Positions 1 through 64,000 are shown, counted from the first letter of the stretch. The stretch: 64,000 nucleotides of DNA from an uncultured Candidatus Bathyarchaeia archaeon (GCA_964623205.1 CAZUQX010000005.1:43826-107825); one strand, 5' to 3'. The notes: generated by a model from the sequence alone, not told the origin. A program made the numbers and translations.

Positions 1-183
1 ATCTACTATTATACATTCGCTATGTTTCAGGCAATGATCACAGTGGGTGCAGAATCCAATTTTTTTGTCTCTGACTGTAAAAAACTGTGTTTCGAATCCA
101 ATTTCCTTCAGCTTGTTTAGGGCTTCTCTCAAAACGTGCTCTGTTGCACCTTTCCTAGGGCTTCCACATATGCCAACAATCAT
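1..183 (-). CDS. Iron-sulfur flavoprotein / flavodoxin family (5' part; runs off window)
   Basis: Manual translation MIVGICGSPRKGATEHVL...CTHCDHCLKHSEC: SPR FMN loop plus compact CX2CX2CX5C cluster; not in ORF track. Confidence 0.85.
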   Translation of the reverse strand, partial: MIVGICGSPRKGATEHVLREALNKLKEIGFETQFFTVRDKKIGFCTHCDHCLKHSECIIVD

Positions 184-267
184 GGTGCTTCATCGGAAGT
201 CTATATTTACTAGACTCAATAAATGTTGCTGAAAAACGAGAACTGACTACAAAACAATACATGTTGT

Positions 268-1017
268 TTAACGCTTTAATTCTTTGACAAGTTTTACGAT
301 TTGTTCTATCACATGCTCATTTATTCGTTGTCCTTTCTCAGCTGATGCTATTGTCGGGTCGCCCATCACTCCACTTGGGAAGTATCGTTCAGGATCAGGA
401 ACAATCTCGAACCTTGGCAGTTTTGGAAAGCTTCGTTTTCCCTTTCCTTTTATCAAGTCTGATCGAATCGACATTACTCTTGAAGTTTCGATTGTTCCAG
501 CGTGAGAATCTCTTTCATCAAAGTCTTTGCCTCTGAGGTCGAAGGCGAAGTCATAATCTGAACAGACCATAATTCGGGGTCTTTCGTCTTCGCCCTTGTG
601 ATTAGCTACAACCTCTTTGGCTGCAAGTTTGAGCGCAGTCATATGTGATCGACCTGCATGACCAGTTAAGATCAGCAATCTCTTGAAATCATTGCGGATG
701 AGCTCCTCCAAAATATCAGTCATTATGCTGCGTAGCGAATCAAAGCTTATTGAAAGAGTGCCGGGAAAGTTTCTTGTGGAACTGCAGACACCATACCTCA
801 AGGGTGGCGCAACCAAGCAACCGGATTTCTGGGCGACTTGCAAAGCAACATGCTCTGCCTGAAGGCTGTCTGTGCAAAGCGGTAGGTGACTGCCATGCTC
901 TTCGACGCTTCCGCAGGGAATAATTACAACCTTTCCCTCTTCAGCCGCTTTCTCCGCTTCTTTCATACTCAGTTCGTCAAACCACAAGCTTTCATTCTTA
1001 TGCGATTTTGCTGACAT
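268..1017 (-). CDS. Creatininase/ArfB-like amidohydrolase
   Basis: GSVEEHGSHLPLCTD, GHAG, HAGTIETS, SGVMGDP motifs. Confidence 0.9.
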   Translation of the reverse strand: MSAKSHKNESLWFDELSMKEAEKAAEEGKVVIIPCGSVEEHGSHLPLCTDSLQAEHVALQVAQKSGCLVAPPLRYGVCSSTRNFPGTLSISFDSLRSIMTDILEELIRNDFKRLLILTGHAGRSHMTALKLAAKEVVANHKGEDERPRIMVCSDYDFAFDLRGKDFDERDSHAGTIETSRVMSIRSDLIKGKGKRSFPKLPRFEIVPDPERYFPSGVMGDPTIASAEKGQRINEHVIEQIVKLVKELKR

Positions 1018-1075
1018 TTTTCATCTTTCCTTTTCATCACAATTAATGCGAATGGAATATACGCATGTTAATTTG

Positions 1076-2143
1076 TCATTTAATTATCTTTAAGGTTTGT
1101 TCGTAGTAGCGGGGACCATAAGTTAACGTAATTTGATGGAATACTTTGGTTCTGGTAACTACCTTTTCAAGATTTCCCTCAACCAGAACCTGCTCATCAC
1201 GTTTCGCCTGCATCCTAAACTCTTCCATATAGGAGAATATTCGTTTAATCTCGTCAACTTTCGGTCCTTCCAAGATATCCTGAACCTCAATCTGATAGAT
1301 TGATGGAATAAACGGAGCATCATCGTCGCCAGATATTTTGGCTTTTGCTTTGATCCAGCCTACATTAATTATCCGTGTATCCGTGTTGTATTCATTGCAG
1401 ATTTCTCCCCAGTCCTTCACCGGCTCAAACTCTGCCTTAACGACTCTGCCTCCAGCTCTAGGTTTGAAGAGACTGTAGATCATTTTTCTTCGCTGATGCC
1501 AAAGATACTCCTCTGGACTGTAATTCACAAACTGCCAACTTTTTCCTTCAATTGTTTTCTCGCTGTCAAACTCGTTCCGCAGAGAATCGTCTTCCCGATA
1601 AAGGTCATCTAACGCCCTACAGAGCCTCCTCAGTTTTTCTCTGCCGTAAACGATAAGGTCTAAGTCCGAAAAGTTAGGGTGGTAGAATCCGTGAAGGAGG
1701 GAACCGAAGACCCCGAAATCTCTTTCAGATAATCCTGACTTGGATGAAACCTGTGCAAACAGGTCCTGTAATGCCTTGTGAAGGGTGTCCTCTGGTTCCT
1801 TTGCAATCAGCTTCTGTAATCCGATTTCTGGTCTACGGGCTTCCATAATATCGTCTTCATTTACTCCTGCTAGCGATTTCTGCAAGGGTTCGTAGAAAAT
1901 TGTGTACTGTGGATATTTATCTCGAACAAAATTTAGTCCCTCGTCTGCGAAGAACTTGTAGTAAAAGGGTTCATTTTTTCCTCTACGAGCCCTGGGATTC
2001 AAGGACTTGAAGATGTTCGACGATGCGTATTCTGGGTCACAGACGTAAGCGTTAGAGGGGTGGATGTAGCCGTACACCCGAAAAATTATGCCGTCCACAG
2101 TGATTATGGCGTCACGATCTCTAAGTTTCAAAGCGTCAATCAT
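1076..2143 (-). CDS. Archaeal Pol-beta superfamily nucleotidyltransferase (COG1665-like), paralogue 1
   Basis: RDRD N-terminus; GVFGS...SDLDL catalytic motif; C-terminal OB-like V.G.LE strand. Confidence 0.8.
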   Translation of the reverse strand: MIDALKLRDRDAIITVDGIIFRVYGYIHPSNAYVCDPEYASSNIFKSLNPRARRGKNEPFYYKFFADEGLNFVRDKYPQYTIFYEPLQKSLAGVNEDDIMEARRPEIGLQKLIAKEPEDTLHKALQDLFAQVSSKSGLSERDFGVFGSLLHGFYHPNFSDLDLIVYGREKLRRLCRALDDLYREDDSLRNEFDSEKTIEGKSWQFVNYSPEEYLWHQRRKMIYSLFKPRAGGRVVKAEFEPVKDWGEICNEYNTDTRIINVGWIKAKAKISGDDDAPFIPSIYQIEVQDILEGPKVDEIKRIFSYMEEFRMQAKRDEQVLVEGNLEKVVTRTKVFHQITLTYGPRYYEQTLKIIK

Positions 2144-2151
2144 CTCCCCAA

Positions 2152-3213
2152 TCAGCGTAAAAGGGGCTCAATATACTCCTTCTCGCGTGTGGCAGTGCCC
2201 ACCACAACCTGATAGCATGCTTTGCCTGTTTCAACGTTTTCTACCCGTTCTAGGGTTCCCGAAACCTTGATGCCTTCTCCCTGCCGAGCCACGTTTCTGT
2301 AGTATCCGATCATGGAGAGAACTTTTGTTGGAACTTGGTCTTTCGTAAGTTCTGACGCTGAATCGTCTGGTTGGTAGTCCCTGATCTGGTAGATTGCAGG
2401 TCGAAACATGTTCTCGCTGTCGTCAACAACCATGCAACTGAACGTGACGTTCTTAATGGGCATATACCTGAATCTTCCATACTCGGCAGTTATCTCTTCG
2501 GACTTTCGCACCGCATTATACACGAAACGCCTATCCTTATGGCGTCCACGATGCTTCCTTGCACTATCAATCTTCTTGGTGAAAACATACTTCAACATGC
2601 CTTCCTCAACGAGCCTATCAACAGTTCTTTCTAATTTCCTGAAGTTCTGGGAACCGTAAACCACAAGGTCAATGTCAGAATACAGTGAATGCATATTTAG
2701 CCCGACGGATCCGTGGATTCCGAAATCCTCGAGGGGCACCTGCGATTCGTTGGAGAGAAGTGAGACAAGTTCCACAGCTTCTTCCTGCAACCCATCTTTC
2801 ATATCTCTTCTGAAAAGCTTCTGCAGACACACGCTTGGCAAATAGACCTTGTCTATACTTTCATAGGGAACACTCAAAACTTCCTTGTTCAGATAGGGAC
2901 AAAAATACAGGTATTGAGGAAAACTACCTCGAAAAGTTCCCAAAAACCTTTGATAGTTTTGGGCTGTATAGAGTTTCTCTGGTCTGGCGAGCTCTATTTT
3001 TCCAAGCTTCCATTTCTGCCTGAGAAACCGTATGGGAAAATAGGACATCAAGTTAGAAGGAATGTATTTCAGAAAAGCGAACACTCGATTGCCCGGATGC
3101 TTATACCCAAAAACGTAGAAGATATAGCCCTCCCTCGTGAGAAGCGTCTCCCCGTCCCTAGGAACCCAATCTTTTGTCGCCAAACTGTCTATCCCCAAAG
3201 TAAAGTGCAACAA
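2152..3213 (-). CDS. Archaeal nucleotidyltransferase (COG1665-like), paralogue 2
   Basis: HP...LKYIP; GIHGS...SDIDL motif; start may lie a few codons downstream. Confidence 0.8.
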   Translation of the reverse strand: MLHFTLGIDSLATKDWVPRDGETLLTREGYIFYVFGYKHPGNRVFAFLKYIPSNLMSYFPIRFLRQKWKLGKIELARPEKLYTAQNYQRFLGTFRGSFPQYLYFCPYLNKEVLSVPYESIDKVYLPSVCLQKLFRRDMKDGLQEEAVELVSLLSNESQVPLEDFGIHGSVGLNMHSLYSDIDLVVYGSQNFRKLERTVDRLVEEGMLKYVFTKKIDSARKHRGRHKDRRFVYNAVRKSEEITAEYGRFRYMPIKNVTFSCMVVDDSENMFRPAIYQIRDYQPDDSASELTKDQVPTKVLSMIGYYRNVARQGEGIKVSGTLERVENVETGKACYQVVVGTATREKEYIEPLLR

Positions 3214-3375
3214 CCACTAAGGGCATGTTCCTCTTCCACTCTTCCCTCCCTTATTATCTTTAAGTTTTCCTGAAAAAATCGAATGCAGATTACTCTAATT
3301 TAACTTGGCCTTGAAAAAGAAGATTAGTTTATCCACTGGACTCGGTTCTGTGGAAAAACTGAAGGGGGTACGAAT

Positions 3376-4443
3376 TTATTCTATGTATTTAGTATCTGAG
3401 GTTACTGAGGTTCCGTTTGCTGTTATTGGGTATGCTCCGCAAGTTTTGCATACAATGGCGTTTTCTGGTACATTAGAATTGCATTGGGGACATGTTCTAG
3501 CATCCGAATCAACAGCGTGGGGTACGCCGACAACAGACCTGTAAGCTTCATAGTAAATCAGTTGTTCCTTATCGCGGATAACTACCTTGTCGCTCTCTAG
3601 GTACCTTTTCTTTTTCTCCGCGAATTCTGAATCGGAGATTTTCTTTGCCAAGTATTTGGGAAGAATCGTTGTGCCTGAACCAACTTCAATGGGATTCTTG
3701 TCTCTCCATCTGACCTCCTCAGGAAGGACATCCTCGTAGGCTTTACGGAGAATCCACTTGCCCCAAACTTCTCCCCTCTCCCTTTGAACATTGTATCTAG
3801 GATCCAAGTTCATGGCGAAGGCCTTGACTTCCGGGTCTAGAAAGGGGGCTCTCACCTCGATGCCGATGGATTTTCCAAGAGGAACCGAGGAAAACTGCAT
3901 TATCTCCCACATTTTCTCTAGCTTAGAACTCAATTTTTCCTTGTTTCCTACATGACGGTAATATATGTGATAGCCCGCGAAGAGTTCATCTGCTCCGTCT
4001 CCAGTAATTAGTGAAGTTACACCATGAGATTTGGCAAATTTCAGTCCGATCATGATAGTGATGCTGTTACGAACCTCCATTGGATCGAATGACTTTAGGG
4101 TTTTTACGATGTTTGGGATTACTTCGAAGACTTCATTTTCGCCGAAGGTGTGAAGGTAATGGTTGATGTTGAGTCGCTTAGCCATCAGCTTGGCGTATTT
4201 AATGTCTAAAGCATTGGCTGGTTCGAATGCGCAAGTGAAGCCTCTCAAGCGAACGAATTTTGATGCAATCGTTGCTAGAATGCTTGTGTCTATACCCCCT
4301 GAAAACAGCATGTCTTCTGTAAGGTTTTTCTTCACAGATTTTTCGAGTAGAGCCCGTAGTTTTTCGGCCTCCTCGTCTACTGTTGCCAATATCTTGCTCT
4401 CGCTTTGCGTATCTTCTTTTTTTACAGTTTCCATTCTATGCAC
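3376..4443 (-). CDS. Asparagine synthase C-terminal (PP-loop) domain protein with C-terminal Zn ribbon, no glutaminase domain
   Basis: FSGGIDTS, TGDGADELFAGY, RAPFLD, R.K.P; CPQC...CKTC. Confidence 0.85.
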   Translation of the reverse strand: MHRMETVKKEDTQSESKILATVDEEAEKLRALLEKSVKKNLTEDMLFSGGIDTSILATIASKFVRLRGFTCAFEPANALDIKYAKLMAKRLNINHYLHTFGENEVFEVIPNIVKTLKSFDPMEVRNSITIMIGLKFAKSHGVTSLITGDGADELFAGYHIYYRHVGNKEKLSSKLEKMWEIMQFSSVPLGKSIGIEVRAPFLDPEVKAFAMNLDPRYNVQRERGEVWGKWILRKAYEDVLPEEVRWRDKNPIEVGSGTTILPKYLAKKISDSEFAEKKKRYLESDKVVIRDKEQLIYYEAYRSVVGVPHAVDSDARTCPQCNSNVPENAIVCKTCGAYPITANGTSVTSDTKYIE

Positions 4444-4659
4444 CTTTCATTCAACAGAACATGGAAATATTACAGTTTTATATATAAATCTTTTCCTATA
4501 ACTGAAGAAAAACGCCTCTATCTAGAAAATAAGTGAACAATCATTCAAAGAAATAGGCGATTTCCGTTCATATGACCAATTTGATAAAGCATTGTTTTCG
4601 AGACAAGAAGCGAGGTAACTATTAATAGAAAACAACTAATTGGAATTTACTGTGGAGGA

Positions 4660-5370
4660 ATGCAGATGGAGAATCATTCTGGTTGGAAAGCGAAAATAGC
4701 ATTCGTTTGTTATCTTGCATTGGCTGGCGGAATTTTTCTGGGGAGCATCATAGTGGCCATCATATTGCTTGGCGTGGGGCTTGACTATCCAGAATTGACT
4801 TTTCCAGTTGCACTCATATCTCTTCCAATCAATGAAGGCATAATCTTGGGAATCACGCTTCTGTTTGCTCAACATAAAGGTGCAAGTTTGAGAAAACTGG
4901 GTTTGAAAAAGCCAAGCCTAAAAATTCTTTTGCTTGTCTCGGTTGCTGCAGTACTCCTTCTTCTGCTTGCTGGCACTATCGCTATTTTTGAGGAAGTTGT
5001 TTTTGGTCGAGACCCCATGGCAGAAGAACTTGTGACTGCTGTGTTGCCGCGTAACTTGCTTCAACTGATTGCCATAATCGGTCTCTCAATAGCTCTAGTT
5101 GGACCAGCCGAGGAATTAGCTTTCAGAGGATTCGTTCAAAGAGGTTTTGAAAATTCGTTTGGAAAAACAGCAGGTTTGTTGCTTGCCTCTATCTTATTCG
5201 GGCTCTTGCATGGACTCAATTCTTTGCGTTCTATAATTCCCGTATCTGTTCTCAGTTTGGTTTTGGGTTATGTGTGGCAGAAAACTGATGGAAACACCAC
5301 CACCTCAGCTTGGATGCATGGACTGTATGACGCGATAACCATATCAATAGCTTATTTTGCCTCTGTCTAA
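4660..5370 (+). CDS. CPBP (CAAX/Abi) intramembrane glutamic protease
   Basis: EELAFRG, FGLLH, HGLYD motifs; multiple TM helices. Confidence 0.9.
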   Translation: MQMENHSGWKAKIAFVCYLALAGGIFLGSIIVAIILLGVGLDYPELTFPVALISLPINEGIILGITLLFAQHKGASLRKLGLKKPSLKILLLVSVAAVLLLLLAGTIAIFEEVVFGRDPMAEELVTAVLPRNLLQLIAIIGLSIALVGPAEELAFRGFVQRGFENSFGKTAGLLLASILFGLLHGLNSLRSIIPVSVLSLVLGYVWQKTDGNTTTSAWMHGLYDAITISIAYFASV

Positions 5371-5376
5371 AGAACA

Positions 5377-6441
5377 ATGAGGGCTGTTATGAATATGCGA
5401 GGGTTTAGGGACCGGGATTTCCTTCAAACCAGCGAAGGATTCTTCCTCTGTGTAATCGGACCCTTACATCCACCCAAACGAGTCATATCCTATCTCAAAT
5501 ATGTCCCATCAGAGTCCGGTGTCTGGGGAAGAGGCGAAAAAAGGTTCAGCCGAATATTGCAGAAATATACGATTCCAAACCTGCTGGAAACCTTCAGATT
5601 CCTCGAGCGAAGCTATCCTCATTATCTGTTCCATTCCCCCGCGGACAACATCACTCTAACCGCAGTCCCATACCAAAACATAAAAGCGCATTTCAAGCCA
5701 GAACAAAAACTGGCTCAACTGAAATTAACCTCGCAATTAGATCCTTTACAAGATAAACTGATCAGATTCACAAGGTTTTTGGAAGAAACAAGTGGTGTGC
5801 CAAGCGGGTCTTTCGGAGTAACCGGCTCTCTTCTTCTTGATATTCATCAACCCGTATTTTCGGACCTCGACGTTACAGTATATGGAGTAAAGAACAGCTG
5901 GAAACTGAGAAACACCTTAACCGAAAAACAGAACTCTGAAATGCCTACTAAACGTCTCGCGGGAAAACCTCTCGAAGAGTGGTGCGCCAAAAAAGCTAAG
6001 CAATATCCGTTGACGCCTGCGGAAGCATCGAAAATCTACGAACGGAAGTGGAACCTCGGATTTTTTGAGGATACTTGGTTCTCTATTCACCCAGTTAAGC
6101 TGGAAACCGAGGTTGCTGAAGAATACGGACAAAAGACCTACCATCCATGTGGTCAAGTAACCATCCGCGCCGTTGTATGCAACAATACAAACTCGCTTTT
6201 TCTTCCTTCAGTATATCAGCTCAAAGAAGTGGAGGTTCTGGAAGGTCCACAGTTAGGGAAGATAACCGAAGTAGTTTCTTACGAGAGTCTCTATGACAGT
6301 CTAGCTGAAAACGGCGAATCAATAGTGGCTAGGGGCAAACTTGAACGGGTTTTGGAGAGGGGAACCTGCCGAGAACAGTATCGTGTGCTGGTCGGTTCTC
6401 CTGAAGGCCAGGGCAAAGAATACATAAAATTGCAGGATTAG
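5377..6441 (+). CDS. Archaeal nucleotidyltransferase (COG1665-like), paralogue 3
   Basis: FRDRDF, HP...YLKYVP, GVTGS...SDLDV. Confidence 0.8.
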   Translation: MRAVMNMRGFRDRDFLQTSEGFFLCVIGPLHPPKRVISYLKYVPSESGVWGRGEKRFSRILQKYTIPNLLETFRFLERSYPHYLFHSPADNITLTAVPYQNIKAHFKPEQKLAQLKLTSQLDPLQDKLIRFTRFLEETSGVPSGSFGVTGSLLLDIHQPVFSDLDVTVYGVKNSWKLRNTLTEKQNSEMPTKRLAGKPLEEWCAKKAKQYPLTPAEASKIYERKWNLGFFEDTWFSIHPVKLETEVAEEYGQKTYHPCGQVTIRAVVCNNTNSLFLPSVYQLKEVEVLEGPQLGKITEVVSYESLYDSLAENGESIVARGKLERVLERGTCREQYRVLVGSPEGQGKEYIKLQD

Positions 6442-6452
6442 CCTCTAGCGGC

Positions 6453-7427
6453 CTACTCCAGCTTCAGCACATCTTTTAGGTAGGCTCGGAACGGACCAAG
6501 CTTGCCGCCGTAATTTCCAGCTGTAATCTTTACAACGCCTGGAACTTTAACCGCCGCCTTTATTCCCTCAGCCATAGCTTTTTCCACAACTTTCTGGTTC
6601 AAGCCATTTATCACTATCTCGTAGACGCTTTCAACATTGTCCGGGACCTCAGTGTCTGATACAAGTTTCTTCACTGTGGGACAGAATGGATGGTTAGTGG
6701 ATGCGGGAAGCTTGTAATTAATGGAACCCACCTTAGAGCCTGACCTACAGATACCACCCGGGAAGGGCATGATCACCCCCCGAACATTCTGGCTAATTGC
6801 CTCCTTAGCATCCTCCGACGCCTTAAGACCCGCCTTCCAGTCCTTCGCCAAGATCAGAAGGTTTCCGCTGGCAACAGCCTTCATGGCGCCAAAATTGTCT
6901 TCAACCACGAATTCACCTTCCATAACTGGGATGCGCCAAACTTTCCGTCCCGCAATCTCGTCGGTCTTTTGAAAGCCATCGGCGAAGAGGCGCAGGCTCC
7001 TTCCAACTTTCAGTCTCCTTTTAGCTTTGGGGAGAGCGTCGAAGGCTGCTGTGGTTGGGCAGGTCATGATACATTGTCCGATTCTCAGGCTCATCTGGGT
7101 CTTGAGTCCGTTTCTCGTTGTGTGGTAGATTTGGATAATGGCTCCTGGACGTCCATCCGGGGTTTCTTTGGGTGATACCATGCCTTCTAATGCCGCTTCT
7201 GCTGGTGACATAATGATGGAAGATGCAAAGCCAGTTGCGGTTCTTGCTGCAATTAAAGCCCACTTCTCGTTGGCTGCAGTTATCAATATTCTGCCTGCCC
7301 ACATGGGAAACATTTCGGCAAAAGTGTCCTCTATTTTCAGTGAATCCTGTCTTTCAGGCACCTTTACAACAAAATCTTTTCCTTCTTTTTTTACAACTTT
7401 AAGGTCTGCCATCATTTTTCGCTCCAT
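6453..7427 (-). CDS. ftr: Formylmethanofuran--H4MPT N-formyltransferase
   Basis: IEDTFAE, TPDGRPG, RIGQCIMTCPTTA, RSGSK, AGNYGGKLG. Confidence 0.95.
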   Translation of the reverse strand: MERKMMADLKVVKKEGKDFVVKVPERQDSLKIEDTFAEMFPMWAGRILITAANEKWALIAARTATGFASSIIMSPAEAALEGMVSPKETPDGRPGAIIQIYHTTRNGLKTQMSLRIGQCIMTCPTTAAFDALPKAKRRLKVGRSLRLFADGFQKTDEIAGRKVWRIPVMEGEFVVEDNFGAMKAVASGNLLILAKDWKAGLKASEDAKEAISQNVRGVIMPFPGGICRSGSKVGSINYKLPASTNHPFCPTVKKLVSDTEVPDNVESVYEIVINGLNQKVVEKAMAEGIKAAVKVPGVVKITAGNYGGKLGPFRAYLKDVLKLE

Positions 7428-8695
7428 TAGATTTTACTTTGTCCCGCTCCGTGACATATCTGAAACCGATTTGAGAAGTTCTCATCTTCTTTTACACTTT
7501 TAGATGTTACGGTATTTTGTATCTGTGATCTTTGATAACCGCACAAAAAATCTGTTCGGGTCTCTTGTTGTTCGGGTTGTTGTGGCAGTTGTGGTTGTGC
7601 CGTGTCAATGCGAGATTTATTTGATCTGCGTATGCTTTTAATCTTGTTGATGAGCCGTGTTTCGATGAGGAAGATAAGGGAGAGGTAGATGAACATCCAG
7701 GCGATGAAAAAGAATTCTCCGTAGAACTCATGGAAAAGTTCAGCCGGGTCTATTCCGCTATTGACCCCTATTACATAAATCGTTGCAATTCGCAGGATGT
7801 TGAGAAAGAATGTTCCAACTGCTCCTATTACGACGTAGATTATCTTTCTCATGCGGGATATGCTGGTGCCCCTGAGAAACAGCATGATCATGAATGAATA
7901 TAAGAAGAGGCTGTGGCTTCCTGCACAAGACCATGCAACAGTAGCACCATAGGGTTTCCCACCGCCTATACTAGCAGTGAGATTCAAACCAGTGTCGCCT
8001 GCAGGTGATATTCGAGTCTCGTAACCTAAAAGATTTAGGATTGCCGCAGCTCCGGATGTGGTTACGGGAACAAGGAACTGCAGAGCCGTGAAGGTTCCAT
8101 ACGGATAGAATGTGTCAATCATGTAGAAGACACCTACGCCCCCAATAAAGACTGACGAGACAGCGAAGTGCTTCAGCCCCCGAAATCCATACAAAAGCAA
8201 AATCGAGGTTACAAAGAATACTGTGAAGAGTATGTACTCAAAAGAGGGAGGCCAAGAATGTGTCAAAAACCATTCGTCTCCATTTACGATGGGTACCCCA
8301 ACGGCTCTTCCCAGTTCCACTATTCCAGCATGTAAACCGAAATTCAAACCCACCGCGTACAATGTGGGCAAAAGCATGATTACTGCGGTCAGCACGGTTT
8401 TTTTGCTCCAACCTGTGGCGTGTTCTTTTTTGAGTTTTTGCCATCCAAGGGCTGTCTCTAAGAAGAATAACCAGAGAAAGAGAAGGTACGGGGCTCTGCC
8501 TTTCCACAATAAATCAAAGGACTTCGCGTCTAATTTATAAAAAATGACCAGTGGCACAACAAAAGCTGCAAAAACAAGGACGGTCTGTAAAAGAAAGCTC
8601 CAATCTATTCTGGAAAGAAGTTCCTTCATTCTGAAAAGAAGTTTTTTCATTCCGAAAAGGAGCTTCGTTAGTTGTTCCTTTAATGGAAATACCAT
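7427..8695 (-). CDS. Archaeosortase/exosortase family protein (thaumarchaeosortase-like layout, Cys nucleophile)
   Basis: Polytopic; WSCAG (Cys), NILRI (Arg), FH.FYG (His); N-terminal W.GR...LF motif. Confidence 0.85.
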   Translation of the reverse strand: MVFPLKEQLTKLLFGMKKLLFRMKELLSRIDWSFLLQTVLVFAAFVVPLVIFYKLDAKSFDLLWKGRAPYLLFLWLFFLETALGWQKLKKEHATGWSKKTVLTAVIMLLPTLYAVGLNFGLHAGIVELGRAVGVPIVNGDEWFLTHSWPPSFEYILFTVFFVTSILLLYGFRGLKHFAVSSVFIGGVGVFYMIDTFYPYGTFTALQFLVPVTTSGAAAILNLLGYETRISPAGDTGLNLTASIGGGKPYGATVAWSCAGSHSLFLYSFMIMLFLRGTSISRMRKIIYVVIGAVGTFFLNILRIATIYVIGVNSGIDPAELFHEFYGEFFFIAWMFIYLSLIFLIETRLINKIKSIRRSNKSRIDTAQPQLPQQPEQQETRTDFLCGYQRSQIQNTVTSKSVKEDENFSNRFQICHGAGQSKI

Positions 8696-8802
8696 GCTGG
8701 TTGCGCCTTGCCAATCAAATGAATATCTTTACCTTTACAAAGGGCATCCTTAAACTTTGCCAATTCGTAATAACCTAAAGCGTTGCACTATTTACTGAAA
8801 GC

Positions 8803-9219
8803 CTACTTCTTTGACTTCTCTGCAGAATCTTCCTGCTCCTTGAAACTGAGAGATATCGAATTTACGCAGAAACGTTGACCCGTAGGTTTAGGTCTGTCGT
8901 CGAAAACATGTCCTAGGTGTCCACCACACTTCTTGCATAGCACCTCGGTTCTTCGCATTCCGAAGCGATTATCTGCTTTTTCTTCGATGTTATCTTTACA
9001 AACTGGAGCCCAGAAACTGGGCCACCCTGTGCCGGAATCAAACTTTGTGTCTGAAGAAAACAGTTCGCTTCCGCAACCAGCACAGGCATAAGTTCCCTTT
9101 TTCTTGTTTTGCCAGTATTTTCCGGTAAAGGCTGGTTCGGTTCCTTTTTCCCTCAGCACATGGTGCTCTTCCGGGGAGATAATTTTCTTCCATTCTTTTT
9201 CTGTTTTAATGGTTCTCAT
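8803..9219 (-). CDS. msrB: Peptide-methionine (R)-S-oxide reductase
   Basis: KFDSGTGWPSF, GHLGHVFDD, RFCVNS, two CxxC pairs. Confidence 0.95.
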   Translation of the reverse strand: MRTIKTEKEWKKIISPEEHHVLREKGTEPAFTGKYWQNKKKGTYACAGCGSELFSSDTKFDSGTGWPSFWAPVCKDNIEEKADNRFGMRRTEVLCKKCGGHLGHVFDDRPKPTGQRFCVNSISLSFKEQEDSAEKSKK

Positions 9220-9395
9220 CTCCTTCCTAAAAACTTAGATTCTTGAAAAACTGGGTCATCTCAGAATCTCTTCTCTATAATTCTTATATCGGTTGTTCCT
9301 TTAAAACTTATATCAATCAACAAGCCGACTGGTTCATATCGGTAGCTTCAAGTTCCGTAGCAACTACCTTTTATTTCTGTTTGAACATTAATTAT

Positions 9396-9465
9396 TGTGC
9401 CGGATGACGAGAAGGCATTAGCTTGACGCATCAGGATGAAATCTCAGAGTTACTCCGACGGCACA
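9396..9465 (+). ncRNA. Box C/D methylation-guide sRNA (dual guide, predicted 23S rRNA targets)
   Basis: Terminal stem TGTGCCG/CGGCACA; C ATGACGA (9404-10), D' TTGA (9423-26), C' AGGATGA (9433-39), D CCGA (9455-58); guides antisense to conserved LSU rRNA AGUAACUCUGA and AAUGCCUU; T-rich TATA-like box ~25 nt upstream. Confidence 0.75.
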
Positions 9466-9472
9466 CTAACTT

Positions 9473-9643
9473 CTAAAAAGCATCTCTGGGGATCATTGTC
9501 CACACTAGAACTAAACCGGTCAAAGATTGCACCGCTACAAAACCGAGGTTGAGCGGAAAAGGAGTAATTGCAACCACCCAGATGGAGAAGATAATCCACA
9601 TGAACGCGAGCCACATCAACAGAATCTTATCTGAAACTCTCAT
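9473..9643 (-). CDS. Small 56-aa two-TM membrane protein
   Basis: Manual translation MRVSDKILLMWLAFMWIIFSIWVVAITPFPLNLGFVAVQSLTGLVLVWTMIPRDAF; AGGTGA upstream; below ORF-track cutoff. Confidence 0.55.
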   Translation of the reverse strand: MRVSDKILLMWLAFMWIIFSIWVVAITPFPLNLGFVAVQSLTGLVLVWTMIPRDAF

Positions 9644-9782
9644 CTTTCATCTGTTGTCACCTTATCTTAGTTGAATAGAAAAAGGCTATGAACAGAGAAT
9701 ATTAACTCTGAATATTAACTAGAAAAAAGGAGAATTGGGAATTTTGGAACCTGTCTTCTTTTTCCCATAACCTGTGTTGTTG

Positions 9783-10700
9783 TCAGGCTATCGATTTTGC
9801 GATTTCGTAGGCGCTCTTGTAATCCAGTATGCCCTTCGGAGACTCCACAGCTCGCTTGAACAGTTCGGCTTCAATCTGGATTTTCAAGGGTCCTATCGCC
9901 AAGGCACCTATCCCAAATTTGCCGGGCAGAAACTCTTTGTTCTCATGGGTAGATTTCAGCCCTTCAATGCCCAAAGGCGGAACAGCATTGATGTCCCCAA
10001 CCACCTTACATTGCTTTCCGTAGTCTCTAAGTACGCTCAGAGGCAAAAGTTGAATGCCAGCAGCACCAGCAGCCAAAATTACGTCCGCCTCTTTTATGGC
10101 CTCACCTGTCTCATCAGGAGCAGCCGCCTGAACACCACAAACCTGCAGTGTGCCAAGCTCTTCGTTGATTTTGTTCGCAACAGCCGTTGCCCTATCTTGC
10201 TTCCGCGAGGTGAGGACAACTTTACTTCCTTCCATGGCGTATAAGCGAGCAGCAACTTGCCCGACGGGTCCGGTTCCTGCCAATATTGTTGCGTTCTTTC
10301 CTTTGAAATCGCCGAATCCTTTTTCTTTGAAGAGTTTTAGGGTTTTCGCCACTGCAGCTGAGGCAGTTGTGTATGCTCCTCTTGGGTCTATTATTACGGA
10401 CAGCTCGAATGGTGGAAACATGGATTTCTTTGCGACATCCAGGATTTCGAGGGCTTTTTCAACATCTTGGCCTCCGATGAAAATCTTAGTGTGTTTAGCG
10501 CCTCCCGGTCCGCGGGGAAACATTGCGTCTTGGATTATTCTTTTTGCATCCCGGAGGTCAACGTCGCTGTAACTGAGAATCTGCGCTTCTGGAAATAAAT
10601 CAATGGCAATCAAGATGTCGAAGGGACTTGCGTGCTTATCAGTGTCAAGAAATATAATGACCTTTTTTCGGCTTTTTTTTGGCGGAGAATTATTCGACAA
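9783..10700 (-). CDS. NAD(P)-dependent methylene-H4MPT dehydrogenase (MtdA/B/C family)
   Basis: SPFD, FPRGP, DPRGAYTTA, GTGPVG, DINAVPPLG, GALAIG motifs. Confidence 0.85.
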   Translation of the reverse strand: MSNNSPPKKSRKKVIIFLDTDKHASPFDILIAIDLFPEAQILSYSDVDLRDAKRIIQDAMFPRGPGGAKHTKIFIGGQDVEKALEILDVAKKSMFPPFELSVIIDPRGAYTTASAAVAKTLKLFKEKGFGDFKGKNATILAGTGPVGQVAARLYAMEGSKVVLTSRKQDRATAVANKINEELGTLQVCGVQAAAPDETGEAIKEADVILAAGAAGIQLLPLSVLRDYGKQCKVVGDINAVPPLGIEGLKSTHENKEFLPGKFGIGALAIGPLKIQIEAELFKRAVESPKGILDYKSAYEIAKSIA

Positions 10701-10914
10701 AGCTCATAACCTCATAATTTTTGTCAAGGTATTTTGTGGAGTGCGATTTATGTCTTTTGCAAGAATGTGTATAGCTGCACCAAAACGACATTTGCAAATG
10801 CAGTCTCACTCTATGTGATATTACGATGTCCCGAACCTACGGTAATAGTGCAAACCAAACGAAATATAATATACAATCAAGTTCTTGTAATCATCAGAAA
10901 CTAGGTGACATTTT

Positions 10915-12165
10915 TTGCTCAAACTCTACAACTCGCTAACCAAAAAAATCGAGATTTTCAAGCCCTTAGACAAGGGAAGAGTTAAGATGGTCAGCTGTGG
11001 GCCCTCCATCTATCAGTTGCCGCACATCGGCAACTATCGCACATTTGTCTTTGAAGATATCCTTCAACGTTACCTTGAATATCTCGGCTACAAAGTGGAG
11101 CGAGTGTTAAACATCACTGATGTGGAAGACAAAGCCTTAGCTGAGGCTGAGAATCAAAGCATAAATCTACAGGAACTGACCGACAGAAACATCGAAACCT
11201 TCATCAGCGAACTGAAACAACTGAAAGTCAGGATTCCCAACTATTTGCCGCGATCTTCAACCAGCGTTGACCAAGCCGTCCATCTTATCGAGATTCTGCT
11301 CGAGAAGGGTTACGCCTACCGTTACACATACAAGGGACGCAAAAACATCTACTATGACCCATTGAAGTTTGATGGATTCGGCAAACTCTTCGGATTAGAC
11401 ATGAGCAAGTGGCCTAAGAAAAAACGGCGCTTCCACAGAGACACCTACACCGGAAACAGGTGGAACAAAGGCGACTTCATCTTATGGCACGGCTACAAAG
11501 AGGGCGACAAAGTCTACTGGAACACAAAACTTGGCAAGGGCAGACCCTCATGGAACATTCAAGACCCCGCTATGATGCCAAAAACTTTTGACTTCAAGGC
11601 AGACATCTGGTGCAGCGGAATCGACAGCACTTATCGTCATCACGACTACATTATCGCCGTGGTTGAGGCGGTAACAGGTAAACCCTTTGTTTGCTGCTGG
11701 CTTCATGCAGGCCACCTCCTTCTGGAGGGAGAAAAGATGTCTAAGCGGAAAGGCAACATAGAATATCCAAGGGGTCTCTTGGAAGCCGAATGCATATGGA
11801 ATCATATTCGTTTTTTCTTTATCTACGGTCACTATAAAGGAAAACTGAACTTTACATTCAAAAAATACACCAAAGTCTGCCGTCTACTCAAAAATTTTCG
11901 GGATATGGTACAGAACCTCAGTGTTGCTGAAGGCGCAGAACAAAAATCTAGCGCTAGAGCAAAGAAGCTAGTTAAAAAAATAACGATAGATTTTGAGGAG
12001 AACATGAACAATGACCTTCAGGTTAAGGCTGCCTTCGATTCGTTGTATAAAACCGTCTCAAGATTGGTTAGACTCAAAGAAAAGCAAGGGTTAAGCGCTG
12101 AGGACTCAAAAGGGGCATTAGTGAAACTAAAAGCCATCGACTATGTTCTGCAGTCCATTTTCTGA
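10915..12165 (+). CDS. Cysteinyl-tRNA synthetase-like paralogue (class I aaRS fold)
   Basis: CGPS, HIGN, NITDVEDK, DFILW, GRPSW, KMSK; some Zn/Cys-binding residues substituted. Confidence 0.8.
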   Translation: MLKLYNSLTKKIEIFKPLDKGRVKMVSCGPSIYQLPHIGNYRTFVFEDILQRYLEYLGYKVERVLNITDVEDKALAEAENQSINLQELTDRNIETFISELKQLKVRIPNYLPRSSTSVDQAVHLIEILLEKGYAYRYTYKGRKNIYYDPLKFDGFGKLFGLDMSKWPKKKRRFHRDTYTGNRWNKGDFILWHGYKEGDKVYWNTKLGKGRPSWNIQDPAMMPKTFDFKADIWCSGIDSTYRHHDYIIAVVEAVTGKPFVCCWLHAGHLLLEGEKMSKRKGNIEYPRGLLEAECIWNHIRFFFIYGHYKGKLNFTFKKYTKVCRLLKNFRDMVQNLSVAEGAEQKSSARAKKLVKKITIDFEENMNNDLQVKAAFDSLYKTVSRLVRLKEKQGLSAEDSKGALVKLKAIDYVLQSIF

Positions 12166-12176
12166 AAAGGGGGTCC

Positions 12177-13262
12177 TTGAATGTGGCGAAAAAGAGGAAC
12201 CGAATAATCTTTCACGTTGATATGGATCAATTTTTTGCTGCCGTAGAAGAAAGAGAACGCCCTGAAATTCAAGGTAAACGAGTTGTTGTAGGCGCCGACC
12301 CAAAAGAAGGAACCGGAAGAGGCGTAGTCAGCACCTGCAATTATGAAGCCCGCAAGTACGGTGTCAGGTCCGGTATTCCCATAACAAGAGCTTGGAGGTT
12401 ATGTCCCGACGCCGTCTACCTCCCAGTTAACTACAGTCTTTACCGGAAAGTCTCTGCTCGAATCATGACGATTCTGCGGAGTTACGCTGACAAGTTTGAG
12501 CCCTGGGGCCTAGATGAAGCTTTCCTGGATGTGACATCTCGGGTCAAAAATTTTGAGGAAGCCGAGAAACTGGCGCAGAAAATCAAGAATGAAATTTACG
12601 AAAAGGAGGGGCTGACCTGTTCGATAGGTGTTGGACCGAACAAGCTTGTAGCTAAGATAGGCAGCGACTTCAAGAAACCGGATGGTCTAACAGTTGTCAG
12701 AATAGAGGATGTGAAAGCGTTTCTGTCGCCTCTACGGGTGAGTAAGCTGCTTTGGGTTGGCAGAAAGACTGAGAACAAACTCAACAGCATGGGAATCAAG
12801 ACAATCGGTGACCTGGCAAGCTACGACGCATCCATTTTGGTGGAGAAATTCGGTGTTGCAGGCACCCAGTTGTATCTTTCAGCCCAAGGAATCGACAATA
12901 GCGAGGTTCAAGAACGATGGGAGAGGAAGTCTATGAGCAGAGAAATAACTTTCGAAGAGGACACATCCGACTCTGACATCATCTTCGAGACCTTAGACGC
13001 CATCTCAGAAGATTTGCATGCGGAACTAACGGCATCCGATTTCACGTTTAAGACAACTACAGTGAAGATAAGATACGCAAACTTCGAAACCCACACCCAC
13101 GGCAAATCACTGCCCTTCTTCACAGACCGACTTAGGGATATACAGAAGAGTGCCAGAGAACTCATGCAAGCATACTTGCGCCCCGACAGGAAAATCCGTC
13201 TAATAGGCGTTAGGCTCTCAAACCTGTTCTCAACAAAAAAGCAGATGAAGTTAATCGACTAA
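12177..13262 (+). CDS. dinB: DNA polymerase IV (Y family)
   Basis: HVDMDQFFAAVE, NYEARKYGV, LDEAFLD, KPDG, RLIGV; C-terminal PIP-like QMKL. Confidence 0.95.
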   Translation: MNVAKKRNRIIFHVDMDQFFAAVEERERPEIQGKRVVVGADPKEGTGRGVVSTCNYEARKYGVRSGIPITRAWRLCPDAVYLPVNYSLYRKVSARIMTILRSYADKFEPWGLDEAFLDVTSRVKNFEEAEKLAQKIKNEIYEKEGLTCSIGVGPNKLVAKIGSDFKKPDGLTVVRIEDVKAFLSPLRVSKLLWVGRKTENKLNSMGIKTIGDLASYDASILVEKFGVAGTQLYLSAQGIDNSEVQERWERKSMSREITFEEDTSDSDIIFETLDAISEDLHAELTASDFTFKTTTVKIRYANFETHTHGKSLPFFTDRLRDIQKSARELMQAYLRPDRKIRLIGVRLSNLFSTKKQMKLID

Positions 13263-13364
13263 CGGAACCCAATCTGAGAATCGAGTTTGCTCTCTTAAGT
13301 TTTATATCGGAAGAAAGCCCATGAAAGGGTTAGCTGAAACAATTAAAGGGGAAGGGGCGCAGTT

Positions 13365-13715
13365 TTGAGTGAGATGTGGATTCGGGTTTCTGAGAAGATT
13401 CTTGCTCAGTTAAAACGTCTTGAAGAGACCAAAGGTAAAGACCGTTTGGAGCTAGTGCGGTCACTACGTTTTATAATGAGCGTATTACAGAGAAGCCTGC
13501 TCGGCTGGACGCAGTGGGTAAACAATCCTGACATAATGACAATTTTCACGCAAGAAGATCTGAAAAACATGACAGAAAGACTGTCGAAGTTGACCCAGTC
13601 CTTTGTAGAATATGACATAAAAATAACCAGCTTAGGAGTCAAGAAAGGCTTAAAAACTCCAAAGAAAGCCGCAAAGAAAAAACAAGAAGAGAGAACTGAA
13701 AGATTCTACGTGTAA
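13365..13715 (+). CDS. DUF2153-like archaeal protein
   Basis: DRLELV, SL.GW..W, FVEYDI, C-terminal YV. Confidence 0.7.
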   Translation: MSEMWIRVSEKILAQLKRLEETKGKDRLELVRSLRFIMSVLQRSLLGWTQWVNNPDIMTIFTQEDLKNMTERLSKLTQSFVEYDIKITSLGVKKGLKTPKKAAKKKQEERTERFYV

Positions 13716-13818
13716 AGTAGCTTTCTGCTTTCTCTCACATTTTATCAACATAGAGCATTAAGCGGGGAGGAAAACCAGTAACGTTAATAGGTTGCTATAA
13801 GGTAGTAACTTTTTCAAA

Positions 13819-14226
13819 GTGAGGACGATGCCAAAGTTAAATGTCCTAGTTTTAACCGGTCGCACCATTGAACAGGGCAAAGGAAAAGAGATGGGCAAAC
13901 TATCAAAAGTATACTTAGACGACGTAGTTCAATGTAACATCGACCCCCAAGACATGAAAACTCTCAAACTGAGGCAGAACACCAACGTTAGAGTCACCAG
14001 CAAGTTTGGTAGTGTGGTTCTGAAAGCTGTGAAATCGCCTCGGGCTCCCCATCCCAAAATGATTTTTATTAGCTACGGTCCATGGGCAAGCGTCATCAGC
14101 GACCCTCGGACCAATGGGACAGGTATGCCCTCATTGAAGGGGTTTCCTGCAGAGATTGAACCGGCACCTGACGAGAAGGTGTTAAGCATTCAGGAACTAG
14201 TTAACCAACTCAAAATGGAGGAATAA
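13819..14226 (+). CDS. fwdD: Formylmethanofuran dehydrogenase subunit D
   Basis: LTGRTIEQG, GPWA, GTGMPSLKG; first gene of fwd operon. Confidence 0.9.
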   Translation: MRTMPKLNVLVLTGRTIEQGKGKEMGKLSKVYLDDVVQCNIDPQDMKTLKLRQNTNVRVTSKFGSVVLKAVKSPRAPHPKMIFISYGPWASVISDPRTNGTGMPSLKGFPAEIEPAPDEKVLSIQELVNQLKMEE

Positions 14227-14228
14227 AC

Positions 14229-15671
14229 TTGACAGTTATAACTGGGGTAACATGTCCAGTCTGCGGAACTTTCTGTGACGACATCGAAATAATTGTTGAT
14301 GACAACAATCATATTATTGAAGCTCGAAATGCGTGCGCTATGGGAGCAGCCAAATTCTTAAATTATTCTGCTCACCGTACAAAGAAACCTCTTATCCGAA
14401 AAAACGGTGAATTAGTCGAAGCTTCTATGGATGAAGCTGTTGAAAAAGCTGCTAAAATCCTCGTTGACGCAAACTATCCACTAATGTACGGTTGGAGCAA
14501 CACGAGTTGCGAAGCAATTCGTACGGGTTTGGAACTGGGGGAAGAGGTTGGTGCTGTTATGGATAACACCTCAACTGTCTGCCACGGACCCTCCATCCTG
14601 AGTGTACAAGACGTTGGTATACCGTCAGCAACCTTGGGACAGTTAAGGCATCGCGCAGACCTCATAATCTACTGGGCTAGCAATCCGTGGAGCGCACATC
14701 CACGGCATCCCGAACGCTATTCTATGTTCTCAGATGGCAGATTCGAAGGGAGCACATGGAAGAGCTATCTTTCACGATTAAGAGGTGTCATGTCCAAGAA
14801 AAAGATTCAAAGAGCCTCCAACTTGGTCTTGAAACGCGACTTCTGTTTTGCTCCTCAAGTTGAAGAAGGTCTTCCTTCTAGTGTACATCAGAAGAGACGT
14901 AGAACAATAGTCATAGACGTCCGCAAGACCCGCACAGCAGATGCAGCAGACTGTTTCCTTCAAGTTGAACCGGGCACCGATTACGAACTTCTTCAAGCTC
15001 TGCGTGTACTCATTAACGATGGAGAGCTAGACGTCGATGAAGCTGCAGGAATTCCCATTGAAACCCTTGAACAACTCGCTGACCTCTTGATAAACTGCAA
15101 ACTAGGCATCATCTTCTTCGGATTAGGATTAACCATGAGCAAAGGAAAACACCGCAACATAGACGCCGCCATCAACCTAACCCGCGACCTAAACAAACGC
15201 ACAAAATTCCTCATCATGCCCATGCGAGGACACTACAACGTAACCGGAGTTAACATAGTTTTCACATGGCAAACCGGATACCCTTTTGCTGTCGACCTAT
15301 CTAACGGCTACCCAAGATACAATCCCGGAGAAACCTCGGCGGTTGACATTCTATCTCGTGACGAAGCCGACGCCACCATGGTAATCGCCTCAGACCCCGT
15401 TGCCCATTTCCCAAGAGCCGCCTCCAAAAACATAGCAAAACATCCTCTTATCGCCATAGACCCAGAGGTGACCCCCACAACGATGCTTGCAGACGTCATA
15501 ATCCCTCCCGCCTTCGTCGGAATCGAGGCTGAGGGAACAGCCTACCGCATGGACCATGTTCCACTGCCCCTAAAAAAGGTGGTAGAGCCCCCAGAAACAT
15601 GTCTTTCAGATAAGGAAATCCTGCAGAGAATTCTTCAAAAAGTTCGAGAATTAAGGAGGGACACGAATTGA
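14229..15671 (+). CDS. fwdB: Formylmethanofuran dehydrogenase subunit B (Cys ligand)
   Basis: CPVCGTFCDD, VCHGP, PMRGHYNV, GTAYRMD. Confidence 0.95.
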   Translation: MTVITGVTCPVCGTFCDDIEIIVDDNNHIIEARNACAMGAAKFLNYSAHRTKKPLIRKNGELVEASMDEAVEKAAKILVDANYPLMYGWSNTSCEAIRTGLELGEEVGAVMDNTSTVCHGPSILSVQDVGIPSATLGQLRHRADLIIYWASNPWSAHPRHPERYSMFSDGRFEGSTWKSYLSRLRGVMSKKKIQRASNLVLKRDFCFAPQVEEGLPSSVHQKRRRTIVIDVRKTRTADAADCFLQVEPGTDYELLQALRVLINDGELDVDEAAGIPIETLEQLADLLINCKLGIIFFGLGLTMSKGKHRNIDAAINLTRDLNKRTKFLIMPMRGHYNVTGVNIVFTWQTGYPFAVDLSNGYPRYNPGETSAVDILSRDEADATMVIASDPVAHFPRAASKNIAKHPLIAIDPEVTPTTMLADVIIPPAFVGIEAEGTAYRMDHVPLPLKKVVEPPETCLSDKEILQRILQKVRELRRDTN

Positions 15672-17359
15672 CAGAACTCATCATTAAGAACGGATTTGTT
15701 TACGACCCCCTAAACCGAATAGACGGCGAAAAAATGGACATATCCATTAGGAATGGAAAGATTGTAAAAAGCGTTAAGGAAAAAGCGAATATCATCGACG
15801 CTTCAGGCATGGTGGTGATGCCCGGAGGAGTTGACATCCACACTCACATAGCAGGCGGCGAAGTTAATTCTGGTCGTCTCCTGAGACCTGAAGACCACGT
15901 TAAGGACGTTGAGGTTAAGACAGCTTTAACCCGTTCTGGAGTAGGCTACTCGATTCCATCTACATTCACTACAGGTTATCGTTACTCAAAGATGGGCTAC
16001 ACAACCCTCATGAACCCCTCTATGGCTCCCCTTGAGGCTCGCCACACCCATGAGGAACTAGCTGACATCCCCATGGTTGACAAGGCAGCCTATCCCCTCC
16101 TAGGAGACTGGTGGTTCAGCCTAGAACACATAAGAGACGGGTTAATCGAAGAGAACGCCGCCCACATAGCCTGGATGCTCCACGCCACAAGAGGATACGC
16201 CATCAAAATCGTCAACCCTGGAGGTCTAGAAGCATGGGGCTTCGGAAGAAACGTCAATGGTCTTGATGATACTGTACCCCACTTCAACATAACCCCCCGC
16301 GAAATCATCCGCGGATTATGCAAAGTGAACAAGCTTCTCAACCTTCCCCACACAATTCACGTTCACACCAACAACCTTGGAAAGCCTGGCAACTACGTCA
16401 CAGCTCTAGAGACCATGAAGTGTGTGGAAGATTTGGCACAGGGAGACAAACCTGTGATCCATATTACGCACATCCAGTTTTGTGCCTTCAAGGGCTCAGA
16501 TTGGAGTAGTCTAAGTTCTGGAGCAGGGGAAATCTCGAAGTACGTCAATAACCATAATCACGTAACCCTAGACATGGGGCAGGTGATCTTTAGCGACACG
16601 ACCACAATGACGGCTGACGGGCCATTCCAGTATGGTCTCTATCATCTTACTGGAAACAAATGGATGAATCACGATGTGGAAACAGAGACAAGCGGCGGAA
16701 TAGTGCCCTTCAAATACAAACGCTCAAGCGCTGTTCATGCAACCCAGTGGTCCATAGGACTTGAAATTGCCCTTCTGATCAAGGACCCGTGGAAAATTCT
16801 CATGACAACAGACCATCCTAACGGTGGTCCTTTCACTTCTTACCCCAAAATCCTTGCATGGCTCACGAGCCGAGCAGCGAGAGAGAAAACGTTAAGCAGA
16901 ATCAACAAGCGGGCTAGGAAGAAAAGTTTGTTGCCCAGCATCGACAGGGAACTTAGTCTTTACGAGCTAGCTATCGTAACGCGGGCAGGTCAAGCTAAGG
17001 TTCTCGGCCTGAAACCGAAGGGACATCTGGGAGTGGGAGCGGACGCCGATGTTGCCATCTATAAGATAAACCCTCACAAACTTGACATCTCTAAACAATA
17101 CAAGGTTGCTAGAAAAGCCTTCAAAAATGCCGCTTACACGATTAAAGACGGAGAAGTTGTGGTAAAGGATGGAGAAATTGTGAAACCAGTAAGCGGAAAG
17201 ACCTACTGGATCGATGTTACAACCTCCATGCCCCACGAAATTAATGATGACATAAAAAAGAAGTTCAGGGAGTATTGGACAGTAGAATATGAGAACTATC
17301 CCCTTCCAGAGGGCTTCATACACGCTTCTTCACCTATTCCAGTAAAGGCGGAGGTCTAA
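15668..17359 (+). CDS. fwdA: Formylmethanofuran dehydrogenase subunit A
   Basis: DIHTHIAG, KIVNPGG, HTNNLG.PGN, TTDHPNGG. Confidence 0.95.
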   Translation: MTELIIKNGFVYDPLNRIDGEKMDISIRNGKIVKSVKEKANIIDASGMVVMPGGVDIHTHIAGGEVNSGRLLRPEDHVKDVEVKTALTRSGVGYSIPSTFTTGYRYSKMGYTTLMNPSMAPLEARHTHEELADIPMVDKAAYPLLGDWWFSLEHIRDGLIEENAAHIAWMLHATRGYAIKIVNPGGLEAWGFGRNVNGLDDTVPHFNITPREIIRGLCKVNKLLNLPHTIHVHTNNLGKPGNYVTALETMKCVEDLAQGDKPVIHITHIQFCAFKGSDWSSLSSGAGEISKYVNNHNHVTLDMGQVIFSDTTTMTADGPFQYGLYHLTGNKWMNHDVETETSGGIVPFKYKRSSAVHATQWSIGLEIALLIKDPWKILMTTDHPNGGPFTSYPKILAWLTSRAAREKTLSRINKRARKKSLLPSIDRELSLYELAIVTRAGQAKVLGLKPKGHLGVGADADVAIYKINPHKLDISKQYKVARKAFKNAAYTIKDGEVVVKDGEIVKPVSGKTYWIDVTTSMPHEINDDIKKKFREYWTVEYENYPLPEGFIHASSPIPVKAEV

Positions 17360-17363
17360 AAAC

Positions 17364-18185
17364 TTGATATCCCTCAGCCCAAGACGGACGTTCAAGTTTC
17401 CAATAGAAGCAAAGAATATCAGTCCTGACATCTTCGCCAAAAGATCATCTAAAGAGATAGCGGCTCTGCAACTGTGGGAAGGAAACCGGAAACGGCTCCT
17501 CGGCGACCTTTTCAGCATAAAAAATGACAGCAGCATTCCTGCGGAAGAATTCACTATAAAGATTGAGGGAGACGCCAGCAAGTTGCGTAATATTGGCGCC
17601 GGCATGTCCATGGGGCGCATAGTTGTTGATGGGGACGCTGGCATGCATGTGGGCGAGGAGATGAGTGGAGGCGCCATAACAGTGGCTGGCAACGCAGGTT
17701 CGTGGGCCGGGTCAAAGATGAAGGGCGGAACCATAGAAATCAAAGGCGACGCAGGCGATTATATTGGTGCGTCGTATCGTGGAAGCACCCAAGGGATGAG
17801 CGGGGGAAAGATCATCATGCATGGAAACGCTGGATACGAAGTTGGATGTTTCATGAGAGACGGGCTCATCAAAATACTTGGAGATGTAGGATTGTTCGCT
17901 GGCATTCACATGGGCAATGGAACAATCTTCGTTCAAGGCAACTCTGAGGGAAGAGCTGGCGCGCAAATGATTAACGGAAAAATCGTTATAGCTGGTCAGG
18001 TTCCTGCTGTAATGCCTACTTTCACTATTGACAGCATTAAGCCCAAGGTCAAGGTTGACGGAGAAAAAATCGAAGGTCCATTCTACCGGTTTATCGGCGA
18101 TTTAGCTGATGATGGTAAAGGGAAATTGCTTGTTTCCAAGACAAAGAACCCGCATCTGAGCTCCTACGAAAAGTACCTAGAATAA
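17364..18185 (+). CDS. fwdC: Formylmethanofuran dehydrogenase subunit C
   Basis: G..M.GG.I beta-helix repeats, G.SYRG. Confidence 0.95.
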   Translation: MISLSPRRTFKFPIEAKNISPDIFAKRSSKEIAALQLWEGNRKRLLGDLFSIKNDSSIPAEEFTIKIEGDASKLRNIGAGMSMGRIVVDGDAGMHVGEEMSGGAITVAGNAGSWAGSKMKGGTIEIKGDAGDYIGASYRGSTQGMSGGKIIMHGNAGYEVGCFMRDGLIKILGDVGLFAGIHMGNGTIFVQGNSEGRAGAQMINGKIVIAGQVPAVMPTFTIDSIKPKVKVDGEKIEGPFYRFIGDLADDGKGKLLVSKTKNPHLSSYEKYLE

Positions 18186-18223
18186 AGACTGGCATCGTAT
18201 TTCATGAATGGGAGTGAAAAAAT

Positions 18224-19198
18224 GTGCCAAGCCAGAAACTGAGCGTTAACCGTGCTGCTTACAGTCTTGTCAAGAGGCTGTGTGATCGTGCAGACGAGTT
18301 CGGAGTTATTGTCAAAGAGGTGGAGTCAGGGGCAACTCTGATTGACGCTGGAATCACTGCTAAGGGAGGTTTCGCTGCAGGTCAGATAATAACAGAAATT
18401 TGTCTAGGGGGTCTCGGCAAGGCAGAAATACTCTATAAAAGGTATGGTGATCTTGAGCTTCCCTCAATCTTCGTTTACACAGATTATCCAGCTATATCGA
18501 CTTTGGGGTCCCAATTTGCTGGTTGGCAAATCAAGGTGGGAAAATATGTTGCTATGGGTTCTGGTCCAGCCCGTGCCTTATCTTTGAAGCCAAAGGAACT
18601 CTACCAAAAGATCAATTATAAAGACTCAGCAGATGTGGGCGTGCTGGTTCTCGAAACTTCCAAGGAGCCCACCGAAGAGGTTGTGAAAAAGATTTCTGAG
18701 GAATGTAGAGTTGACCCAAGTAACCTATTTCTAGTTTTGGTGCCAACTTCATCCGTTGCTGGCTCAACGCAAATTTCAGGAAGGATTGTGGAGACTGGCT
18801 TGCACAAGTTGACGGAGTTGGGTTTTGATCCAAAACTGGTTACTCACGGCTGTGGATATGCGCCCATAGCACCTGTGCATCCTAAATTGGCTCATGCCAT
18901 GGGGAGAACCAATGATGCGATAATTTACGCCGGCACTGCCTACTATACGGTAAGTTCTGATGATGATGAAGAGTTGGAGAATTTGTTAGATAGGGCGCCG
19001 GCTTCAGCGTCTAAAAGCTATGGGAAGCCTTTCATGGAAATCTTCAAAGAAGCCAACTACGATTTCTACAAGATTGACCCCGGATTGTTCGCCCCAGCAG
19101 TCTTCGTGGTCAACAACTCCAAAACAGGTAAAACCTTCCGCGCCGGAAAAATCGACGTGGAAGTCTTCAAGAAATCAATAAAGTTCCAAACGCTGTGA
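18224..19198 (+). CDS. mch: Methenyl-H4MPT cyclohydrolase
   Basis: LSVN, SQFAGW, GSGPARAL, MGRTND, FYKIDPGLFAPA. Confidence 0.95.
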   Translation: MPSQKLSVNRAAYSLVKRLCDRADEFGVIVKEVESGATLIDAGITAKGGFAAGQIITEICLGGLGKAEILYKRYGDLELPSIFVYTDYPAISTLGSQFAGWQIKVGKYVAMGSGPARALSLKPKELYQKINYKDSADVGVLVLETSKEPTEEVVKKISEECRVDPSNLFLVLVPTSSVAGSTQISGRIVETGLHKLTELGFDPKLVTHGCGYAPIAPVHPKLAHAMGRTNDAIIYAGTAYYTVSSDDDEELENLLDRAPASASKSYGKPFMEIFKEANYDFYKIDPGLFAPAVFVVNNSKTGKTFRAGKIDVEVFKKSIKFQTL

Positions 19199-19203
19199 GA
19201 ATG

Positions 19204-19602
19204 TTAGTCTATTCTTATGGCAACTTCGATTTCCATTCCATCCTTGAGCCCAAGAGTTTTTCGCAGATTTACCGGGGCTAATATTTCCAAGAGATCGGCT
19301 GGATATCCTGGAACGTCAGGTACCACCACAGCTCCCCATAGTTTTTTCATTATCAGAGCCTTGAAGCACCGTCCCTCGTGGAAACCTTCTGGGGACTTGA
19401 TTTTGATGCCCTTCGTTGGATTTCTCAGCTCCTTAACATCCGTTCCCGGTGACAGTTGCAGGTTTAATGTTCCGGGAAAGGGGTTAAAGCCGAGCTTCTC
19501 CATGAATTGCTTCCTGGCCCACGGAAGGTTGACAAATAGGCTTCCTGTTCCTTCTCCGCTGAAAATTCTCCCTTTCAAGGTTATCTTCCTCATTTGAGAC
19601 AC
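19204..19602 (-). CDS. ribK: CTP-dependent riboflavin kinase (DUF120, no HTH domain)
   Basis: SGEGTG, LGF.PFPGTLN, EILAP..LR..L.LKDG. Confidence 0.85.
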   Translation of the reverse strand: MSQMRKITLKGRIFSGEGTGSLFVNLPWARKQFMEKLGFNPFPGTLNLQLSPGTDVKELRNPTKGIKIKSPEGFHEGRCFKALIMKKLWGAVVVPDVPGYPADLLEILAPVNLRKTLGLKDGMEIEVAIRID

Positions 19603-19720
19603 CTGGGTGACGCTTGAAAAAAAATGATTTGCTCTCTTAAATGTTTAAGCTGTATTCGTATCATGTCTAGTAAAAATGCTTTACGCATTTTCGAGTAGTT
19701 ACTCTTAAATAAGAAAGATA

Positions 19721-20338
19721 ATGCATAGAGCCTTCGAACCTACAACGGGACGATTGAGAATGGACCCAAAAAAGATAGCATTCATGTCTTTAATGGGAGC
19801 CCTTGCAAACATCCTATTCCTGGTCTCATATCATGTAGGGCCTATCACTCAAGGAGTTTCACTTGATCTTTCCCTTTTAACGGTGTTCATAGCAGCCCTA
19901 TATGGAGGACCCGCAACAGGCTTTATCACAGGATTATTCGCTGGAATCTTTCCAGGGATTTACTACGGACCTTTAGGTACCGGTTCTTGGCTTGGTCTAA
20001 TAGGACTACCCATCGGAAAGGCGCTAACTGGACTTACAGCAGGTTTGCTCTATAAAGGTCTTGGTATGGATCAGAGGCATCGGAAATCAGTTTTGACCGT
20101 TCCTTTGATACTTGTTTCCTACATTCCAGAGTTTATCTATACAATAGCCTATTTTGTAACTCTATTACCCTATTTTATAGGAGGCGGTGGCTTCAGCATA
20201 CTTGTTTTCGTGTTACCGAAAGCATGGGCGGAAATACTCGTTATGAGCTTTTTCATGGCTGCTCTAGTGGGAAACCGTGGCTTCAGCACTTTTATCACCA
20301 ACTTCTTTGTCAGTTACGGAACTAAATCGAAATCTTGA
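19721..20338 (+). CDS. ECF-transporter S-component-like membrane protein
   Basis: N-terminal A.M.AL helix, D.S, YGGP..G, six TM helices; start probably 19760. Confidence 0.65.
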   Translation: MHRAFEPTTGRLRMDPKKIAFMSLMGALANILFLVSYHVGPITQGVSLDLSLLTVFIAALYGGPATGFITGLFAGIFPGIYYGPLGTGSWLGLIGLPIGKALTGLTAGLLYKGLGMDQRHRKSVLTVPLILVSYIPEFIYTIAYFVTLLPYFIGGGGFSILVFVLPKAWAEILVMSFFMAALVGNRGFSTFITNFFVSYGTKSKS

Positions 20339-20590
20339 TCCTACTGAAAGCAGTCGATATTACGTGTCACCGCAAATAGTTCTCGACATCGACACCATCA
20401 ATGATCTACAACACTTAGTTTCGCTGAAAGCCAAGCAGACGCTTGCATAAAAAGCATTAGAAAAACTGGATTAACCAGCAACTTTGAGACTTCTTCATAA
20501 CCAAGAAAACTGTTGCAACAGATTCATTGCATTTTTTTGGAAAAAATTTTAATGAGGCAACCTTGTCTTTATCTTGAGTGAATTTCATTT

Positions 20591-21841
20591 ATGGCAGAAG
20601 CGCTAAAAAAAGGACTTAATGATCTTGGGGAATGGGTGGAGAAAGAAACTGTTTCTATAGTTGAACCCCTGAGGGCGGAGGCGAGAAAGCTACTTGAAGA
20701 TACAGAAGGCAAGCTTGCTGATCTTTTAGAGGCTAGTGAAAAACTGTTAGAGGATGCAGAGAAAGAGTTAGCAAAAGGCAGCCGCAAAACATACCGCCGA
20801 GCAAAATTCCTCCAAAAAATCTCTGGAAACTTTGCTAATCTAATAGATGGCATCAATATCCCCGATGAAATCTCTGGGGAAAGCCTTCATCAGGCTTCTA
20901 AAGAAATAGAAAAGATACTTGAAACAATAAGCCAAGAGAGAATGAAATATTTCCGCGCTATCGCACCTTACTTCATAATTTCTCGTCGAAGATTTGATGT
21001 AGCCTTAAAGAGGGCAGTTGATACATCTCGAAATCTTCAAACCTTTACCTCAGAAGAGTATGCTAAAGCTGAGAGTGCTGAAGGTGTTGCTTCTAGGATT
21101 GAAGAGCTACGTCAATCTTTAATGGAGTTAAATGAAGCGGAAAAGGCTAAAGAAACGAGAGAGCTGAGACGAGAACTTCTTGAGAAGAAGATAGCCGAAA
21201 ATCAACAGAACATGCGGGCAATACAGAGCAAAGATGCGGTAGTTGAATTCGCTCAAATAAACGCGAGAATTAAAGAGTTGGATGAAAACGTAAAACACGA
21301 CTTGCGACATCTGCAAAAACCCTTTCTGAAATTCCAAACTCTAGTTAACAGCCCAGGTTACAGTCTTTCCCCAGAAGCGACACAGAAGCTTGACGAATAC
21401 CTGAGGAACCCCTTTAAGGCCTTGGCAACAGAGAAGGAAGGCTATCCTCTCCTCAGAAATATTCTTCAAAAGATTGAGGACGCTATGGAAAAGGGTAAAC
21501 TGAAGCTGAAGAAGACTCGCTTGAGAAAGGCGAAAGATCAGATAGATAACATTCTCAACAAAACCGCTCTGCTCTCTCTTCATCAGAATTGCAGAGAAGC
21601 CTTCAACAAAAAAAGCCAGTTAGCAACATCTGGTGCAATAGGCGAGATTAGAAACAAGAGAGAAACGCTGCAGAAAAACTTGAAAGACTTGCAACGAAAA
21701 AAGAGACTCCTCGAAACTAGAGAAGCTGCTCTGGAGAAGGAAAACCAGCAGGTACGCGCTAGAGTTGAAGAGCAGAAAAAAGAATTGAAAAGAGTGGTTT
21801 TTGAACTGACCAGCCAGAATGTTAAAATTATCATAGATTAG
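20591..21841 (+). CDS. Hypothetical coiled-coil protein
   Basis: 416-aa E/K/L-rich heptad ORF. Confidence 0.75.
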   Translation: MAEALKKGLNDLGEWVEKETVSIVEPLRAEARKLLEDTEGKLADLLEASEKLLEDAEKELAKGSRKTYRRAKFLQKISGNFANLIDGINIPDEISGESLHQASKEIEKILETISQERMKYFRAIAPYFIISRRRFDVALKRAVDTSRNLQTFTSEEYAKAESAEGVASRIEELRQSLMELNEAEKAKETRELRRELLEKKIAENQQNMRAIQSKDAVVEFAQINARIKELDENVKHDLRHLQKPFLKFQTLVNSPGYSLSPEATQKLDEYLRNPFKALATEKEGYPLLRNILQKIEDAMEKGKLKLKKTRLRKAKDQIDNILNKTALLSLHQNCREAFNKKSQLATSGAIGEIRNKRETLQKNLKDLQRKKRLLETREAALEKENQQVRARVEEQKKELKRVVFELTSQNVKIIID

Positions 21842-21943
21842 CTGCAAAGTTGATTCTATGCTAGGAGCCTCTGTATATTCTGTAAACCTTTATTTAGTAG
21901 GATACTAAACTAGCCTTTCAAAAAATGACCGATGTGAGGCGAC

Positions 21944-22396
21944 ATGCAGGGGGATCGAATTGACCAGATTATCGATAAATATGTGGATGAAGAGGGTATT
22001 TTAATCCAGTTACTCTTAGATATTCAGCGTGAGTTTAATTGGATACCAAAGGAAGCGATAAAAAGAATAAGTGAGAGGCTCAAGATTCCTTACAGTCAAA
22101 TATTTCGGGTTGCAAGTTTTTACACTGCGCTAAGCTTGGAGCCTATTGGTCGTCATCTTGTTAGAGTTTGCGTCGGTACTGCTTGTTATGTTCGAGGAGG
22201 ACCAAGAATTCTGGATTCCCTCGAGATTAAATTAGGAATAAAATCCGGTGAGACAACAAAGGATGGTAAGTTCACCTTGAAGACCGTTAATTGTTTGGGT
22301 TGCTGCGCTCTGGGGCCTGTTATTGAAATAGATAGGCAATATTTTGGAAAGCTCAATTCCGCAAAGCTCGAGAAATTGCTAGCTAGCTATGATTAA
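21944..22396 (+). CDS. NuoE/HydC-like 2Fe-2S subunit
   Basis: VASFY, CVGTAC, CLGCCALGP. Confidence 0.9.
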   Translation: MQGDRIDQIIDKYVDEEGILIQLLLDIQREFNWIPKEAIKRISERLKIPYSQIFRVASFYTALSLEPIGRHLVRVCVGTACYVRGGPRILDSLEIKLGIKSGETTKDGKFTLKTVNCLGCCALGPVIEIDRQYFGKLNSAKLEKLLASYD

Positions 22397-22414
22397 CAGA
22401 AGAAGTGAAGAGTT

Positions 22415-24349
22415 ATGAAACCATTAAAATCTCCTTCTGATCTGGAAAAGCTCCGGAAGGATATACTTGCTAAAAAAAATCCTAAGAGGTTGGCCATTGC
22501 AGCATGTGTAAGTACAGGCTGTCAGGCTCTTGGTGTCCAAAAAGTCCTTGAAGCGTTTAATGAGGAAATCAAGAAGCATTGCTTGGAAGGAAAGGTGGAC
22601 ATCAAAGAGACTGGGTGCTTGGGTTTCTGCGAAAAGGGTCCAAGAATAGTCATCTATCCTGAAGAGATTTACTACTTCCAAGTACAGGCAAAAGATGTAC
22701 CCGAAATCGTATCGAAGACTTTGATTAAAAACGAAATTGTTGAAAGATTACTTTACACGGACTCAATCACTGGCAAAAAAGCACTCCATCTCTCTGATGT
22801 TCCATTCTATAAGTATCAAAACAGACTTCTTCTGGAAAGCAACAGTAAACTCGACCCAAAGAAGATAGAGGATTATCTAGCAATCGACGGTTACACCGCG
22901 TTACCAAAAGCTCTCTTCCAAATGACCCCAGAGCAAGTAATGAACGAAGTAAAGGACTCCAAGCTTCGGGGTCGGGGTGGAGGTGGTTTCCCAACCTACA
23001 TAAAATGGGAATCCTCCAGAAATGCTCCGGGAGAACCCAAATATGTCATCGTGAACTGTGACGAAGGCGATCCAGGAGCTTTCATGAACCGGGCACTGAT
23101 GGAAGGTAATCCTCACTCAATCCTTGAGGGGCTCATCATAGGGGCTTATGCGATAGGCTCCCATGAGGGATTTATCTATGTGCGTCAAGAGTATCCTCTC
23201 GCAGTAGAGAATATGGAGATGGCCATTAAACAAGCAGAAAAACTGAGACTCTTGGGTGAAGACATCCTTGGTTCGGGATTTGACTTTAAGGTTAAGATAC
23301 ATAGGGGAGCGGGTGCTTTTGTGTCCGGTGAGTCAAGCGCTCTAATGACTGCAATAGAGGGAAAAGTGGGCGAGCCAAGGCCAAAATATGTCCACACGTC
23401 CGAAAAAGGAGTTTGGGACAAGCCGAGCGCACTGAATAATGTTGAGACATGGGCTAACATACCCCTTATAATCAACAAGGGCGCTGAATGGTTTGCATCA
23501 ATTGGAACCGAAGGCAGCAAAGGCACCAAAATATTTGCGTTAGCAGGTAAAGTAAGCAACACTGGTTTAGTAGAGGTTCCATTTGGCGTATCATTAAGGG
23601 ATATTATCTACAAAATTGGTGGCGGAATCCGAAATGGAAAGAAATTCAAGGGGGTTCAAACTGGCGGTCCCTCTGGAGGCATCATCCCTGAGCAGCACTT
23701 AGATTCTCCTGTTGATTTTGACGAACTTACCAAGCTAGGTTCAATGATGGGCTCTGGCGGGATGATCGTAATGGACGAAGACACATGTATGGTAGAATTA
23801 GCCCGCTACTTTGTCAACTTCTTATGTGACGAGTCCTGCGGAAAGTGTACGCCTTGTCGGGAAGGATTAAGACAAGCCAGTATAATCTTGAACAGGATCA
23901 TTAGCGGTAAAGGAACAGAGGAAGATATAGAAAAACTTGGAAAAATCGCAGAGGTAACCAGCGTTGCTTCCCTATGCGCATTAGGAACAACATCTGCGAA
24001 TCCACTATTAACCACCATTCGATACTTCAAACACGAATACGAAGCACATATTAATGAAAAAAGATGCCCAGCACTAGTCTGTAAGAACCTTACATCTTAT
24101 TATATTGACCCGGAAAAATGCCAAGCATGCATGATTTGTCACAGAAACTGTCCAGTTGATGCGATAATCGGAGAGAAGATGAAAATTCACGTCATTGATC
24201 AAACCAAATGCATCAAGTGCGGAAGTTGCTATGACCTGTGTCCGCCTAGATTCCAAGCAGTGAAAAAAATATCGGGTGAACCAGTTCCTCCGCCCATTCC
24301 AGAAGAAGAGAGACTGATCAAAAGAGTGAGGAAAGGGAAGCAAAAATAA
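22415..24349 (+). CDS. NuoF/HydB-like FMN/NAD(P)H subunit with N-terminal 2Fe-2S and C-terminal 2x[4Fe-4S]
   Basis: GRGGGGFP, NCDEGDPGAFM, GESSAL, NNVET, GGPSGG, CGKCTPCREG, two CxxCxxCxxxCP. Confidence 0.92.
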   Translation: MKPLKSPSDLEKLRKDILAKKNPKRLAIAACVSTGCQALGVQKVLEAFNEEIKKHCLEGKVDIKETGCLGFCEKGPRIVIYPEEIYYFQVQAKDVPEIVSKTLIKNEIVERLLYTDSITGKKALHLSDVPFYKYQNRLLLESNSKLDPKKIEDYLAIDGYTALPKALFQMTPEQVMNEVKDSKLRGRGGGGFPTYIKWESSRNAPGEPKYVIVNCDEGDPGAFMNRALMEGNPHSILEGLIIGAYAIGSHEGFIYVRQEYPLAVENMEMAIKQAEKLRLLGEDILGSGFDFKVKIHRGAGAFVSGESSALMTAIEGKVGEPRPKYVHTSEKGVWDKPSALNNVETWANIPLIINKGAEWFASIGTEGSKGTKIFALAGKVSNTGLVEVPFGVSLRDIIYKIGGGIRNGKKFKGVQTGGPSGGIIPEQHLDSPVDFDELTKLGSMMGSGGMIVMDEDTCMVELARYFVNFLCDESCGKCTPCREGLRQASIILNRIISGKGTEEDIEKLGKIAEVTSVASLCALGTTSANPLLTTIRYFKHEYEAHINEKRCPALVCKNLTSYYIDPEKCQACMICHRNCPVDAIIGEKMKIHVIDQTKCIKCGSCYDLCPPRFQAVKKISGEPVPPPIPEEERLIKRVRKGKQK

Positions 24350-24353
24350 GGGG

Positions 24354-25802
24354 TTGAAACGAATGGAAGGCGGTGAAAAAGAAATCACGATGCAGATTGA
24401 CAGTATAGATGTCAATGCCAAAGAAGGAACAAGCATCTATGATGTCGCAAAGAAAGTTGGCATAAAAATTCCTACACTCTGTCATAATGAGGCTCTTGAA
24501 CCTTTTGGGGCTTGCCGTGTCTGTTCGGTGGAAATTACTGACAAGCGAGGAAGGAAAAAGATTGTAACTTCATGCAATTATCCGGTTTTCGATGGGCTCG
24601 TAGTTGAGACAAAATCTGAAAAGGTTTTCAGAACCCGTCAACTGCTTCTTGAGCTGTTGCTTGCTCGATGTCCAAATGCTAAGAAGATTCAGGATTTGGC
24701 AAGGGAATATGGCATTGAGAAGCCAAGTTTTTGGGTAGGTGATCCAGAGGAGGATTGTATCCTCTGCGGCTTGTGCGCTCGCGTCTGTGAAGAAAAAGTT
24801 GGCGTTTCTGCTATCAATTTTGCGAATCGAGGCGTGGAACGAGAAGTTACTGCTCCCTATCACACAATATCCGATGATTGCGTGGGATGCGGTGCATGTG
24901 CTATTATATGTCCAACAGACTCGAAAAAAGTCAGAATAAACACCTATCCCATGCTAGAGGAGGACATCAGGGAAGCAGAGGAACAGTTTCTGAACGGAAC
25001 ACGAGATGAACTCTTAGGCGTTTATAAAGAGATTTTTGCAGCAAAAAGCACTATTGACGGGCAAGACGGAGGAATGGCTACTGCTCTACTCCTTTCAGGA
25101 TTTGAAAAAGGTCTGTTTGATGCCGCTATTGTCGTTAAGAGAACAGTGGGGTACAAAGCAGAGGCAGTTATCGCAGAGACAGCTGATGAAATACTGAATG
25201 CTCGAAGAACGAAATATTCACGGGTTAAGATGATGTCAAAAATCGGGGAGATGGTGGAGAAAGGCAAAAGAAAGATTGCCTTTGTTGGTACCCCATGCGA
25301 GATTCGAACAGGAAGAAAAATTCAGCAGCAACTACTGAGTAAATATCCTGACCTAAAGATTACCATAGTGGGGTTATTCTGTTTTGAAGCCTTTGATTAC
25401 GAGAAGCTGAAGGAAGCGACACAGCGTTTGTTGGGCGTTGATTTGGACAAGGCAGAAAAAACTCAAATCCAGAAAGGGAAGTTCATAGTGCAGATTGATG
25501 GAAACGAATATTCTGCGAAGGTAAAGGAGTTCCACGATGCAATTCAAGGCGGATGTGCTTATTGTAACGACTTCGCTGGCAGAATCGCTGATGTTTCTGT
25601 TGGTTCAGTGGGAAGCGATGATGGTTATTCAACAGTGATAGTGCGGTCAGATACAGGAAAAAGGCTTCTGGAGAACGCTGATTGCATCAAAGGAGATGTA
25701 AACGTAGAAGACGTTGTCAAACTGGCTAAATTCAAAAAGAGCAGAGCAGACAAGAATTTTTCGCCCATTATCGAAGGGGCACAAAACTACAAGGAATCAT
25801 AG
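24354..25802 (+). CDS. NuoG/HydA-like Fe-S N-terminus fused to an FrhB-type F420-binding domain
   Basis: IPTLC..GACRVC..SC; CILCGLCARVC; CVGCGACAIICP; then GQDGG, VGTPC, GLFC, CAYCND, ADVSVG. Confidence 0.85.
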   Translation: MKRMEGGEKEITMQIDSIDVNAKEGTSIYDVAKKVGIKIPTLCHNEALEPFGACRVCSVEITDKRGRKKIVTSCNYPVFDGLVVETKSEKVFRTRQLLLELLLARCPNAKKIQDLAREYGIEKPSFWVGDPEEDCILCGLCARVCEEKVGVSAINFANRGVEREVTAPYHTISDDCVGCGACAIICPTDSKKVRINTYPMLEEDIREAEEQFLNGTRDELLGVYKEIFAAKSTIDGQDGGMATALLLSGFEKGLFDAAIVVKRTVGYKAEAVIAETADEILNARRTKYSRVKMMSKIGEMVEKGKRKIAFVGTPCEIRTGRKIQQQLLSKYPDLKITIVGLFCFEAFDYEKLKEATQRLLGVDLDKAEKTQIQKGKFIVQIDGNEYSAKVKEFHDAIQGGCAYCNDFAGRIADVSVGSVGSDDGYSTVIVRSDTGKRLLENADCIKGDVNVEDVVKLAKFKKSRADKNFSPIIEGAQNYKES

Positions 25803-25922
25803 AGCCTTTCTCGGATTATCGGAGGGTGCTCCTCATTTTCTTAGTTTAATGACTTAGTCTAATCCGTAACTGTGCTCTTTCAAAGCATATTTTAGGGTGT
25901 GCCACCATTTTAGAGCTAAAGA

Positions 25923-26873
25923 TTGGTGAGGAAACTGGCTTCTCACGTTGAAAGTTCTTCCAATCTAGCTAAATTGGCTATGGAATCGAATATCGAGGAG
26001 TTTCTCCAACTCACCACGAAAACCTCTCAGCTTTTGGCTAAAGAAAACGGAAGAGTTGGAAGCCTACGAATAACCGGGAGACTCGTTGAAGCGCCGCCAG
26101 TCGGAGAAGCGATTGTTGTTGGAGACCTGCATGGAGACCTGAAAAGTCTATTGTATATCTTGGAAGCCAGCAATTTTCTATTTAAGGCGCAGAGTAAGGA
26201 AGATGTTCTGCTAATTTTTCTTGGAGATTACGGAGACCGCGGCTCTAATTGTCCTGAAGTCTATTATGTTGTCTTGAATCTTAAGGAACTGTTTCCTGAG
26301 CGCGTCGTCTTGATGAGGGGAAACCATGAAGGTCCCCCTGACCTACTTGCCTCTCCCCACGACCTGCCAATTCACATGAACCAGAAATTCGGTGAGAGGG
26401 GTTCAGAAGCTTATTTGAAGGTTCGAGAGCTTTTCAATCATCTGTACACGGCTGTACTCATAAAAGGGAGATATATTTTCCTTCATGGAGGAGCTCCAAG
26501 CGGAGCCATCAACGTTAATGATATCGCTTATGCCCATGAAAAGCATCCGCGAGAGCGCCATCTTGAGGAAATCTTGTGGAGTGATCCTTGGGAGGGTATA
26601 AATGGAACAATCGCTTCGCCTAGGGGAGCTGGTAGGCTTTTCGGTGAAGACATCACAAACAAGCTTCTACAAATGCTTGATGTCAAAGTATTGATTAGAG
26701 GACACGAATCGAGTAAAGAAGGATACAAAATAAACCACAGCGGAAAAGTGTTAACTCTCTTTTCGAGGAAAGGTCCCCCCTACCAGAATAAATTTGGAGC
26801 CTTCTTACACTTCGGCATCTCACAAAAAGTAGAAAACCCAAAGCAACTTCTGCAAGGAATCCATAAATTTTAG
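25923..26873 (+). CDS. PPP-family Ser/Thr protein phosphatase
   Basis: GDLHG, GDYGDRG, RGNHE, HGG, LWSDP, SPRGAG, RGHE. Confidence 0.9.
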   Translation: MVRKLASHVESSSNLAKLAMESNIEEFLQLTTKTSQLLAKENGRVGSLRITGRLVEAPPVGEAIVVGDLHGDLKSLLYILEASNFLFKAQSKEDVLLIFLGDYGDRGSNCPEVYYVVLNLKELFPERVVLMRGNHEGPPDLLASPHDLPIHMNQKFGERGSEAYLKVRELFNHLYTAVLIKGRYIFLHGGAPSGAINVNDIAYAHEKHPRERHLEEILWSDPWEGINGTIASPRGAGRLFGEDITNKLLQMLDVKVLIRGHESSKEGYKINHSGKVLTLFSRKGPPYQNKFGAFLHFGISQKVENPKQLLQGIHKF

Positions 26874-26975
26874 GCTTAAATCCTAAATCATATTTGGAGT
26901 CTATTAACAGCGGTATGTTGAAAACCAGTCTTTTTCTCAATTTCTGGTTGATGGAACTGGAGCTTTATGTGAAGA

Positions 26976-27626
26976 CTAGTTTGTGTTTCTTAGCAGTTTG
27001 ATGGCTGCCATTTTTGCCCCGATTTCTGCAATTTCTCTGTTTTCTCCGCTTCCCACTATGATGACGTCGTTTTCTTTTGGTTTAAATTTGGTCACTAATT
27101 GGTTGTGCAGAGAAGGCATGCTTACGGAAATGTCATCCTCACGAGTAGGCATAGATAACTTGTTGCTGGAAAAAATCAGGGTGGTTGCTCCTGACGCTCC
27201 GCTCTTAATCGCTACATCTCTCTGTTCCATACCACTCTTCACTGCTCGAGCTGAGTCCCTGACAAGAATCGCAACGTTAAAGGGTCCAACCGTCAGGCGG
27301 CTGCTGGGAACCTCCACTCCTTCGCTGAGCTTACCGCGCAGATTAGAAAACAGTGCCTTTCCCTCCTCAGAGAGAGAAATTCCCCTTCTTGAACCCTGAA
27401 TTATTCCCTCATTTTTCAGGTGTTTCAGAAGGGTTCTCGTTGTGCCCTCCCCCAAATCAAGTTCCTTAGACAGCCTTATTCTGCCCACGCTTCCGTGATC
27501 CCCAATTATTTCCAACGCCTTAACTACGTGAGCTTCATTAAATGCTGGAGCAGGTCCAGGCGCAATCTTTCGCGTAACCCTCTCAATATCCTCTAATAAC
27601 TTCAATGCCGAAATCCCACTCCACAC
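26976..27626 (-). CDS. wHTH protein (DUF4443-like)
   Basis: GR..LS..L.LGEG..RT; G.EQRD.A...GA.GA. Confidence 0.75.
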   Translation of the reverse strand: MWSGISALKLLEDIERVTRKIAPGPAPAFNEAHVVKALEIIGDHGSVGRIRLSKELDLGEGTTRTLLKHLKNEGIIQGSRRGISLSEEGKALFSNLRGKLSEGVEVPSSRLTVGPFNVAILVRDSARAVKSGMEQRDVAIKSGASGATTLIFSSNKLSMPTREDDISVSMPSLHNQLVTKFKPKENDVIIVGSGENREIAEIGAKMAAIKLLRNTN

Positions 27627-27656
27627 TAACTTATTACAAGAAACTGTTTATAACTT

Positions 27657-28325
27657 TTGGAACAATTAAGCATGTACCACCACAAAGCTTGTAAAAACTA
27701 CAGAAACCCTTTATTAAACCATGTGAGGGAGAGTGAAAAAATCAAGAAAGTCATTTTGGTAACCGGCACTCCTGGCGTGGGAAAAACTACGGTTTCCCAG
27801 AAGTTAGCCTCTAAGCTTGGTGCACTTTACATAGGAATAACTGACCTCGTTAAGAAGGAGAAGTTAATCGCCAGCGTGGACGATGTTAGAAGAACGTTGA
27901 TTGCAGACACAGAAAAAGTGTCAAAACGAGTGCAAGAAATCCTCGAGTCTTCCAAGGGCAACATCGTAATTGAGGGTCACTACGCTGTTGATGTCGTATC
28001 AAAGAAAGAGGTGAACACAGTTTTTGTCCTCAGACGTGATCCCACCGAGCTCATGGGTGTACTGGAGAAGCGCGGATTTGAGGGAAAGAAGCTCTGGGAG
28101 AATCTAGCCGCCGAAATATTGGATGTTTGCCTATTAGACGCCCTATCAGCTTGTGGCGCAGATAAAGTTTGCGAGATAGACGTTAGCGGTAAAACAGTAG
28201 AGCAGGTGGTGGAAGAGATAGTTTTGGTGCTGGAAAAAAGAAAAGTTTGCCGGTCCGGAATAGTTGATTGGTTAGGAAAACTGGAGAATGAAGGACGACT
28301 TGGAGAGTTTCTGAGAGATTTCTGA
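27657..28325 (+). CDS. Adenylate kinase AK6/Fap7 family
   Basis: TGTPGVGKTT, IEGH, LR...L..RG...K..EN..AE; true start probably ~27723. Confidence 0.9.
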   Translation: MEQLSMYHHKACKNYRNPLLNHVRESEKIKKVILVTGTPGVGKTTVSQKLASKLGALYIGITDLVKKEKLIASVDDVRRTLIADTEKVSKRVQEILESSKGNIVIEGHYAVDVVSKKEVNTVFVLRRDPTELMGVLEKRGFEGKKLWENLAAEILDVCLLDALSACGADKVCEIDVSGKTVEQVVEEIVLVLEKRKVCRSGIVDWLGKLENEGRLGEFLRDF

Positions 28326-28328
28326 AGG

Positions 28329-28667
28329 TTACCCCATCATCCTTAGAATCTGCTGTTTTGATAGCAAAGTGATGCCGCGGCGGTTGGCGTAGGACTTGGC
28401 GTGACCGCTAAATTTTCCGGAGATGATTATGGGTTTGGGAAATCCAACGTCTTCCGCAGCTTTATCGATGTTTATGACCATGTTGACTCCAACGGTTCTC
28501 CTCCAATCTTTAATCCAAACTGAACGTTTCTCTCTGCCCTTCCGGAGAACCAAATCAAACTTGCGAGAAAGCCCAGATACACCTTCTAGAACAGCGTCTT
28601 TCTCTATTTTGTAGCCGTTTTGCCGAAAATATTTAACAGCAAGATTTGCTAAGGAAAACCGACTCAT
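28329..28667 (-). CDS. Small Mrr-like PD-(D/E)xK restriction-endonuclease-fold protein
   Basis: G.SG....FD, KDW...VG, F...A..YA...GI.L. Confidence 0.7.
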   Translation of the reverse strand: MSRFSLANLAVKYFRQNGYKIEKDAVLEGVSGLSRKFDLVLRKGREKRSVWIKDWRRTVGVNMVINIDKAAEDVGFPKPIIISGKFSGHAKSYANRRGITLLSKQQILRMMG

Positions 28668-28739
28668 TTATCTGCATCCTCTTACAGCACTTTAAGTCGT
28701 TCTAAGAAAAAGCTTTTCGCTATAAACGGGTGTACCTCA

Positions 28740-28928
28740 ATGTATGTGGTGGTTGTCTGTTACGGTTGCGGGCGATTTCTGCTGGCGAAGAGCACCTAAA
28801 AAACTAAAGGATGCCCATACTGTGAAACTCGGTTAAAAATAATTAAAACAAAAAAGGTTGCACACGTTAAAACTGTTCAAGAAGCATCAAACTACCTTCG
28901 TGCATTAAAAAGAAAAGGGAACAGCTGA
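28740..28928 (+). pseudogene. Zn-ribbon (DUF1922-like) gene with internal TAA
   Basis: MYVVVVCYGCGRFLLAKST*KTKGCPYCE...; TAA at 28797-99 lies between the two CxxC knuckles, frame otherwise open. Confidence 0.7.
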
Positions 28929-29095
28929 ATACACGAAGAAACTGGTTGATTCTTCAAGATAAAACTGTTCAATCTGTGATTTTTTAAGGTTGTTTGGACC
29001 TTGGAATGGGGTAATTAAAGGTAATGTGGTTTAGTGAGGCACAAGATTTAATATTGTATGTAAGCATTTGTTTCTGGTAACGTGGAGGTCCAAAT

Positions 29096-29443
29096 ATGAA
29101 AGATAATGCGCTAACTATCGCATATGCCATCCTTATAACAGGCATCGTCTTACTAGCCTTCACTTTCATAAGCGCCTACATATTCCTCGTCAACAACCAA
29201 CCCATCACGGCATCAGCAGACCTAATAGACACTTTTGGCGATTCCTTGGCTCCCCTGATTGAAGCGTCCATTCGAATAATGTTTCTCGGAGTCATGGGAT
29301 GGATAAGCGCGATACTAACATCACGAGGAGTACAGCTTCTTACACAACTCAAACGCCTAGCCACCATCAAAGTCCAGTCAATGACTCCCGCAGTCACGGA
29401 ACCCGTGAAACCTTCAAAAGCCAAAAAAACTGGTAAATCTTAG
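29096..29443 (+). CDS. Two-TM membrane protein
   Basis: Hydrophobic helices; GGAGGT RBS. Confidence 0.75.
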   Translation: MKDNALTIAYAILITGIVLLAFTFISAYIFLVNNQPITASADLIDTFGDSLAPLIEASIRIMFLGVMGWISAILTSRGVQLLTQLKRLATIKVQSMTPAVTEPVKPSKAKKTGKS

Positions 29444-29482
29444 TCGGGTAAACTGAGGCCACAGTGAAGGAAAGCAGAATAG

Positions 29483-30268
29483 ATGAAAATCGCTATAAGG
29501 ATGCTTGGTATAGCCACAATAATCCTTTGGATAATAACAATTTTCTTCATTGTCACATCTGTCTATTCAGTCCTGCAATTAGGTCTAACCATTGGGGCGG
29601 TTCAAATGTTTCCTTCCAGCGAGGGCATCAATTTTTCCTTACCTTTTTCCATAGCCAACAATGGCTACTACGAACTAGCTGATTTAAACTTGACAACCCG
29701 CGTCACAGACCTCAATGGAACGGTATTGGATCAGTCCAATACCACGATTTTGTCAATACCGCAAGGCACCACTATTAACCAAACCCACACAGTTCACATA
29801 GACCTCGATACAATCATGTCAATGGATCATGTACCCCTCCTATTGAACGACAGCTCCTTTGAAATCGAGGTTTTTACAGCTCTCAAGTTTGCCCGAGCCA
29901 TACCCATACAAATCTCGACGAACGCGACAATACCTTGGGGAGCCCCCTTATCCCACTTCTCTGTTGGAAAACTTTCCGTTTCCTCATTCAACAGCACCCA
30001 TGGTGAAGCAACAACGCCTGTAAGTTTCGAAAATCACGCGGTTCTTGACCTAGTAGGAACCTTGAAAATGGAATTCTACAGCGCTTCGCGAGAACTGATA
30101 GCTTCTGGAGAGACTACCATTAATGTTCCATCCGGGAAAAGTTATGATGGTGAAATTAACTCATACCCGAGGCAGCAAGACATTTTAAAACTAAACAGCA
30201 GTGGAAACGTTCACATGATTTTCGAGACTCCAATGTTTTTGGTGGAATGGGAGGAACCATATGGTTGA
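29483..30268 (+). CDS. Membrane-anchored beta-rich extracellular protein
   Basis: N-terminal TM, many N-x-S/T sequons; overlaps next gene. Confidence 0.75.
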   Translation: MKIAIRMLGIATIILWIITIFFIVTSVYSVLQLGLTIGAVQMFPSSEGINFSLPFSIANNGYYELADLNLTTRVTDLNGTVLDQSNTTILSIPQGTTINQTHTVHIDLDTIMSMDHVPLLLNDSSFEIEVFTALKFARAIPIQISTNATIPWGAPLSHFSVGKLSVSSFNSTHGEATTPVSFENHAVLDLVGTLKMEFYSASRELIASGETTINVPSGKSYDGEINSYPRQQDILKLNSSGNVHMIFETPMFLVEWEEPYG

Positions 30269-30719
30269 ACGAAATACGAAATTGATCGTGAAAAAATCAA
30301 CCCCGCGAATTCTCAAGGCTGCGGTGTGGGGTGCATTAACCTATGCACTCGTCTATTACCTGCCGTTAATACTCTATCCCTCAGAGATTCTTCCTGTTGA
30401 TTACACCACTGAGCTGTTTAACTTCGCGGCAATAGCCGTCTTTTTCGCTGTGGTAGGGGTGCTGTTTTCAGGAACCATTCTAGGATGCGGCTTTGGAATA
30501 GCAAAGGCTGTTGTTATAATTGCCTATTTTTTCGTTGTCTCGGGAAGCGGTGTTTTTAGTGTAACGTTACCCTTTATGGACGTTCCGGTAAACTTGACAG
30601 TTGATATAACTATCATTCTCTTAATGATTGCCTCGGTGAATCTGCTAGATATTGCGAAAAATCTGCTTCAAGCTATAACCCTTCTTACCAACAAGACAAC
30701 TGGCATCGACCTCATATAA
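30261..30719 (+). CDS. Four-TM membrane protein
   Basis: Hydrophobicity; translational coupling to upstream gene. Confidence 0.75.
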   Translation: MVERNTKLIVKKSTPRILKAAVWGALTYALVYYLPLILYPSEILPVDYTTELFNFAAIAVFFAVVGVLFSGTILGCGFGIAKAVVIIAYFFVVSGSGVFSVTLPFMDVPVNLTVDITIILLMIASVNLLDIAKNLLQAITLLTNKTTGIDLI

Positions 30720-30759
30720 GTCAGAAGAGAAAATCTGATCATAAATCTGAGGATGAGAC

Positions 30760-32517
30760 ATGAGAAAACTAGAAAAATCGTTAATCTTCTCTTCGTTAAT
30801 CCTCATTCTGACATTAGAGGTTCTTGCTTATCCTGTTTTTTCCCTTGTCTTGAACCAAAAATTTAATCGAGTTGCCGAAGCCTCTTGCTTTCCAGAAGCT
30901 GAGGTGTCTAATGGAAACCCCGTTTACCAGAAGGGGATGTCTTACTCGGCTTGGTCCGGCGACGCCTTCAGCAGTTCTGAATCCGATGAGTCTCTAAGGC
31001 TCTTAGCTGAAACTAATACCGAATGGATAGCAATTTGTTTCGCATGGGCTCAATCCAACACTAAATCATATGACATCCGCGTTGACCCTGTCCGCACGGC
31101 AACCACCGAGTCAGTTCAACATGCCATAACCACAGCCCACAGTTTAGGTTTTAAGGTCATGTTGAAGCCCATGGTTGATACGTTGGAAGAGGAACAATCT
31201 CAGGGATATCCGACCGTGTGGAGGGGTGAGATTCAGCCGTCTGCTGAATGGTTTGAGAGTTACTCCAACTTCATTAATTCTTTTGCCGAGTTTGCTGAAG
31301 AAAATGATGTAGAACTCTTTTCTGTTGGGTGCGAATTAAAAGGAACAACTGGGGCGAAAGAGGAGTGGGAAAAGGTTATCGCAGGAGTGCGGGAACGCTA
31401 CTCTGGACCCATTATTTACGCTGCTGACTGGACCAACTATAAAAACATCGAATGGTGGGATTCTGTGGACTACGTGGGAATAGACGCCTACTTTCCGTTA
31501 TCCTTCAAGTATAATCCTAGCCTTGATGAGCTGAAGACCGCTTGGACCAACCATGCAAACGATATTGAAGAATGGATTTCCATAGTAAACAAGCCTGTGA
31601 TCTTCACGGAGATCGGCTACCGAAGCGGTGACGGAACAAACTTTGCTCCATCTAACTATTGGCTTGACATGCCTGTTGATCTTCAAGAACAGCAGGACTG
31701 TTATGAAGCTGCCTTCCAGACGCTGTGGAACCGAAGTTGGTTCTACGGCTTTTATTGGTGGACTTGGATACATGACCCAGAAAAAGGGGGACTTGACGAT
31801 CCTAATCACACTCCACAAAATAAGCCCGCCCAAGACGTCGTTACCAACTGGTATTCTCTGAGTAGACAAGTTGCTGTCATAGATCAAACGTTCACAAGTG
31901 CCGAAAAATGTAGCGTCAACGAAGTTCAGTCAATTGGTTTTCACGTAAGTTGGGAACAGGATGACACAGATGTGGCTGATGCTAGCGTCTACGTGAATGG
32001 AACGGAGCATATAACGAATGGGACAGGATGGGTAAGCTTCAATATTGCATATGCTACGGTGGGGAAACGCTCATGGGTCATCACAGACTTTGAGCAGTCG
32101 GAAGCGACTAGCTACAGAGTAGGCGTTGAAAGTCCCCACATTGTCTGGGACAAAGTTGTCGTTGATATCGAAGTCGACTCGACTTCGTTTGGAGTGTCAA
32201 AGGTGAGGGTGAAGGTCGCTTACGCTTACGATGAAGCTCCGGTTACTGGCGCAACTACGTTCGTGAATGGAAAAATATGTGAGGAGATTGAGCCGGGCGT
32301 CTACGAGGTGGAATTTGGTTCTTGGAGCCCCTATCAGCAGGTGACAGTGGAGACCGATCTTCCAGACCTTGCGGGGGAAACTTGGACAACCTCAACATTT
32401 CACATCATGAACATTATCCTATATATTGCCCTAGTGGTAGCGGTAATCGTGATAGTAGTTGTGCTCTTCAAACTCCGACATCGCGGTTCCAGTCAGCCTT
32501 CATACCAGACCGAGTAG
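30760..32517 (+). CDS. Secreted, C-terminally anchored GH113-like glycoside hydrolase
   Basis: Signal peptide; KVMLKP, WRG.I, GCEL, YAADW, GIDAYFPL, FTEIGY, FYWW.W, NKPA; C-terminal TM plus basic tail. Confidence 0.85.
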   Translation: MRKLEKSLIFSSLILILTLEVLAYPVFSLVLNQKFNRVAEASCFPEAEVSNGNPVYQKGMSYSAWSGDAFSSSESDESLRLLAETNTEWIAICFAWAQSNTKSYDIRVDPVRTATTESVQHAITTAHSLGFKVMLKPMVDTLEEEQSQGYPTVWRGEIQPSAEWFESYSNFINSFAEFAEENDVELFSVGCELKGTTGAKEEWEKVIAGVRERYSGPIIYAADWTNYKNIEWWDSVDYVGIDAYFPLSFKYNPSLDELKTAWTNHANDIEEWISIVNKPVIFTEIGYRSGDGTNFAPSNYWLDMPVDLQEQQDCYEAAFQTLWNRSWFYGFYWWTWIHDPEKGGLDDPNHTPQNKPAQDVVTNWYSLSRQVAVIDQTFTSAEKCSVNEVQSIGFHVSWEQDDTDVADASVYVNGTEHITNGTGWVSFNIAYATVGKRSWVITDFEQSEATSYRVGVESPHIVWDKVVVDIEVDSTSFGVSKVRVKVAYAYDEAPVTGATTFVNGKICEEIEPGVYEVEFGSWSPYQQVTVETDLPDLAGETWTTSTFHIMNIILYIALVVAVIVIVVVLFKLRHRGSSQPSYQTE

Positions 32518-33407
32518 GTTGTGAGGAAATTATCCTCCGTCTGGAGACATAGAGTGTACACTCCCTTACCGTGAGTGGTGAAGGCTTCTGAAAGATTGAA
32601 TTGTATTTCGAAGTTTTGTTCTGTTTGATTCCATACCTGAGCTGATACGGAAATTCCTTCCAATACTTCCCAACCGGAAGGTAGCGCCATGCCCACAAAA
32701 GTGCCTGAATCATAGCTAAAATCGTATGGTGGTTTCGTTACTTGCTCAACTGTAAGAGGGGCTGGGTTATCATAGTAGATGACAACATGTTCAATAGATA
32801 ATCCTTCTTCGAGAATTGTTCCCTCCATGGTGACTTCACTGTTGATAACGGTCAGTGTCTCCCATTCTATGTGATCATTCTCAAAATCTTGGACAAAGTA
32901 AAGGTTGTTGTCATTGTATGAGATGCCAATGCTCACTTTGTTATGAAATGGGTCCAGAATGTTGTCTCTGTGTCCCCAGTCGGCATGCGAATCGTTATAC
33001 ATCATCTCCCATTGCAGATCCTCCAAGGCTTCTTTGGGGTCAATGAAACCAGAACTGTACATCCAAGCAATATTCTCTGAAACTGAACCTTGACCGCCAG
33101 CAAGCGTATATCGCATATATGGTTTGTGACCATTGAGGTCCCAATGGCTGTAGAATTTTTGGTTGAGCATATTATCTGCATGTTGTTGTCCAGACGAGGT
33201 ATCGCTGAGAGTTACGTTTTGTAGTCCATTCGACTGCCTATCACTGTTAATAAGTGACAGGGCATAATCCACCAATTCTTCATGACTATAATTTTTTGGC
33301 GAAAAACCAGGTAACGTTAAAGAAATTGGATGTCGCAAAAGAAATAGAAGAACAACAATTGACGAAATGGCTACAATGACAAGTGCCACATTTTTCAGTC
33401 TAGGCAA
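32493..33407 (-). CDS. CAP/SCP domain membrane-anchored protein
   Basis: LIN.DR, H..NM....YSHW, ENIA, GHRDNIL, VQDF. Confidence 0.88.
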   Translation of the reverse strand: MPRLKNVALVIVAISSIVVLLFLLRHPISLTLPGFSPKNYSHEELVDYALSLINSDRQSNGLQNVTLSDTSSGQQHADNMLNQKFYSHWDLNGHKPYMRYTLAGGQGSVSENIAWMYSSGFIDPKEALEDLQWEMMYNDSHADWGHRDNILDPFHNKVSIGISYNDNNLYFVQDFENDHIEWETLTVINSEVTMEGTILEEGLSIEHVVIYYDNPAPLTVEQVTKPPYDFSYDSGTFVGMALPSGWEVLEGISVSAQVWNQTEQNFEIQFNLSEAFTTHGKGVYTLCLQTEDNFLTTYSVWYEG

Positions 33408-33443
33408 GAGTTACTTGTCACACCCCTATTTCTATAACACACG

Positions 33444-34025
33444 TTAACATGCACTTCTTTCGTGTTTAGGTCTGAGGAGGTCGCTGTAAGAGAGGATCTC
33501 AAGATTGCTTGGGTCTATCTCCAGCTTAATCATTAGTTTTTCTAGAAGTTGTCGATCTTTTTCAACCACCTTTGGATCATCAGAGGTTTTTCTTTCGAAT
33601 TCGACGAATTTGCCGAGTTTCTTCACAGTGTCCAGATGAATTTGGGTTCCTTGATACTGATAGATCTCTCTGACTTTTTCTATGACGGTTAGTGGAGTTA
33701 GAATCTTCTTGAGGATTTTTTTCAGGTCTTCTGGTTCTTTGATTTTGATAATGAAGGCAGTGTCTCTTTTTGGTCCCGGGATGTTCTCTCTCTCATAATA
33801 GATCAACTCCGCTGTGCGGTCATCCTCAACTTCTCTCAGCTTCAATCTTCCCTCCGGCACCTTGAAGTAGAGGTCCGTTTGCCGAAAGGCTCCCACATAT
33901 TGTGCTCCTAGGGCAGACAATTTCTTTCTCAAAAAATCCTGGTCACCGACTCTTGCCTTCAACTCTATCATCTTGTGCTTAAAGCTGTGGTGCGCCTCTA
34001 TCTTCAATATGTAATCAACTCTCAC
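33444..34025 (-). CDS. CYTH-domain protein (class IV adenylate cyclase family)
   Basis: IELKAR, Q.DLYF, RLKLRE, KVREIY, LD.V..LG.FVEFE, SY.DL. Confidence 0.88.
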   Translation of the reverse strand: MRVDYILKIEAHHSFKHKMIELKARVGDQDFLRKKLSALGAQYVGAFRQTDLYFKVPEGRLKLREVEDDRTAELIYYERENIPGPKRDTAFIIKIKEPEDLKKILKKILTPLTVIEKVREIYQYQGTQIHLDTVKKLGKFVEFERKTSDDPKVVEKDRQLLEKLMIKLEIDPSNLEILSYSDLLRPKHERSAC

Positions 34026-34143
34026 AAAAAGAATCGTGGCAATGACTATTTTGATTTTCGATACGTCAAAACAGAGAATAGGGTTAATAGAAGATTTTGG
34101 AAGAAACTTTCAGTTCTAGAAGTTAAATAAAACGTTGCTATTC

Positions 34144-35154
34144 TTATGAACGTGGATGGGACAGTTTCCTTTTGATCACTATTGCAAATAAAGTAGCAGT
34201 CAAGAATACTGGTAGAATTATCCATGATGGAAACTCTGGGACGTAGCCAACTGGTGTATATCGTTCGTTTGCTACCATTGCAAGGGCGCCTGGACCTCCA
34301 ATTGCATATATTATGTCATCTATGACTGCAACACCTAACCCATATCGATTGGTTGGCATTGGAGTGCCTGTAGTCCAAGTGTCTGTTTCTGGATCAGAGA
34401 TTTGATTCAGGTTAAGAGTTGGATAGCCACCTAATACGTAGATTCGCTCTGGAGCTAAGACACCGGTGGTTACGCCCGCAGCCGCGCCCCCTCCTGGATT
34501 AGGCATAGCGGTTCCATTGCTCCATGAGTAAGTTTGTGGATCGTAAATTTGAGTTAAAGATGCAGAGAATACGTAGATTTTGTTGTCATAAACTGCAGAT
34601 GCATAGTTAGAAACCTGAACTGGAGGAGCTGTCGACGTGTTCCATGTGTTTGTTTCCGGATCATAAACCTCGTTCACGATCGAGTCTCCGCCTATTACAT
34701 AGATTTTTCCATCAACAACATTTGCATCCATTTGTTTCCTTGCAGTAGGCATCGGGGCTTTCGTTTCCCAAGTGTCTGTCAAGGGGTCATACACTTCAGT
34801 TATTCCAGTAACTTCTTCAGAGCCAAAGTCTCCTCCTCCACCTATACAGTAGATTTTATTCTGGTAAACAGCTATGGCGAAATAGCTTCTTGCTGTTGGC
34901 ATATTCGTTTTTGTGGTCCATGTGTCTGTAGCGGGATCATACTCTTCATTAACATCGAGTGCAGCTTGACCATACCCTCCGATTACGTAGATTTTTCCGT
35001 TTACGGTAGCAACTCCATGTCCTAGTCTTCCTGTGGGCATGTCAGCCATAGTCTCCCAAAAATCTTCAGCACATAAAACAGTAGGAACCGCAATAGTTGA
35101 TAGCAAAAAAGAAGAAATCAACAGTATAATTAGAGCTGTTCTTCGTTCCCCCAT
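34144..35154 (-). CDS. Secreted Kelch beta-propeller with PEF-CTERM-type sorting signal
   Basis: Six GKIY.IGG/YDP.TDTW repeats; ends VPEFPSW-TM-KRK; start set at ATG 35154 (MGERR signal peptide). Confidence 0.88.
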   Translation of the reverse strand: MGERRTALIILLISSFLLSTIAVPTVLCAEDFWETMADMPTGRLGHGVATVNGKIYVIGGYGQAALDVNEEYDPATDTWTTKTNMPTARSYFAIAVYQNKIYCIGGGGDFGSEEVTGITEVYDPLTDTWETKAPMPTARKQMDANVVDGKIYVIGGDSIVNEVYDPETNTWNTSTAPPVQVSNYASAVYDNKIYVFSASLTQIYDPQTYSWSNGTAMPNPGGGAAAGVTTGVLAPERIYVLGGYPTLNLNQISDPETDTWTTGTPMPTNRYGLGVAVIDDIIYAIGGPGALAMVANERYTPVGYVPEFPSWIILPVFLTATLFAIVIKRKLSHPRS

Positions 35155-35426
35155 CTTTTGGAACCTAAAAACAGCTATCTCTACATAACTGAAAAGTCTT
35201 TTTGTCAATAACCCTCGACCAAACCAATCTACTGTCAAAAACTCGTTCAGAGAAAAAGACCTATAAATAAAACGTCAGGAAACTTGTGTCAGAAAAATTG
35301 AATTTTCATTATCGCCTATGAGAATTTGTTTTGCCCTTAGGGTAAGGTTAATAGGTAATGCTTACTGTAGCGTAAACCTTTTTATACTCGATAGCCTAAT
35401 TCTCTCTACAGATTGGGGAATTGTGA

Positions 35427-36824
35427 ATGAGTGCAGCCAAATTACTGGCTGATCCAGTCGAGAAGTGGCTTGGTTCTGTTGCTTATTCCCAAAGTGGAAG
35501 TAAAGACACGGAAACCAACTATAGAAAACACTTTGGCAGGTTCCTGAGTTTTACTGAAAAAACTGCAACAGAGATCTTGTCAGAATATGAAGCCTTGGAA
35601 GACTTCAAAGATGTTAGAAGATTCAGAGACAAATTTGCTGATCAGATCATGAGTTGGATAATTTCATTGAGGCAAGAGGGATTAGAAGATAGCACTATCA
35701 AAACTATGGTGGGAGCAGTTCAAAGTTTCCTGAAATATAACAGAATCCAAATTGGTTTCATCCCAATGGCTCGTGGTCACGTGGTTTATCATAATCGAGA
35801 CATTACACGAAAAGAGATTGCAGACATTCTTAATACGTGCCTAGTCAGAGATAGAGCATTCTATGTGGTTATGGCTCAAAGCGGATTAAGACCTACTTCA
35901 TTATGTAAATTGAAGATCAAAGACATAGAGTATGACAGACTGCTAAGGGAAGAGAGTCCTGTTAAGATTGATGTTCCCTTGATGGCAGCCAAAGGAAAGT
36001 ATGATCACTACTTCAGTTTCATATCTTCTGAGGCTATACAAAGTCTGAAGTCCTACCTTAAAACAAGAGCTGTTAACTCAGAGAGTTACCTTTTCGTCAA
36101 GTCTGGAACAGTAAATGAACCTATGACTAGTGTTGGCTTTTCTGCTCAGTTCAACAGAACTGTTAGAAAGCTAAGGAAAAAAGGAGTTCTGAAATTTGAA
36201 CTGAGAAAGGACAAGCCTAGTGAACTAAGACTGTATAGTCTCCGTAAATTCTTCAGAAAACATGCAGGACAAGCAGGACATGACTACGTTAATTTTTGGT
36301 TAGGACACATAAGTTCCCTTGGAGTTGATCTGCATTATATCACAAGGGATCCAGAATATCATAGGAAGTTGTATGCTGAAAAAGCAGCTCCACATCTCAG
36401 AATTGAAACAAAAACTCCTTCTGAAACTGAGAAACAGATCGAAGATCTCAGAAAACAACTGGATGAGACACGAGAGAAACTGGAAGAGAGAGACAAACAG
36501 TTCAATAGTGTCTTGAAAAAGCTAGAGCCTCTGACCAAATTTACTGAGATGTTTGAGAACTCAAGAGAGCTGGAACTTTTCTCAAAATTGCTCGTCAAGT
36601 CAGGGGAAGTCTACAGGAGAACTGGGGAGTTAGGAGAAGACTTCGACAAGGTAATAGAGGATTTGGAGAAAGAAGGGCTAGAGACAGGGTATCCAGAGAA
36701 GCTAGGTTACGATGTGGATAGAGTCCAAGAGCTGCTGCAATACGTCAATCCTGCCTTGGGCAGAATCTTGTTGCTAGATGCTCTCGAAAGAAAGAGAAAG
36801 GCTGCCAAGAAGGAGAGTGCATAA
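35427..36824 (+). CDS. Tyrosine recombinase/integrase with C-terminal coiled coil
   Basis: RDRA...SGLRP, KGK, YSLRKFF, LGH, D.HY. Confidence 0.9.
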   Translation: MSAAKLLADPVEKWLGSVAYSQSGSKDTETNYRKHFGRFLSFTEKTATEILSEYEALEDFKDVRRFRDKFADQIMSWIISLRQEGLEDSTIKTMVGAVQSFLKYNRIQIGFIPMARGHVVYHNRDITRKEIADILNTCLVRDRAFYVVMAQSGLRPTSLCKLKIKDIEYDRLLREESPVKIDVPLMAAKGKYDHYFSFISSEAIQSLKSYLKTRAVNSESYLFVKSGTVNEPMTSVGFSAQFNRTVRKLRKKGVLKFELRKDKPSELRLYSLRKFFRKHAGQAGHDYVNFWLGHISSLGVDLHYITRDPEYHRKLYAEKAAPHLRIETKTPSETEKQIEDLRKQLDETREKLEERDKQFNSVLKKLEPLTKFTEMFENSRELELFSKLLVKSGEVYRRTGELGEDFDKVIEDLEKEGLETGYPEKLGYDVDRVQELLQYVNPALGRILLLDALERKRKAAKKESA

Positions 36825-36826
36825 CG

Positions 36827-37105
36827 GTGGACATCTCAGTAACCCTTGGCTACGCTATAGCCATAGCCACTGTTACAGGATCTGTTGCAGTCATAGCCTT
36901 GATGGCAGTGGCAGCTATCAGAAAGAGCCTACAAATATTCAAGCCATCAACAAGAAAGACAGAGATGGAACAGATCCCCACGAAGAGCCTTCCAATAAAT
37001 GAGAACGTCTGGACTTGCCCTTACTGTGGATCCCAAAATGAAAAGACCAATTTTGTCTGTGGAAATTGCAGATCTCCAAGAAAACACTTGGGGATCCATT
37101 CCTAA
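36827..37105 (+). CDS. Small TM protein with RanBP2-like Zn finger
   Basis: TM helix, then WTCPYCGSQN...CGNC. Confidence 0.7.
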   Translation: MDISVTLGYAIAIATVTGSVAVIALMAVAAIRKSLQIFKPSTRKTEMEQIPTKSLPINENVWTCPYCGSQNEKTNFVCGNCRSPRKHLGIHS

Positions 37106-37363
37106 TTTTTTCAGAAGTCCTTTCCCTCAAGGATCTCTGCAGCAATTTTGAAGCAGACTCTACAGAATGGCTTCAAGCCCTTAACGATAATGAGGACATC
37201 TGTTTTTCCACATCTAGGACATTTTCCAAAGGTAATAGTTATCTCTGATTCGTCACTCAAACCCTTCACACTCCATTATGATGAAACAGATTTGTGTATG
37301 TTTGGGTATTAATGTGGATAAGTTAGAAAATAAGGGTTACTGTAAACAGCTAGAGAGAATCAG

Positions 37364-37504
37364 ATGCCTAAGAAAAGAGTTTATGCAACGATTCGAGAGG
37401 AATTGGTTGTGTGGATGGATAACGAAGTTAAGAAACTACGTTTTGCATCCAGAAGCCATGCTATAGAATATGCCCTAACCAAACTAAAAGAGAAGACAAA
37501 GTGA
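37364..37504 (+). CDS. Ribbon-helix-helix (CopG/Arc-like) DNA-binding protein, 46 aa
   Basis: Manual translation MPKKRVYATIREELVVWMDNEVKKLRFASRSHAIEYALTKLKEKTK (beta strand, helix, F.SRS.AIE.AL); below ORF cutoff. Confidence 0.8.
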   Translation: MPKKRVYATIREELVVWMDNEVKKLRFASRSHAIEYALTKLKEKTK

Positions 37505-37591
37505 CGAGGTAGTATCTACGAAGAGCCCTGCAATGGACATAACCACGAAGAGTCTTCTCTCCTTGACCACATCGTTAATGATATATAGTTA

Positions 37592-38347
37592 ATGAACATG
37601 AATAGTTTATCCATGCGTCTAACAATATTACTTTGTTTCATGGTCTTACTGATAGGATTGGCTGGTGGTTTTTATCTTGCTCTTTTCATGCAAGATCAAA
37701 TACAGCTTTTAGTTGGAGCAGCAATTATTTTTGCGTTCCTAAATTGGTTGGGTTCAGGAACTGCATTACTAGGACTTGCTAAGGAGTGGTATAAAGAAAA
37801 ACGTGAAAAGGTGGAATTTGAAATGATATACCAACCACAAATCAATCCACATCTTTTCGAGCCAATTTTGGAAATGGTAAACATTACTGGGCAAAGACTC
37901 AATATATCACGAAAGTTCCTCAAAGTGGGCATAGCAAATAATGGTGGAAAAGTAGCTAAACAATGCAGAGCAACTCTTCAGTTCAAGAGGGCTACTGACG
38001 ATACGAGGAATCCGTCATTAGAACCCAAAACTCTTTTCTGGGAAACTGGAGAAACCTATAAAGACATAGGAATAAAACGGACAGAATATCTGTATGTTGT
38101 TCTTTCTGATAGCCGTCTAGGTTCACAGATACCTGCTGATGCAGACTTGTTTGCATTTATTTCCACACCTGAAACTGTTAAAATGATCCCTGCAAATTTC
38201 TTCAGGGCACAAGATGGTTTTGGTGTTGGTGACTCCGATTTTGAATTGCTTGTAACCACGGAAAGTGGGGAAAGTTTAACGAGCAACTTGCGAGTTCATG
38301 TAACAAATAATTGGAACGAATTGACAATGGAACAGATTGAGGACTAA
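37592..38347 (+). CDS. Hypothetical protein with two N-terminal TMs and a beta-rich domain
   Basis: 251-aa ORF, TATA-like ATATATAG upstream. Confidence 0.7.
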   Translation: MNMNSLSMRLTILLCFMVLLIGLAGGFYLALFMQDQIQLLVGAAIIFAFLNWLGSGTALLGLAKEWYKEKREKVEFEMIYQPQINPHLFEPILEMVNITGQRLNISRKFLKVGIANNGGKVAKQCRATLQFKRATDDTRNPSLEPKTLFWETGETYKDIGIKRTEYLYVVLSDSRLGSQIPADADLFAFISTPETVKMIPANFFRAQDGFGVGDSDFELLVTTESGESLTSNLRVHVTNNWNELTMEQIED

Positions 38348-38384
38348 CTTCTGTTGTGGAATTTCTAGTATCCCAGTAACTTTC

Positions 38385-38765
38385 TCTTGACTCTTCCCCT
38401 GAACCCTCAGCTTAATATGGAAACCACATCTACGAAGGAGCTACCTACCTAGAGACTCTTCGCAACACCTACCAAGACCACAACGAAGAGTCTTCCTACC
38501 ACCTAGACCAAAGCACAGCCTAAATTTTCACCAAGCTCTCTTCTTTCTCAAAGTCCTACGAAGGATCTCTTCCCTCTCAAACAACACAGAGCAGCCATAG
38601 CCCTGAAGCCTAAGATAACACCATTCACCTGCAGCTCTAGCTTGGTTACACAACACCAAGACCTCTCCTAGAGACAATGCCTAAGCTCTCCCCTTTCTCT
38701 CCAAGAATAGCTAGTGCAGGTTCATACAATCCAACGAATGTCTCCCCAAACTCTCTACCTTCCCC
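38385..38765. repeat. C/A-skewed non-coding region with short direct and inverted repeats
   Basis: AGACTCTTCG/CGAAGAGTCT inverted pair (38453-62/38484-93); duplicated AAGCTCTC..CTTTCTC and CCAAGACC. Confidence 0.6.
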
Positions 38766-39009
38766 ATTCTAAGTTATTAGTTAGAGTATTCAGGAACTCC
38801 TCATATTGACGAGTTTCCCCTGTCAAGCATCATAAATTGGACATTCCATACAGAATGTCAAGTTTGAGCTTGACCTATTCGACATATAATGCTCCTAACA
38901 ATGTTTAAGGTAACATTCTGCTCTGCTAAATCTTGAGTTAGCCTAGAAACCATGCTGAAAGTAAACATTTTTATGTTGAAAAGTTGACATTAAATAGGGA
39001 TAATGTCCA

Positions 39010-39861
39010 ATGTCTTTGACAATTTCTTTACAAAAATTCAGAGACAAAATTGATGCCATCAAAAATCAGAGAGATTCTGTCCTGTTGAAAACAGCCTATC
39101 TGATTGCTGCTAGAAATAGTGAAGTCTGCTGCAATGCTTCACCTTATGATGTATTAAACAATGCTTCAAAAGGCTATGGAGTTTTCATGAAGTGCAGACT
39201 TCAGGACTACACAATAAAAGCAAAGTCAGAAGATGAGATAGATAGGATTGAGAAAGTCCTTCTTATTGAGAGTGGTGTGGCAAAACGAGGAAAGAAAGTT
39301 GGGAAGAAAACAGACGACAACGAAACTGAGGAAGCTCTAACTGAAGTCACTGATCATGAGATAACCGATGCCTTCACTAAGTATGGAGAGCTTGACCTCT
39401 TGGACAGAGTGATGTCAGGAGAACTTCAAGTGAATCCTCTGCTCGTCAAAGCTCTGCTTGGCAAAGTCCACCTGAAGACTGTGGCTCTTCCAACATCTGC
39501 AGCCTACGAGCCTTGGACTCTGGATCTCATACGGTGGATGCACAAGACGAAGAAACCACGTCTTAATTTCAGCATCACAAGGAAACAGTTTTGGAACATC
39601 CTTCGAGAACATCTTTCAGGCATCATGCCTAAGAAGGGAAACTCTACTCCCAAAAACATCTTGAGGCACTTCCGACTTTCACACTTGACTGAATACTACC
39701 AATTCGAGCCTTTTGATTTGACGTTGTATAGTGGCTGGACTGCTAGAACTGTCTTTGGTCAGATAGGAATCCCTGCAAGTGGCAATATTGATTCATACAT
39801 CCACTTGCGATGGCAAAGTTACTTTGGAAAATTACTTGTGCCTTTGAAAAGATTCTACTAA
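39010..39861 (+). CDS. Divergent tyrosine recombinase-like protein (catalytic domain only)
   Basis: AARNSEV (R), NILRHFRL (xxLRH), SGW in place of LGH, D.Y.H Tyr. Confidence 0.7.
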   Translation: MSLTISLQKFRDKIDAIKNQRDSVLLKTAYLIAARNSEVCCNASPYDVLNNASKGYGVFMKCRLQDYTIKAKSEDEIDRIEKVLLIESGVAKRGKKVGKKTDDNETEEALTEVTDHEITDAFTKYGELDLLDRVMSGELQVNPLLVKALLGKVHLKTVALPTSAAYEPWTLDLIRWMHKTKKPRLNFSITRKQFWNILREHLSGIMPKKGNSTPKNILRHFRLSHLTEYYQFEPFDLTLYSGWTARTVFGQIGIPASGNIDSYIHLRWQSYFGKLLVPLKRFY

Positions 39862-39958
39862 ATCTCACGAAGAGGCTATTACAAAAAACAGTAGATGAAC
39901 TATTGCAACAAACAAGATTATGCAAAAGTCATAGCTTGTGCTTAGAATTTTTGTTGTT

Positions 39959-40297
39959 CTAGTTTTTTAATTTCTTGAAGGAGTTCAAACGGTTTTTGTT
40001 GACTCTTGCTGATTCTATATATTTTGTAAATTCTAAGTGTTCTTGATTAGGGAAGTATTGAAATGGATATCCCATATTCTGAAATAGATTCTTCATAATT
40101 CTGATTTCAAGGACTTTTGCTCCCATTCCAAAAATGCTTTCGATAGCTTCTGCAAAATCTTTTATTCGAAATGGGATGTTTCGTTTGCTGAGCTTAAATT
40201 CTCTGTCTAGGTGGAAATAGATTGACTTTTTACACGTTTCTCCGAGTGAAGATAGTCCTTCATCTACTGCTTCTAGCAAAATTTCTTCAAAGCTCAT
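39959..40297 (-). CDS. Small helical protein (DUF3227/NitrOD5-like), copy 1
   Basis: LEAVDEGLSSLG, IYFHL, IFG.GAKVLE; paralogue at 61243-61575. Confidence 0.75.
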   Translation of the reverse strand: MSFEEILLEAVDEGLSSLGETCKKSIYFHLDREFKLSKRNIPFRIKDFAEAIESIFGMGAKVLEIRIMKNLFQNMGYPFQYFPNQEHLEFTKYIESARVNKNRLNSFKKLKN

Positions 40298-40454
40298 TGT
40301 CCAGTGTCACCTTCCATTTACGGATTGAAATATTACTTTCCTCTCTTGATCCATAAACATCGGTTTCTGTTCTAGGCTTTTCTGTTTGCGATTTTGTGGA
40401 GATTACGTTGAAGTGTGTTTTGTATAGATACCAATTTGTTGTGAATACTTTCAT
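40287..40454 (-). CDS. 55-aa upstream ORF coupled to the downstream gene, copy 1
   Basis: MKVFTTNWYLYKTHF...RKWKVTLDNEL; same length and frame as the copy at 61565-61732. Confidence 0.65.
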   Translation of the reverse strand: MKVFTTNWYLYKTHFNVISTKSQTEKPRTETDVYGSREESNISIRKWKVTLDNEL

Positions 40455-40470
40455 GTTTTTTTACCCCGTT

Positions 40471-40549
40471 TTGTTTCTATGTTCTATTGTTCTTCTGTTT
40501 TACTTCAATACATATCATATCTTATTACTTAATATACCCTTTATTTCCC
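40471..40549 (-). promoter_or_regulatory. 79-bp promoter/leader block, copy 1
   Basis: 77/79 identical to 61745-61823; contains GAAATAAAGGG-TATATTAAG BRE/TATA on the minus strand. Confidence 0.75.
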
Positions 40550-40825
40550 TTCACCACATATTCTAATAATCGATATATGTCCAAATGACCACATATCACA
40601 TAGATTAGTTACGAAGAGTCTATCACAAATTACGGTAAACAATATTACGGTGGACAAGGTTAGGGCTAAAATCTACTCTTGAGCATTCAGTAGAGGGCAT
40701 TGTTGAAAAGAAAGTCTAGTATGTTTCTCGTTAGTTTACCGATGGAAATCAGTAAGATGACAACAAAAACTGAGCATATCTAGCCTTCATTTCTTATGAA
40801 AATACCTTTGAAGATCCATGATCAC

Positions 40826-41032
40826 CTACTCGATATAATGAGGTTTCTTTCGAGATCTTCTTTCTTCTCTCTTCAAGAGCTTAAGCTGAACTTCTGAAAG
40901 TTGCAGGTTTACTTTTGCAGTTTTCACTAAGGTCTCCTGTTCTAAGAGAGTTAGACGAGTAGTCTGTTCTTCAGCCCAATTATTCAATATTCTTTTTCGT
41001 TGTCGTCTCTTCAGCCACGAAAATAGACTCAT
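40826..41032 (-). CDS. Small basic hypothetical protein
   Basis: 68-aa ORF co-oriented directly after the wHTH gene. Confidence 0.55.
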   Translation of the reverse strand: MSLFSWLKRRQRKRILNNWAEEQTTRLTLLEQETLVKTAKVNLQLSEVQLKLLKREERRSRKKPHYIE

Positions 41033-41057
41033 TAGCTTTCCCTTATTTTTTGCTTTC

Positions 41058-42146
41058 TTACGTTACTATGACCTCTTTATTCATCCATGAACCAAGCCTT
41101 TTCAATGGATGGGTATCAGCTAAATTCACAGTTAGGAACGAAATATCACGGTTAAGCCATTCACATATCCTCATGAATAGATTCTGTCTCTTAAGCTGTT
41201 GTAAAGCAGATGAACTCTGAACTTCTTTTAGCTTTTCAATCTCAGCTTCAACATGCTCAATCCTTTCTGTCTGTTTAGGAACCTTTTCCACAACAACGTC
41301 AGCTAATCTCTTCATCGAGCCAACTGCTTCAGCCAGAAATTTCTCTCTATTGTCCAAATGTTCATTCTGTTGGATTGATTGCCTCATTGCAAGGTATAAT
41401 GTCTGCAACAGATTGTAGTTGGAAATTCCACCTTGCAAAACGGTGAGTGCCTCATCAAGAGGGATAGCTCCCTTTATTTTTACTTCATCCCTTATCCCAA
41501 ATTTCTTGTTGTAAATTCTTCTGAAACTGTTATCAAAGGCTTTCAGAGTAAGAGCCTTAACTCCATCGAGTTTCCATCCCTCGTAGTCCAAATTCCACTC
41601 TGGAGAACTTATGCTTACCTGATCCCAATCATCAACACTAAGTTCTTTCAAAACTCGATCCACCAAGATTCTGAAACTAACATAATCAAAGGAGTAATCC
41701 CCTTCACAGTCAATGAAAACTTGAGCTGTGCCATTTTCGTAAACAATGAACTTAATCCTGATAATATCCAGATTCAGTAGCCACTTTGATGCTTCACGGT
41801 CAACATCTCTAACCGTAAATCGAATTGAATGAATCTTGGGAAAGAAAATTTCAGCGTCACTTTTGAGCATGCTGCCACCAAAAGTGACTGAATAACCATT
41901 AGATGCGTAGTGTCCATGGTAAACCTTATCGATGAAGCCCCTCTTAAATAGCCTCAGAATGGTTTTTCTCACGGTGGAATGCTTAATTTTCGTTTTTAAG
42001 GCTATTTCTTTTGGCGTTATTAAACTAGCACTCCTATTGACCTCTTCAAGGATTTCTTTTTCAATATCAGAGAATCCTCTAGTATAGTTAAAGTGACTGG
42101 GGTTGTCACGTTTCAACTTTCTCGGATCTGGATCCTTTTCGATCAT
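41058..42146 (-). CDS. wHTH-domain protein, candidate replication initiator of the element
   Basis: TPKEIA...HSTVRK.I.RL...GFI wHTH, alpha/beta middle domain, coiled-coil tail; iteron-like repeats upstream. Confidence 0.6.
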   Translation of the reverse strand: MIEKDPDPRKLKRDNPSHFNYTRGFSDIEKEILEEVNRSASLITPKEIALKTKIKHSTVRKTILRLFKRGFIDKVYHGHYASNGYSVTFGGSMLKSDAEIFFPKIHSIRFTVRDVDREASKWLLNLDIIRIKFIVYENGTAQVFIDCEGDYSFDYVSFRILVDRVLKELSVDDWDQVSISSPEWNLDYEGWKLDGVKALTLKAFDNSFRRIYNKKFGIRDEVKIKGAIPLDEALTVLQGGISNYNLLQTLYLAMRQSIQQNEHLDNREKFLAEAVGSMKRLADVVVEKVPKQTERIEHVEAEIEKLKEVQSSSALQQLKRQNLFMRICEWLNRDISFLTVNLADTHPLKRLGSWMNKEVIVT

Positions 42147-42202
42147 TTCATAAAGAATATGTCTAAATTATCTTAATAAGTTTGTGATAAATTCAAAACA
42201 TA

Positions 42203-42250
42203 TTAGGACTTATAGTATAAGTTCATAAATATTATAGTATAAGTTCCTAA
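42203..42250. repeat. Tandem 15-bp repeat TTATAGTATAAGTTC x2 with 22-bp period
   Basis: Copies at 42210-24 and 42232-46; palindromic core; outer arms TTAGGA/TCCTAA. Confidence 0.8.
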
Positions 42251-42375
42251 AAATATGCAAAAACCCATCATAATTGGTTCTTGCCCTAGTTTCATTGTCG
42301 TCTGCTCTTCAGATAGTTAAATAAAATGAAAGCTATCTTATGCTAGGAAAAAACGGAAAATTCTTAGTGTAGCTT

Positions 42376-42984
42376 TTAGTCTATCACCATCGATTTCTCT
42401 TTCTTGGCAGCTTCTCGAATTTCGAGGATTTTTGAGATGTAATAGGTTTCAATATGGATTTCTTTCAAGTTTTGCAGTATGCCCGATTTATTTTGAATGA
42501 AAGATGAGAGATATTTGCTCTGAGATTTCTTGTTTGTTAGAAGAGCCAATAATCCAATTGCCACCAAGATAATCATTGGAATAATCCAAAGAAGGATTGC
42601 TGGATGTGGATAACCCTTTAAAATCCATATCGAGTCTTTGATCCAGATTGAACCTTTAATCCATGTTGAAAAGCTGTTGAGAGTGTAGAATAGAAGAGCT
42701 GATGAAATGGCAATTAATCCAGCTGCAAAAACCGTTTGCAGAATATTCAGATACCATTTTACAATATCAGGAAAGGTTTTCATCCACATCTTGAGGTATT
42801 CATCAGGAGCATTTTGAAATTTTTCACATCTAGCGAATATGTTTTCACGATATAGGGGTTTGCCATCAGGCTTCCCTCCCTCGTTAAACTCTGTGTAATT
42901 ATTTCTAACCCAACGTCTTACTAATTTCTCCACATTTTCCTCAGTTTCAGGTATTTCTTCTTTTGCCATAATCTGAACCTGCAC
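42376..42984 (-). CDS. Hypothetical two-TM protein
   Basis: 202-aa AT-rich ORF. Confidence 0.65.
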   Translation of the reverse strand: MQVQIMAKEEIPETEENVEKLVRRWVRNNYTEFNEGGKPDGKPLYRENIFARCEKFQNAPDEYLKMWMKTFPDIVKWYLNILQTVFAAGLIAISSALLFYTLNSFSTWIKGSIWIKDSIWILKGYPHPAILLWIIPMIILVAIGLLALLTNKKSQSKYLSSFIQNKSGILQNLKEIHIETYYISKILEIREAAKKEKSMVID

Positions 42985-43127
42985 ACGATGAACTATCTAA
43001 CAAACCTTACTATTAAGAATGATATTCACTTCACTTAAATTTTCTATAACCTTTTCAGTTCTTCAAAATGCTTTGAACTGTCATTGAAATTTGAGCCTAT
43101 CGTGGGTTACGGTATTTTGGACTTTTT

Positions 43128-45779
43128 TCAGAATGAACGTGTATATTTGCAAGTGGGATAATTGCTGCAACCATAGAATTTTGAATATCTTCCTGATCTT
43201 TCAACAAGGTATCCATTTTGACACCAAGGGCATTTGTCTGTTTTAAAGGAACATTCTGAATTTGAACAATCATAATACTCTGCAAACTGGTTTCCATCTT
43301 GTTTGTGAAGAAAGCCTCTTTTGCATTGTGAGCATAAATTGGGTTTGTATTGACAGTAAGGAAAGTTGTTGCATGAAAAAAACATTCCATGTCTTCCTTC
43401 TCGAGATAGAATTACACCAGTTTTACATTCAGGACATGTAACGTTTCCTTCGCTAATTCCCTCAATATCAATTTCATAATCTCCTGTTTCAATCTCACGA
43501 GCAAAAGATGAAGGATTTTTCTCATTGGCAATCAAGTAGACATGTTTTCTTGCTCGTGTTACAGCAACGTAAAACAGTCTTCTTTCTTCAGCATTGGAAA
43601 CCATCTCTTTTCTCGATAAAACAATCTCCAATATTGGATCATCTTCTATTTGCGAGGGAAAGGCATAGCCTTTGCAAGTTAGCCCAATAACGATTATGTA
43701 ATCAACTTCTCTGCCTTTTGAACTGTGAGCTGTCGTAAACCTGATATTCAGATTAGGATACAGTTCTCTGAGTTGATGGATGTTTGTTGGCTCTTGATGG
43801 TTATATCTCCCAATTATGAACACTTTGGCTCTTTTTTCTGAATTTGATATTTCTTCCAAGATTGCTGAAATTTTATCATCCACTGGATCTTTCCAAATGA
43901 GTGTCACAGAAGGGTTAGTAGACTTCCGATTAGAGTTCAAAAGTTTTTCAATTTGATTAGGATTTTTAAGTATGAATTTGTTTGAGAACTCACACAGTTG
44001 GTCATCAAATCTAAAAGTAGTGCATAGACTCAGTCTTTCAGAAGGATTAAAATGCTGATCGAAATCAGTCATCAAGGAGATGTCACTCCCAGTGAAACGA
44101 TAGATGGACTGCCAATCGTCTCCTACACAAAAGAGTTTTACATTTTCATTCTGTTGAACTAAAGCCTTCAGTAAACGACATCTACTTTGCGATATATCTT
44201 GGAACTCATCAACAAGAATATATCTAATTCTTAAATTACACTTTCCATTTTTCAGGTATTTTTCAGCCTTGCATATCATATCATTGAAGTCAATTTCGTC
44301 ACCAAGATTCTCCTTATAATCGTGAAGGATGCATGAAAAGATTTCAACAAATATTTTTGATCGTTGAAAATTAGGAAAATTTTTTGAACGGTTTAATAGT
44401 TCAGGAATAGACATCCCTGAAGATTTAAACAGATTAAGAAAAGTAGCAATCAATTTAGCAAAAGGATGAAGCAATCCAATCTGATTTATTTGATCAAACA
44501 TCTGTTCTGGATCAATCGGATTAAACTGCACTCCTAGAGACGCAAGATTTTTTTCAAGTTCCTCAATCAAGATTCCCTCTTGTTTCTGCCAACTATATGT
44601 TTTCACCAATCTCGTTCCGTTTTCTCTATGAATTTTCTGCTTCCACTCCATTCCTTCAAGATATTTTCTCTTATCCAAAAATGGAGCTGGATTGTTATTT
44701 CTATCTACACCAAAATGTTCAATATAAATTCCATATTTTGGTAAATAAAAATCAGGTCTATACTGACGTTTATCTCTTGAAGCAGTAGGGATTTCATAAT
44801 CTGCTTCGTATATATAGTCAATACCATTTGTGAAAAGGAAGTTGGCTATTTGACATTCCTCAAGACTTTTCACTAGGTCTCCTTTTAGGGAACGAATTTG
44901 GTTATTACGGAGAAAAGTTATGTATTCTCCCTTAGATGAAAATTCAAATTCGCTAACAAAAGGGGTTTCATGGTAGGCAAAGTAGTTAGTTAATTTCTGT
45001 AGAAAATCTTGATCCTTAGATCTTTTCTTTATATAATCCTGTATTGCATTTGGAAGTTTCAGCTTCTCATCCGTAGCTAGTTTGGAAACAGAGGGTATCT
45101 TCTTTTCCACATTACCAATGATTTCCAAACCTAAACTGTGAAAAGTCTTCACTTTTAGCATGTTTCCAAAAAAAGCATTACATCTTTTTTCCATTTCTTC
45201 CATTGCTTTATTTCCATAACAGAGCAATAGAATTTCATCAGGTTTGGCTAAGCCATTGTGGATTAAATAACCTGCTTTTGCAACTATGGTATTGGTTTTT
45301 CCAGTTCCAGCTCCAGCCACTACTAATACATGTTTTTCATCTGTTACGATTGCACGTCTTTGTTCATCAGAAAGTGGATGAGACACTATATTGTCAAAAA
45401 ATTCTTTGTTTCTAGTTAATTCCTGAGTAATATAATTCTGGTTCTTCTCTTCAATAAGGTGTTTTCCATTTTCAAGTGCTATTTTTAGCTCCTTTAGCTC
45501 ATCTTCAAAATCAATTTGTATTTCATTCTTGGAATATTCGTTTACTATGGATCTGAGGTAACTCCATTGATCAAGCCAATCCAGATACTTGCTTTTGGAT
45601 ATGTATGTTTTTGAACTCAAGATTGAACGAAAAGAATTTATTGCATTGAGAACATCTTCTCGTTTTGCATCCAGTTCTATTCTGAGCTTTTTGACTCTAT
45701 TTCTCCTTATAATTATGAAGAAGATCAACGATGAAATAGCGAGTATTAGTATAGCGAAATAGGGAAGAAAATTCAACAA
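43128..45779 (-). CDS. UvrD-family helicase IV-like protein with N-terminal TM, inserted PD-(D/E)xK-like domain and topoisomerase-type Zn ribbons
   Basis: AGAGTGKT, DEFQD, VGDDWQSIYRF, H.SKG.E, EERRLFYVAVTRA; YRPDFYL...IEHFG; CPEC/CPWC...CSNYPTC. Confidence 0.9.
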   Translation of the reverse strand: MLNFLPYFAILILAISSLIFFIIIRRNRVKKLRIELDAKREDVLNAINSFRSILSSKTYISKSKYLDWLDQWSYLRSIVNEYSKNEIQIDFEDELKELKIALENGKHLIEEKNQNYITQELTRNKEFFDNIVSHPLSDEQRRAIVTDEKHVLVVAGAGTGKTNTIVAKAGYLIHNGLAKPDEILLLCYGNKAMEEMEKRCNAFFGNMLKVKTFHSLGLEIIGNVEKKIPSVSKLATDEKLKLPNAIQDYIKKRSKDQDFLQKLTNYFAYHETPFVSEFEFSSKGEYITFLRNNQIRSLKGDLVKSLEECQIANFLFTNGIDYIYEADYEIPTASRDKRQYRPDFYLPKYGIYIEHFGVDRNNNPAPFLDKRKYLEGMEWKQKIHRENGTRLVKTYSWQKQEGILIEELEKNLASLGVQFNPIDPEQMFDQINQIGLLHPFAKLIATFLNLFKSSGMSIPELLNRSKNFPNFQRSKIFVEIFSCILHDYKENLGDEIDFNDMICKAEKYLKNGKCNLRIRYILVDEFQDISQSRCRLLKALVQQNENVKLFCVGDDWQSIYRFTGSDISLMTDFDQHFNPSERLSLCTTFRFDDQLCEFSNKFILKNPNQIEKLLNSNRKSTNPSVTLIWKDPVDDKISAILEEISNSEKRAKVFIIGRYNHQEPTNIHQLRELYPNLNIRFTTAHSSKGREVDYIIVIGLTCKGYAFPSQIEDDPILEIVLSRKEMVSNAEERRLFYVAVTRARKHVYLIANEKNPSSFAREIETGDYEIDIEGISEGNVTCPECKTGVILSREGRHGMFFSCNNFPYCQYKPNLCSQCKRGFLHKQDGNQFAEYYDCSNSECSFKTDKCPWCQNGYLVERSGRYSKFYGCSNYPTCKYTRSF

Positions 45780-46046
45780 CTAAGACTTCCAAGGTTCTTT
45801 ACTTCAAGTTTAAAAAATCAAAATGAATTTAACATTTATGAATTTGAGAGGACAATCAAATCAATTCAGTAATAGGTATGGATAATCTCCTCTGCACTTT
45901 AGTTAGTAAAAAATTGATTTCCATTCTTATGTTTGATAAATGGAATTTGGTGTCGTCTGATTCGATTAATCTTACTCTACGATAACCCTTATAGGTTAGC
46001 TTTTCATCTAGCATGCTGTCCATTAACAATTAGGAGAATCATCAAG

Positions 46047-48257
46047 GTGCCCAAATTCAGGCAAACAAGCGACATCATAAAGCTCATGACCAACAAAGAG
46101 GACATAAGGGACATCGGCATAATTGCCCACATAGACCATGGCAAAACAACTATGTCAGATTCCCTTCTAGCCGAAGCAGGCCTCCTCTCACCGAAAATCG
46201 CAGGAGCAGCAAGAGCCCTCGACTATCTTGAGGAGGAACAGAAGCGGGGAATCACCATAAAAACAGCCAACATCTCCCTCCTCCACGAGATCGAAGGCAC
46301 ATCACACGTAGTTAACCTCATAGACACCCCTGGGCACGTAGACTTCACAGGCAAAGTAACACGTGCCCTAAGAGCCATCGACGGAGCAGTCGTAGTTGTA
46401 GACGCAGTCGAAGAAGTGATGGTTCAGACAGAAACCGTCACCCGCCAAGCCCTCAACGAACGAGTCAAACCTGTCCTCTTCATCAACAAAGTCGACCGCC
46501 TAATCAAAGAACTGAAACTCAACACAGAGCAAGTGCAATCCAAACTTCTCCGAATAATCCGAGACTTCAACAACCTGATTTCATTGTACGGAGAGAAAGA
46601 ACACAAAGAACAATGGAAAGTCGACGCAACTAAGGGAACAGTAGCTTTTGGTTCTGCCCTGCACAAATGGGGCTTCACGCTTGACATAGCTCAGCAGAAA
46701 GGAATAAAATTCAGTGACGTTGTGGACGCTTATCAGACTGGACGCTATGAAGAACTTTCAGAAACTGTTCCTCTTCACACCGCAATACTGAACATGGCAG
46801 TCAAGAATCTTCCAAACCCCGTAGTAGCTCAGAAATATCGAGTTCCCAAAGTCTGGAAGGGTGAGCTGGACTCCGAGATTGGAAAGGCTATGATTAACTG
46901 TGACGAGAATGGTCCCACAGTTATATGTTTGACTTCAGCCCAGATGGATACCCATGCAGGCTTAGTCACCACGGGACGGACCTTTTCAGGGGTCATTCAG
47001 GAAGGCGATCGCGTTTATTTGGTGGGCGCCAAGAAGGATTATCGTGTTCAGCAAGTCTCTATGTATATGGGCGCCTTCAGAGAGGTTGTCGGTCGCATAG
47101 TCGCCGGAAACATAGCTGCAATTCTGGGATTGGATCTTGCTAGGGCAGGAGAAACCCTTGTAGATGTTGACCACAAAGACGCTATGATGCCCTTTGAAAG
47201 CATAAAGTATGTCTCTGAACCCGTTATCACCATTGCCGTAGAACCAAAGCATCCTAGGGAGTTGCCGCGCCTCGTAGATTTGATGGGTCGGTTAGCTATT
47301 GACGATCCAAACTTGGTAACTAAAATTAACAAAGAGACTGGCGAGTATCTTCTCAGCGGAATGGGTGAACTCCATCTTGAGATCGCTGTTAAGTTCCTCA
47401 AAGAATATGGTGGTGGACTAGAGCTTATAACATCCCGTCCAATAGTCGTCTACCGGGAAAGCATAGCTGGCGAAGGGGTAGTAGCGATGGCAAAGAGCCC
47501 CAACAAACACAGCAGATTCTGGGTCCAAGTTGAACCTCTTGACCAAAATGTTATTGAACTGATGGAAAAAGGTGAGCTGTTTGAAGGGATGGGACAAAAG
47601 CGGATCGACGGCGTTCTACGCGCGGAAGCAGGCTGGTCTGCTAAGGAAGCGAGAAACGTATGGGCTTTGGAAGAACATAAGAATATCCTATTGGACATGA
47701 CGAAGGGTATTCAATACCTTCGAGAAGTGAAGGAGACAGTTAATTCAGGTTTCAGATGGGCAACCAAAAATGGACCCCTTTCTGATGAACCAATACGCGG
47801 AGTCAAGGTGAAGCTTTTGGACGCAAAACTGCATGAAGATCCAGTTCACCGTGGACCAGCACAGATCATGCCGGCAATGAAAAGAGCTGTTTGGGGGTCT
47901 TTCCTGACAGCCCAACCGATCCTCTCTGAACCAATATACAAAATTGGTGTTTCAGTTCCTCAACAATTTGTTGGCGAAGTAACTGGATTAATAACCCGTA
48001 AAAGAGGAAGAGTAACTGCTTCGGAACAGAAGGGGCCGGTGACCATGATCAAGGGATTCATTCCGGTTTCGGAGACTTTTGGGCTCTCCGCTGATATGCG
48101 ATCAGCGACTTCTGGGCATGCTTTCTGGCAGACGCAGTTTGATCATTGGGAAAAGGTTCCTGAAAGCCTTGCCATGGATGTCATTGCGGAGATTCGGAAG
48201 AGAAGGGGACTGCCTGAAGAGATACCTAAAGCAAACAAATTCATTGATGAAGCTTAA
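46047..48257 (+). CDS. fusA: Elongation factor aEF-2
   Basis: AHIDHGKTT, RGITI, DTPGH, NKVD, HEDPVHRG diphthamide loop; GTG start after AGGAG. Confidence 0.97.
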   Translation: MPKFRQTSDIIKLMTNKEDIRDIGIIAHIDHGKTTMSDSLLAEAGLLSPKIAGAARALDYLEEEQKRGITIKTANISLLHEIEGTSHVVNLIDTPGHVDFTGKVTRALRAIDGAVVVVDAVEEVMVQTETVTRQALNERVKPVLFINKVDRLIKELKLNTEQVQSKLLRIIRDFNNLISLYGEKEHKEQWKVDATKGTVAFGSALHKWGFTLDIAQQKGIKFSDVVDAYQTGRYEELSETVPLHTAILNMAVKNLPNPVVAQKYRVPKVWKGELDSEIGKAMINCDENGPTVICLTSAQMDTHAGLVTTGRTFSGVIQEGDRVYLVGAKKDYRVQQVSMYMGAFREVVGRIVAGNIAAILGLDLARAGETLVDVDHKDAMMPFESIKYVSEPVITIAVEPKHPRELPRLVDLMGRLAIDDPNLVTKINKETGEYLLSGMGELHLEIAVKFLKEYGGGLELITSRPIVVYRESIAGEGVVAMAKSPNKHSRFWVQVEPLDQNVIELMEKGELFEGMGQKRIDGVLRAEAGWSAKEARNVWALEEHKNILLDMTKGIQYLREVKETVNSGFRWATKNGPLSDEPIRGVKVKLLDAKLHEDPVHRGPAQIMPAMKRAVWGSFLTAQPILSEPIYKIGVSVPQQFVGEVTGLITRKRGRVTASEQKGPVTMIKGFIPVSETFGLSADMRSATSGHAFWQTQFDHWEKVPESLAMDVIAEIRKRRGLPEEIPKANKFIDEA

Positions 48258-48435
48258 ACCTGACAGCAACACACACAAAACAGGCATTTAGCGAATAGTG
48301 CTGATCGACTGGATGACTTTTTTCACAATCTTTTTTATTTTACATGTTTGTGATGAAAGGAGTGGGATAATGTGGTTGCTGTCACACTGTTTAAGGTCGT
48401 GGTTCCTACTTTGAGTTTTCTAGTCGATCTGTCGG

Positions 48436-49623
48436 TTAGCGGGTCATGGCTCTTTTGAATACTGGTACCGCTATTGCTGTCATGACTACTCCGAACCCTA
48501 TTAGCACAGAGAGTTCGGTAGTTAATGCAGGTATTTCTGCCCCAAGCACCATGACTTTCCTCAGAGCGTCGGCAACATATGTTAGCGGAAGAACTTTTGA
48601 GATGCTCTGCATGAACCACGGCATCTGTTCTATCGGGAAGAACACGCCGCTAAGGAACATCATAGGGAACATTATGGTAGTCATAAGCATCACGGCTGTC
48701 TCCTGATCCTTCGCAAAAGACGTTAACACAACACCCAAACCAACAAAACTGAACACACCCAATAGCAGCAAAGCAAAGACTAACAATATGTTTCCGTGGA
48801 CGGTAACGCCAAATAATGCCACAGCTAACACGAGTATGAGGACTCCCTGAAGTATACCTCTAGCCATCTGCGCAAGCGTTTTCCCAAGTATCACCGCAAG
48901 CCGGTTGATAGGAGCCACCATCATTCCGTCTAGAGTACCCACTTCTCGCTCCTGAGAAATTGCTGCAGGAAGTCCAGTCATAACGCTCATCATCACCGTC
49001 ATCGCCATAATTCCCGGGGCTATGAAGTCGAAATAGCTGAATTCGCCTTCAACAGCTCCTGTTGTCTGAACATTATATGGCTTCACGATCGCTAACGAAG
49101 CGTTCGGATCAACTCCTAATCCCTTAACGCTTTCTTGAGCTAAAATTGTACCCATCTCTTCAAACACTTCTCCCAAGACGGTTTGTATCATTGCCGACAT
49201 TTGCGGATTGGATTCGTCTGTTACAATTGTGATTGTTCCCTGTTTTCCACCCATAAGGTTTGAAGTGAAGTCGCTGGAGATTATTATGCCTCCTTCAGCA
49301 TCTCCCGTTTGAATCATCTCCCTAACTTCATCAAGATTCGAAGCATCAGTAAGCTTCATCATACCTGTGTTGTCATTAACTGTCTCCAAAGCCATAATGA
49401 AAGCTGAGCTTGCACTATAATCGCCGAATCCGTCATCTTCGTTCACCAAAGCAATGGATACGTTGCTTATGGAGGTCTCGGAAGGATAAATGAAACCAAC
49501 CATCGTCATCATGAATATCGGCATCAATATAAGCAAAACCAGCCCCATACGGTTCCTGAACAACTCCATTAAATCCTTCCAAGCAATCCTGAAACTATGT
49601 GAAATCATGGTTTTAGCACCCAT
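48436..49623 (-). CDS. ABC-2 exporter permease
   Basis: EREVGTL, FLSG.FFP, PLTY. Confidence 0.9.
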   Translation of the reverse strand: MGAKTMISHSFRIAWKDLMELFRNRMGLVLLILMPIFMMTMVGFIYPSETSISNVSIALVNEDDGFGDYSASSAFIMALETVNDNTGMMKLTDASNLDEVREMIQTGDAEGGIIISSDFTSNLMGGKQGTITIVTDESNPQMSAMIQTVLGEVFEEMGTILAQESVKGLGVDPNASLAIVKPYNVQTTGAVEGEFSYFDFIAPGIMAMTVMMSVMTGLPAAISQEREVGTLDGMMVAPINRLAVILGKTLAQMARGILQGVLILVLAVALFGVTVHGNILLVFALLLLGVFSFVGLGVVLTSFAKDQETAVMLMTTIMFPMMFLSGVFFPIEQMPWFMQSISKVLPLTYVADALRKVMVLGAEIPALTTELSVLIGFGVVMTAIAVPVFKRAMTR

Positions 49624-49628
49624 TCAGA

Positions 49629-50645
49629 TCACCTTACCCTCCGTCTCGGCCTAAGAGGCCCGTGATTACGCATCGGTATCTTGTTGTCAGCCGTATCTCT
49701 AACTTCGCGCCCAGTTATATGCAGGAAAACATCCTCGAGTGTAGGCTGGAGATTCTCGATCGAGTTTATTTTGGCATTCTCTGCTCTTACGGCGTCAATT
49801 ATTGTGTCAAATGCTTCGTCACCTGTTGCATGAATCTTTATGTGAGAAGCGTTTTCCTGAGAGACTGAATTGACGCATTTCAAGGATTGCAGCGCAGTGA
49901 CCAATTTTTTAGTGATATTTGGAATATCTAACTTCAGGACAGTTGTGTTATCTCCTGAAACAAGTTTTTTCAGATTTGTTGATGTATCAAGCGTGGAGAT
50001 TTCCCCATGGTCTATTATTGCTATGCGGTCACAGAGAATGTCGGCTTCGTTCATCATGTGCGTTGTGAGGATAATCGTTGTTTTGTTCTTTTTGTTGATT
50101 TTCTTAATGAACTCTCTGACTTCAACTGTGGATTGAGGATCTAACCCTAATGTAGGTTCATCGAGAAACAGTACTTTTGGCATGTTAAGCATTGCTCTTA
50201 TCACGTTCATTCTTTGCTTCATACCTGTTGAGAATGTGCCAACTTTAGAATCCTTCCACTTGCTAAGTTGAACCAGCGCTAACAGTTCAGTGATCCTCTG
50301 GTTAAGAAGATTTTTTGGTATGTTGTAGAGTTTTCCGAAAAACCGGAGGTTCTCCTTTGCTGTCAACCGGTCATACATTATCATTTTTTCGGAAACTAGA
50401 CCGATTAATTGCCTAACTTTGTTGTCGTGCTTTATTATGTCGTACCCGCCGATTGTGGCTGTGCCCTCTGTGGGTCTAGTTAAAGTGGAGAGCATTCTGA
50501 TAATTGTGGTCTTACCCGCTCCATTTGGGCCAAGTAGACCAAACACTTCACTTTTTTTCACGTCAAACGAAACGTGATCCACGGCAGTGAATTTGCCGAA
50601 CTTTTTCGTGAGCTTCTTAACCTCAATCATGGTGTCGCTTTCCAA
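49629..50645 (-). CDS. ABC exporter ATP-binding protein
   Basis: GPNGAGKT, FSTGM, LDEPT.GLD, TTH, LEDVF; TTG start after GGTGA. Confidence 0.92.
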   Translation of the reverse strand: MESDTMIEVKKLTKKFGKFTAVDHVSFDVKKSEVFGLLGPNGAGKTTIIRMLSTLTRPTEGTATIGGYDIIKHDNKVRQLIGLVSEKMIMYDRLTAKENLRFFGKLYNIPKNLLNQRITELLALVQLSKWKDSKVGTFSTGMKQRMNVIRAMLNMPKVLFLDEPTLGLDPQSTVEVREFIKKINKKNKTTIILTTHMMNEADILCDRIAIIDHGEISTLDTSTNLKKLVSGDNTTVLKLDIPNITKKLVTALQSLKCVNSVSQENASHIKIHATGDEAFDTIIDAVRAENAKINSIENLQPTLEDVFLHITGREVRDTADNKIPMRNHGPLRPRRRVR

Positions 50646-50667
50646 AACGGGGTCACCATCGCGATAA

Positions 50668-50701
50668 TATATTTTGGTGCAATATATCACACTAAAATAT
50701 A
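50668..50701. promoter_or_regulatory. Inverted repeat between divergent ABC and PadR genes (candidate operator)
   Basis: TATATTTTGGTG-N10-CACTAAAATATA, one mismatch. Confidence 0.6.
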
Positions 50702-50720
50702 AATATTCTGATGCACAAAT

Positions 50721-51308
50721 ATGGAATGGACGACGATGCATCTAGAAAAAGATGAAAAAATAGCCTCGAAGTGGCTCAAAGAAGCACAAAAAGGTTACAT
50801 GCGAATTGCTCTGCTAATCCTTTTGAGCAAAAAATCTTACCACGGCTACGAAATGATGAAAGAAGTCAAAGACAGAACCGAAGGCTTTTGGAAACCAACT
50901 GCTGGAGGTGTCTATCCAATTCTTCAGAGTCTAGAAAAGGCAGGATACATAAAGGGAGAATGGGGTCTTCAAAAGAGAAGACGCAAGATTTATAGAATAA
51001 CCGAGTCTGGTAGGCTTATTCTTGATCGAGCACTTTTCAAGCAGAGTCAGATTGCAAACAGCATGAGTGCCCTTTTTGAAGCGTATGCAAGAGATGTGTT
51101 GGCTGTAGAAACGAAGGCGTTGCCAATGCCGCCAATACCGAATCCTTTCTTTGCTTTCCTTGAAGAAAAACATGAAAACAGACTAGAAGATTTGGAGTTA
51201 AAGCGCAACCGAATTGAACAGATGATCACAATGCTACAAAAAGAGTTGAAGACTGTAAATAACAAATTAGTCCAGTTGAATAAACAAGAAGAAAAACTGG
51301 AAAAGTAA
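50721..51308 (+). CDS. PadR-family regulator
   Basis: HGYE, W.P..G.VYP.L..LE..G, RKIY.IT..G. Confidence 0.9.
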   Translation: MEWTTMHLEKDEKIASKWLKEAQKGYMRIALLILLSKKSYHGYEMMKEVKDRTEGFWKPTAGGVYPILQSLEKAGYIKGEWGLQKRRRKIYRITESGRLILDRALFKQSQIANSMSALFEAYARDVLAVETKALPMPPIPNPFFAFLEEKHENRLEDLELKRNRIEQMITMLQKELKTVNNKLVQLNKQEEKLEK

Positions 51309-51330
51309 CCTTTTTGTTGGAATTTCGGTT

Positions 51331-52185
51331 ATGTTAATCACTGCTTTTGATCCATGGAAATCCGAGTTGTGCACATGCCCTGACAAGTTGACTTTTAATC
51401 CTTATACTGGGTGTGATCATGGGTGTCTCTATTGCTACGCTTCCTCATACATCCCCCGTTTCTATGATTGTAGACCCAAGAAGGACCTGATCTCTAGGTT
51501 GAAGAGGGAGGCTGCCAGATTGAAGGGCGAGCTGGTTTCCATATCAAACTCTTCGGATCCTTATCCGCGGCTTGAAGAAAAGACTGGTTTGACGAGAAGA
51601 TGCTTAGAGATATTGGCAGAGAGCAATTGCAGGCTTCAGATAGTTACGAAATCTGACTTGGTGGTTAGAGACATCGACATCCTAAGGAAAGTTCCTTGTG
51701 TGGTTTCGGTTACTATCCTTACTGAAGATGATGGGCTCTCTAGGAAACTTGAGCCGGGCGCTCCTGTTTCTTCGGGACGACTTGAGGCGGTAGGAACTCT
51801 AGTTAATGAGGGGGTTCCTACTACGGTGAGAATTGATCCGGTTATTCCTTTTCTGAATGATGAATTGGCTGGGCTTGTGGAAGCCGTTGCCAGTTTAGGT
51901 GTGTTGCATATTACCTCTTCATCGTATAAGGTGAAGCCTGATAATTGGAGGAGATTCAGCCAGAATTTTCCGGAAGTCGCGGAGAAATTGCGACCATTAT
52001 ATTTCGAGAAGGGGGAGAGAATTGGTCGTTCCACATATTTACCTAGGGATCTAAGGTTTAGCTTGATGAAAAGGGTGAAAGAGTTGGCTGAAGAAAACAA
52101 CCTGAAATTTGGATGCTGCAGAGAAGGGTTCAGCTTGAATTCCGCTGTTTGCGATGGTTCTTGGGCAATTAAGATGCATGAATGA
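51331..52185 (+). CDS. Radical SAM protein (SPL-like family)
   Basis: NPYTGCDHGCLYCYA, SDPY, TKS, LEP. Confidence 0.9.
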   Translation: MLITAFDPWKSELCTCPDKLTFNPYTGCDHGCLYCYASSYIPRFYDCRPKKDLISRLKREAARLKGELVSISNSSDPYPRLEEKTGLTRRCLEILAESNCRLQIVTKSDLVVRDIDILRKVPCVVSVTILTEDDGLSRKLEPGAPVSSGRLEAVGTLVNEGVPTTVRIDPVIPFLNDELAGLVEAVASLGVLHITSSSYKVKPDNWRRFSQNFPEVAEKLRPLYFEKGERIGRSTYLPRDLRFSLMKRVKELAEENNLKFGCCREGFSLNSAVCDGSWAIKMHE

Positions 52186-52267
52186 TTGATAGAGCAAGAT
52201 TTTCAGGAAAAAGCTGTTTTTCAACATGCTGCTGTGATTAGGCTTCAAATAGAACTCGTGGTGCTAG

Positions 52268-53344
52268 CTATTTTATGCGTTGTGACTTGCTAGCCTTTGT
52301 CAACAGTCTTCTGTAGACTATGACTGCCATCAGTGTAACTATCATGAACAAAGGCAGAAAAATCCATGAAGGAAACTCTGGGATGAAATCGGCTGGAGTG
52401 TATCGTTCATTTGCTGCGGAGATGGGAGATCCAAACCAGCCCTCGCGACCTCCAATCGCGTATAAACTATCACCTACGACTGCAACACCTAAACCAAAAC
52501 GGGCGGTCGGCATTGCGGGACCAGCAACCCAAGTATCCGTTTCAGGATCATAGACCTGATTTAGGTTGACACCATCAAGACTCTCCTTCCCACCTATAAC
52601 ATAGATTCTCTCTGTCGCCGTGTCTCCAGCGGTTACGCCCGCAGCCGCTTGATCCACGCCAGTGGTTAGTGGAGCACCATTGCTCCATGTGTCAGTTTCA
52701 GGATCATAAACCTGATTGAGAGTGACACCAACTGCACCTCCCATAATGTAGATTTTGTTGTCAACAACTGCAGACGCGTGGTAACTAACTGCAGTCGGCA
52801 TTGGCGTTTTTGTAGTCCATGAATCGGTGGCGGGATCGTAAACCTCGTTCACGTTGAAGTACCCGCCTATGCAGTAGATTTTGCCGTCTACAACGCTTGC
52901 AGATAATCCCAGTCTTTTTGTGGGCATTGAAGTTCGGGTTTCCCACGTGTCTGTTAGAGGATCATAGACTTCGTTCACATTGGTGAGCGTCTCACCAGCC
53001 GTCCAATTACCGCTGTCTCCTCCAATGATGTATATTTTGTTTTCAACAACAGCTATTCCAAAAAAAATTCTTGGAGTTGGCATCGGCGTTTTTGTAGACC
53101 AAGTATTTGTAACTGGATCATATTCTTCAACACCGTTTGAGCCATAACTCCCTCCTATCGCATATATCTTCCCGTCTACAACAGCAACCCCAAGCCAAGC
53201 TCTTGCTGTAGGCATAGGCTCCATAGTTGTCCAAGAATCCTCAGTTGCCCTAACCGTCTCAATATTTGGGAGAGCAACTAATATAAAACATAGAATCAGC
53301 AGCAGAAAGAGAGCTACCCGCTTATCCCCCACCAAGGGCACCAT
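52268..53344 (-). CDS. Secreted Kelch beta-propeller with PEF-CTERM-type sorting signal (paralogue)
   Basis: Six Kelch repeats; ends IPEFPSW-TM-YRR. Confidence 0.88.
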   Translation of the reverse strand: MVPLVGDKRVALFLLLILCFILVALPNIETVRATEDSWTTMEPMPTARAWLGVAVVDGKIYAIGGSYGSNGVEEYDPVTNTWSTKTPMPTPRIFFGIAVVENKIYIIGGDSGNWTAGETLTNVNEVYDPLTDTWETRTSMPTKRLGLSASVVDGKIYCIGGYFNVNEVYDPATDSWTTKTPMPTAVSYHASAVVDNKIYIMGGAVGVTLNQVYDPETDTWSNGAPLTTGVDQAAAGVTAGDTATERIYVIGGKESLDGVNLNQVYDPETDTWVAGPAMPTARFGLGVAVVGDSLYAIGGREGWFGSPISAANERYTPADFIPEFPSWIFLPLFMIVTLMAVIVYRRLLTKASKSQRIK

Positions 53345-53620
53345 TACTACACTATTTACTGAAACAGAAAAGGGTTTTTGTCAAGAAACATTGACCAAAA
53401 CACACCTTTTAATAGTCAAGAAACTTTGACCAAACAAAAACCATTAGCAAATTCTGCTCTTTGGTTAGTTAAATAAACATTTACCATTCATATGTTAGGA
53501 GAAATGAAATTTTTAGTGTTATCCATAGAAGAGTTATCTTACCCTACAATAAGGTTTATAACTTAACGTTCTTATTGAAAAAGACGAATTTGCACTAACA
53601 CGACAAGAAGGATACCACGA

Positions 53621-54628
53621 ATGGGTCACAGAAAGAAACATGCACCCAGACACGGTTCATTAGCCTATCTGCCTAGAGGACGCGCCAAACGAACAGTTGG
53701 AAGAATCCGGTTCTGGCCCAAAGTAGAAGAGGGGCCAACACTGCTCGGGTTCATGGGCTACAAAGCCGGAATGACCCACATACAAATGGTGGAAGACAAA
53801 CCAGGTTCCATGAACTTGGGCAAAGAGGTATCACATCCAGCAACCATTCTGGACGTTCCACCAATCATAGTCTTCGCCATTCGTGCCTACATTAAAAATC
53901 AGTACGGGTTACAAACATTTACTGAAGCTTGGATGAAAGATCCCCCCAAGGATTTCGACCGAGCCCTTGTTTTGCCTGAACATTTCAACACTGAAGAGAG
54001 TCTAAAGAAGGTTGAAGAGGGCATAGATAAAATAGCGGAGGTTCGCCTCCTTGCTGCAACGCAGCCGAGACTCGCTGGCGTTCCAAAGAAAAAGCCAGAT
54101 ATAATGGAAATTAAGGTGGACGGAGGCTCAATCAAAGAACAGATTGAATACTCAAAGAGCCTACTAGGAAAAAACGTCTCGGTTACAGACGTTTTTAAAG
54201 AAGGCCGTTTTGTGGATGTGGTGGCAATAACCAAAGGAAAAGGCTTTCAAGGTCCAGTAAAACGGTGGGGAGTCAAAATCTTGCCTCGCAAGTCTCATAA
54301 GACCAAGCGGGGAGTAGCCTGCATCGGACCGTGGAAACCCCCAAGGGTCCTATACACGGTTCCCAGAGCTGGCCAAATGGGCTACCACCAAAGAACCGAA
54401 TACAATAAACGGATTCTAAAAATAGGCATCGACGGGAAAAAAGTTACTCCAAAGGGCGGATTCTTGAAGTATGGATCTGTAAAAGGAACCTACGTTATCG
54501 TGGACGGAAGCCTCCCCGGTCCTGTTAAACGTCTCATACGGCTGCGACATCCAGCTCGTCCACCAAAAAAGGCTCCTGAATCTCCTCCAAACATCACTTA
54601 CATTTCGTTGGAGTCCATGCAAAAATAA
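53621..54628 (+). CDS. rpl3: 50S ribosomal protein uL3
   Basis: GYKAGMTH, TKGKGFQGPVKRWG, RAGQMGYHQRTE. Confidence 0.97.
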   Translation: MGHRKKHAPRHGSLAYLPRGRAKRTVGRIRFWPKVEEGPTLLGFMGYKAGMTHIQMVEDKPGSMNLGKEVSHPATILDVPPIIVFAIRAYIKNQYGLQTFTEAWMKDPPKDFDRALVLPEHFNTEESLKKVEEGIDKIAEVRLLAATQPRLAGVPKKKPDIMEIKVDGGSIKEQIEYSKSLLGKNVSVTDVFKEGRFVDVVAITKGKGFQGPVKRWGVKILPRKSHKTKRGVACIGPWKPPRVLYTVPRAGQMGYHQRTEYNKRILKIGIDGKKVTPKGGFLKYGSVKGTYVIVDGSLPGPVKRLIRLRHPARPPKKAPESPPNITYISLESMQK

Positions 54629-54629
54629 A

Positions 54630-55424
54630 TTGGTGGTAAGTATGGGTAAGACTTCGGCTAAAGTTTTTGATCTGAAAGGCGAAGAGGTAGATAAGGTTCG
54701 TCTCCCCCCGATATTCAAGACTCCCAATAGACCAGATGTGATAAAGCGGGCAGTAGTTGCCATCCAATCTCACAGATTTCAACCCCAAGGCCGAGACCCC
54801 ATGGCTGGAAAGAAAAACACAGCAGAGTCCCGAGGGACCGGAATGGGAATCTCCCGTATGCCCCGAATGAAGGAAAGGGGCCAACGAGCCGCCTTTGCTC
54901 CTGGCACTGTGGGAGGCAGATCAGCTCATCCTCCAGAGGCTAAAAAGAAAATCAAAAAGAAGATTCCTAAAAAGGAGATGCACTTAGCTTTACGTTCAGC
55001 AGTCGCCGCCACAGGATCCCAAGAGATCGTAGCTTCCAGAGGACACATGGTGGACGATGTGCCCGACTTTCCCCTAGTTGTAATGGACGAAATTCAAAGC
55101 CTGAAAAGAACCAAAGATGTGGAAGAAGCTCTCATGAACCTTGGAGTGTGGCCTGACATCTTTCGTGCCAAAGAGAGCCGTAAGGTTAGAGCTGGCAAAG
55201 GAAAGATGCGGGGGCGAAAGATGAAACAGGCTGTTGGACCTCTGCTGGTCATAACCAAAAACGAAGGCGTGGCTGAGGCAGCTCGAAACCTTCCCGGAAT
55301 AGAAGTCGCCTCAGTGGAAAACTTAAACGCTGAACTTTTGGCTCCCGGAACCCACCCGGGAAGACTGACGGTTTGGACGAGTTCAGCTCTTGAGAAAGTG
55401 GAGAAGGTCTTTGGAGGAAGATAG
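54630..55424 (+). CDS. rpl4: 50S ribosomal protein uL4
   Basis: QPQGRDPMAG, GGR.AHPP, RAGKGKMRGR, LAPG.HPGRL. Confidence 0.97.
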   Translation: MVVSMGKTSAKVFDLKGEEVDKVRLPPIFKTPNRPDVIKRAVVAIQSHRFQPQGRDPMAGKKNTAESRGTGMGISRMPRMKERGQRAAFAPGTVGGRSAHPPEAKKKIKKKIPKKEMHLALRSAVAATGSQEIVASRGHMVDDVPDFPLVVMDEIQSLKRTKDVEEALMNLGVWPDIFRAKESRKVRAGKGKMRGRKMKQAVGPLLVITKNEGVAEAARNLPGIEVASVENLNAELLAPGTHPGRLTVWTSSALEKVEKVFGGR

Positions 55425-55425
55425 T

Positions 55426-55686
55426 TTGGATCCCTACAAAACTATCCAGTATCCTGTCATGACAGAGGTTACAAGCCGTATACTGGAGGCGGAAAATAAG
55501 CTCGTCTTCATTGTCAGCAAAAAGGCCACGAAAAGGGACATCAAGATGGCGGTGGAGGAGCTTTATGACGTGGTTGTGGAGAAAGTCAACTCGACAATAA
55601 CTCCTGAAGGCGAGAAAAAAGCTTTTGTGAAACTTCACCCCGACTACAAAGCAGTGGACGTAGCTATTAAACTAGGAATCCTATAA
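55426..55686 (+). CDS. rpl23: 50S ribosomal protein uL23
   Basis: P..TE, ENKLVFIV, G.KKAFVKL; TTG start after GGAGG. Confidence 0.95.
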   Translation: MDPYKTIQYPVMTEVTSRILEAENKLVFIVSKKATKRDIKMAVEELYDVVVEKVNSTITPEGEKKAFVKLHPDYKAVDVAIKLGIL

Positions 55687-55713
55687 TCACGAATCAATCT
55701 CTTTGGGTTTAAG

Positions 55714-56445
55714 ATGCAATTGTCCTCCAAAATATTTCCCGTTATAGTGTTTCTGTTGGTTGCCGTAGCTTCTCTGACTCTTCTCATCTTTCCGGAACTC
55801 GTATATGAGATTTTAATCTGGGTGATAAAGTCTTTCCAAGTCGGAGGACTCCCCCTCTTGTTTGTCATGATGATTATACAAGCCTTAGCTATTCCCATTC
55901 CCTCTGAGCTTGTTCTGATCGCAGGAGGCTTAGCCTTTGGACTCCTTTCGGGATGGCTCGTTGGAGCATTAGGATCAATAGTTGCTGCTCTCGTGGGCTT
56001 CGGCATTTCTCGTTGGGGAGGCAGGTCCCTTGCCATCCGGTTAGTTGGCGAGAAAGGAATCGAGTTTGCGGATAACTGGTTTAATCGGTGGGGAGCTTGG
56101 GCAGTCCTTCTGGGAAGATTCGCGCCTTTCATACCTTTTGACGCAATATCTTACAGTGCAGGTTTGACTAAGATGAAGTTAAAGAATTTCATGATTCCTA
56201 CTGTGATAGGCACTTTTCCTCGAGCTTTCTTCTACGCTTTTCTGGGGGGTTTCTTTGGAGTAACGTTCCAAGACCTAATAGATCACTACGAAAAATACGG
56301 GGAAATACCCTCAGAGCTTCAGGGAGCGCTTTCAACTTTCAACTTCGTCTTGCTGGCAGTAGTTGCGGTGATGGCAACAATTCTCATAGTGTACTGGCTT
56401 GTCACACGAAGGTACACTGCTAAGAAGGAAACTAAAAGTATTTAA
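55714..56445 (+). CDS. DedA/TVP38 (VTT domain) membrane protein
   Basis: PIPSE...AGG.AFG, R..GR, GRFAPFIPFD.ISY.AG. Confidence 0.9.
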   Translation: MQLSSKIFPVIVFLLVAVASLTLLIFPELVYEILIWVIKSFQVGGLPLLFVMMIIQALAIPIPSELVLIAGGLAFGLLSGWLVGALGSIVAALVGFGISRWGGRSLAIRLVGEKGIEFADNWFNRWGAWAVLLGRFAPFIPFDAISYSAGLTKMKLKNFMIPTVIGTFPRAFFYAFLGGFFGVTFQDLIDHYEKYGEIPSELQGALSTFNFVLLAVVAVMATILIVYWLVTRRYTAKKETKSI

Positions 56446-56496
56446 AAAAGGTTCATATCTGTAGAACCTGAATGTTCCAAAGGAAGATGTAACATA

Positions 56497-57234
56497 TTGG
56501 GTAAACGTATTCGAGTGCAAAGACGCGGAAGAGGGACTCCAACATTTAGGGCATCAACTCACAAGAGGGTGGCTCCCGTTCAGTATCCTCCAAGTTCCGC
56601 CAAGGAACAGGAAGGAGTCATCCAAGGCCAAGTCAAGGCTATAATCCACGACCCTGGAAGAGGGTCTCCCATGGCATCCATAAAGCTTGAGACTGGAGAA
56701 ACATATTACTCGGTGGTTCCAGAGGGCGTCTATGAGGGGCAGCCCACCCAAATCGGCGGCGAAGCTTCAGTGGATATAGGAAATGTTCTTCCGTTGGGCA
56801 GGATTCCCGAGGGCACCATGGTCTGTAACATTGAGCTTTCTCCTGGCGACGGGGGCAAACTAGTCCGTTCCTCTGGGGCTTACGCAACCGTGGTTGGACA
56901 CACGGCTGACGGAACGATTGTGAAGCTTCCTTCTGGGAGCACTAAGTATGTGAATGATATTTGCCGAGCAACAGTTGGAGTTATCTCAGGGGCTGGTCGT
57001 GTCGAAAAGCCTTTTCTCAAGGCGGGAAACAAGTTTCACCTTATGAAGGCTAAGGGTCATATGTATCCTCGCACTCGGGGTATCGCTATGGTGGCTGCTT
57101 CGCATCCTTATGGTAGCAGTAAGAAAGGGGGGCGTAAGGTTACAACTGTGTCGCGGAATGCTCCTCCGGGAAAAAAGGTTGGTTTGATTGCTGCAAGAAG
57201 TGCCGGTAGCAGACACAAGAAAAGAAGAGTCTAA
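56497..57234 (+). CDS. rpl2: 50S ribosomal protein uL2
   Basis: GKRI..QRRGRG, HDPGR, GDGG..VRSSG, APPG.KVG.IAAR. Confidence 0.97.
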   Translation: MGKRIRVQRRGRGTPTFRASTHKRVAPVQYPPSSAKEQEGVIQGQVKAIIHDPGRGSPMASIKLETGETYYSVVPEGVYEGQPTQIGGEASVDIGNVLPLGRIPEGTMVCNIELSPGDGGKLVRSSGAYATVVGHTADGTIVKLPSGSTKYVNDICRATVGVISGAGRVEKPFLKAGNKFHLMKAKGHMYPRTRGIAMVAASHPYGSSKKGGRKVTTVSRNAPPGKKVGLIAARSAGSRHKKRRV

Positions 57235-57516
57235 TCAATCATTTTTGGCAAAGTCTTAATTCAATAATCTCGAATTTACCAAACAAACTAGCAATTAACA
57301 TTAAGTATCTTCTAAGATTCTAAATTCTTACAGGACAGAGAAAGCACTTCCCCAAACCCTCAAATTTTGATACGGGCATGCCTCCCCCAAAAACCCAATT
57401 ACTTCTTGAGAACCGAATAGCACTGCAATTATCCTCCCTTGATTAATAATCCATAATTAGGTAGAACAACAAATAATCCTCTTAGCGGAGAAGCAAATCC
57501 GTTCTTCGCTTGGAAA

Positions 57517-58593
57517 GTGCAAAGGATGACAAATACAGCCGTGGTGTACTCACCTAAGTATCTGAACCACAAAACTGGGCTCCATCATCCCGAGTCCCCT
57601 TCCCGCCTCAGAGTGATCATGAGAGAATTGAACAAGAGCGGAATTCTAAAAAATGAAAGATGCTCTCTCGTTGAACCAGAAATCGCCAGCGTCAACGACT
57701 TGGAGTTGGTCCATGAATCCGACTATATTCAGTTGGTTCAACGAATTTGCATGTCTGGCGGTGGACTATTGGACCTCGGGGATACAGTGGTTTCTCCCGA
57801 AAGTTATGAGGTAGCCCGCTTGGCTGCCGGAGGAACCTTGAAAGCGGTTGACCTTGTCATGAAGGGAAAATTTAGAAACGCCTTCGCTTTTGTTAGACCT
57901 CCGGGGCATCACGCTGGACCATATTACGCCATGGGTTTCTGCGTCTTCAACAACATTGCAGTAGCCGCGTCTCACATCCTAGAAAAATTCAACCTTAATC
58001 GAGTGCTGATTTTAGACGTAGATGCCCATCATGGAAACGGCACACAGGAAACCTTCTACCGAACCAACAAGGTTCTCTACATCAGCCTCCACGAAGACCC
58101 CAGCGAGTTTCCCTTAACAGGATTTGCAGAAGAGATTGGCGAAGATGAAGGATTAGGATACACGGTAAACATCCCCCTTCCTTTCGGAACCAACGACAGA
58201 ATCTACCTCAGAGCCATCAACGAAATTGCGGTTCCCATAATCACGCAATACAAACCACAATTCATTCTTGTCTCCACGGGATTTGACAACCATCACACAG
58301 ACCCAGTGGCTGAATTATCATTATCCGCCTATAGCTACACCAAAATCTTCGATACAATTCTAGAGTCATCATCAAAATTGTGTCAAGGAAAACTTGTGGC
58401 AGTTCTGGAGGGTGGGTACAACCTAAGATTTCTGGGAAAGCTTGCAGCTGCGGTAACTGCTAGGATGGCTGGAATATCCTATTCCATCAGGGATGAGCGT
58501 CCGGGGGCAGTTTCTGCAATACGGAAAAAAGGAGAAAAAACGATAGAAGAAGTGAAGAAGATTCAATCTTCGTTCTGGAACATAAAATCCTGA
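57517..58593 (+). CDS. Histone deacetylase family protein
   Basis: HPE.P.R, RPPGHHA, GFC.FNN, DAHHGNGT, LEGGY. Confidence 0.93.
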   Translation: MQRMTNTAVVYSPKYLNHKTGLHHPESPSRLRVIMRELNKSGILKNERCSLVEPEIASVNDLELVHESDYIQLVQRICMSGGGLLDLGDTVVSPESYEVARLAAGGTLKAVDLVMKGKFRNAFAFVRPPGHHAGPYYAMGFCVFNNIAVAASHILEKFNLNRVLILDVDAHHGNGTQETFYRTNKVLYISLHEDPSEFPLTGFAEEIGEDEGLGYTVNIPLPFGTNDRIYLRAINEIAVPIITQYKPQFILVSTGFDNHHTDPVAELSLSAYSYTKIFDTILESSSKLCQGKLVAVLEGGYNLRFLGKLAAAVTARMAGISYSIRDERPGAVSAIRKKGEKTIEEVKKIQSSFWNIKS

Positions 58594-58670
58594 TTCTTCA
58601 TGGAAGAGAGAAAAGTTTGGGGAAATGGATACTCTTCCCCGAGTGGGCATTCTAATTGGTGCGCCTGTTT

Positions 58671-58856
58671 TTACTCTTCGATGACTTGGATGGCACCTTC
58701 GGGACACTGCATCTCGCATGCTCTACAGATGAGACAGTCATCGATATTTACTGGAACCGATTTTTCGTCATTAAGTTCGAAAACTTCGACAGGACAAACA
58801 TCGACGCATGTTCCGCATCCATTGCATTTCTCCTTATCAACTATAATTTCTACCAT
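58671..58856 (-). CDS. 2x[4Fe-4S] ferredoxin
   Basis: CNGCGTCVDVCP, CLICRACEMQCP. Confidence 0.9.
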   Translation of the reverse strand: MVEIIVDKEKCNGCGTCVDVCPVEVFELNDEKSVPVNIDDCLICRACEMQCPEGAIQVIEE

Positions 58857-58931
58857 GAGATACTCAACTCCTCTTTTTAGATTCTAATCAAAAGAAATCA
58901 TTAAAATAAAAACGTTTTGTAATTATCGGAT

Positions 58932-60485
58932 TCATTCTCTGAGCCTCAGAAGAACACCATCAATCGTTGCTTCAGCCTCTTCGCTTCTGCGAGTGTATTC
59001 GTCCATAAGCTTTCCATACGCACCCTTGGACACCTCACCGCGCCTGTATCTAGATTCTACTCGTTGAATATCCCTCTCCGCTCCTTCAAGATTTGTTTCA
59101 GCCACCTCGATCTGTCTCATCATGTCTGCATACTTGGGACCAGCAGCCCGTATCTTCTCATGAAGAGAAGAGAGGTCCCTAGAAATCGTGGAGAGACGTC
59201 CGTCCAGCATTCTTTTCCGAATCTTAAATCTGCGTCTAGGAATTTTTCCCTTCCGTAACCGCTCTTCCATGGATTCAAGCTCTGACTTAATCCTTGTTTT
59301 TTCTTCATAGGCATCAACGAATCTCCTGATGTCCTCTGGTGGAACCGCAATTATCGGAGCTGTAATGGGCTTGGGAGCTTTCCAGAGAAAGGCAAAGGCA
59401 GATACGATAACAACCAAGACCCCCACCCACATAGTGGGGTAGAAAGAAGACCAGAACACAAGATACCTATAATTGATATCAAAGTTGAGATTGTCAGACG
59501 GCGTCACCTCAGAGAAAGCAAAGGTTACTGTGTCCTTAAGACCACCTTTTTCGATGCTGTGAGTGTCACTAGGATCGGAGGATTGGAACTCGGCGCCTTC
59601 AGGGAGAGTTATGGAGACGGTTAACTCTCCTATCGTCCAATTGAATTGTTCATAGAAGGTATAATGTAAGTTGTAGTCAAGTCCATCCTGTTGAGTGATG
59701 TAGTTTTCCCACGGAACATAATAACTTTGATAAAGCATTGCTGTTTTGTTTGCATAGAAAAATGTTCTAAGATACACAATTATCGTTCCGCTTCCCAAGT
59801 ACACCTCAAGATTACCCATCTCGTCCCGCACCGTGACGTCGTAGGCATCTTCAGGGAAACCAAATTCAACACTATCTATGTCATCCCCAAAGTTAGTCAT
59901 AGAGTAGGTGTTTGTAATGTGAATGCTTCCCCCCGGTCCTAAAATTATCTCTCGTTTTATCTCATCGAATTGGTAGTCGACTATAATGGGCTCGGGCTGG
60001 AAATCGCTGTAATAATAATCCCCTGTCAGGGGAATATCATACTTAGAGTCGATTGGATCGTCAGATTCGGCGTAGAGGTCGATGATAGAAACCGAAATAG
60101 GACTAATGCCTGAACTATAGATGTCTGTGCCATCTAGGGAGACGTATAAAACCTGAATGCCCACATCAAAGTTCATAGAACTCTGGTTTGAGACGTTGAT
60201 GACAGTATATGATGAATCAACAAGTCCCGTCACCTCCACCTGAAATGTTCCTGCAGTGGAAACGTTAACCTCGACTCCAAGCTCTAAATAATTGAAGAGT
60301 CCATCATCATCAGTATCCACTCCCCTATCGTAGATTGTGCCAGTAAGACTTGCCTCGGGAGTTTGGGCACTAACTGGGCATAATTGCACCGAGAAAAGCG
60401 ATAATGTTGAAACGACCAGAAGAGAAATTACTAGCATCAGTGAAATTCTTTTGAGCGTATACGCATTCTTCAAGTCAAACACCAT
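58932..60485 (-). CDS. Single-pass membrane protein: acidic N-terminal domain, ribophorin-I-like domain, TM, cytoplasmic coiled coil
   Basis: Signal peptide; DTDDDGLFN loop; KREI, RD..G.L, ITLPEGA, I.Y.Y before TM. Confidence 0.65.
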   Translation of the reverse strand: MVFDLKNAYTLKRISLMLVISLLVVSTLSLFSVQLCPVSAQTPEASLTGTIYDRGVDTDDDGLFNYLELGVEVNVSTAGTFQVEVTGLVDSSYTVINVSNQSSMNFDVGIQVLYVSLDGTDIYSSGISPISVSIIDLYAESDDPIDSKYDIPLTGDYYYSDFQPEPIIVDYQFDEIKREIILGPGGSIHITNTYSMTNFGDDIDSVEFGFPEDAYDVTVRDEMGNLEVYLGSGTIIVYLRTFFYANKTAMLYQSYYVPWENYITQQDGLDYNLHYTFYEQFNWTIGELTVSITLPEGAEFQSSDPSDTHSIEKGGLKDTVTFAFSEVTPSDNLNFDINYRYLVFWSSFYPTMWVGVLVVIVSAFAFLWKAPKPITAPIIAVPPEDIRRFVDAYEEKTRIKSELESMEERLRKGKIPRRRFKIRKRMLDGRLSTISRDLSSLHEKIRAAGPKYADMMRQIEVAETNLEGAERDIQRVESRYRRGEVSKGAYGKLMDEYTRRSEEAEATIDGVLLRLRE

Positions 60486-60592
60486 TTTGGGACAATTTTT
60501 TTGGTTGCTTCCCTAATATCAGCAAATACCCTTATTTACTTTTAGGAAACCAAAGCAACGATGGCAAAACATTCACGAACCATAAAAGGAGA

Positions 60593-60813
60593 GTGATTTT
60601 TTTATCGAGTAGTGTTACGGAGACCTTTCTCTCGGCATTAAAAAGTCAGCTTCTGCTACTTGGAAAAGAGGGATAACGCTTTTTGTTGAATGGTATGGTA
60701 AGGACATAGCGACGATTCTGGAAGAAAGAAAAGACGATTTAACGCCAAGAAAAGGCGAGAAGCCAAAAAAGTCTTTCACGAACTTGAAGAAGCTGAAGAA
60801 ATGGAAGAGTTAA
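60593..60813 (+). pseudogene. Possible frameshifted N-terminal remnant of an integrase
   Basis: SSVTETFL/GIKKSASATWKRGITLFVEWYGKDIATILEERKDDLTPRKGE resembles the helical N-domain of archaeal tyrosine integrases (cf. 35427). Confidence 0.4.
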
Positions 60814-60971
60814 CCTGCACTCTCTCCTTTTTCTGTTTTTGGAATTCTGCACAGTATAGTTGGTTACCAAGGTGTTTTTTCGAGGGACAAACTAGTGTAG
60901 CGTTTACGCGTGCATTAGACTATTAAGTGCAGGATGTAATTTTGTATGTAGTATATCACTAGGTAAAGGGG

Positions 60972-61190
60972 GTGATGGTTAGGTTGAAAGAATATGATTG
61001 TGTGCAAATTACTCATCACAAAAGGATTGCAGAAGTGATTGAGGAATACGAAGATGATGGGTGGCGTCTACACACCTATCAAGCTCAGGGCTCCGCAACC
61101 ATCGTTAACCATTACTTGCTATTTGAAAGAGAAAAAGGCAAGAAAACACCGTCATCGGTTAAAGCAGCCGCTGCTGCTGCCGCCGCTTAG
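60972..61190 (+). CDS. DUF4177-like small protein
   Basis: EY, GWRL, LLFER pattern; poly-Ala tail. Confidence 0.65.
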   Translation: MMVRLKEYDCVQITHHKRIAEVIEEYEDDGWRLHTYQAQGSATIVNHYLLFEREKGKKTPSSVKAAAAAAAA

Positions 61191-61242
61191 TGCATGTGCG
61201 CGCAGAAAAACAAAAAACGCGTGAACTTTCATTCTACGTATT

Positions 61243-61575
61243 TCATACCGCGCCCACACAAATACGGGCGCCCATGTTAACTCTTGCGGATTCTAGATAT
61301 TTTGTGAATTCTAAGAATTCCTGATTATGGACTAATGGAAAAGGATAACCCATCTTATTGAATAAATTCTTCATTATTCTGATTTCAAGGACTTTTGCTC
61401 CCACTCCAAAAATGTTCTCGATAGCTTCTGTAAATTCTTCGATTCTACATGGGATGTCTTTCTTATTGAGGTTAAATCTTTTTTCGATATGGAAATAGAT
61501 TGCTTGTTTACACGTTTCTCCGACTGAAGAGAGTCCTTCATCTACTGCTTCCAGCAAGAGTTCTTCAAAGTTCAT
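61243..61575 (-). CDS. Small helical protein (DUF3227/NitrOD5-like), copy 2
   Basis: Closely similar to 39959-40297. Confidence 0.75.
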   Translation of the reverse strand: MNFEELLLEAVDEGLSSVGETCKQAIYFHIEKRFNLNKKDIPCRIEEFTEAIENIFGVGAKVLEIRIMKNLFNKMGYPFPLVHNQEFLEFTKYLESARVNMGARICVGAV

Positions 61576-61732
61576 TTTTTTCTGTCAACCTCCATTTTCG
61601 GAATGGAATCACCTTTTCCGTTTTTGATCCGTAAACTTCAGTTGCTGTTCTAAAATTTCGTATTTGTGATTTTGTGGAAATTGGATCAAAATGCGTTTTG
61701 TATAGATACCAGTTTGTCGTAAAAACCGCCAT
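61565..61732 (-). CDS. 55-aa upstream ORF coupled to the downstream gene, copy 2
   Basis: MAVFTTNWYLYKTHF...RKWRLTEKNEL; AGGTGA RBS. Confidence 0.65.
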   Translation of the reverse strand: MAVFTTNWYLYKTHFDPISTKSQIRNFRTATEVYGSKTEKVIPFRKWRLTEKNEL

Positions 61733-61744
61733 TTTTCTCACCTA

Positions 61745-61823
61745 TTGTTTCTATGTTCAATTGTTCTTCTGTTTTACTCCAATACATATCATATCTTATT
61801 ACTTAATATACCCTTTATTTCCC
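61745..61823 (-). promoter_or_regulatory. 79-bp promoter/leader block, copy 2
   Basis: 77/79 identical to 40471-40549. Confidence 0.75.
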
Positions 61824-61928
61824 GCATTTATATATTCCAAAAACCGATATATGTCCAAAAAAATACATGTTTGCACACAAAGCGAAGTGGAAGAGCGCGC
61901 ATGCCCGCTCTCTTCTTTTTTTAACCGT

Positions 61929-62492
61929 TTAAACGATGTATCCGTGGTTTGGTTTCTCGAAGTCCTTCACGATTTCCATGGTTTGTTTAGGTGTTGCCAT
62001 TCTGTTTAATGGAATGCCTTTGATGAGAACCCACGGACTCTTTTCAGCCAAAGTGGTGACTATATGATCGTCTCCGAAACAGGCTCTGGATACATCGTAG
62101 ACTAGGGAATGAACTTCAGCCTCTGAGATGTGCCCCAACGCATGAAGGTACTCATGAGTTAGCAAGCTGTAGACGAAGGCATTCACGAGTCTCCTTGATT
62201 TTGTTATTGCCTCAACAATGCTAACCAGACTTCGGTTCAGCACTATATTGTTGGTGCCCAGAGGGTGGTATGCACCTAAATGAAGAGGCAGATCGTCCAA
62301 GAAGAGCAGCATACCAAGTCTCTGTTCGCCTAAAGAAGCCTTGACGGTATCCTTAACTATCTCCCAGACTCCGCTGAACCCTTCAGCCTCATCAATCCTC
62401 GACCTAAAGCTCTCAACATCGGAGAATTCTTTTCCTATCTCAGGCTCTCTGTCCCTCAATAGCCGGTCTCTTTGAAACTCTGCTGCAAACAA
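61929..62492 (-). CDS. Zincin-like HExxH protein
   Basis: LGAYHP...NNIVLN, THEYLHALG...E; start uncertain. Confidence 0.75.
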   Translation of the reverse strand: MFAAEFQRDRLLRDREPEIGKEFSDVESFRSRIDEAEGFSGVWEIVKDTVKASLGEQRLGMLLFLDDLPLHLGAYHPLGTNNIVLNRSLVSIVEAITKSRRLVNAFVYSLLTHEYLHALGHISEAEVHSLVYDVSRACFGDDHIVTTLAEKSPWVLIKGIPLNRMATPKQTMEIVKDFEKPNHGYIV

Positions 62493-62503
62493 GCCATCTA
62501 TCT

Positions 62504-63064
62504 TTATGCTCCTTCTCCCTCCAGTTTTTTAGCTATCTCCTCGATCTTTCTGGCGGCGTCATCCAGTATCTCTGTGGCTTGGGCAGCCGCCTCCTCTGAA
62601 TACTCCTGCCGCAGATTATCTAGGAGTATCCAGCTGGATTTCACGAGTTTTTTTCCTGCCTCGATAAGACCTCGACAATTTTTGGGGTGTTGGTCGAACC
62701 ATCTGGATCCAATGAATGGGGGTGCGAAGAAACCGATCCTTTCTCGGAGCTCTTTCTTCCTCTTAACATGTTCTCCGAAAAAATTTTTGCCCTGTTCTGT
62801 GAGGGCGTAGCGTTTCACTCCCGGTTCTTGCTGTTGCAGCTCTGTGGAGTATCCCTTTTCTTGCAGCCATGCCAAGAGGGGGTAGATAGAGCCGGGGCTG
62901 GGTCTCCAGTGTCCACCTGTTCGTTTCTCAATTTCACTCATAATTTCTGAGCCTGACATGGGCTTTTCATTTAGCAGCCTTAGTACGTAGTATCTCAGGA
63001 AGCCTTTTGGAACGGCAGCCATATGCCTCATCCAGTGACCGAAATGGGGATGTGGTCCAAACAT
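62504..63064 (-). CDS. PadR-family regulator
   Basis: PKGFLR, WRPSPGSIYPLL, KRY.LT..G. Confidence 0.92.
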   Translation of the reverse strand: MFGPHPHFGHWMRHMAAVPKGFLRYYVLRLLNEKPMSGSEIMSEIEKRTGGHWRPSPGSIYPLLAWLQEKGYSTELQQQEPGVKRYALTEQGKNFFGEHVKRKKELRERIGFFAPPFIGSRWFDQHPKNCRGLIEAGKKLVKSSWILLDNLRQEYSEEAAAQATEILDDAARKIEEIAKKLEGEGA

Positions 63065-63093
63065 TTTTCTAATTCACCTAACAGCAATCATTA

Positions 63094-63115
63094 TTGATAT
63101 CGAAATAGATATCAA
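63094..63115. promoter_or_regulatory. Perfect inverted repeat upstream of padR (candidate autoregulatory operator)
   Basis: TTGATATC-GAAATA-GATATCAA between the TATA-like box and the RBS. Confidence 0.65.
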
Positions 63116-63164
63116 CATCGATATTAATAAACCTTTTCGCTTCTCAACCGACAACAATTACATC

Positions 63165-64000
63165 CTAACCGCTTCTGCCGGATCGACCACGAAAACGGTG
63201 CGCCTGAAACACTTTTAATCCAAGAACAAAAGCAATCATCAGAAGAGCTGCGCTAGTAAAGAAGGCGATATTTAATCCAGCAATTTCGGCAATGAGACCT
63301 CCAATCAGAGGACCGGGAATCCGCGCGATGCTTCCCACAGATTGGGCGACTCCCAACATACCCCCCTGCTCATCTGCGGCGGTTCTCTTCGAAATGAAGC
63401 TAATAAGAACAGTGCCTAATGTGCCGATGCCGGACGATATCATTGTAAGGGAGGAAAAAAAGACTATAATATTGGGGGTCAAGGGCATAATGAATACTCC
63501 AAGCATCATCAACAGAGAACCTAAGATCATGAGGTTCTCCTCTCCCCACCTTTTAGTCAATCTTCCAATCAATATGCCCTGAAGGATAATCTGCACCACT
63601 CCAATATACATGAAAAAATAGGACATTTCAACTTCGCCAAAATCGAAAAAGGATATTCCCAGTAATGGCACTATGACAGGTATGGCTGAAAACGCCAAAG
63701 TTGTGATGAAGAGAATTGTGAAAACGGCGCCTATCAGCGGTTTTGTTAGAGCAGTTGCAAGTTTGCGCCAGTAGCCATCATGAGATTTTGCTGACACTTG
63801 AATCTTGGAGGCAGGATTATTCGACTCTGGTAGAAAAAGGAACGCGAAAAGAAGGTTTATCCCGTTCAGAGCAGCAGCTGCGAAGCCGGGCACTGAAAAT
63901 CCATAGATGCTCAGGAAGCCTCCGATAGCAGGTCCTATTATGAAACCTGCGCCATGGGCTGCACCCACCTTGCCCATTCCGGTTGCCCTATCCTTTTCGG
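63165..64000 (-). CDS. MFS (TetA-like) transporter, 3' part; starts beyond window
   Basis: GFIIGPAIGG, F.FLPES, EQG...G, RI.GP..GG. Confidence 0.9.
   Translation of the reverse strand, partial: EKDRATGMGKVGAAHGAGFIIGPAIGGFLSIYGFSVPGFAAAALNGINLLFAFLFLPESNNPASKIQVSAKSHDGYWRKLATALTKPLIGAVFTILFITTLAFSAIPVIVPLLGISFFDFGEVEMSYFFMYIGVVQIILQGILIGRLTKRWGEENLMILGSLLMMLGVFIMPLTPNIIVFFSSLTMISSGIGTLGTVLISFISKRTAADEQGGMLGVAQSVGSIARIPGPLIGGLIAEIAGLNIAFFTSAALLMIAFVLGLKVFQAHRFRGRSGRSG

Follow-up and report, generated by a model that had tools for sequence, protein, structure and literature searches.

Three adjacent, co-directional genes, bfuC, bfuB and bfuA, probably encode a soluble BfuABC complex of the 'F420-Bfu' kind, which would act as a bifurcating or confurcating F420(H2), NAD(P)(H), ferredoxin oxidoreductase. 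They lie on the plus strand of the 64,000 nt stretch of DNA from an uncultured Candidatus Bathyarchaeia archaeon analysed herein (the window), and their products are NuoE-like (150 aa), full-length HydB-type (644 aa) and FrhB-ended, respectively. The first-pass annotation had placed a HydABC/Bfu-type module at 21944-25802, and the three ORFs were found exactly there (Table 1), with gaps of 18 bp between bfuC and bfuB and of 4-13 bp between bfuB and bfuA. The third ORF, as called, spans 24354-25802 (482 aa, TTG start); however, the true start of bfuA is probably the ATG at 24363, because an identical database protein (P0004, 479 aa) has the N-terminus MEGGEKEI. A probable member of a type of enzyme that has only been predicted is found here amid carbon-fixation genes, in a sediment archaeon (Candidatus Bathyarchaeum) for which a set of F420 synthesis genes was not found.

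Table 1. Features of the bfu operon and of neighbouring genes in the window
Feature	Position	Strand	Evidence
ftr, formylmethanofuran:H4MPT formyltransferase	6453-7427	-	Pfam FTR, FTR_C
MtdA/MtdB-type (pyridine-nucleotide) methylene-H4MPT dehydrogenase	9783-10700	-	Pfam Mpt_N, 80.5 bits
fwdD, fwdB, fwdA, fwdC	13819-18185	+	NCBIfam over cut-off for fwdB, fwdA, fwdC
fwdD candidate, Molydop_binding protein	13819-14226	+	Assigned from position
mch	18224-19198	+	NCBIfam equivalog over cut-off; 2.7 kb upstream of bfu operon
bfuC, NuoE/HydC-like, one predicted [2Fe-2S] (C1; Cys76, 81, 117, 121)	21944-22396	+	Pfam, NCBIfam, conservation
bfuB, NuoF/HydB-like flavoprotein, predicted FMN and NAD(P)(H) site, all Bfu-specific clusters	22415-24349	+	Pfam, PDB matches
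BfuB N-terminal [2Fe-2S] (B5; Cys31, 36, 68, 72)	22475-22717	+	Pfam 2Fe-2S_thioredx
BfuB GESSAL, nucleotide pocket, residues 305-310	23327-23344	+	Motif position
BfuB His327	23393-23395	+	Conservation
BfuB B1 [4Fe-4S] (Cys475, 478, 481, 521) and His/Cys B2 site	23837-24082	+	Alignment to 7t2r_B
BfuB B2 site (Cys458, His545, Cys551, Cys556)	23786-23788 (Cys458, upstream)	+	Alignment to 7t2r_B
BfuB C-terminal 2x[4Fe-4S] (B3, B4), proposed ferredoxin-facing	24119-24244	+	Two CxxCxxCxxxCP motifs
bfuA-frhB, predicted [2Fe-2S], 2x[4Fe-4S] and C-terminal FrhB-type domain (FAD and [4Fe-4S])	24363-25802	+	Pfam, fold
BfuA N-terminal wiring: [2Fe-2S] (Cys43, 54, 57, 74)	24378-24920 (with both [4Fe-4S])	+	Pfam
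BfuA two [4Fe-4S] (Cys135, 138, 141, 145 and Cys176, 179, 182, 186)	within 24378-24920	+	Pfam
FrhB_FdhB_N and FrhB_FdhB_C, [4Fe-4S] (Cys315, 343, 401, 404), GQDGG	25035-25712	+	Pfam, phmmer, Foldseek

The two core subunits both display the features expected of a bifurcating enzyme. BfuC matches 2Fe-2S_thioredx in Pfam (170 bits) and the NuoE equivalog NF005722 in NCBIfam (146.5 bits against a cut-off of 141), and the cysteines of its C1 cluster are kept in all 65 orthologues of the conservation set. For BfuB, Pfam returns 2Fe-2S_thioredx (residues 21-101), Complex1_51K (179-350), SLBB, NADH_4Fe-4S (462-545) and two Fer4 domains (562-610), whilst the best PDB sequence matches are 7t2r_B (775 bits), 9mqx_B (742), 8a6t_B (720) and 7q4v_B (716). 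Scores among the top nine run from 613 to 775 bits, and each of these chains that can be identified by name or paper is a Bfu-type subunit; by comparison, chains annotated as the beta subunit of NAD-dependent formate dehydrogenase reach 353 bits, and complex I NuoF 341.5 bits at best. The motifs attributed to BfuB beforehand are all present, namely DPGAFM at residues 219-224, GESSAL at 305-310 and HINEKRCPALVC at 545-556. The ligands of B1 and B2 are retained in every one of the 66 BfuB orthologues compared, as are all eight cysteines of the CxxCxxCxxxCP motifs at residues 569-580 and 599-610, with the B5 cysteines kept in 64-66 of them. Domains, PDB matches and conservation therefore fit both the HydABC/Bfu-type assignment and the Bfu-specific clusters claimed in the first-pass annotation. 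In alignment with 7t2r_B, residues C458, H545, C551 and C556 correspond to C438, H525, C531 and C536, but the fifth B2 ligand position (C476 in this A. mobile NiFe-BfuB) is occupied by Ile496, a point against the F420-Bfu reading, so that the B2 site is probably of the Zn type described for FeFe, Nfn and Wor enzymes (PMC12318220). The list of B1 and B2 ligands comes from Schut et al. (2022; PMC9304861), by whose account the B2 His is absent in only 8 of 1558 BfuB sequences and non-bifurcating homologues are without clusters B2-B5; the ferredoxin role of B3/B4 is taken from the same work and from the WorABCSL paper (PMC12318220). Judged by alignment, BfuBC carries every Fe-S ligand by which a bifurcating Bfu core differs from NuoEF homologues that do not bifurcate.

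The third subunit had been proposed to end in an FrhB-type F420 domain, and in this respect Pfam, sequence and fold matches agree. The domain search suggested at the time places FrhB_FdhB_N at residues 228-295 (57 bits, cut-off 22) and FrhB_FdhB_C at 306-453 (131 bits, cut-off 23.3), both over threshold, and the Pfam search returned no H-cluster or molybdopterin domain in BfuA. The expected motifs are likewise all in place (GQDGG at 236-240, VGTPC at 311-315, GLFC at 340-343 and CAYCND at 401-406). These domains are preceded by Fer2_4 (residues 9-88) and by a 2x[4Fe-4S] domain (Fer4_7/Fer4_21, 132-189), such that the C-terminal two-thirds of the protein comprise a module in which a ferredoxin part is joined to an FrhB-type F420 oxidoreductase. 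The wiring cysteines are kept in all 73 BfuA orthologues, and those of the FrhB-domain [4Fe-4S] in 72-73. The same annotation described the wiring as HydA-type; Fe-S wiring is indeed present, but in a reduced form of one [2Fe-2S] and two [4Fe-4S]. HydA and NuoG harbour a His-ligated [4Fe-4S] motif in the segment equivalent to BfuA residues 96-125, between the [2Fe-2S] and the [4Fe-4S] pair, where BfuA possesses a single Cys and therefore lacks this motif. The best solved match for the wiring is WorA (9mqx_A), which aligns with residues 11-189 at 141 bits. For the FrhB part, phmmer retrieves Fsr (7np8_A, E 1.5e-45, BfuA 174-468 aligning with Fsr residues 13-322) and FrhB (9r51_B, E 1.4e-37). 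The AlphaFold model (pLDDT 78.6) has 8riu_B (E 9.7e-25, TMt 0.69), 7np8 and 9r51_B as its best Foldseek matches, the last superposing with an rmsd of 2.2 A and a TMt of 0.82. Hence, by sequence and by predicted fold, this part of BfuA resembles F420 enzymes most. Residues 131-200 have a pLDDT of only 31-59, and as both [4Fe-4S] motifs fall within them, the geometry of the relay rests on a poorly modelled region.

An electron path can be proposed by homology to solved relatives. The FAD in the FrhB-type domain would accept a hydride from F420H2, and single electrons would then move to the FrhB [4Fe-4S] (Cys315, 343, 401, 404), through both [4Fe-4S] clusters in the ferredoxin-like domain to the BfuA [2Fe-2S], and on to B1 and the FMN of BfuB. 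The solved structures of Fsr and CODH-zeta contain such a relay, running from FAD via a [4Fe-4S] into a ferredoxin domain with 2x[4Fe-4S] (PMC10229431, PMC11493965). Two F420H2 would supply four mid-potential electrons, to be split at the FMN/B1/C1/B5 site, with two leaving as a hydride to NAD(P)+ and two, at low potential, travelling by way of the mobile C1 of BfuC and B3/B4 of BfuB to ferredoxin. With F420 at -360 mV, and NAD (~-280 mV) and ferredoxin (~-500 mV) averaging -390 mV (Table 1 of Schut et al. 2022, PMC9304861), the reaction would be near equilibrium and reversible. Its likely task would be to link the F420 pool on which Mer draws to the H4MPT Wood-Ljungdahl pathway's pools of ferredoxin and NAD(P).

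The genomic surroundings are in keeping with such a role. The fwd, mch, mtd and ftr genes all lie within 16 kb of the operon in the window, with two unrelated genes between fwd/mch and bfuC, and the cdh genes are ~66 kb away on the same contig. The first-pass annotation had noted fwd/mch some 3 kb off and an NADP-type Mtd nearby, and both fwd/mch and an Mtd are there (the distance is 2.7 kb, and the dehydrogenase is MtdA-type, with NAD or NADP as its probable cofactor); the association with H4MPT Wood-Ljungdahl genes is in fact stronger than was claimed, given relatives with mer-cofC-bfuCBA arrangements and cdh-embedded forms. That annotation also held that a genome lacking F420 biosynthesis would count against its reading. 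Profile searches of the genome gave no match for CofG, 27 bits for CofH (counted as not found) and 31 bits for CofC (below cut-off), whilst neither two models nor a tblastn search with the protein of a congener gave a match for CofD. Of 24 genomes of the genus, 23 lack CofD, two single-contig genomes included, and the lone genome that bears it is without the fusion gene (bfuA-frhB); CofD is, by comparison, found in six of eight fusion-bearing genomes of the sister family. Fno and FrhA likewise had no match reaching cut-off in the genome, nor was an F420-reducing hydrogenase found there. CofC, CofD, CofG and CofH were thus not found, yet a Mer orthologue (449 bits against a cut-off of 348.7), CofE (289 bits) and three FrhB-domain proteins (BfuA and two others) are kept. 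For this reason salvage is a likelier reading than refutation, and as the synthesis genes are missing F420 would have to come by uptake. The cultured relative Ca. B. ligniniphilus is also without F420 synthesis, and dependence on a partner organism has been suggested for it (Yu et al. 2023).

With regard to distribution, the best 80 loci holding the fusion gene were surveyed. In 74 of these bfuB adjoins the fusion gene, and in 69 both bfuB and bfuC are present. Bathyarchaeia account for 46 of the 80, with the operon common within one of their orders, and the others include ANME-1, Methanoliparia, Methanospirareceae and the Methanothrix clade; in Bathyarchaeia, ANME-1 and Methanothrix alike, the B2-B5 and C1 ligands are retained. 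Within the same 80 loci, mer-cofC is directly upstream of the operon in seven, cofC in eight, and cdhA adjoins it in 16. Eleven Bathyarchaeia loci of this set possess a BfuB::CdhB fusion inside cdh operons, with the order cdhA-bfuA-bfuC-bfuB::cdhB-cdhC-cdhD, and this form makes up a separate, monophyletic clade. The abundance in one order of Bathyarchaeia, the mer-cofC neighbours and the cdh-embedded form are new.

The pyridine nucleotide may be NAD, NADP or both. In complex I the second Glu of GEETAL discriminates against NADPH, and it was from this rule, given the loss of that Glu from GESSAL, that the first-pass annotation read the enzyme as an F420/NADP/ferredoxin bifurcating complex. Some observations suit NADP(H) specificity: of the 67 loci (among the best 80) that include this region, 53 have SGESSAL, 14 SGESTAL and none GEETAL, with GESTAL in all five from the Methanothrix clade; GEETAL is found in the NAD-linked A. 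woodii HydB, A. mobile NiFe-BfuB and 9bov_B, as opposed to GESTAL in the HydB of T. kivui, the enzyme of which runs on NADP+; and where Fno was not found, another source of NADPH would be useful. Such specificity is nonetheless doubtful. The same GESSAL is present, letter for letter, in A. mobile WorB (9mqx_B), a subunit of an NAD+-reducing enzyme whose structure contains NAD(H) at the FMN (PMC12318220). WorB moreover has a His at the position of BfuB His327 (kept in 65 of 66 orthologues), which T. kivui HydB fills with Arg340, and the step from GESSAL to NADP is accordingly not supported. With NADPH at ~-380 mV and ferredoxin at -500 mV (mean -440 mV; potentials from PMC9304861), F420H2 at -360 mV would be too weak a donor, and only confurcation towards F420 would seem feasible. 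As a rough estimate, NAD is the leading candidate at somewhat under an even chance, NADP is appreciably less likely, and use of both slightly less so again.

Other accounts of the module's function each explain part of these observations. F420 (-340 to -360 mV) and NAD(P) (-320 mV) are almost isopotential, so a simple F420H2:NAD(P)+ oxidoreductase would also be feasible, with the chain wiring FAD to FMN, the extra clusters merely inherited and ferredoxin uninvolved. That activity would be needed in a genome lacking Fno, and the literature searched holds no biochemistry on any F420-Bfu member; however, the retention of B2-B5 and C1 ligands from Bathyarchaeia to ANME-1 and Methanothrix, when non-bifurcating homologues are without B2-B5 (PMC9304861), and the fusion of the ferredoxin-facing BfuB C-terminus to CdhB in 11 of the best 80 loci, which points to a low-potential partner, make it improbable. 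Those same 11 loci lend themselves to a slightly more probable, though still unlikely, proposal, that the complex is a plug-in module docking onto CODH/ACS or Fwd, with low-potential electrons bypassing free ferredoxin. In Ca. Ethanoperedens, CODH and Fwd do have FrhB-type subunits bound to them (8riu, 8rja; PMC11493965), the Bfu core forms a 'plug' on WOR filaments (PMC12318220), and fwd/mch are close by; against this, BfuB of the window is unfused, two unrelated genes intervene before fwd/mch, the cdh genes are distant, and the fused form is a clade of its own. Least probable of all, and very unlikely, is that the FrhB-type domain, in a genus unable to synthesise F420, serves some other substrate or carrier. 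The missing Cof proteins in this genome and in the genus (CofD) speak for this, as does the existence of an FrhB fold with other substrates (Arabidopsis HCAR, 5dqr_E; E 8e-15 and 20 % identity in the fold search). Conversely, a true Mer, CofE and two further FrhB-domain genes are retained, mer/cofC adjoin the operon in 7-8 related loci of the best 80, most fusion-bearing genomes of the sister family have CofD, the nearest sequence and fold relatives are all F420 enzymes, and Ca. B. ligniniphilus is in the same position. A bifurcating or confurcating F420-Bfu complex consequently remains the preferred reading.

The architecture had been thought to be without a characterised example, and indeed no purified or assayed F420-Bfu member was found in the literature searched; it had, however, already been predicted. 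Schut et al. (2022; Front Microbiol 13:946711, PMC9304861) proposed an 'F420-Bfu', a Type 1 BfuABC, in Methanosaetaceae, with the same three genes, an F420-dehydrogenase domain replacing the H-cluster in BfuA, and the same proposed chemistry (NADH + Fd <-> F420H2). Four Methanothrix/Methanocrinis loci are orthologous to those of the window, with BfuA 48-50 % and BfuB 63-65 % identical and the same C-B-A order. That account, in the portion available, covers two sequences and some Methanosaetaceae and draws no connection with mer, cofC or cdh, whereas the best 80 loci extend the type to Bathyarchaeia, ANME-1, Methanoliparia and Methanospirareceae and reveal those links. Unlike Methanosaetaceae, the Bathyarchaeia hosts are non-methanogens without Fo synthase, and this genus is also without CofC and CofD. 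Chadwick et al. (2022; PLoS Biol 20:e3001508, PMC9012536) described FrhB8 in ANME, an FrhB paralogue whose neighbours encode a divergent NuoF and a thioredoxin-like protein ('NuoF-Trx'), as here. Going by that description, this cluster would correspond to the ANME-1 loci of our survey, eight of which (ANME-1/Methanophagales) have BfuA 53-59 % and BfuB 66-69 % identical to those of the window. It was considered almost exclusive to ANME, and the available part of the paper assigns it no function, Bfu identity or bifurcation.

Amongst solved enzymes, the A. mobile tungsten aldehyde oxidoreductase WorABCSL (9MQX), with its BfuABC core, is particularly close. WorB, the second-best solved match to BfuB, shares GESSAL and a KY(V/I)H segment with it, and WorA possesses the same reduced cluster set as the BfuA wiring; nevertheless, this bacterial enzyme oxidises its third substrate on a separate WorSL, and WorA ends in a zinc finger rather than an FrhB domain (PMC12318220). 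HydABC (T. maritima 7P5H, A. woodii 7Q4V, T. kivui 8A6T) and NiFe-HydABCSL (7T2R) have identical predicted BfuBC cofactors, with BfuB matching their chains at 656-775 bits, but the complex encoded here has no H-cluster domain or hydrogenase subunits, and electrons would instead enter or leave via the FAD of the FrhB domain. The module of two [4Fe-4S] followed by FAD and a [4Fe-4S] is shared with Fsr (7NP8) and with the F420-reducing CODH of Ca. Ethanoperedens, in its zeta subunit (8RIU, chain 8riu_B) (PMC10229431, PMC11493965). Whilst in those enzymes it feeds siroheme or CODH, in BfuA it is fused to a [2Fe-2S] domain and would feed a NuoEF-type core.

Three plus-strand open reading frames form the bfu operon, as the first-pass annotation had proposed, and every motif it quoted was located in the translated genes. 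The claimed neighbourhood of H4MPT pathway genes is likewise present, with ftr, an MtdA-type dehydrogenase gene, fwdDBAC and mch lying upstream. The third gene probably encodes a product of 479 aa, shorter than its full frame, because an identical database protein begins at the ATG at position 24363. The source genome comprises 1.86 Mb in 31 contigs and is 96 % complete, with the window belonging to contig C5. Two further genes separate mch from the operon. One encodes a protein without clear family, and 7 close relatives keep it upstream of their operon; the other encodes an ECF-transporter S component. The latter was considered as a deazaflavin importer, an idea that was dropped because the gene adjoins the operon in none of the best 80 of 504 loci. 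Elsewhere in the window, a phage-integrase-family gene is followed by a low-GC stretch, and the whole of this region may be an integrated element.

Coordinates of the bfu operon, its surroundings and related loci (plain numbers are window positions; G000, source genome with contigs C3, C5 and C7; L, other genomic loci or their equivalents)
Feature	Location	Strand	Size	Description
Operon bfuC-bfuB-bfuA-frhB	21944-25802	+		Intergenic gaps of 18 bp, then 4-13 bp
bfuC (gene 1)		+	150 aa	Pfam thioredoxin-like [2Fe-2S] family (NuoE/HydC)
bfuB (gene 2)		+	644 aa	Pfam N-terminal [2Fe-2S], Nuo51 FMN domain, SLBB, NuoF [4Fe-4S] region, two C-terminal ferredoxin motifs
bfuA-frhB (gene 3)		+	482 aa (ORF)	Pfam [2Fe-2S], 2x[4Fe-4S], both FrhB_FdhB domains, all above cut-offs
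ECF-transporter S-component gene	19721-20338
Protein without clear family	20591-21841		416 aa
Phage-integrase-family gene	35427-36824
Low-GC stretch	40001-46000			GC 0.33-0.37, against ~0.44 elsewhere
ORF inside low-GC stretch	43128-45779	-	883 aa
Possible integrated element	35427-46000
Membrane-domain FrhB fusion	G000:C3:135913-138069 (L001:7914-10070)	+	718 aa	RnfD/NqrB-like domain (PF03116, residues 105-354), 2x[4Fe-4S], FrhB_N/C
CBS-FrhB protein	G000:C7:10820-12337 (L002:6821-8338)	+	505 aa	FrhB domain, two CBS domains
cdhC and cdhD	G000:C5:3-2480			Start at base 3 of the contig
mer-cofC-bfuCBA, example	L033:1707-7470
cdh-embedded operon, example	L064:3614-12968
mtrE locus, ANME-1 (Methanophagaceae)	L062:7558-8508			mtrE directly after bfuA-frhB gene

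With regard to the third subunit, BfuA, the annotation had described an FrhB-type C-terminus in place of an H-cluster, and both parts of this description hold: FrhB_FdhB_N and FrhB_FdhB_C exceed their Pfam cut-offs, and Pfam gives no hydrogenase large-subunit domain. The NCBIfam model FeFe_hydrog_A6 covers residues 11-259 only and scores 128 bits, where the cut-off is 765. Scores with the frhB (175, cut-off 331.5) and FpoF (140, cut-off 475) equivalogs of NCBIfam also fall short, as is expected for a paralogue. For residues 11-189 the best alignment is to WorA, the small subunit of WorABCSL (9mqx_A), and residues 174-468 align to the ferredoxin and F420H2-oxidase half of Fsr (E 1.5e-45) as well as to FrhB (E 1.4e-37). 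All sixteen Fe-S cysteines, including the FrhB-domain [4Fe-4S] ligands Cys315, 343, 401 and 404, are kept in 72-73 of the 73 orthologues collected. Within the QDGG motif, G239 is invariant in a 19-sequence alignment, and Q237, D238 and G240 are kept in at least 90 %. These residues, which we take to contact FAD, also align with Fsr and FrhB. An AlphaFold model built from 19 sequences (mean pLDDT 78.6; weak over residues 131-200) finds its best Foldseek match in 8riu_B, the zeta subunit of the F420-reducing CODH from Ca. Ethanoperedens (E 9.7e-25), with Fsr and FrhB (rmsd 2.2 A) ranking after it.

The other two subunits supply a Bfu-type core. Pfam recognises Complex1_51K (150 bits) and NADH_4Fe-4S (101 bits) in BfuB, and its cluster ligands are highly conserved amongst the 66 orthologues collected. 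Those of B1 (Cys475, 478, 481 and 521), those of B2 (His545, Cys551, Cys556 and Cys458) and the eight cysteines of the C-terminal B3/B4 pair (Fer4, residues 562-610) are kept in every one, and those of the N-terminal B5 (2Fe-2S_thioredx, residues 21-101) in 64-66; Cys76, 81, 117 and 121 of C1 in BfuC are kept in 65/65. The B2 ligands align to H525, C531, C536 and C438 of the A. mobile NiFe-BfuB (7t2r_B), and the fifth B2 position, C476 in that structure, is Ile496 here. According to the available text of Schut et al. 2022 (PMC9304861), Thr occupies this fifth position in some two-thirds of BfuB sequences, and B2-B5 together with the B2 histidine are absent from non-bifurcating homologues. The window genes display the entire cluster content (B1, B2, B3/B4, B5 and C1) by which that study delimits the Bfu family. 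Comparison with solved structures ranks NiFe-HydABCSL (775 bits), WorABCSL (742), T. kivui HydABC (720) and A. woodii HydABC (716) highest for BfuB. Further matches are to chains named NADH dehydrogenase, Fe-hydrogenase beta, NfnB and HoxF. Lower scores come from a chain that bears the name NAD-dependent formate dehydrogenase beta (353 bits) and from NuoF chains of complex I (at most 341.5).

Judged from these sequences, the complex probably catalyses the reaction 2 F420H2 + NAD(P)+ + 2 Fd(ox) <-> 2 F420 + NAD(P)H + 2 Fd(red). Electrons would pass from the FrhB FAD through the BfuA Fe-S relay to the BfuB core, and whichever way the Wood-Ljungdahl pathway runs, the enzyme would serve Mer. Such an enzyme has been foreseen: the available text of Schut et al. 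2022 (PMC9304861) lists an uncharacterised Type 1 'F420-Bfu' of 2 sequences (BfuB clade 45, some Methanosaetaceae), proposed to oxidise NADH and ferredoxin and to form F420H2. BfuA has the corresponding feature, an F420-dehydrogenase (FrhB) domain replacing the H-cluster. In the literature searched, the term 'F420-Bfu' occurs in that study only and no assayed example was found, so the earlier remark that no characterised enzyme has this architecture stands, whilst the architecture itself had already been predicted. Chadwick et al. 2022 (PMC9012536) noted FrhB8 beside NuoF-like and thioredoxin-like genes in ANME archaea. For Bathyarchaeia, no description of the operon was found in the searched text of the same literature. 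The operon adds a putative new member, from a new host group, to this predicted, uncharacterised kind.

The nucleotide partner is less readily assigned. In complex I the second Glu of GEETAL discriminates against NADPH, and the GESSAL motif of BfuB had led the first-pass annotation to favour NADP. In the alignment, GEETAL is the motif of A. woodii HydB, A. mobile NiFe-BfuB and 9bov_B, T. kivui HydB has GESTAL, and A. mobile WorB shares GESSAL with the window BfuB. T. kivui HydABC is NADP+-using, with Arg340 named as a contact. WorB, by comparison, has His at the Arg340 position, as does the window BfuB (His327), and WorABCSL reduces NAD+, having been solved with NAD(H) on FMN (available text of PMC12318220). 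Across the family the motif is GES(S/T)AL (53 + 14 of 67 loci) with His at the 327 position in 65/66. Loss of the second Glu is therefore a family trait and not decisive for the nucleotide, and the assignment to NADP is not upheld. Work on Stn and on Caecomyces NuoEF gives no determinant of NAD against NADP. By the potentials in Table 1 of Schut et al. 2022 (PMC9304861, available text), F420 at -360 mV sits close to the NAD/Fd mean (-390 mV) and well above the NADPH/Fd mean (-440 mV), from which we infer that an NADP-linked enzyme could run only towards F420 reduction.

A word-index protein search with the fusion scored 8000 candidates, of which 2794 matched at E <= 1e-3; identity is 70-100 % for the best 120, whose named entries are mostly Bathyarchaeota MAGs. 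An exhaustive search of 50 %-identity representatives gave 12068 matches (383 at 1e-30 or better), and among the top 150 the only full-length, same-span representatives are P0124 (71 %) and P0126 (42 %). GTDB species genomes contain 504 stretches that code for relatives; all neighbourhood counts refer to the best 80 of these. By database label the 80 are 46 Bathyarchaeia, 33 Halobacteriota or Methanobacteriota (ANME-1/Methanophagales, Methanotrichaceae, Ca. Methanolliviera, Ca. Methanospirareceae and unclassified) and 1 Acidoferrum. Among the listed loci, the closest record with a name comes from a chromosome of Candidatus Bathyarchaeum and is 91 % identical. Full-length copies occur in 15 of 301 Bathyarchaeia genomes drawn (at least 80 % complete), and these 15 belong to just two families in a single order. 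Of the 24 relatives in the genus, 12 have a near-full-length copy and 2 more have fragments. A quick BfuB tree, midpoint-rooted and built with neither outgroup nor reference sequences of named Bfu clades, cleanly separates a Bathyarchaeia group of 40 rows from a euryarchaeal one of 27, with the Methanothrix orthologues grouping with the family. The contig filed as 'Candidatus Acidoferrum sp.' (DATIXS010000266.1) bears mer-cofC-bfuCBA in full; its sequence nests inside Bathyarchaeia beside a Bathyarchaeota sequence in this tree, so that the contig is probably archaeal and misbinned.

Two further FrhB-domain proteins are encoded in the source genome. The 718-aa fusion on contig C3 joins a membrane domain to an FrhB part 58 % identical to that of BfuA, and may be a membrane-bound F420 enzyme; 7 genomes within the genus have similar frames, of 688-758 aa (716-aa representative, P0125). 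We know of no earlier description of such an RnfD/NqrB-FrhB membrane fusion. The gene for the 505-aa protein on contig C7 immediately follows three Proton_antipo_M (NuoL/M/N-like) genes, and its product looks like an FpoF-like input subunit beside an Fpo/Nuo-like complex; papers on Bathyarchaeia state that FpoF is absent.

Three rival explanations of the operon have to be weighed. The enzyme could be a plain F420:NAD(P) oxidoreductase; it would then carry the full bifurcating cluster set, and the rule that leads from cluster content to bifurcation in the Bfu family would fail. Alternatively, the substrate may be something other than F420, and here the gap in F420 synthesis is the main weakness of the F420 assignment. 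The first-pass annotation had named a genome lacking F420 biosynthesis as grounds for refutation, and of the synthesis proteins sought only CofE was found here. Mer scores 449 bits and CofE 289, both above cut-offs; profile searches of the genome gave no match for CofG, only 27 bits for CofH and 31 bits for CofC, and no match for CofD with TIGR01819 or PF01933. Searching the assembly by tblastn with Bathyarchaeia CofC and CofD, one of the latter from the same genus, found nothing, and neither Fno nor FrhA is above cut-offs. Although the assembly is incomplete, the CofD gap spans the lineage. Among 24 genomes of the genus CofD occurs in one, which itself lacks the fusion gene, and two single-contig genomes are without CofD; counting the source genome and its 40 relatives, 7 of 41 have CofD, against 36 of 41 with CofE. 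Fusion-bearing genomes of the sister family have CofD in 6/8 and CofG above cut-off in 0/8. Yu et al. 2023 reported the same gap in the enriched Ca. B. ligniniphilus and suspected dependence on a partner. Because Mer, CofE and three FrhB-domain genes are retained within this lineage-wide pattern, the gap is read as salvage of Fo or F420.

The remaining rival is a docked module instead of a free enzyme. Within the best 80 of 504 loci the fusion gene is adjoined by bfuB in 74 and by both bfuB and bfuC in 69, mostly in the order C-B-A and in twelve as A-C-B. The order mer-cofC-bfuC-bfuB-bfuA, with mer and cofC directly upstream, is found in 7 Bathyarchaeia loci (L028, L029, L032, L033, L034, L059 and L076). 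In all, cofC lies beside the operon in eight of the 80 and cdhA is adjacent in sixteen, with cdhA, cdhB and cdhC downstream in L028, L031 and L034. In eleven Bathyarchaeia loci (L035, L036, L037, L039, L043, L056, L057, L064, L065, L067 and L069) the operon is inserted into that for CODH/ACS, as cdhA-bfuA-bfuC-bfuB::cdhB-cdhC-cdhD. Their BfuB frames of 813-829 aa end in a CdhB (CO_dh) domain, the epsilon subunit (Pfam residues 636-802 in L064), and this clade is monophyletic in the quick tree. The window BfuB is unfused. Links to Mer, an F420 enzyme, to an F420 synthesis gene and to CODH/ACS, at the ferredoxin level, are what an enzyme coupling three pools predicts. In the source genome, cdhC and cdhD sit at the very edge of contig C5; cdhA and cdhB were not found in this incomplete assembly, the contig break being the probable reason.

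In anoxic sediments few archaea are as abundant as Bathyarchaeia, and their acetogenic and methoxy-group-oxidising metabolism goes via Mer, which requires F420H2. Loh et al. 2021 called the source of this F420H2 unclear, and Yu et al. 2023 proposed FrhB with HdrABC; a conserved F420-Bfu linked to the Wood-Ljungdahl pathway is a concrete and testable candidate. A broader reading, which we hold only tentatively and think rather unlikely, is that F420-Bfu acts as the redox hub so far missing from the archaeal (H4MPT) Wood-Ljungdahl pathway of Bathyarchaeia, including a CODH/ACS-wired sister form. Such a hub would exchange electrons among the scavenged F420 used by Mer, the NAD(P) of the MtdA-type dehydrogenase and the ferredoxin level of Fwd and CODH/ACS, with the unfused window operon as the free-ferredoxin form in a host reliant on neighbours for F420. 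In the sister clade the module would be hard-wired through the BfuB-CdhB fusion, so that F420H2 bifurcation might drive CO2 to CO directly, or CO oxidation confurcate into F420, with no free ferredoxin. The interest lies in a testable F420H2 supply, cofactor auxotrophy and the CdhB-fused relatives: if the F420-Bfu prediction is true, this would be the first Bfu enzyme using a deazaflavin and a natural case of a cofactor-auxotrophic organism retaining four F420 enzymes, and, if the fused relatives act as proposed, a bifurcating module docked straight onto CO2 reduction.

Set against known systems, the operon differs from the N-module of complex I or Fpo, which is defined by a membrane arm and a NuoF without extra clusters. 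BfuB leaves the NCBIfam equivalog cut-offs of complex I NuoF unreached, profile searches of the window ORFs find no nuo or fpo genes near the operon, and the genome's Nuo/Fpo-like antiporter genes lie on contig C7 with their own FpoF-like gene. From the [FeFe]-hydrogenase HydABC it is distinguished by the absence of the H-cluster domain of the A subunit. In Fsr and CODH zeta, electrons run from FAD to the [4Fe-4S] of the domain and on to two [4Fe-4S] clusters of an adjoining ferredoxin domain (available text of PMC10229431 and PMC11493965). BfuA displays the same FAD-[4Fe-4S]-ferredoxin cassette, but fused behind its [2Fe-2S] domain.
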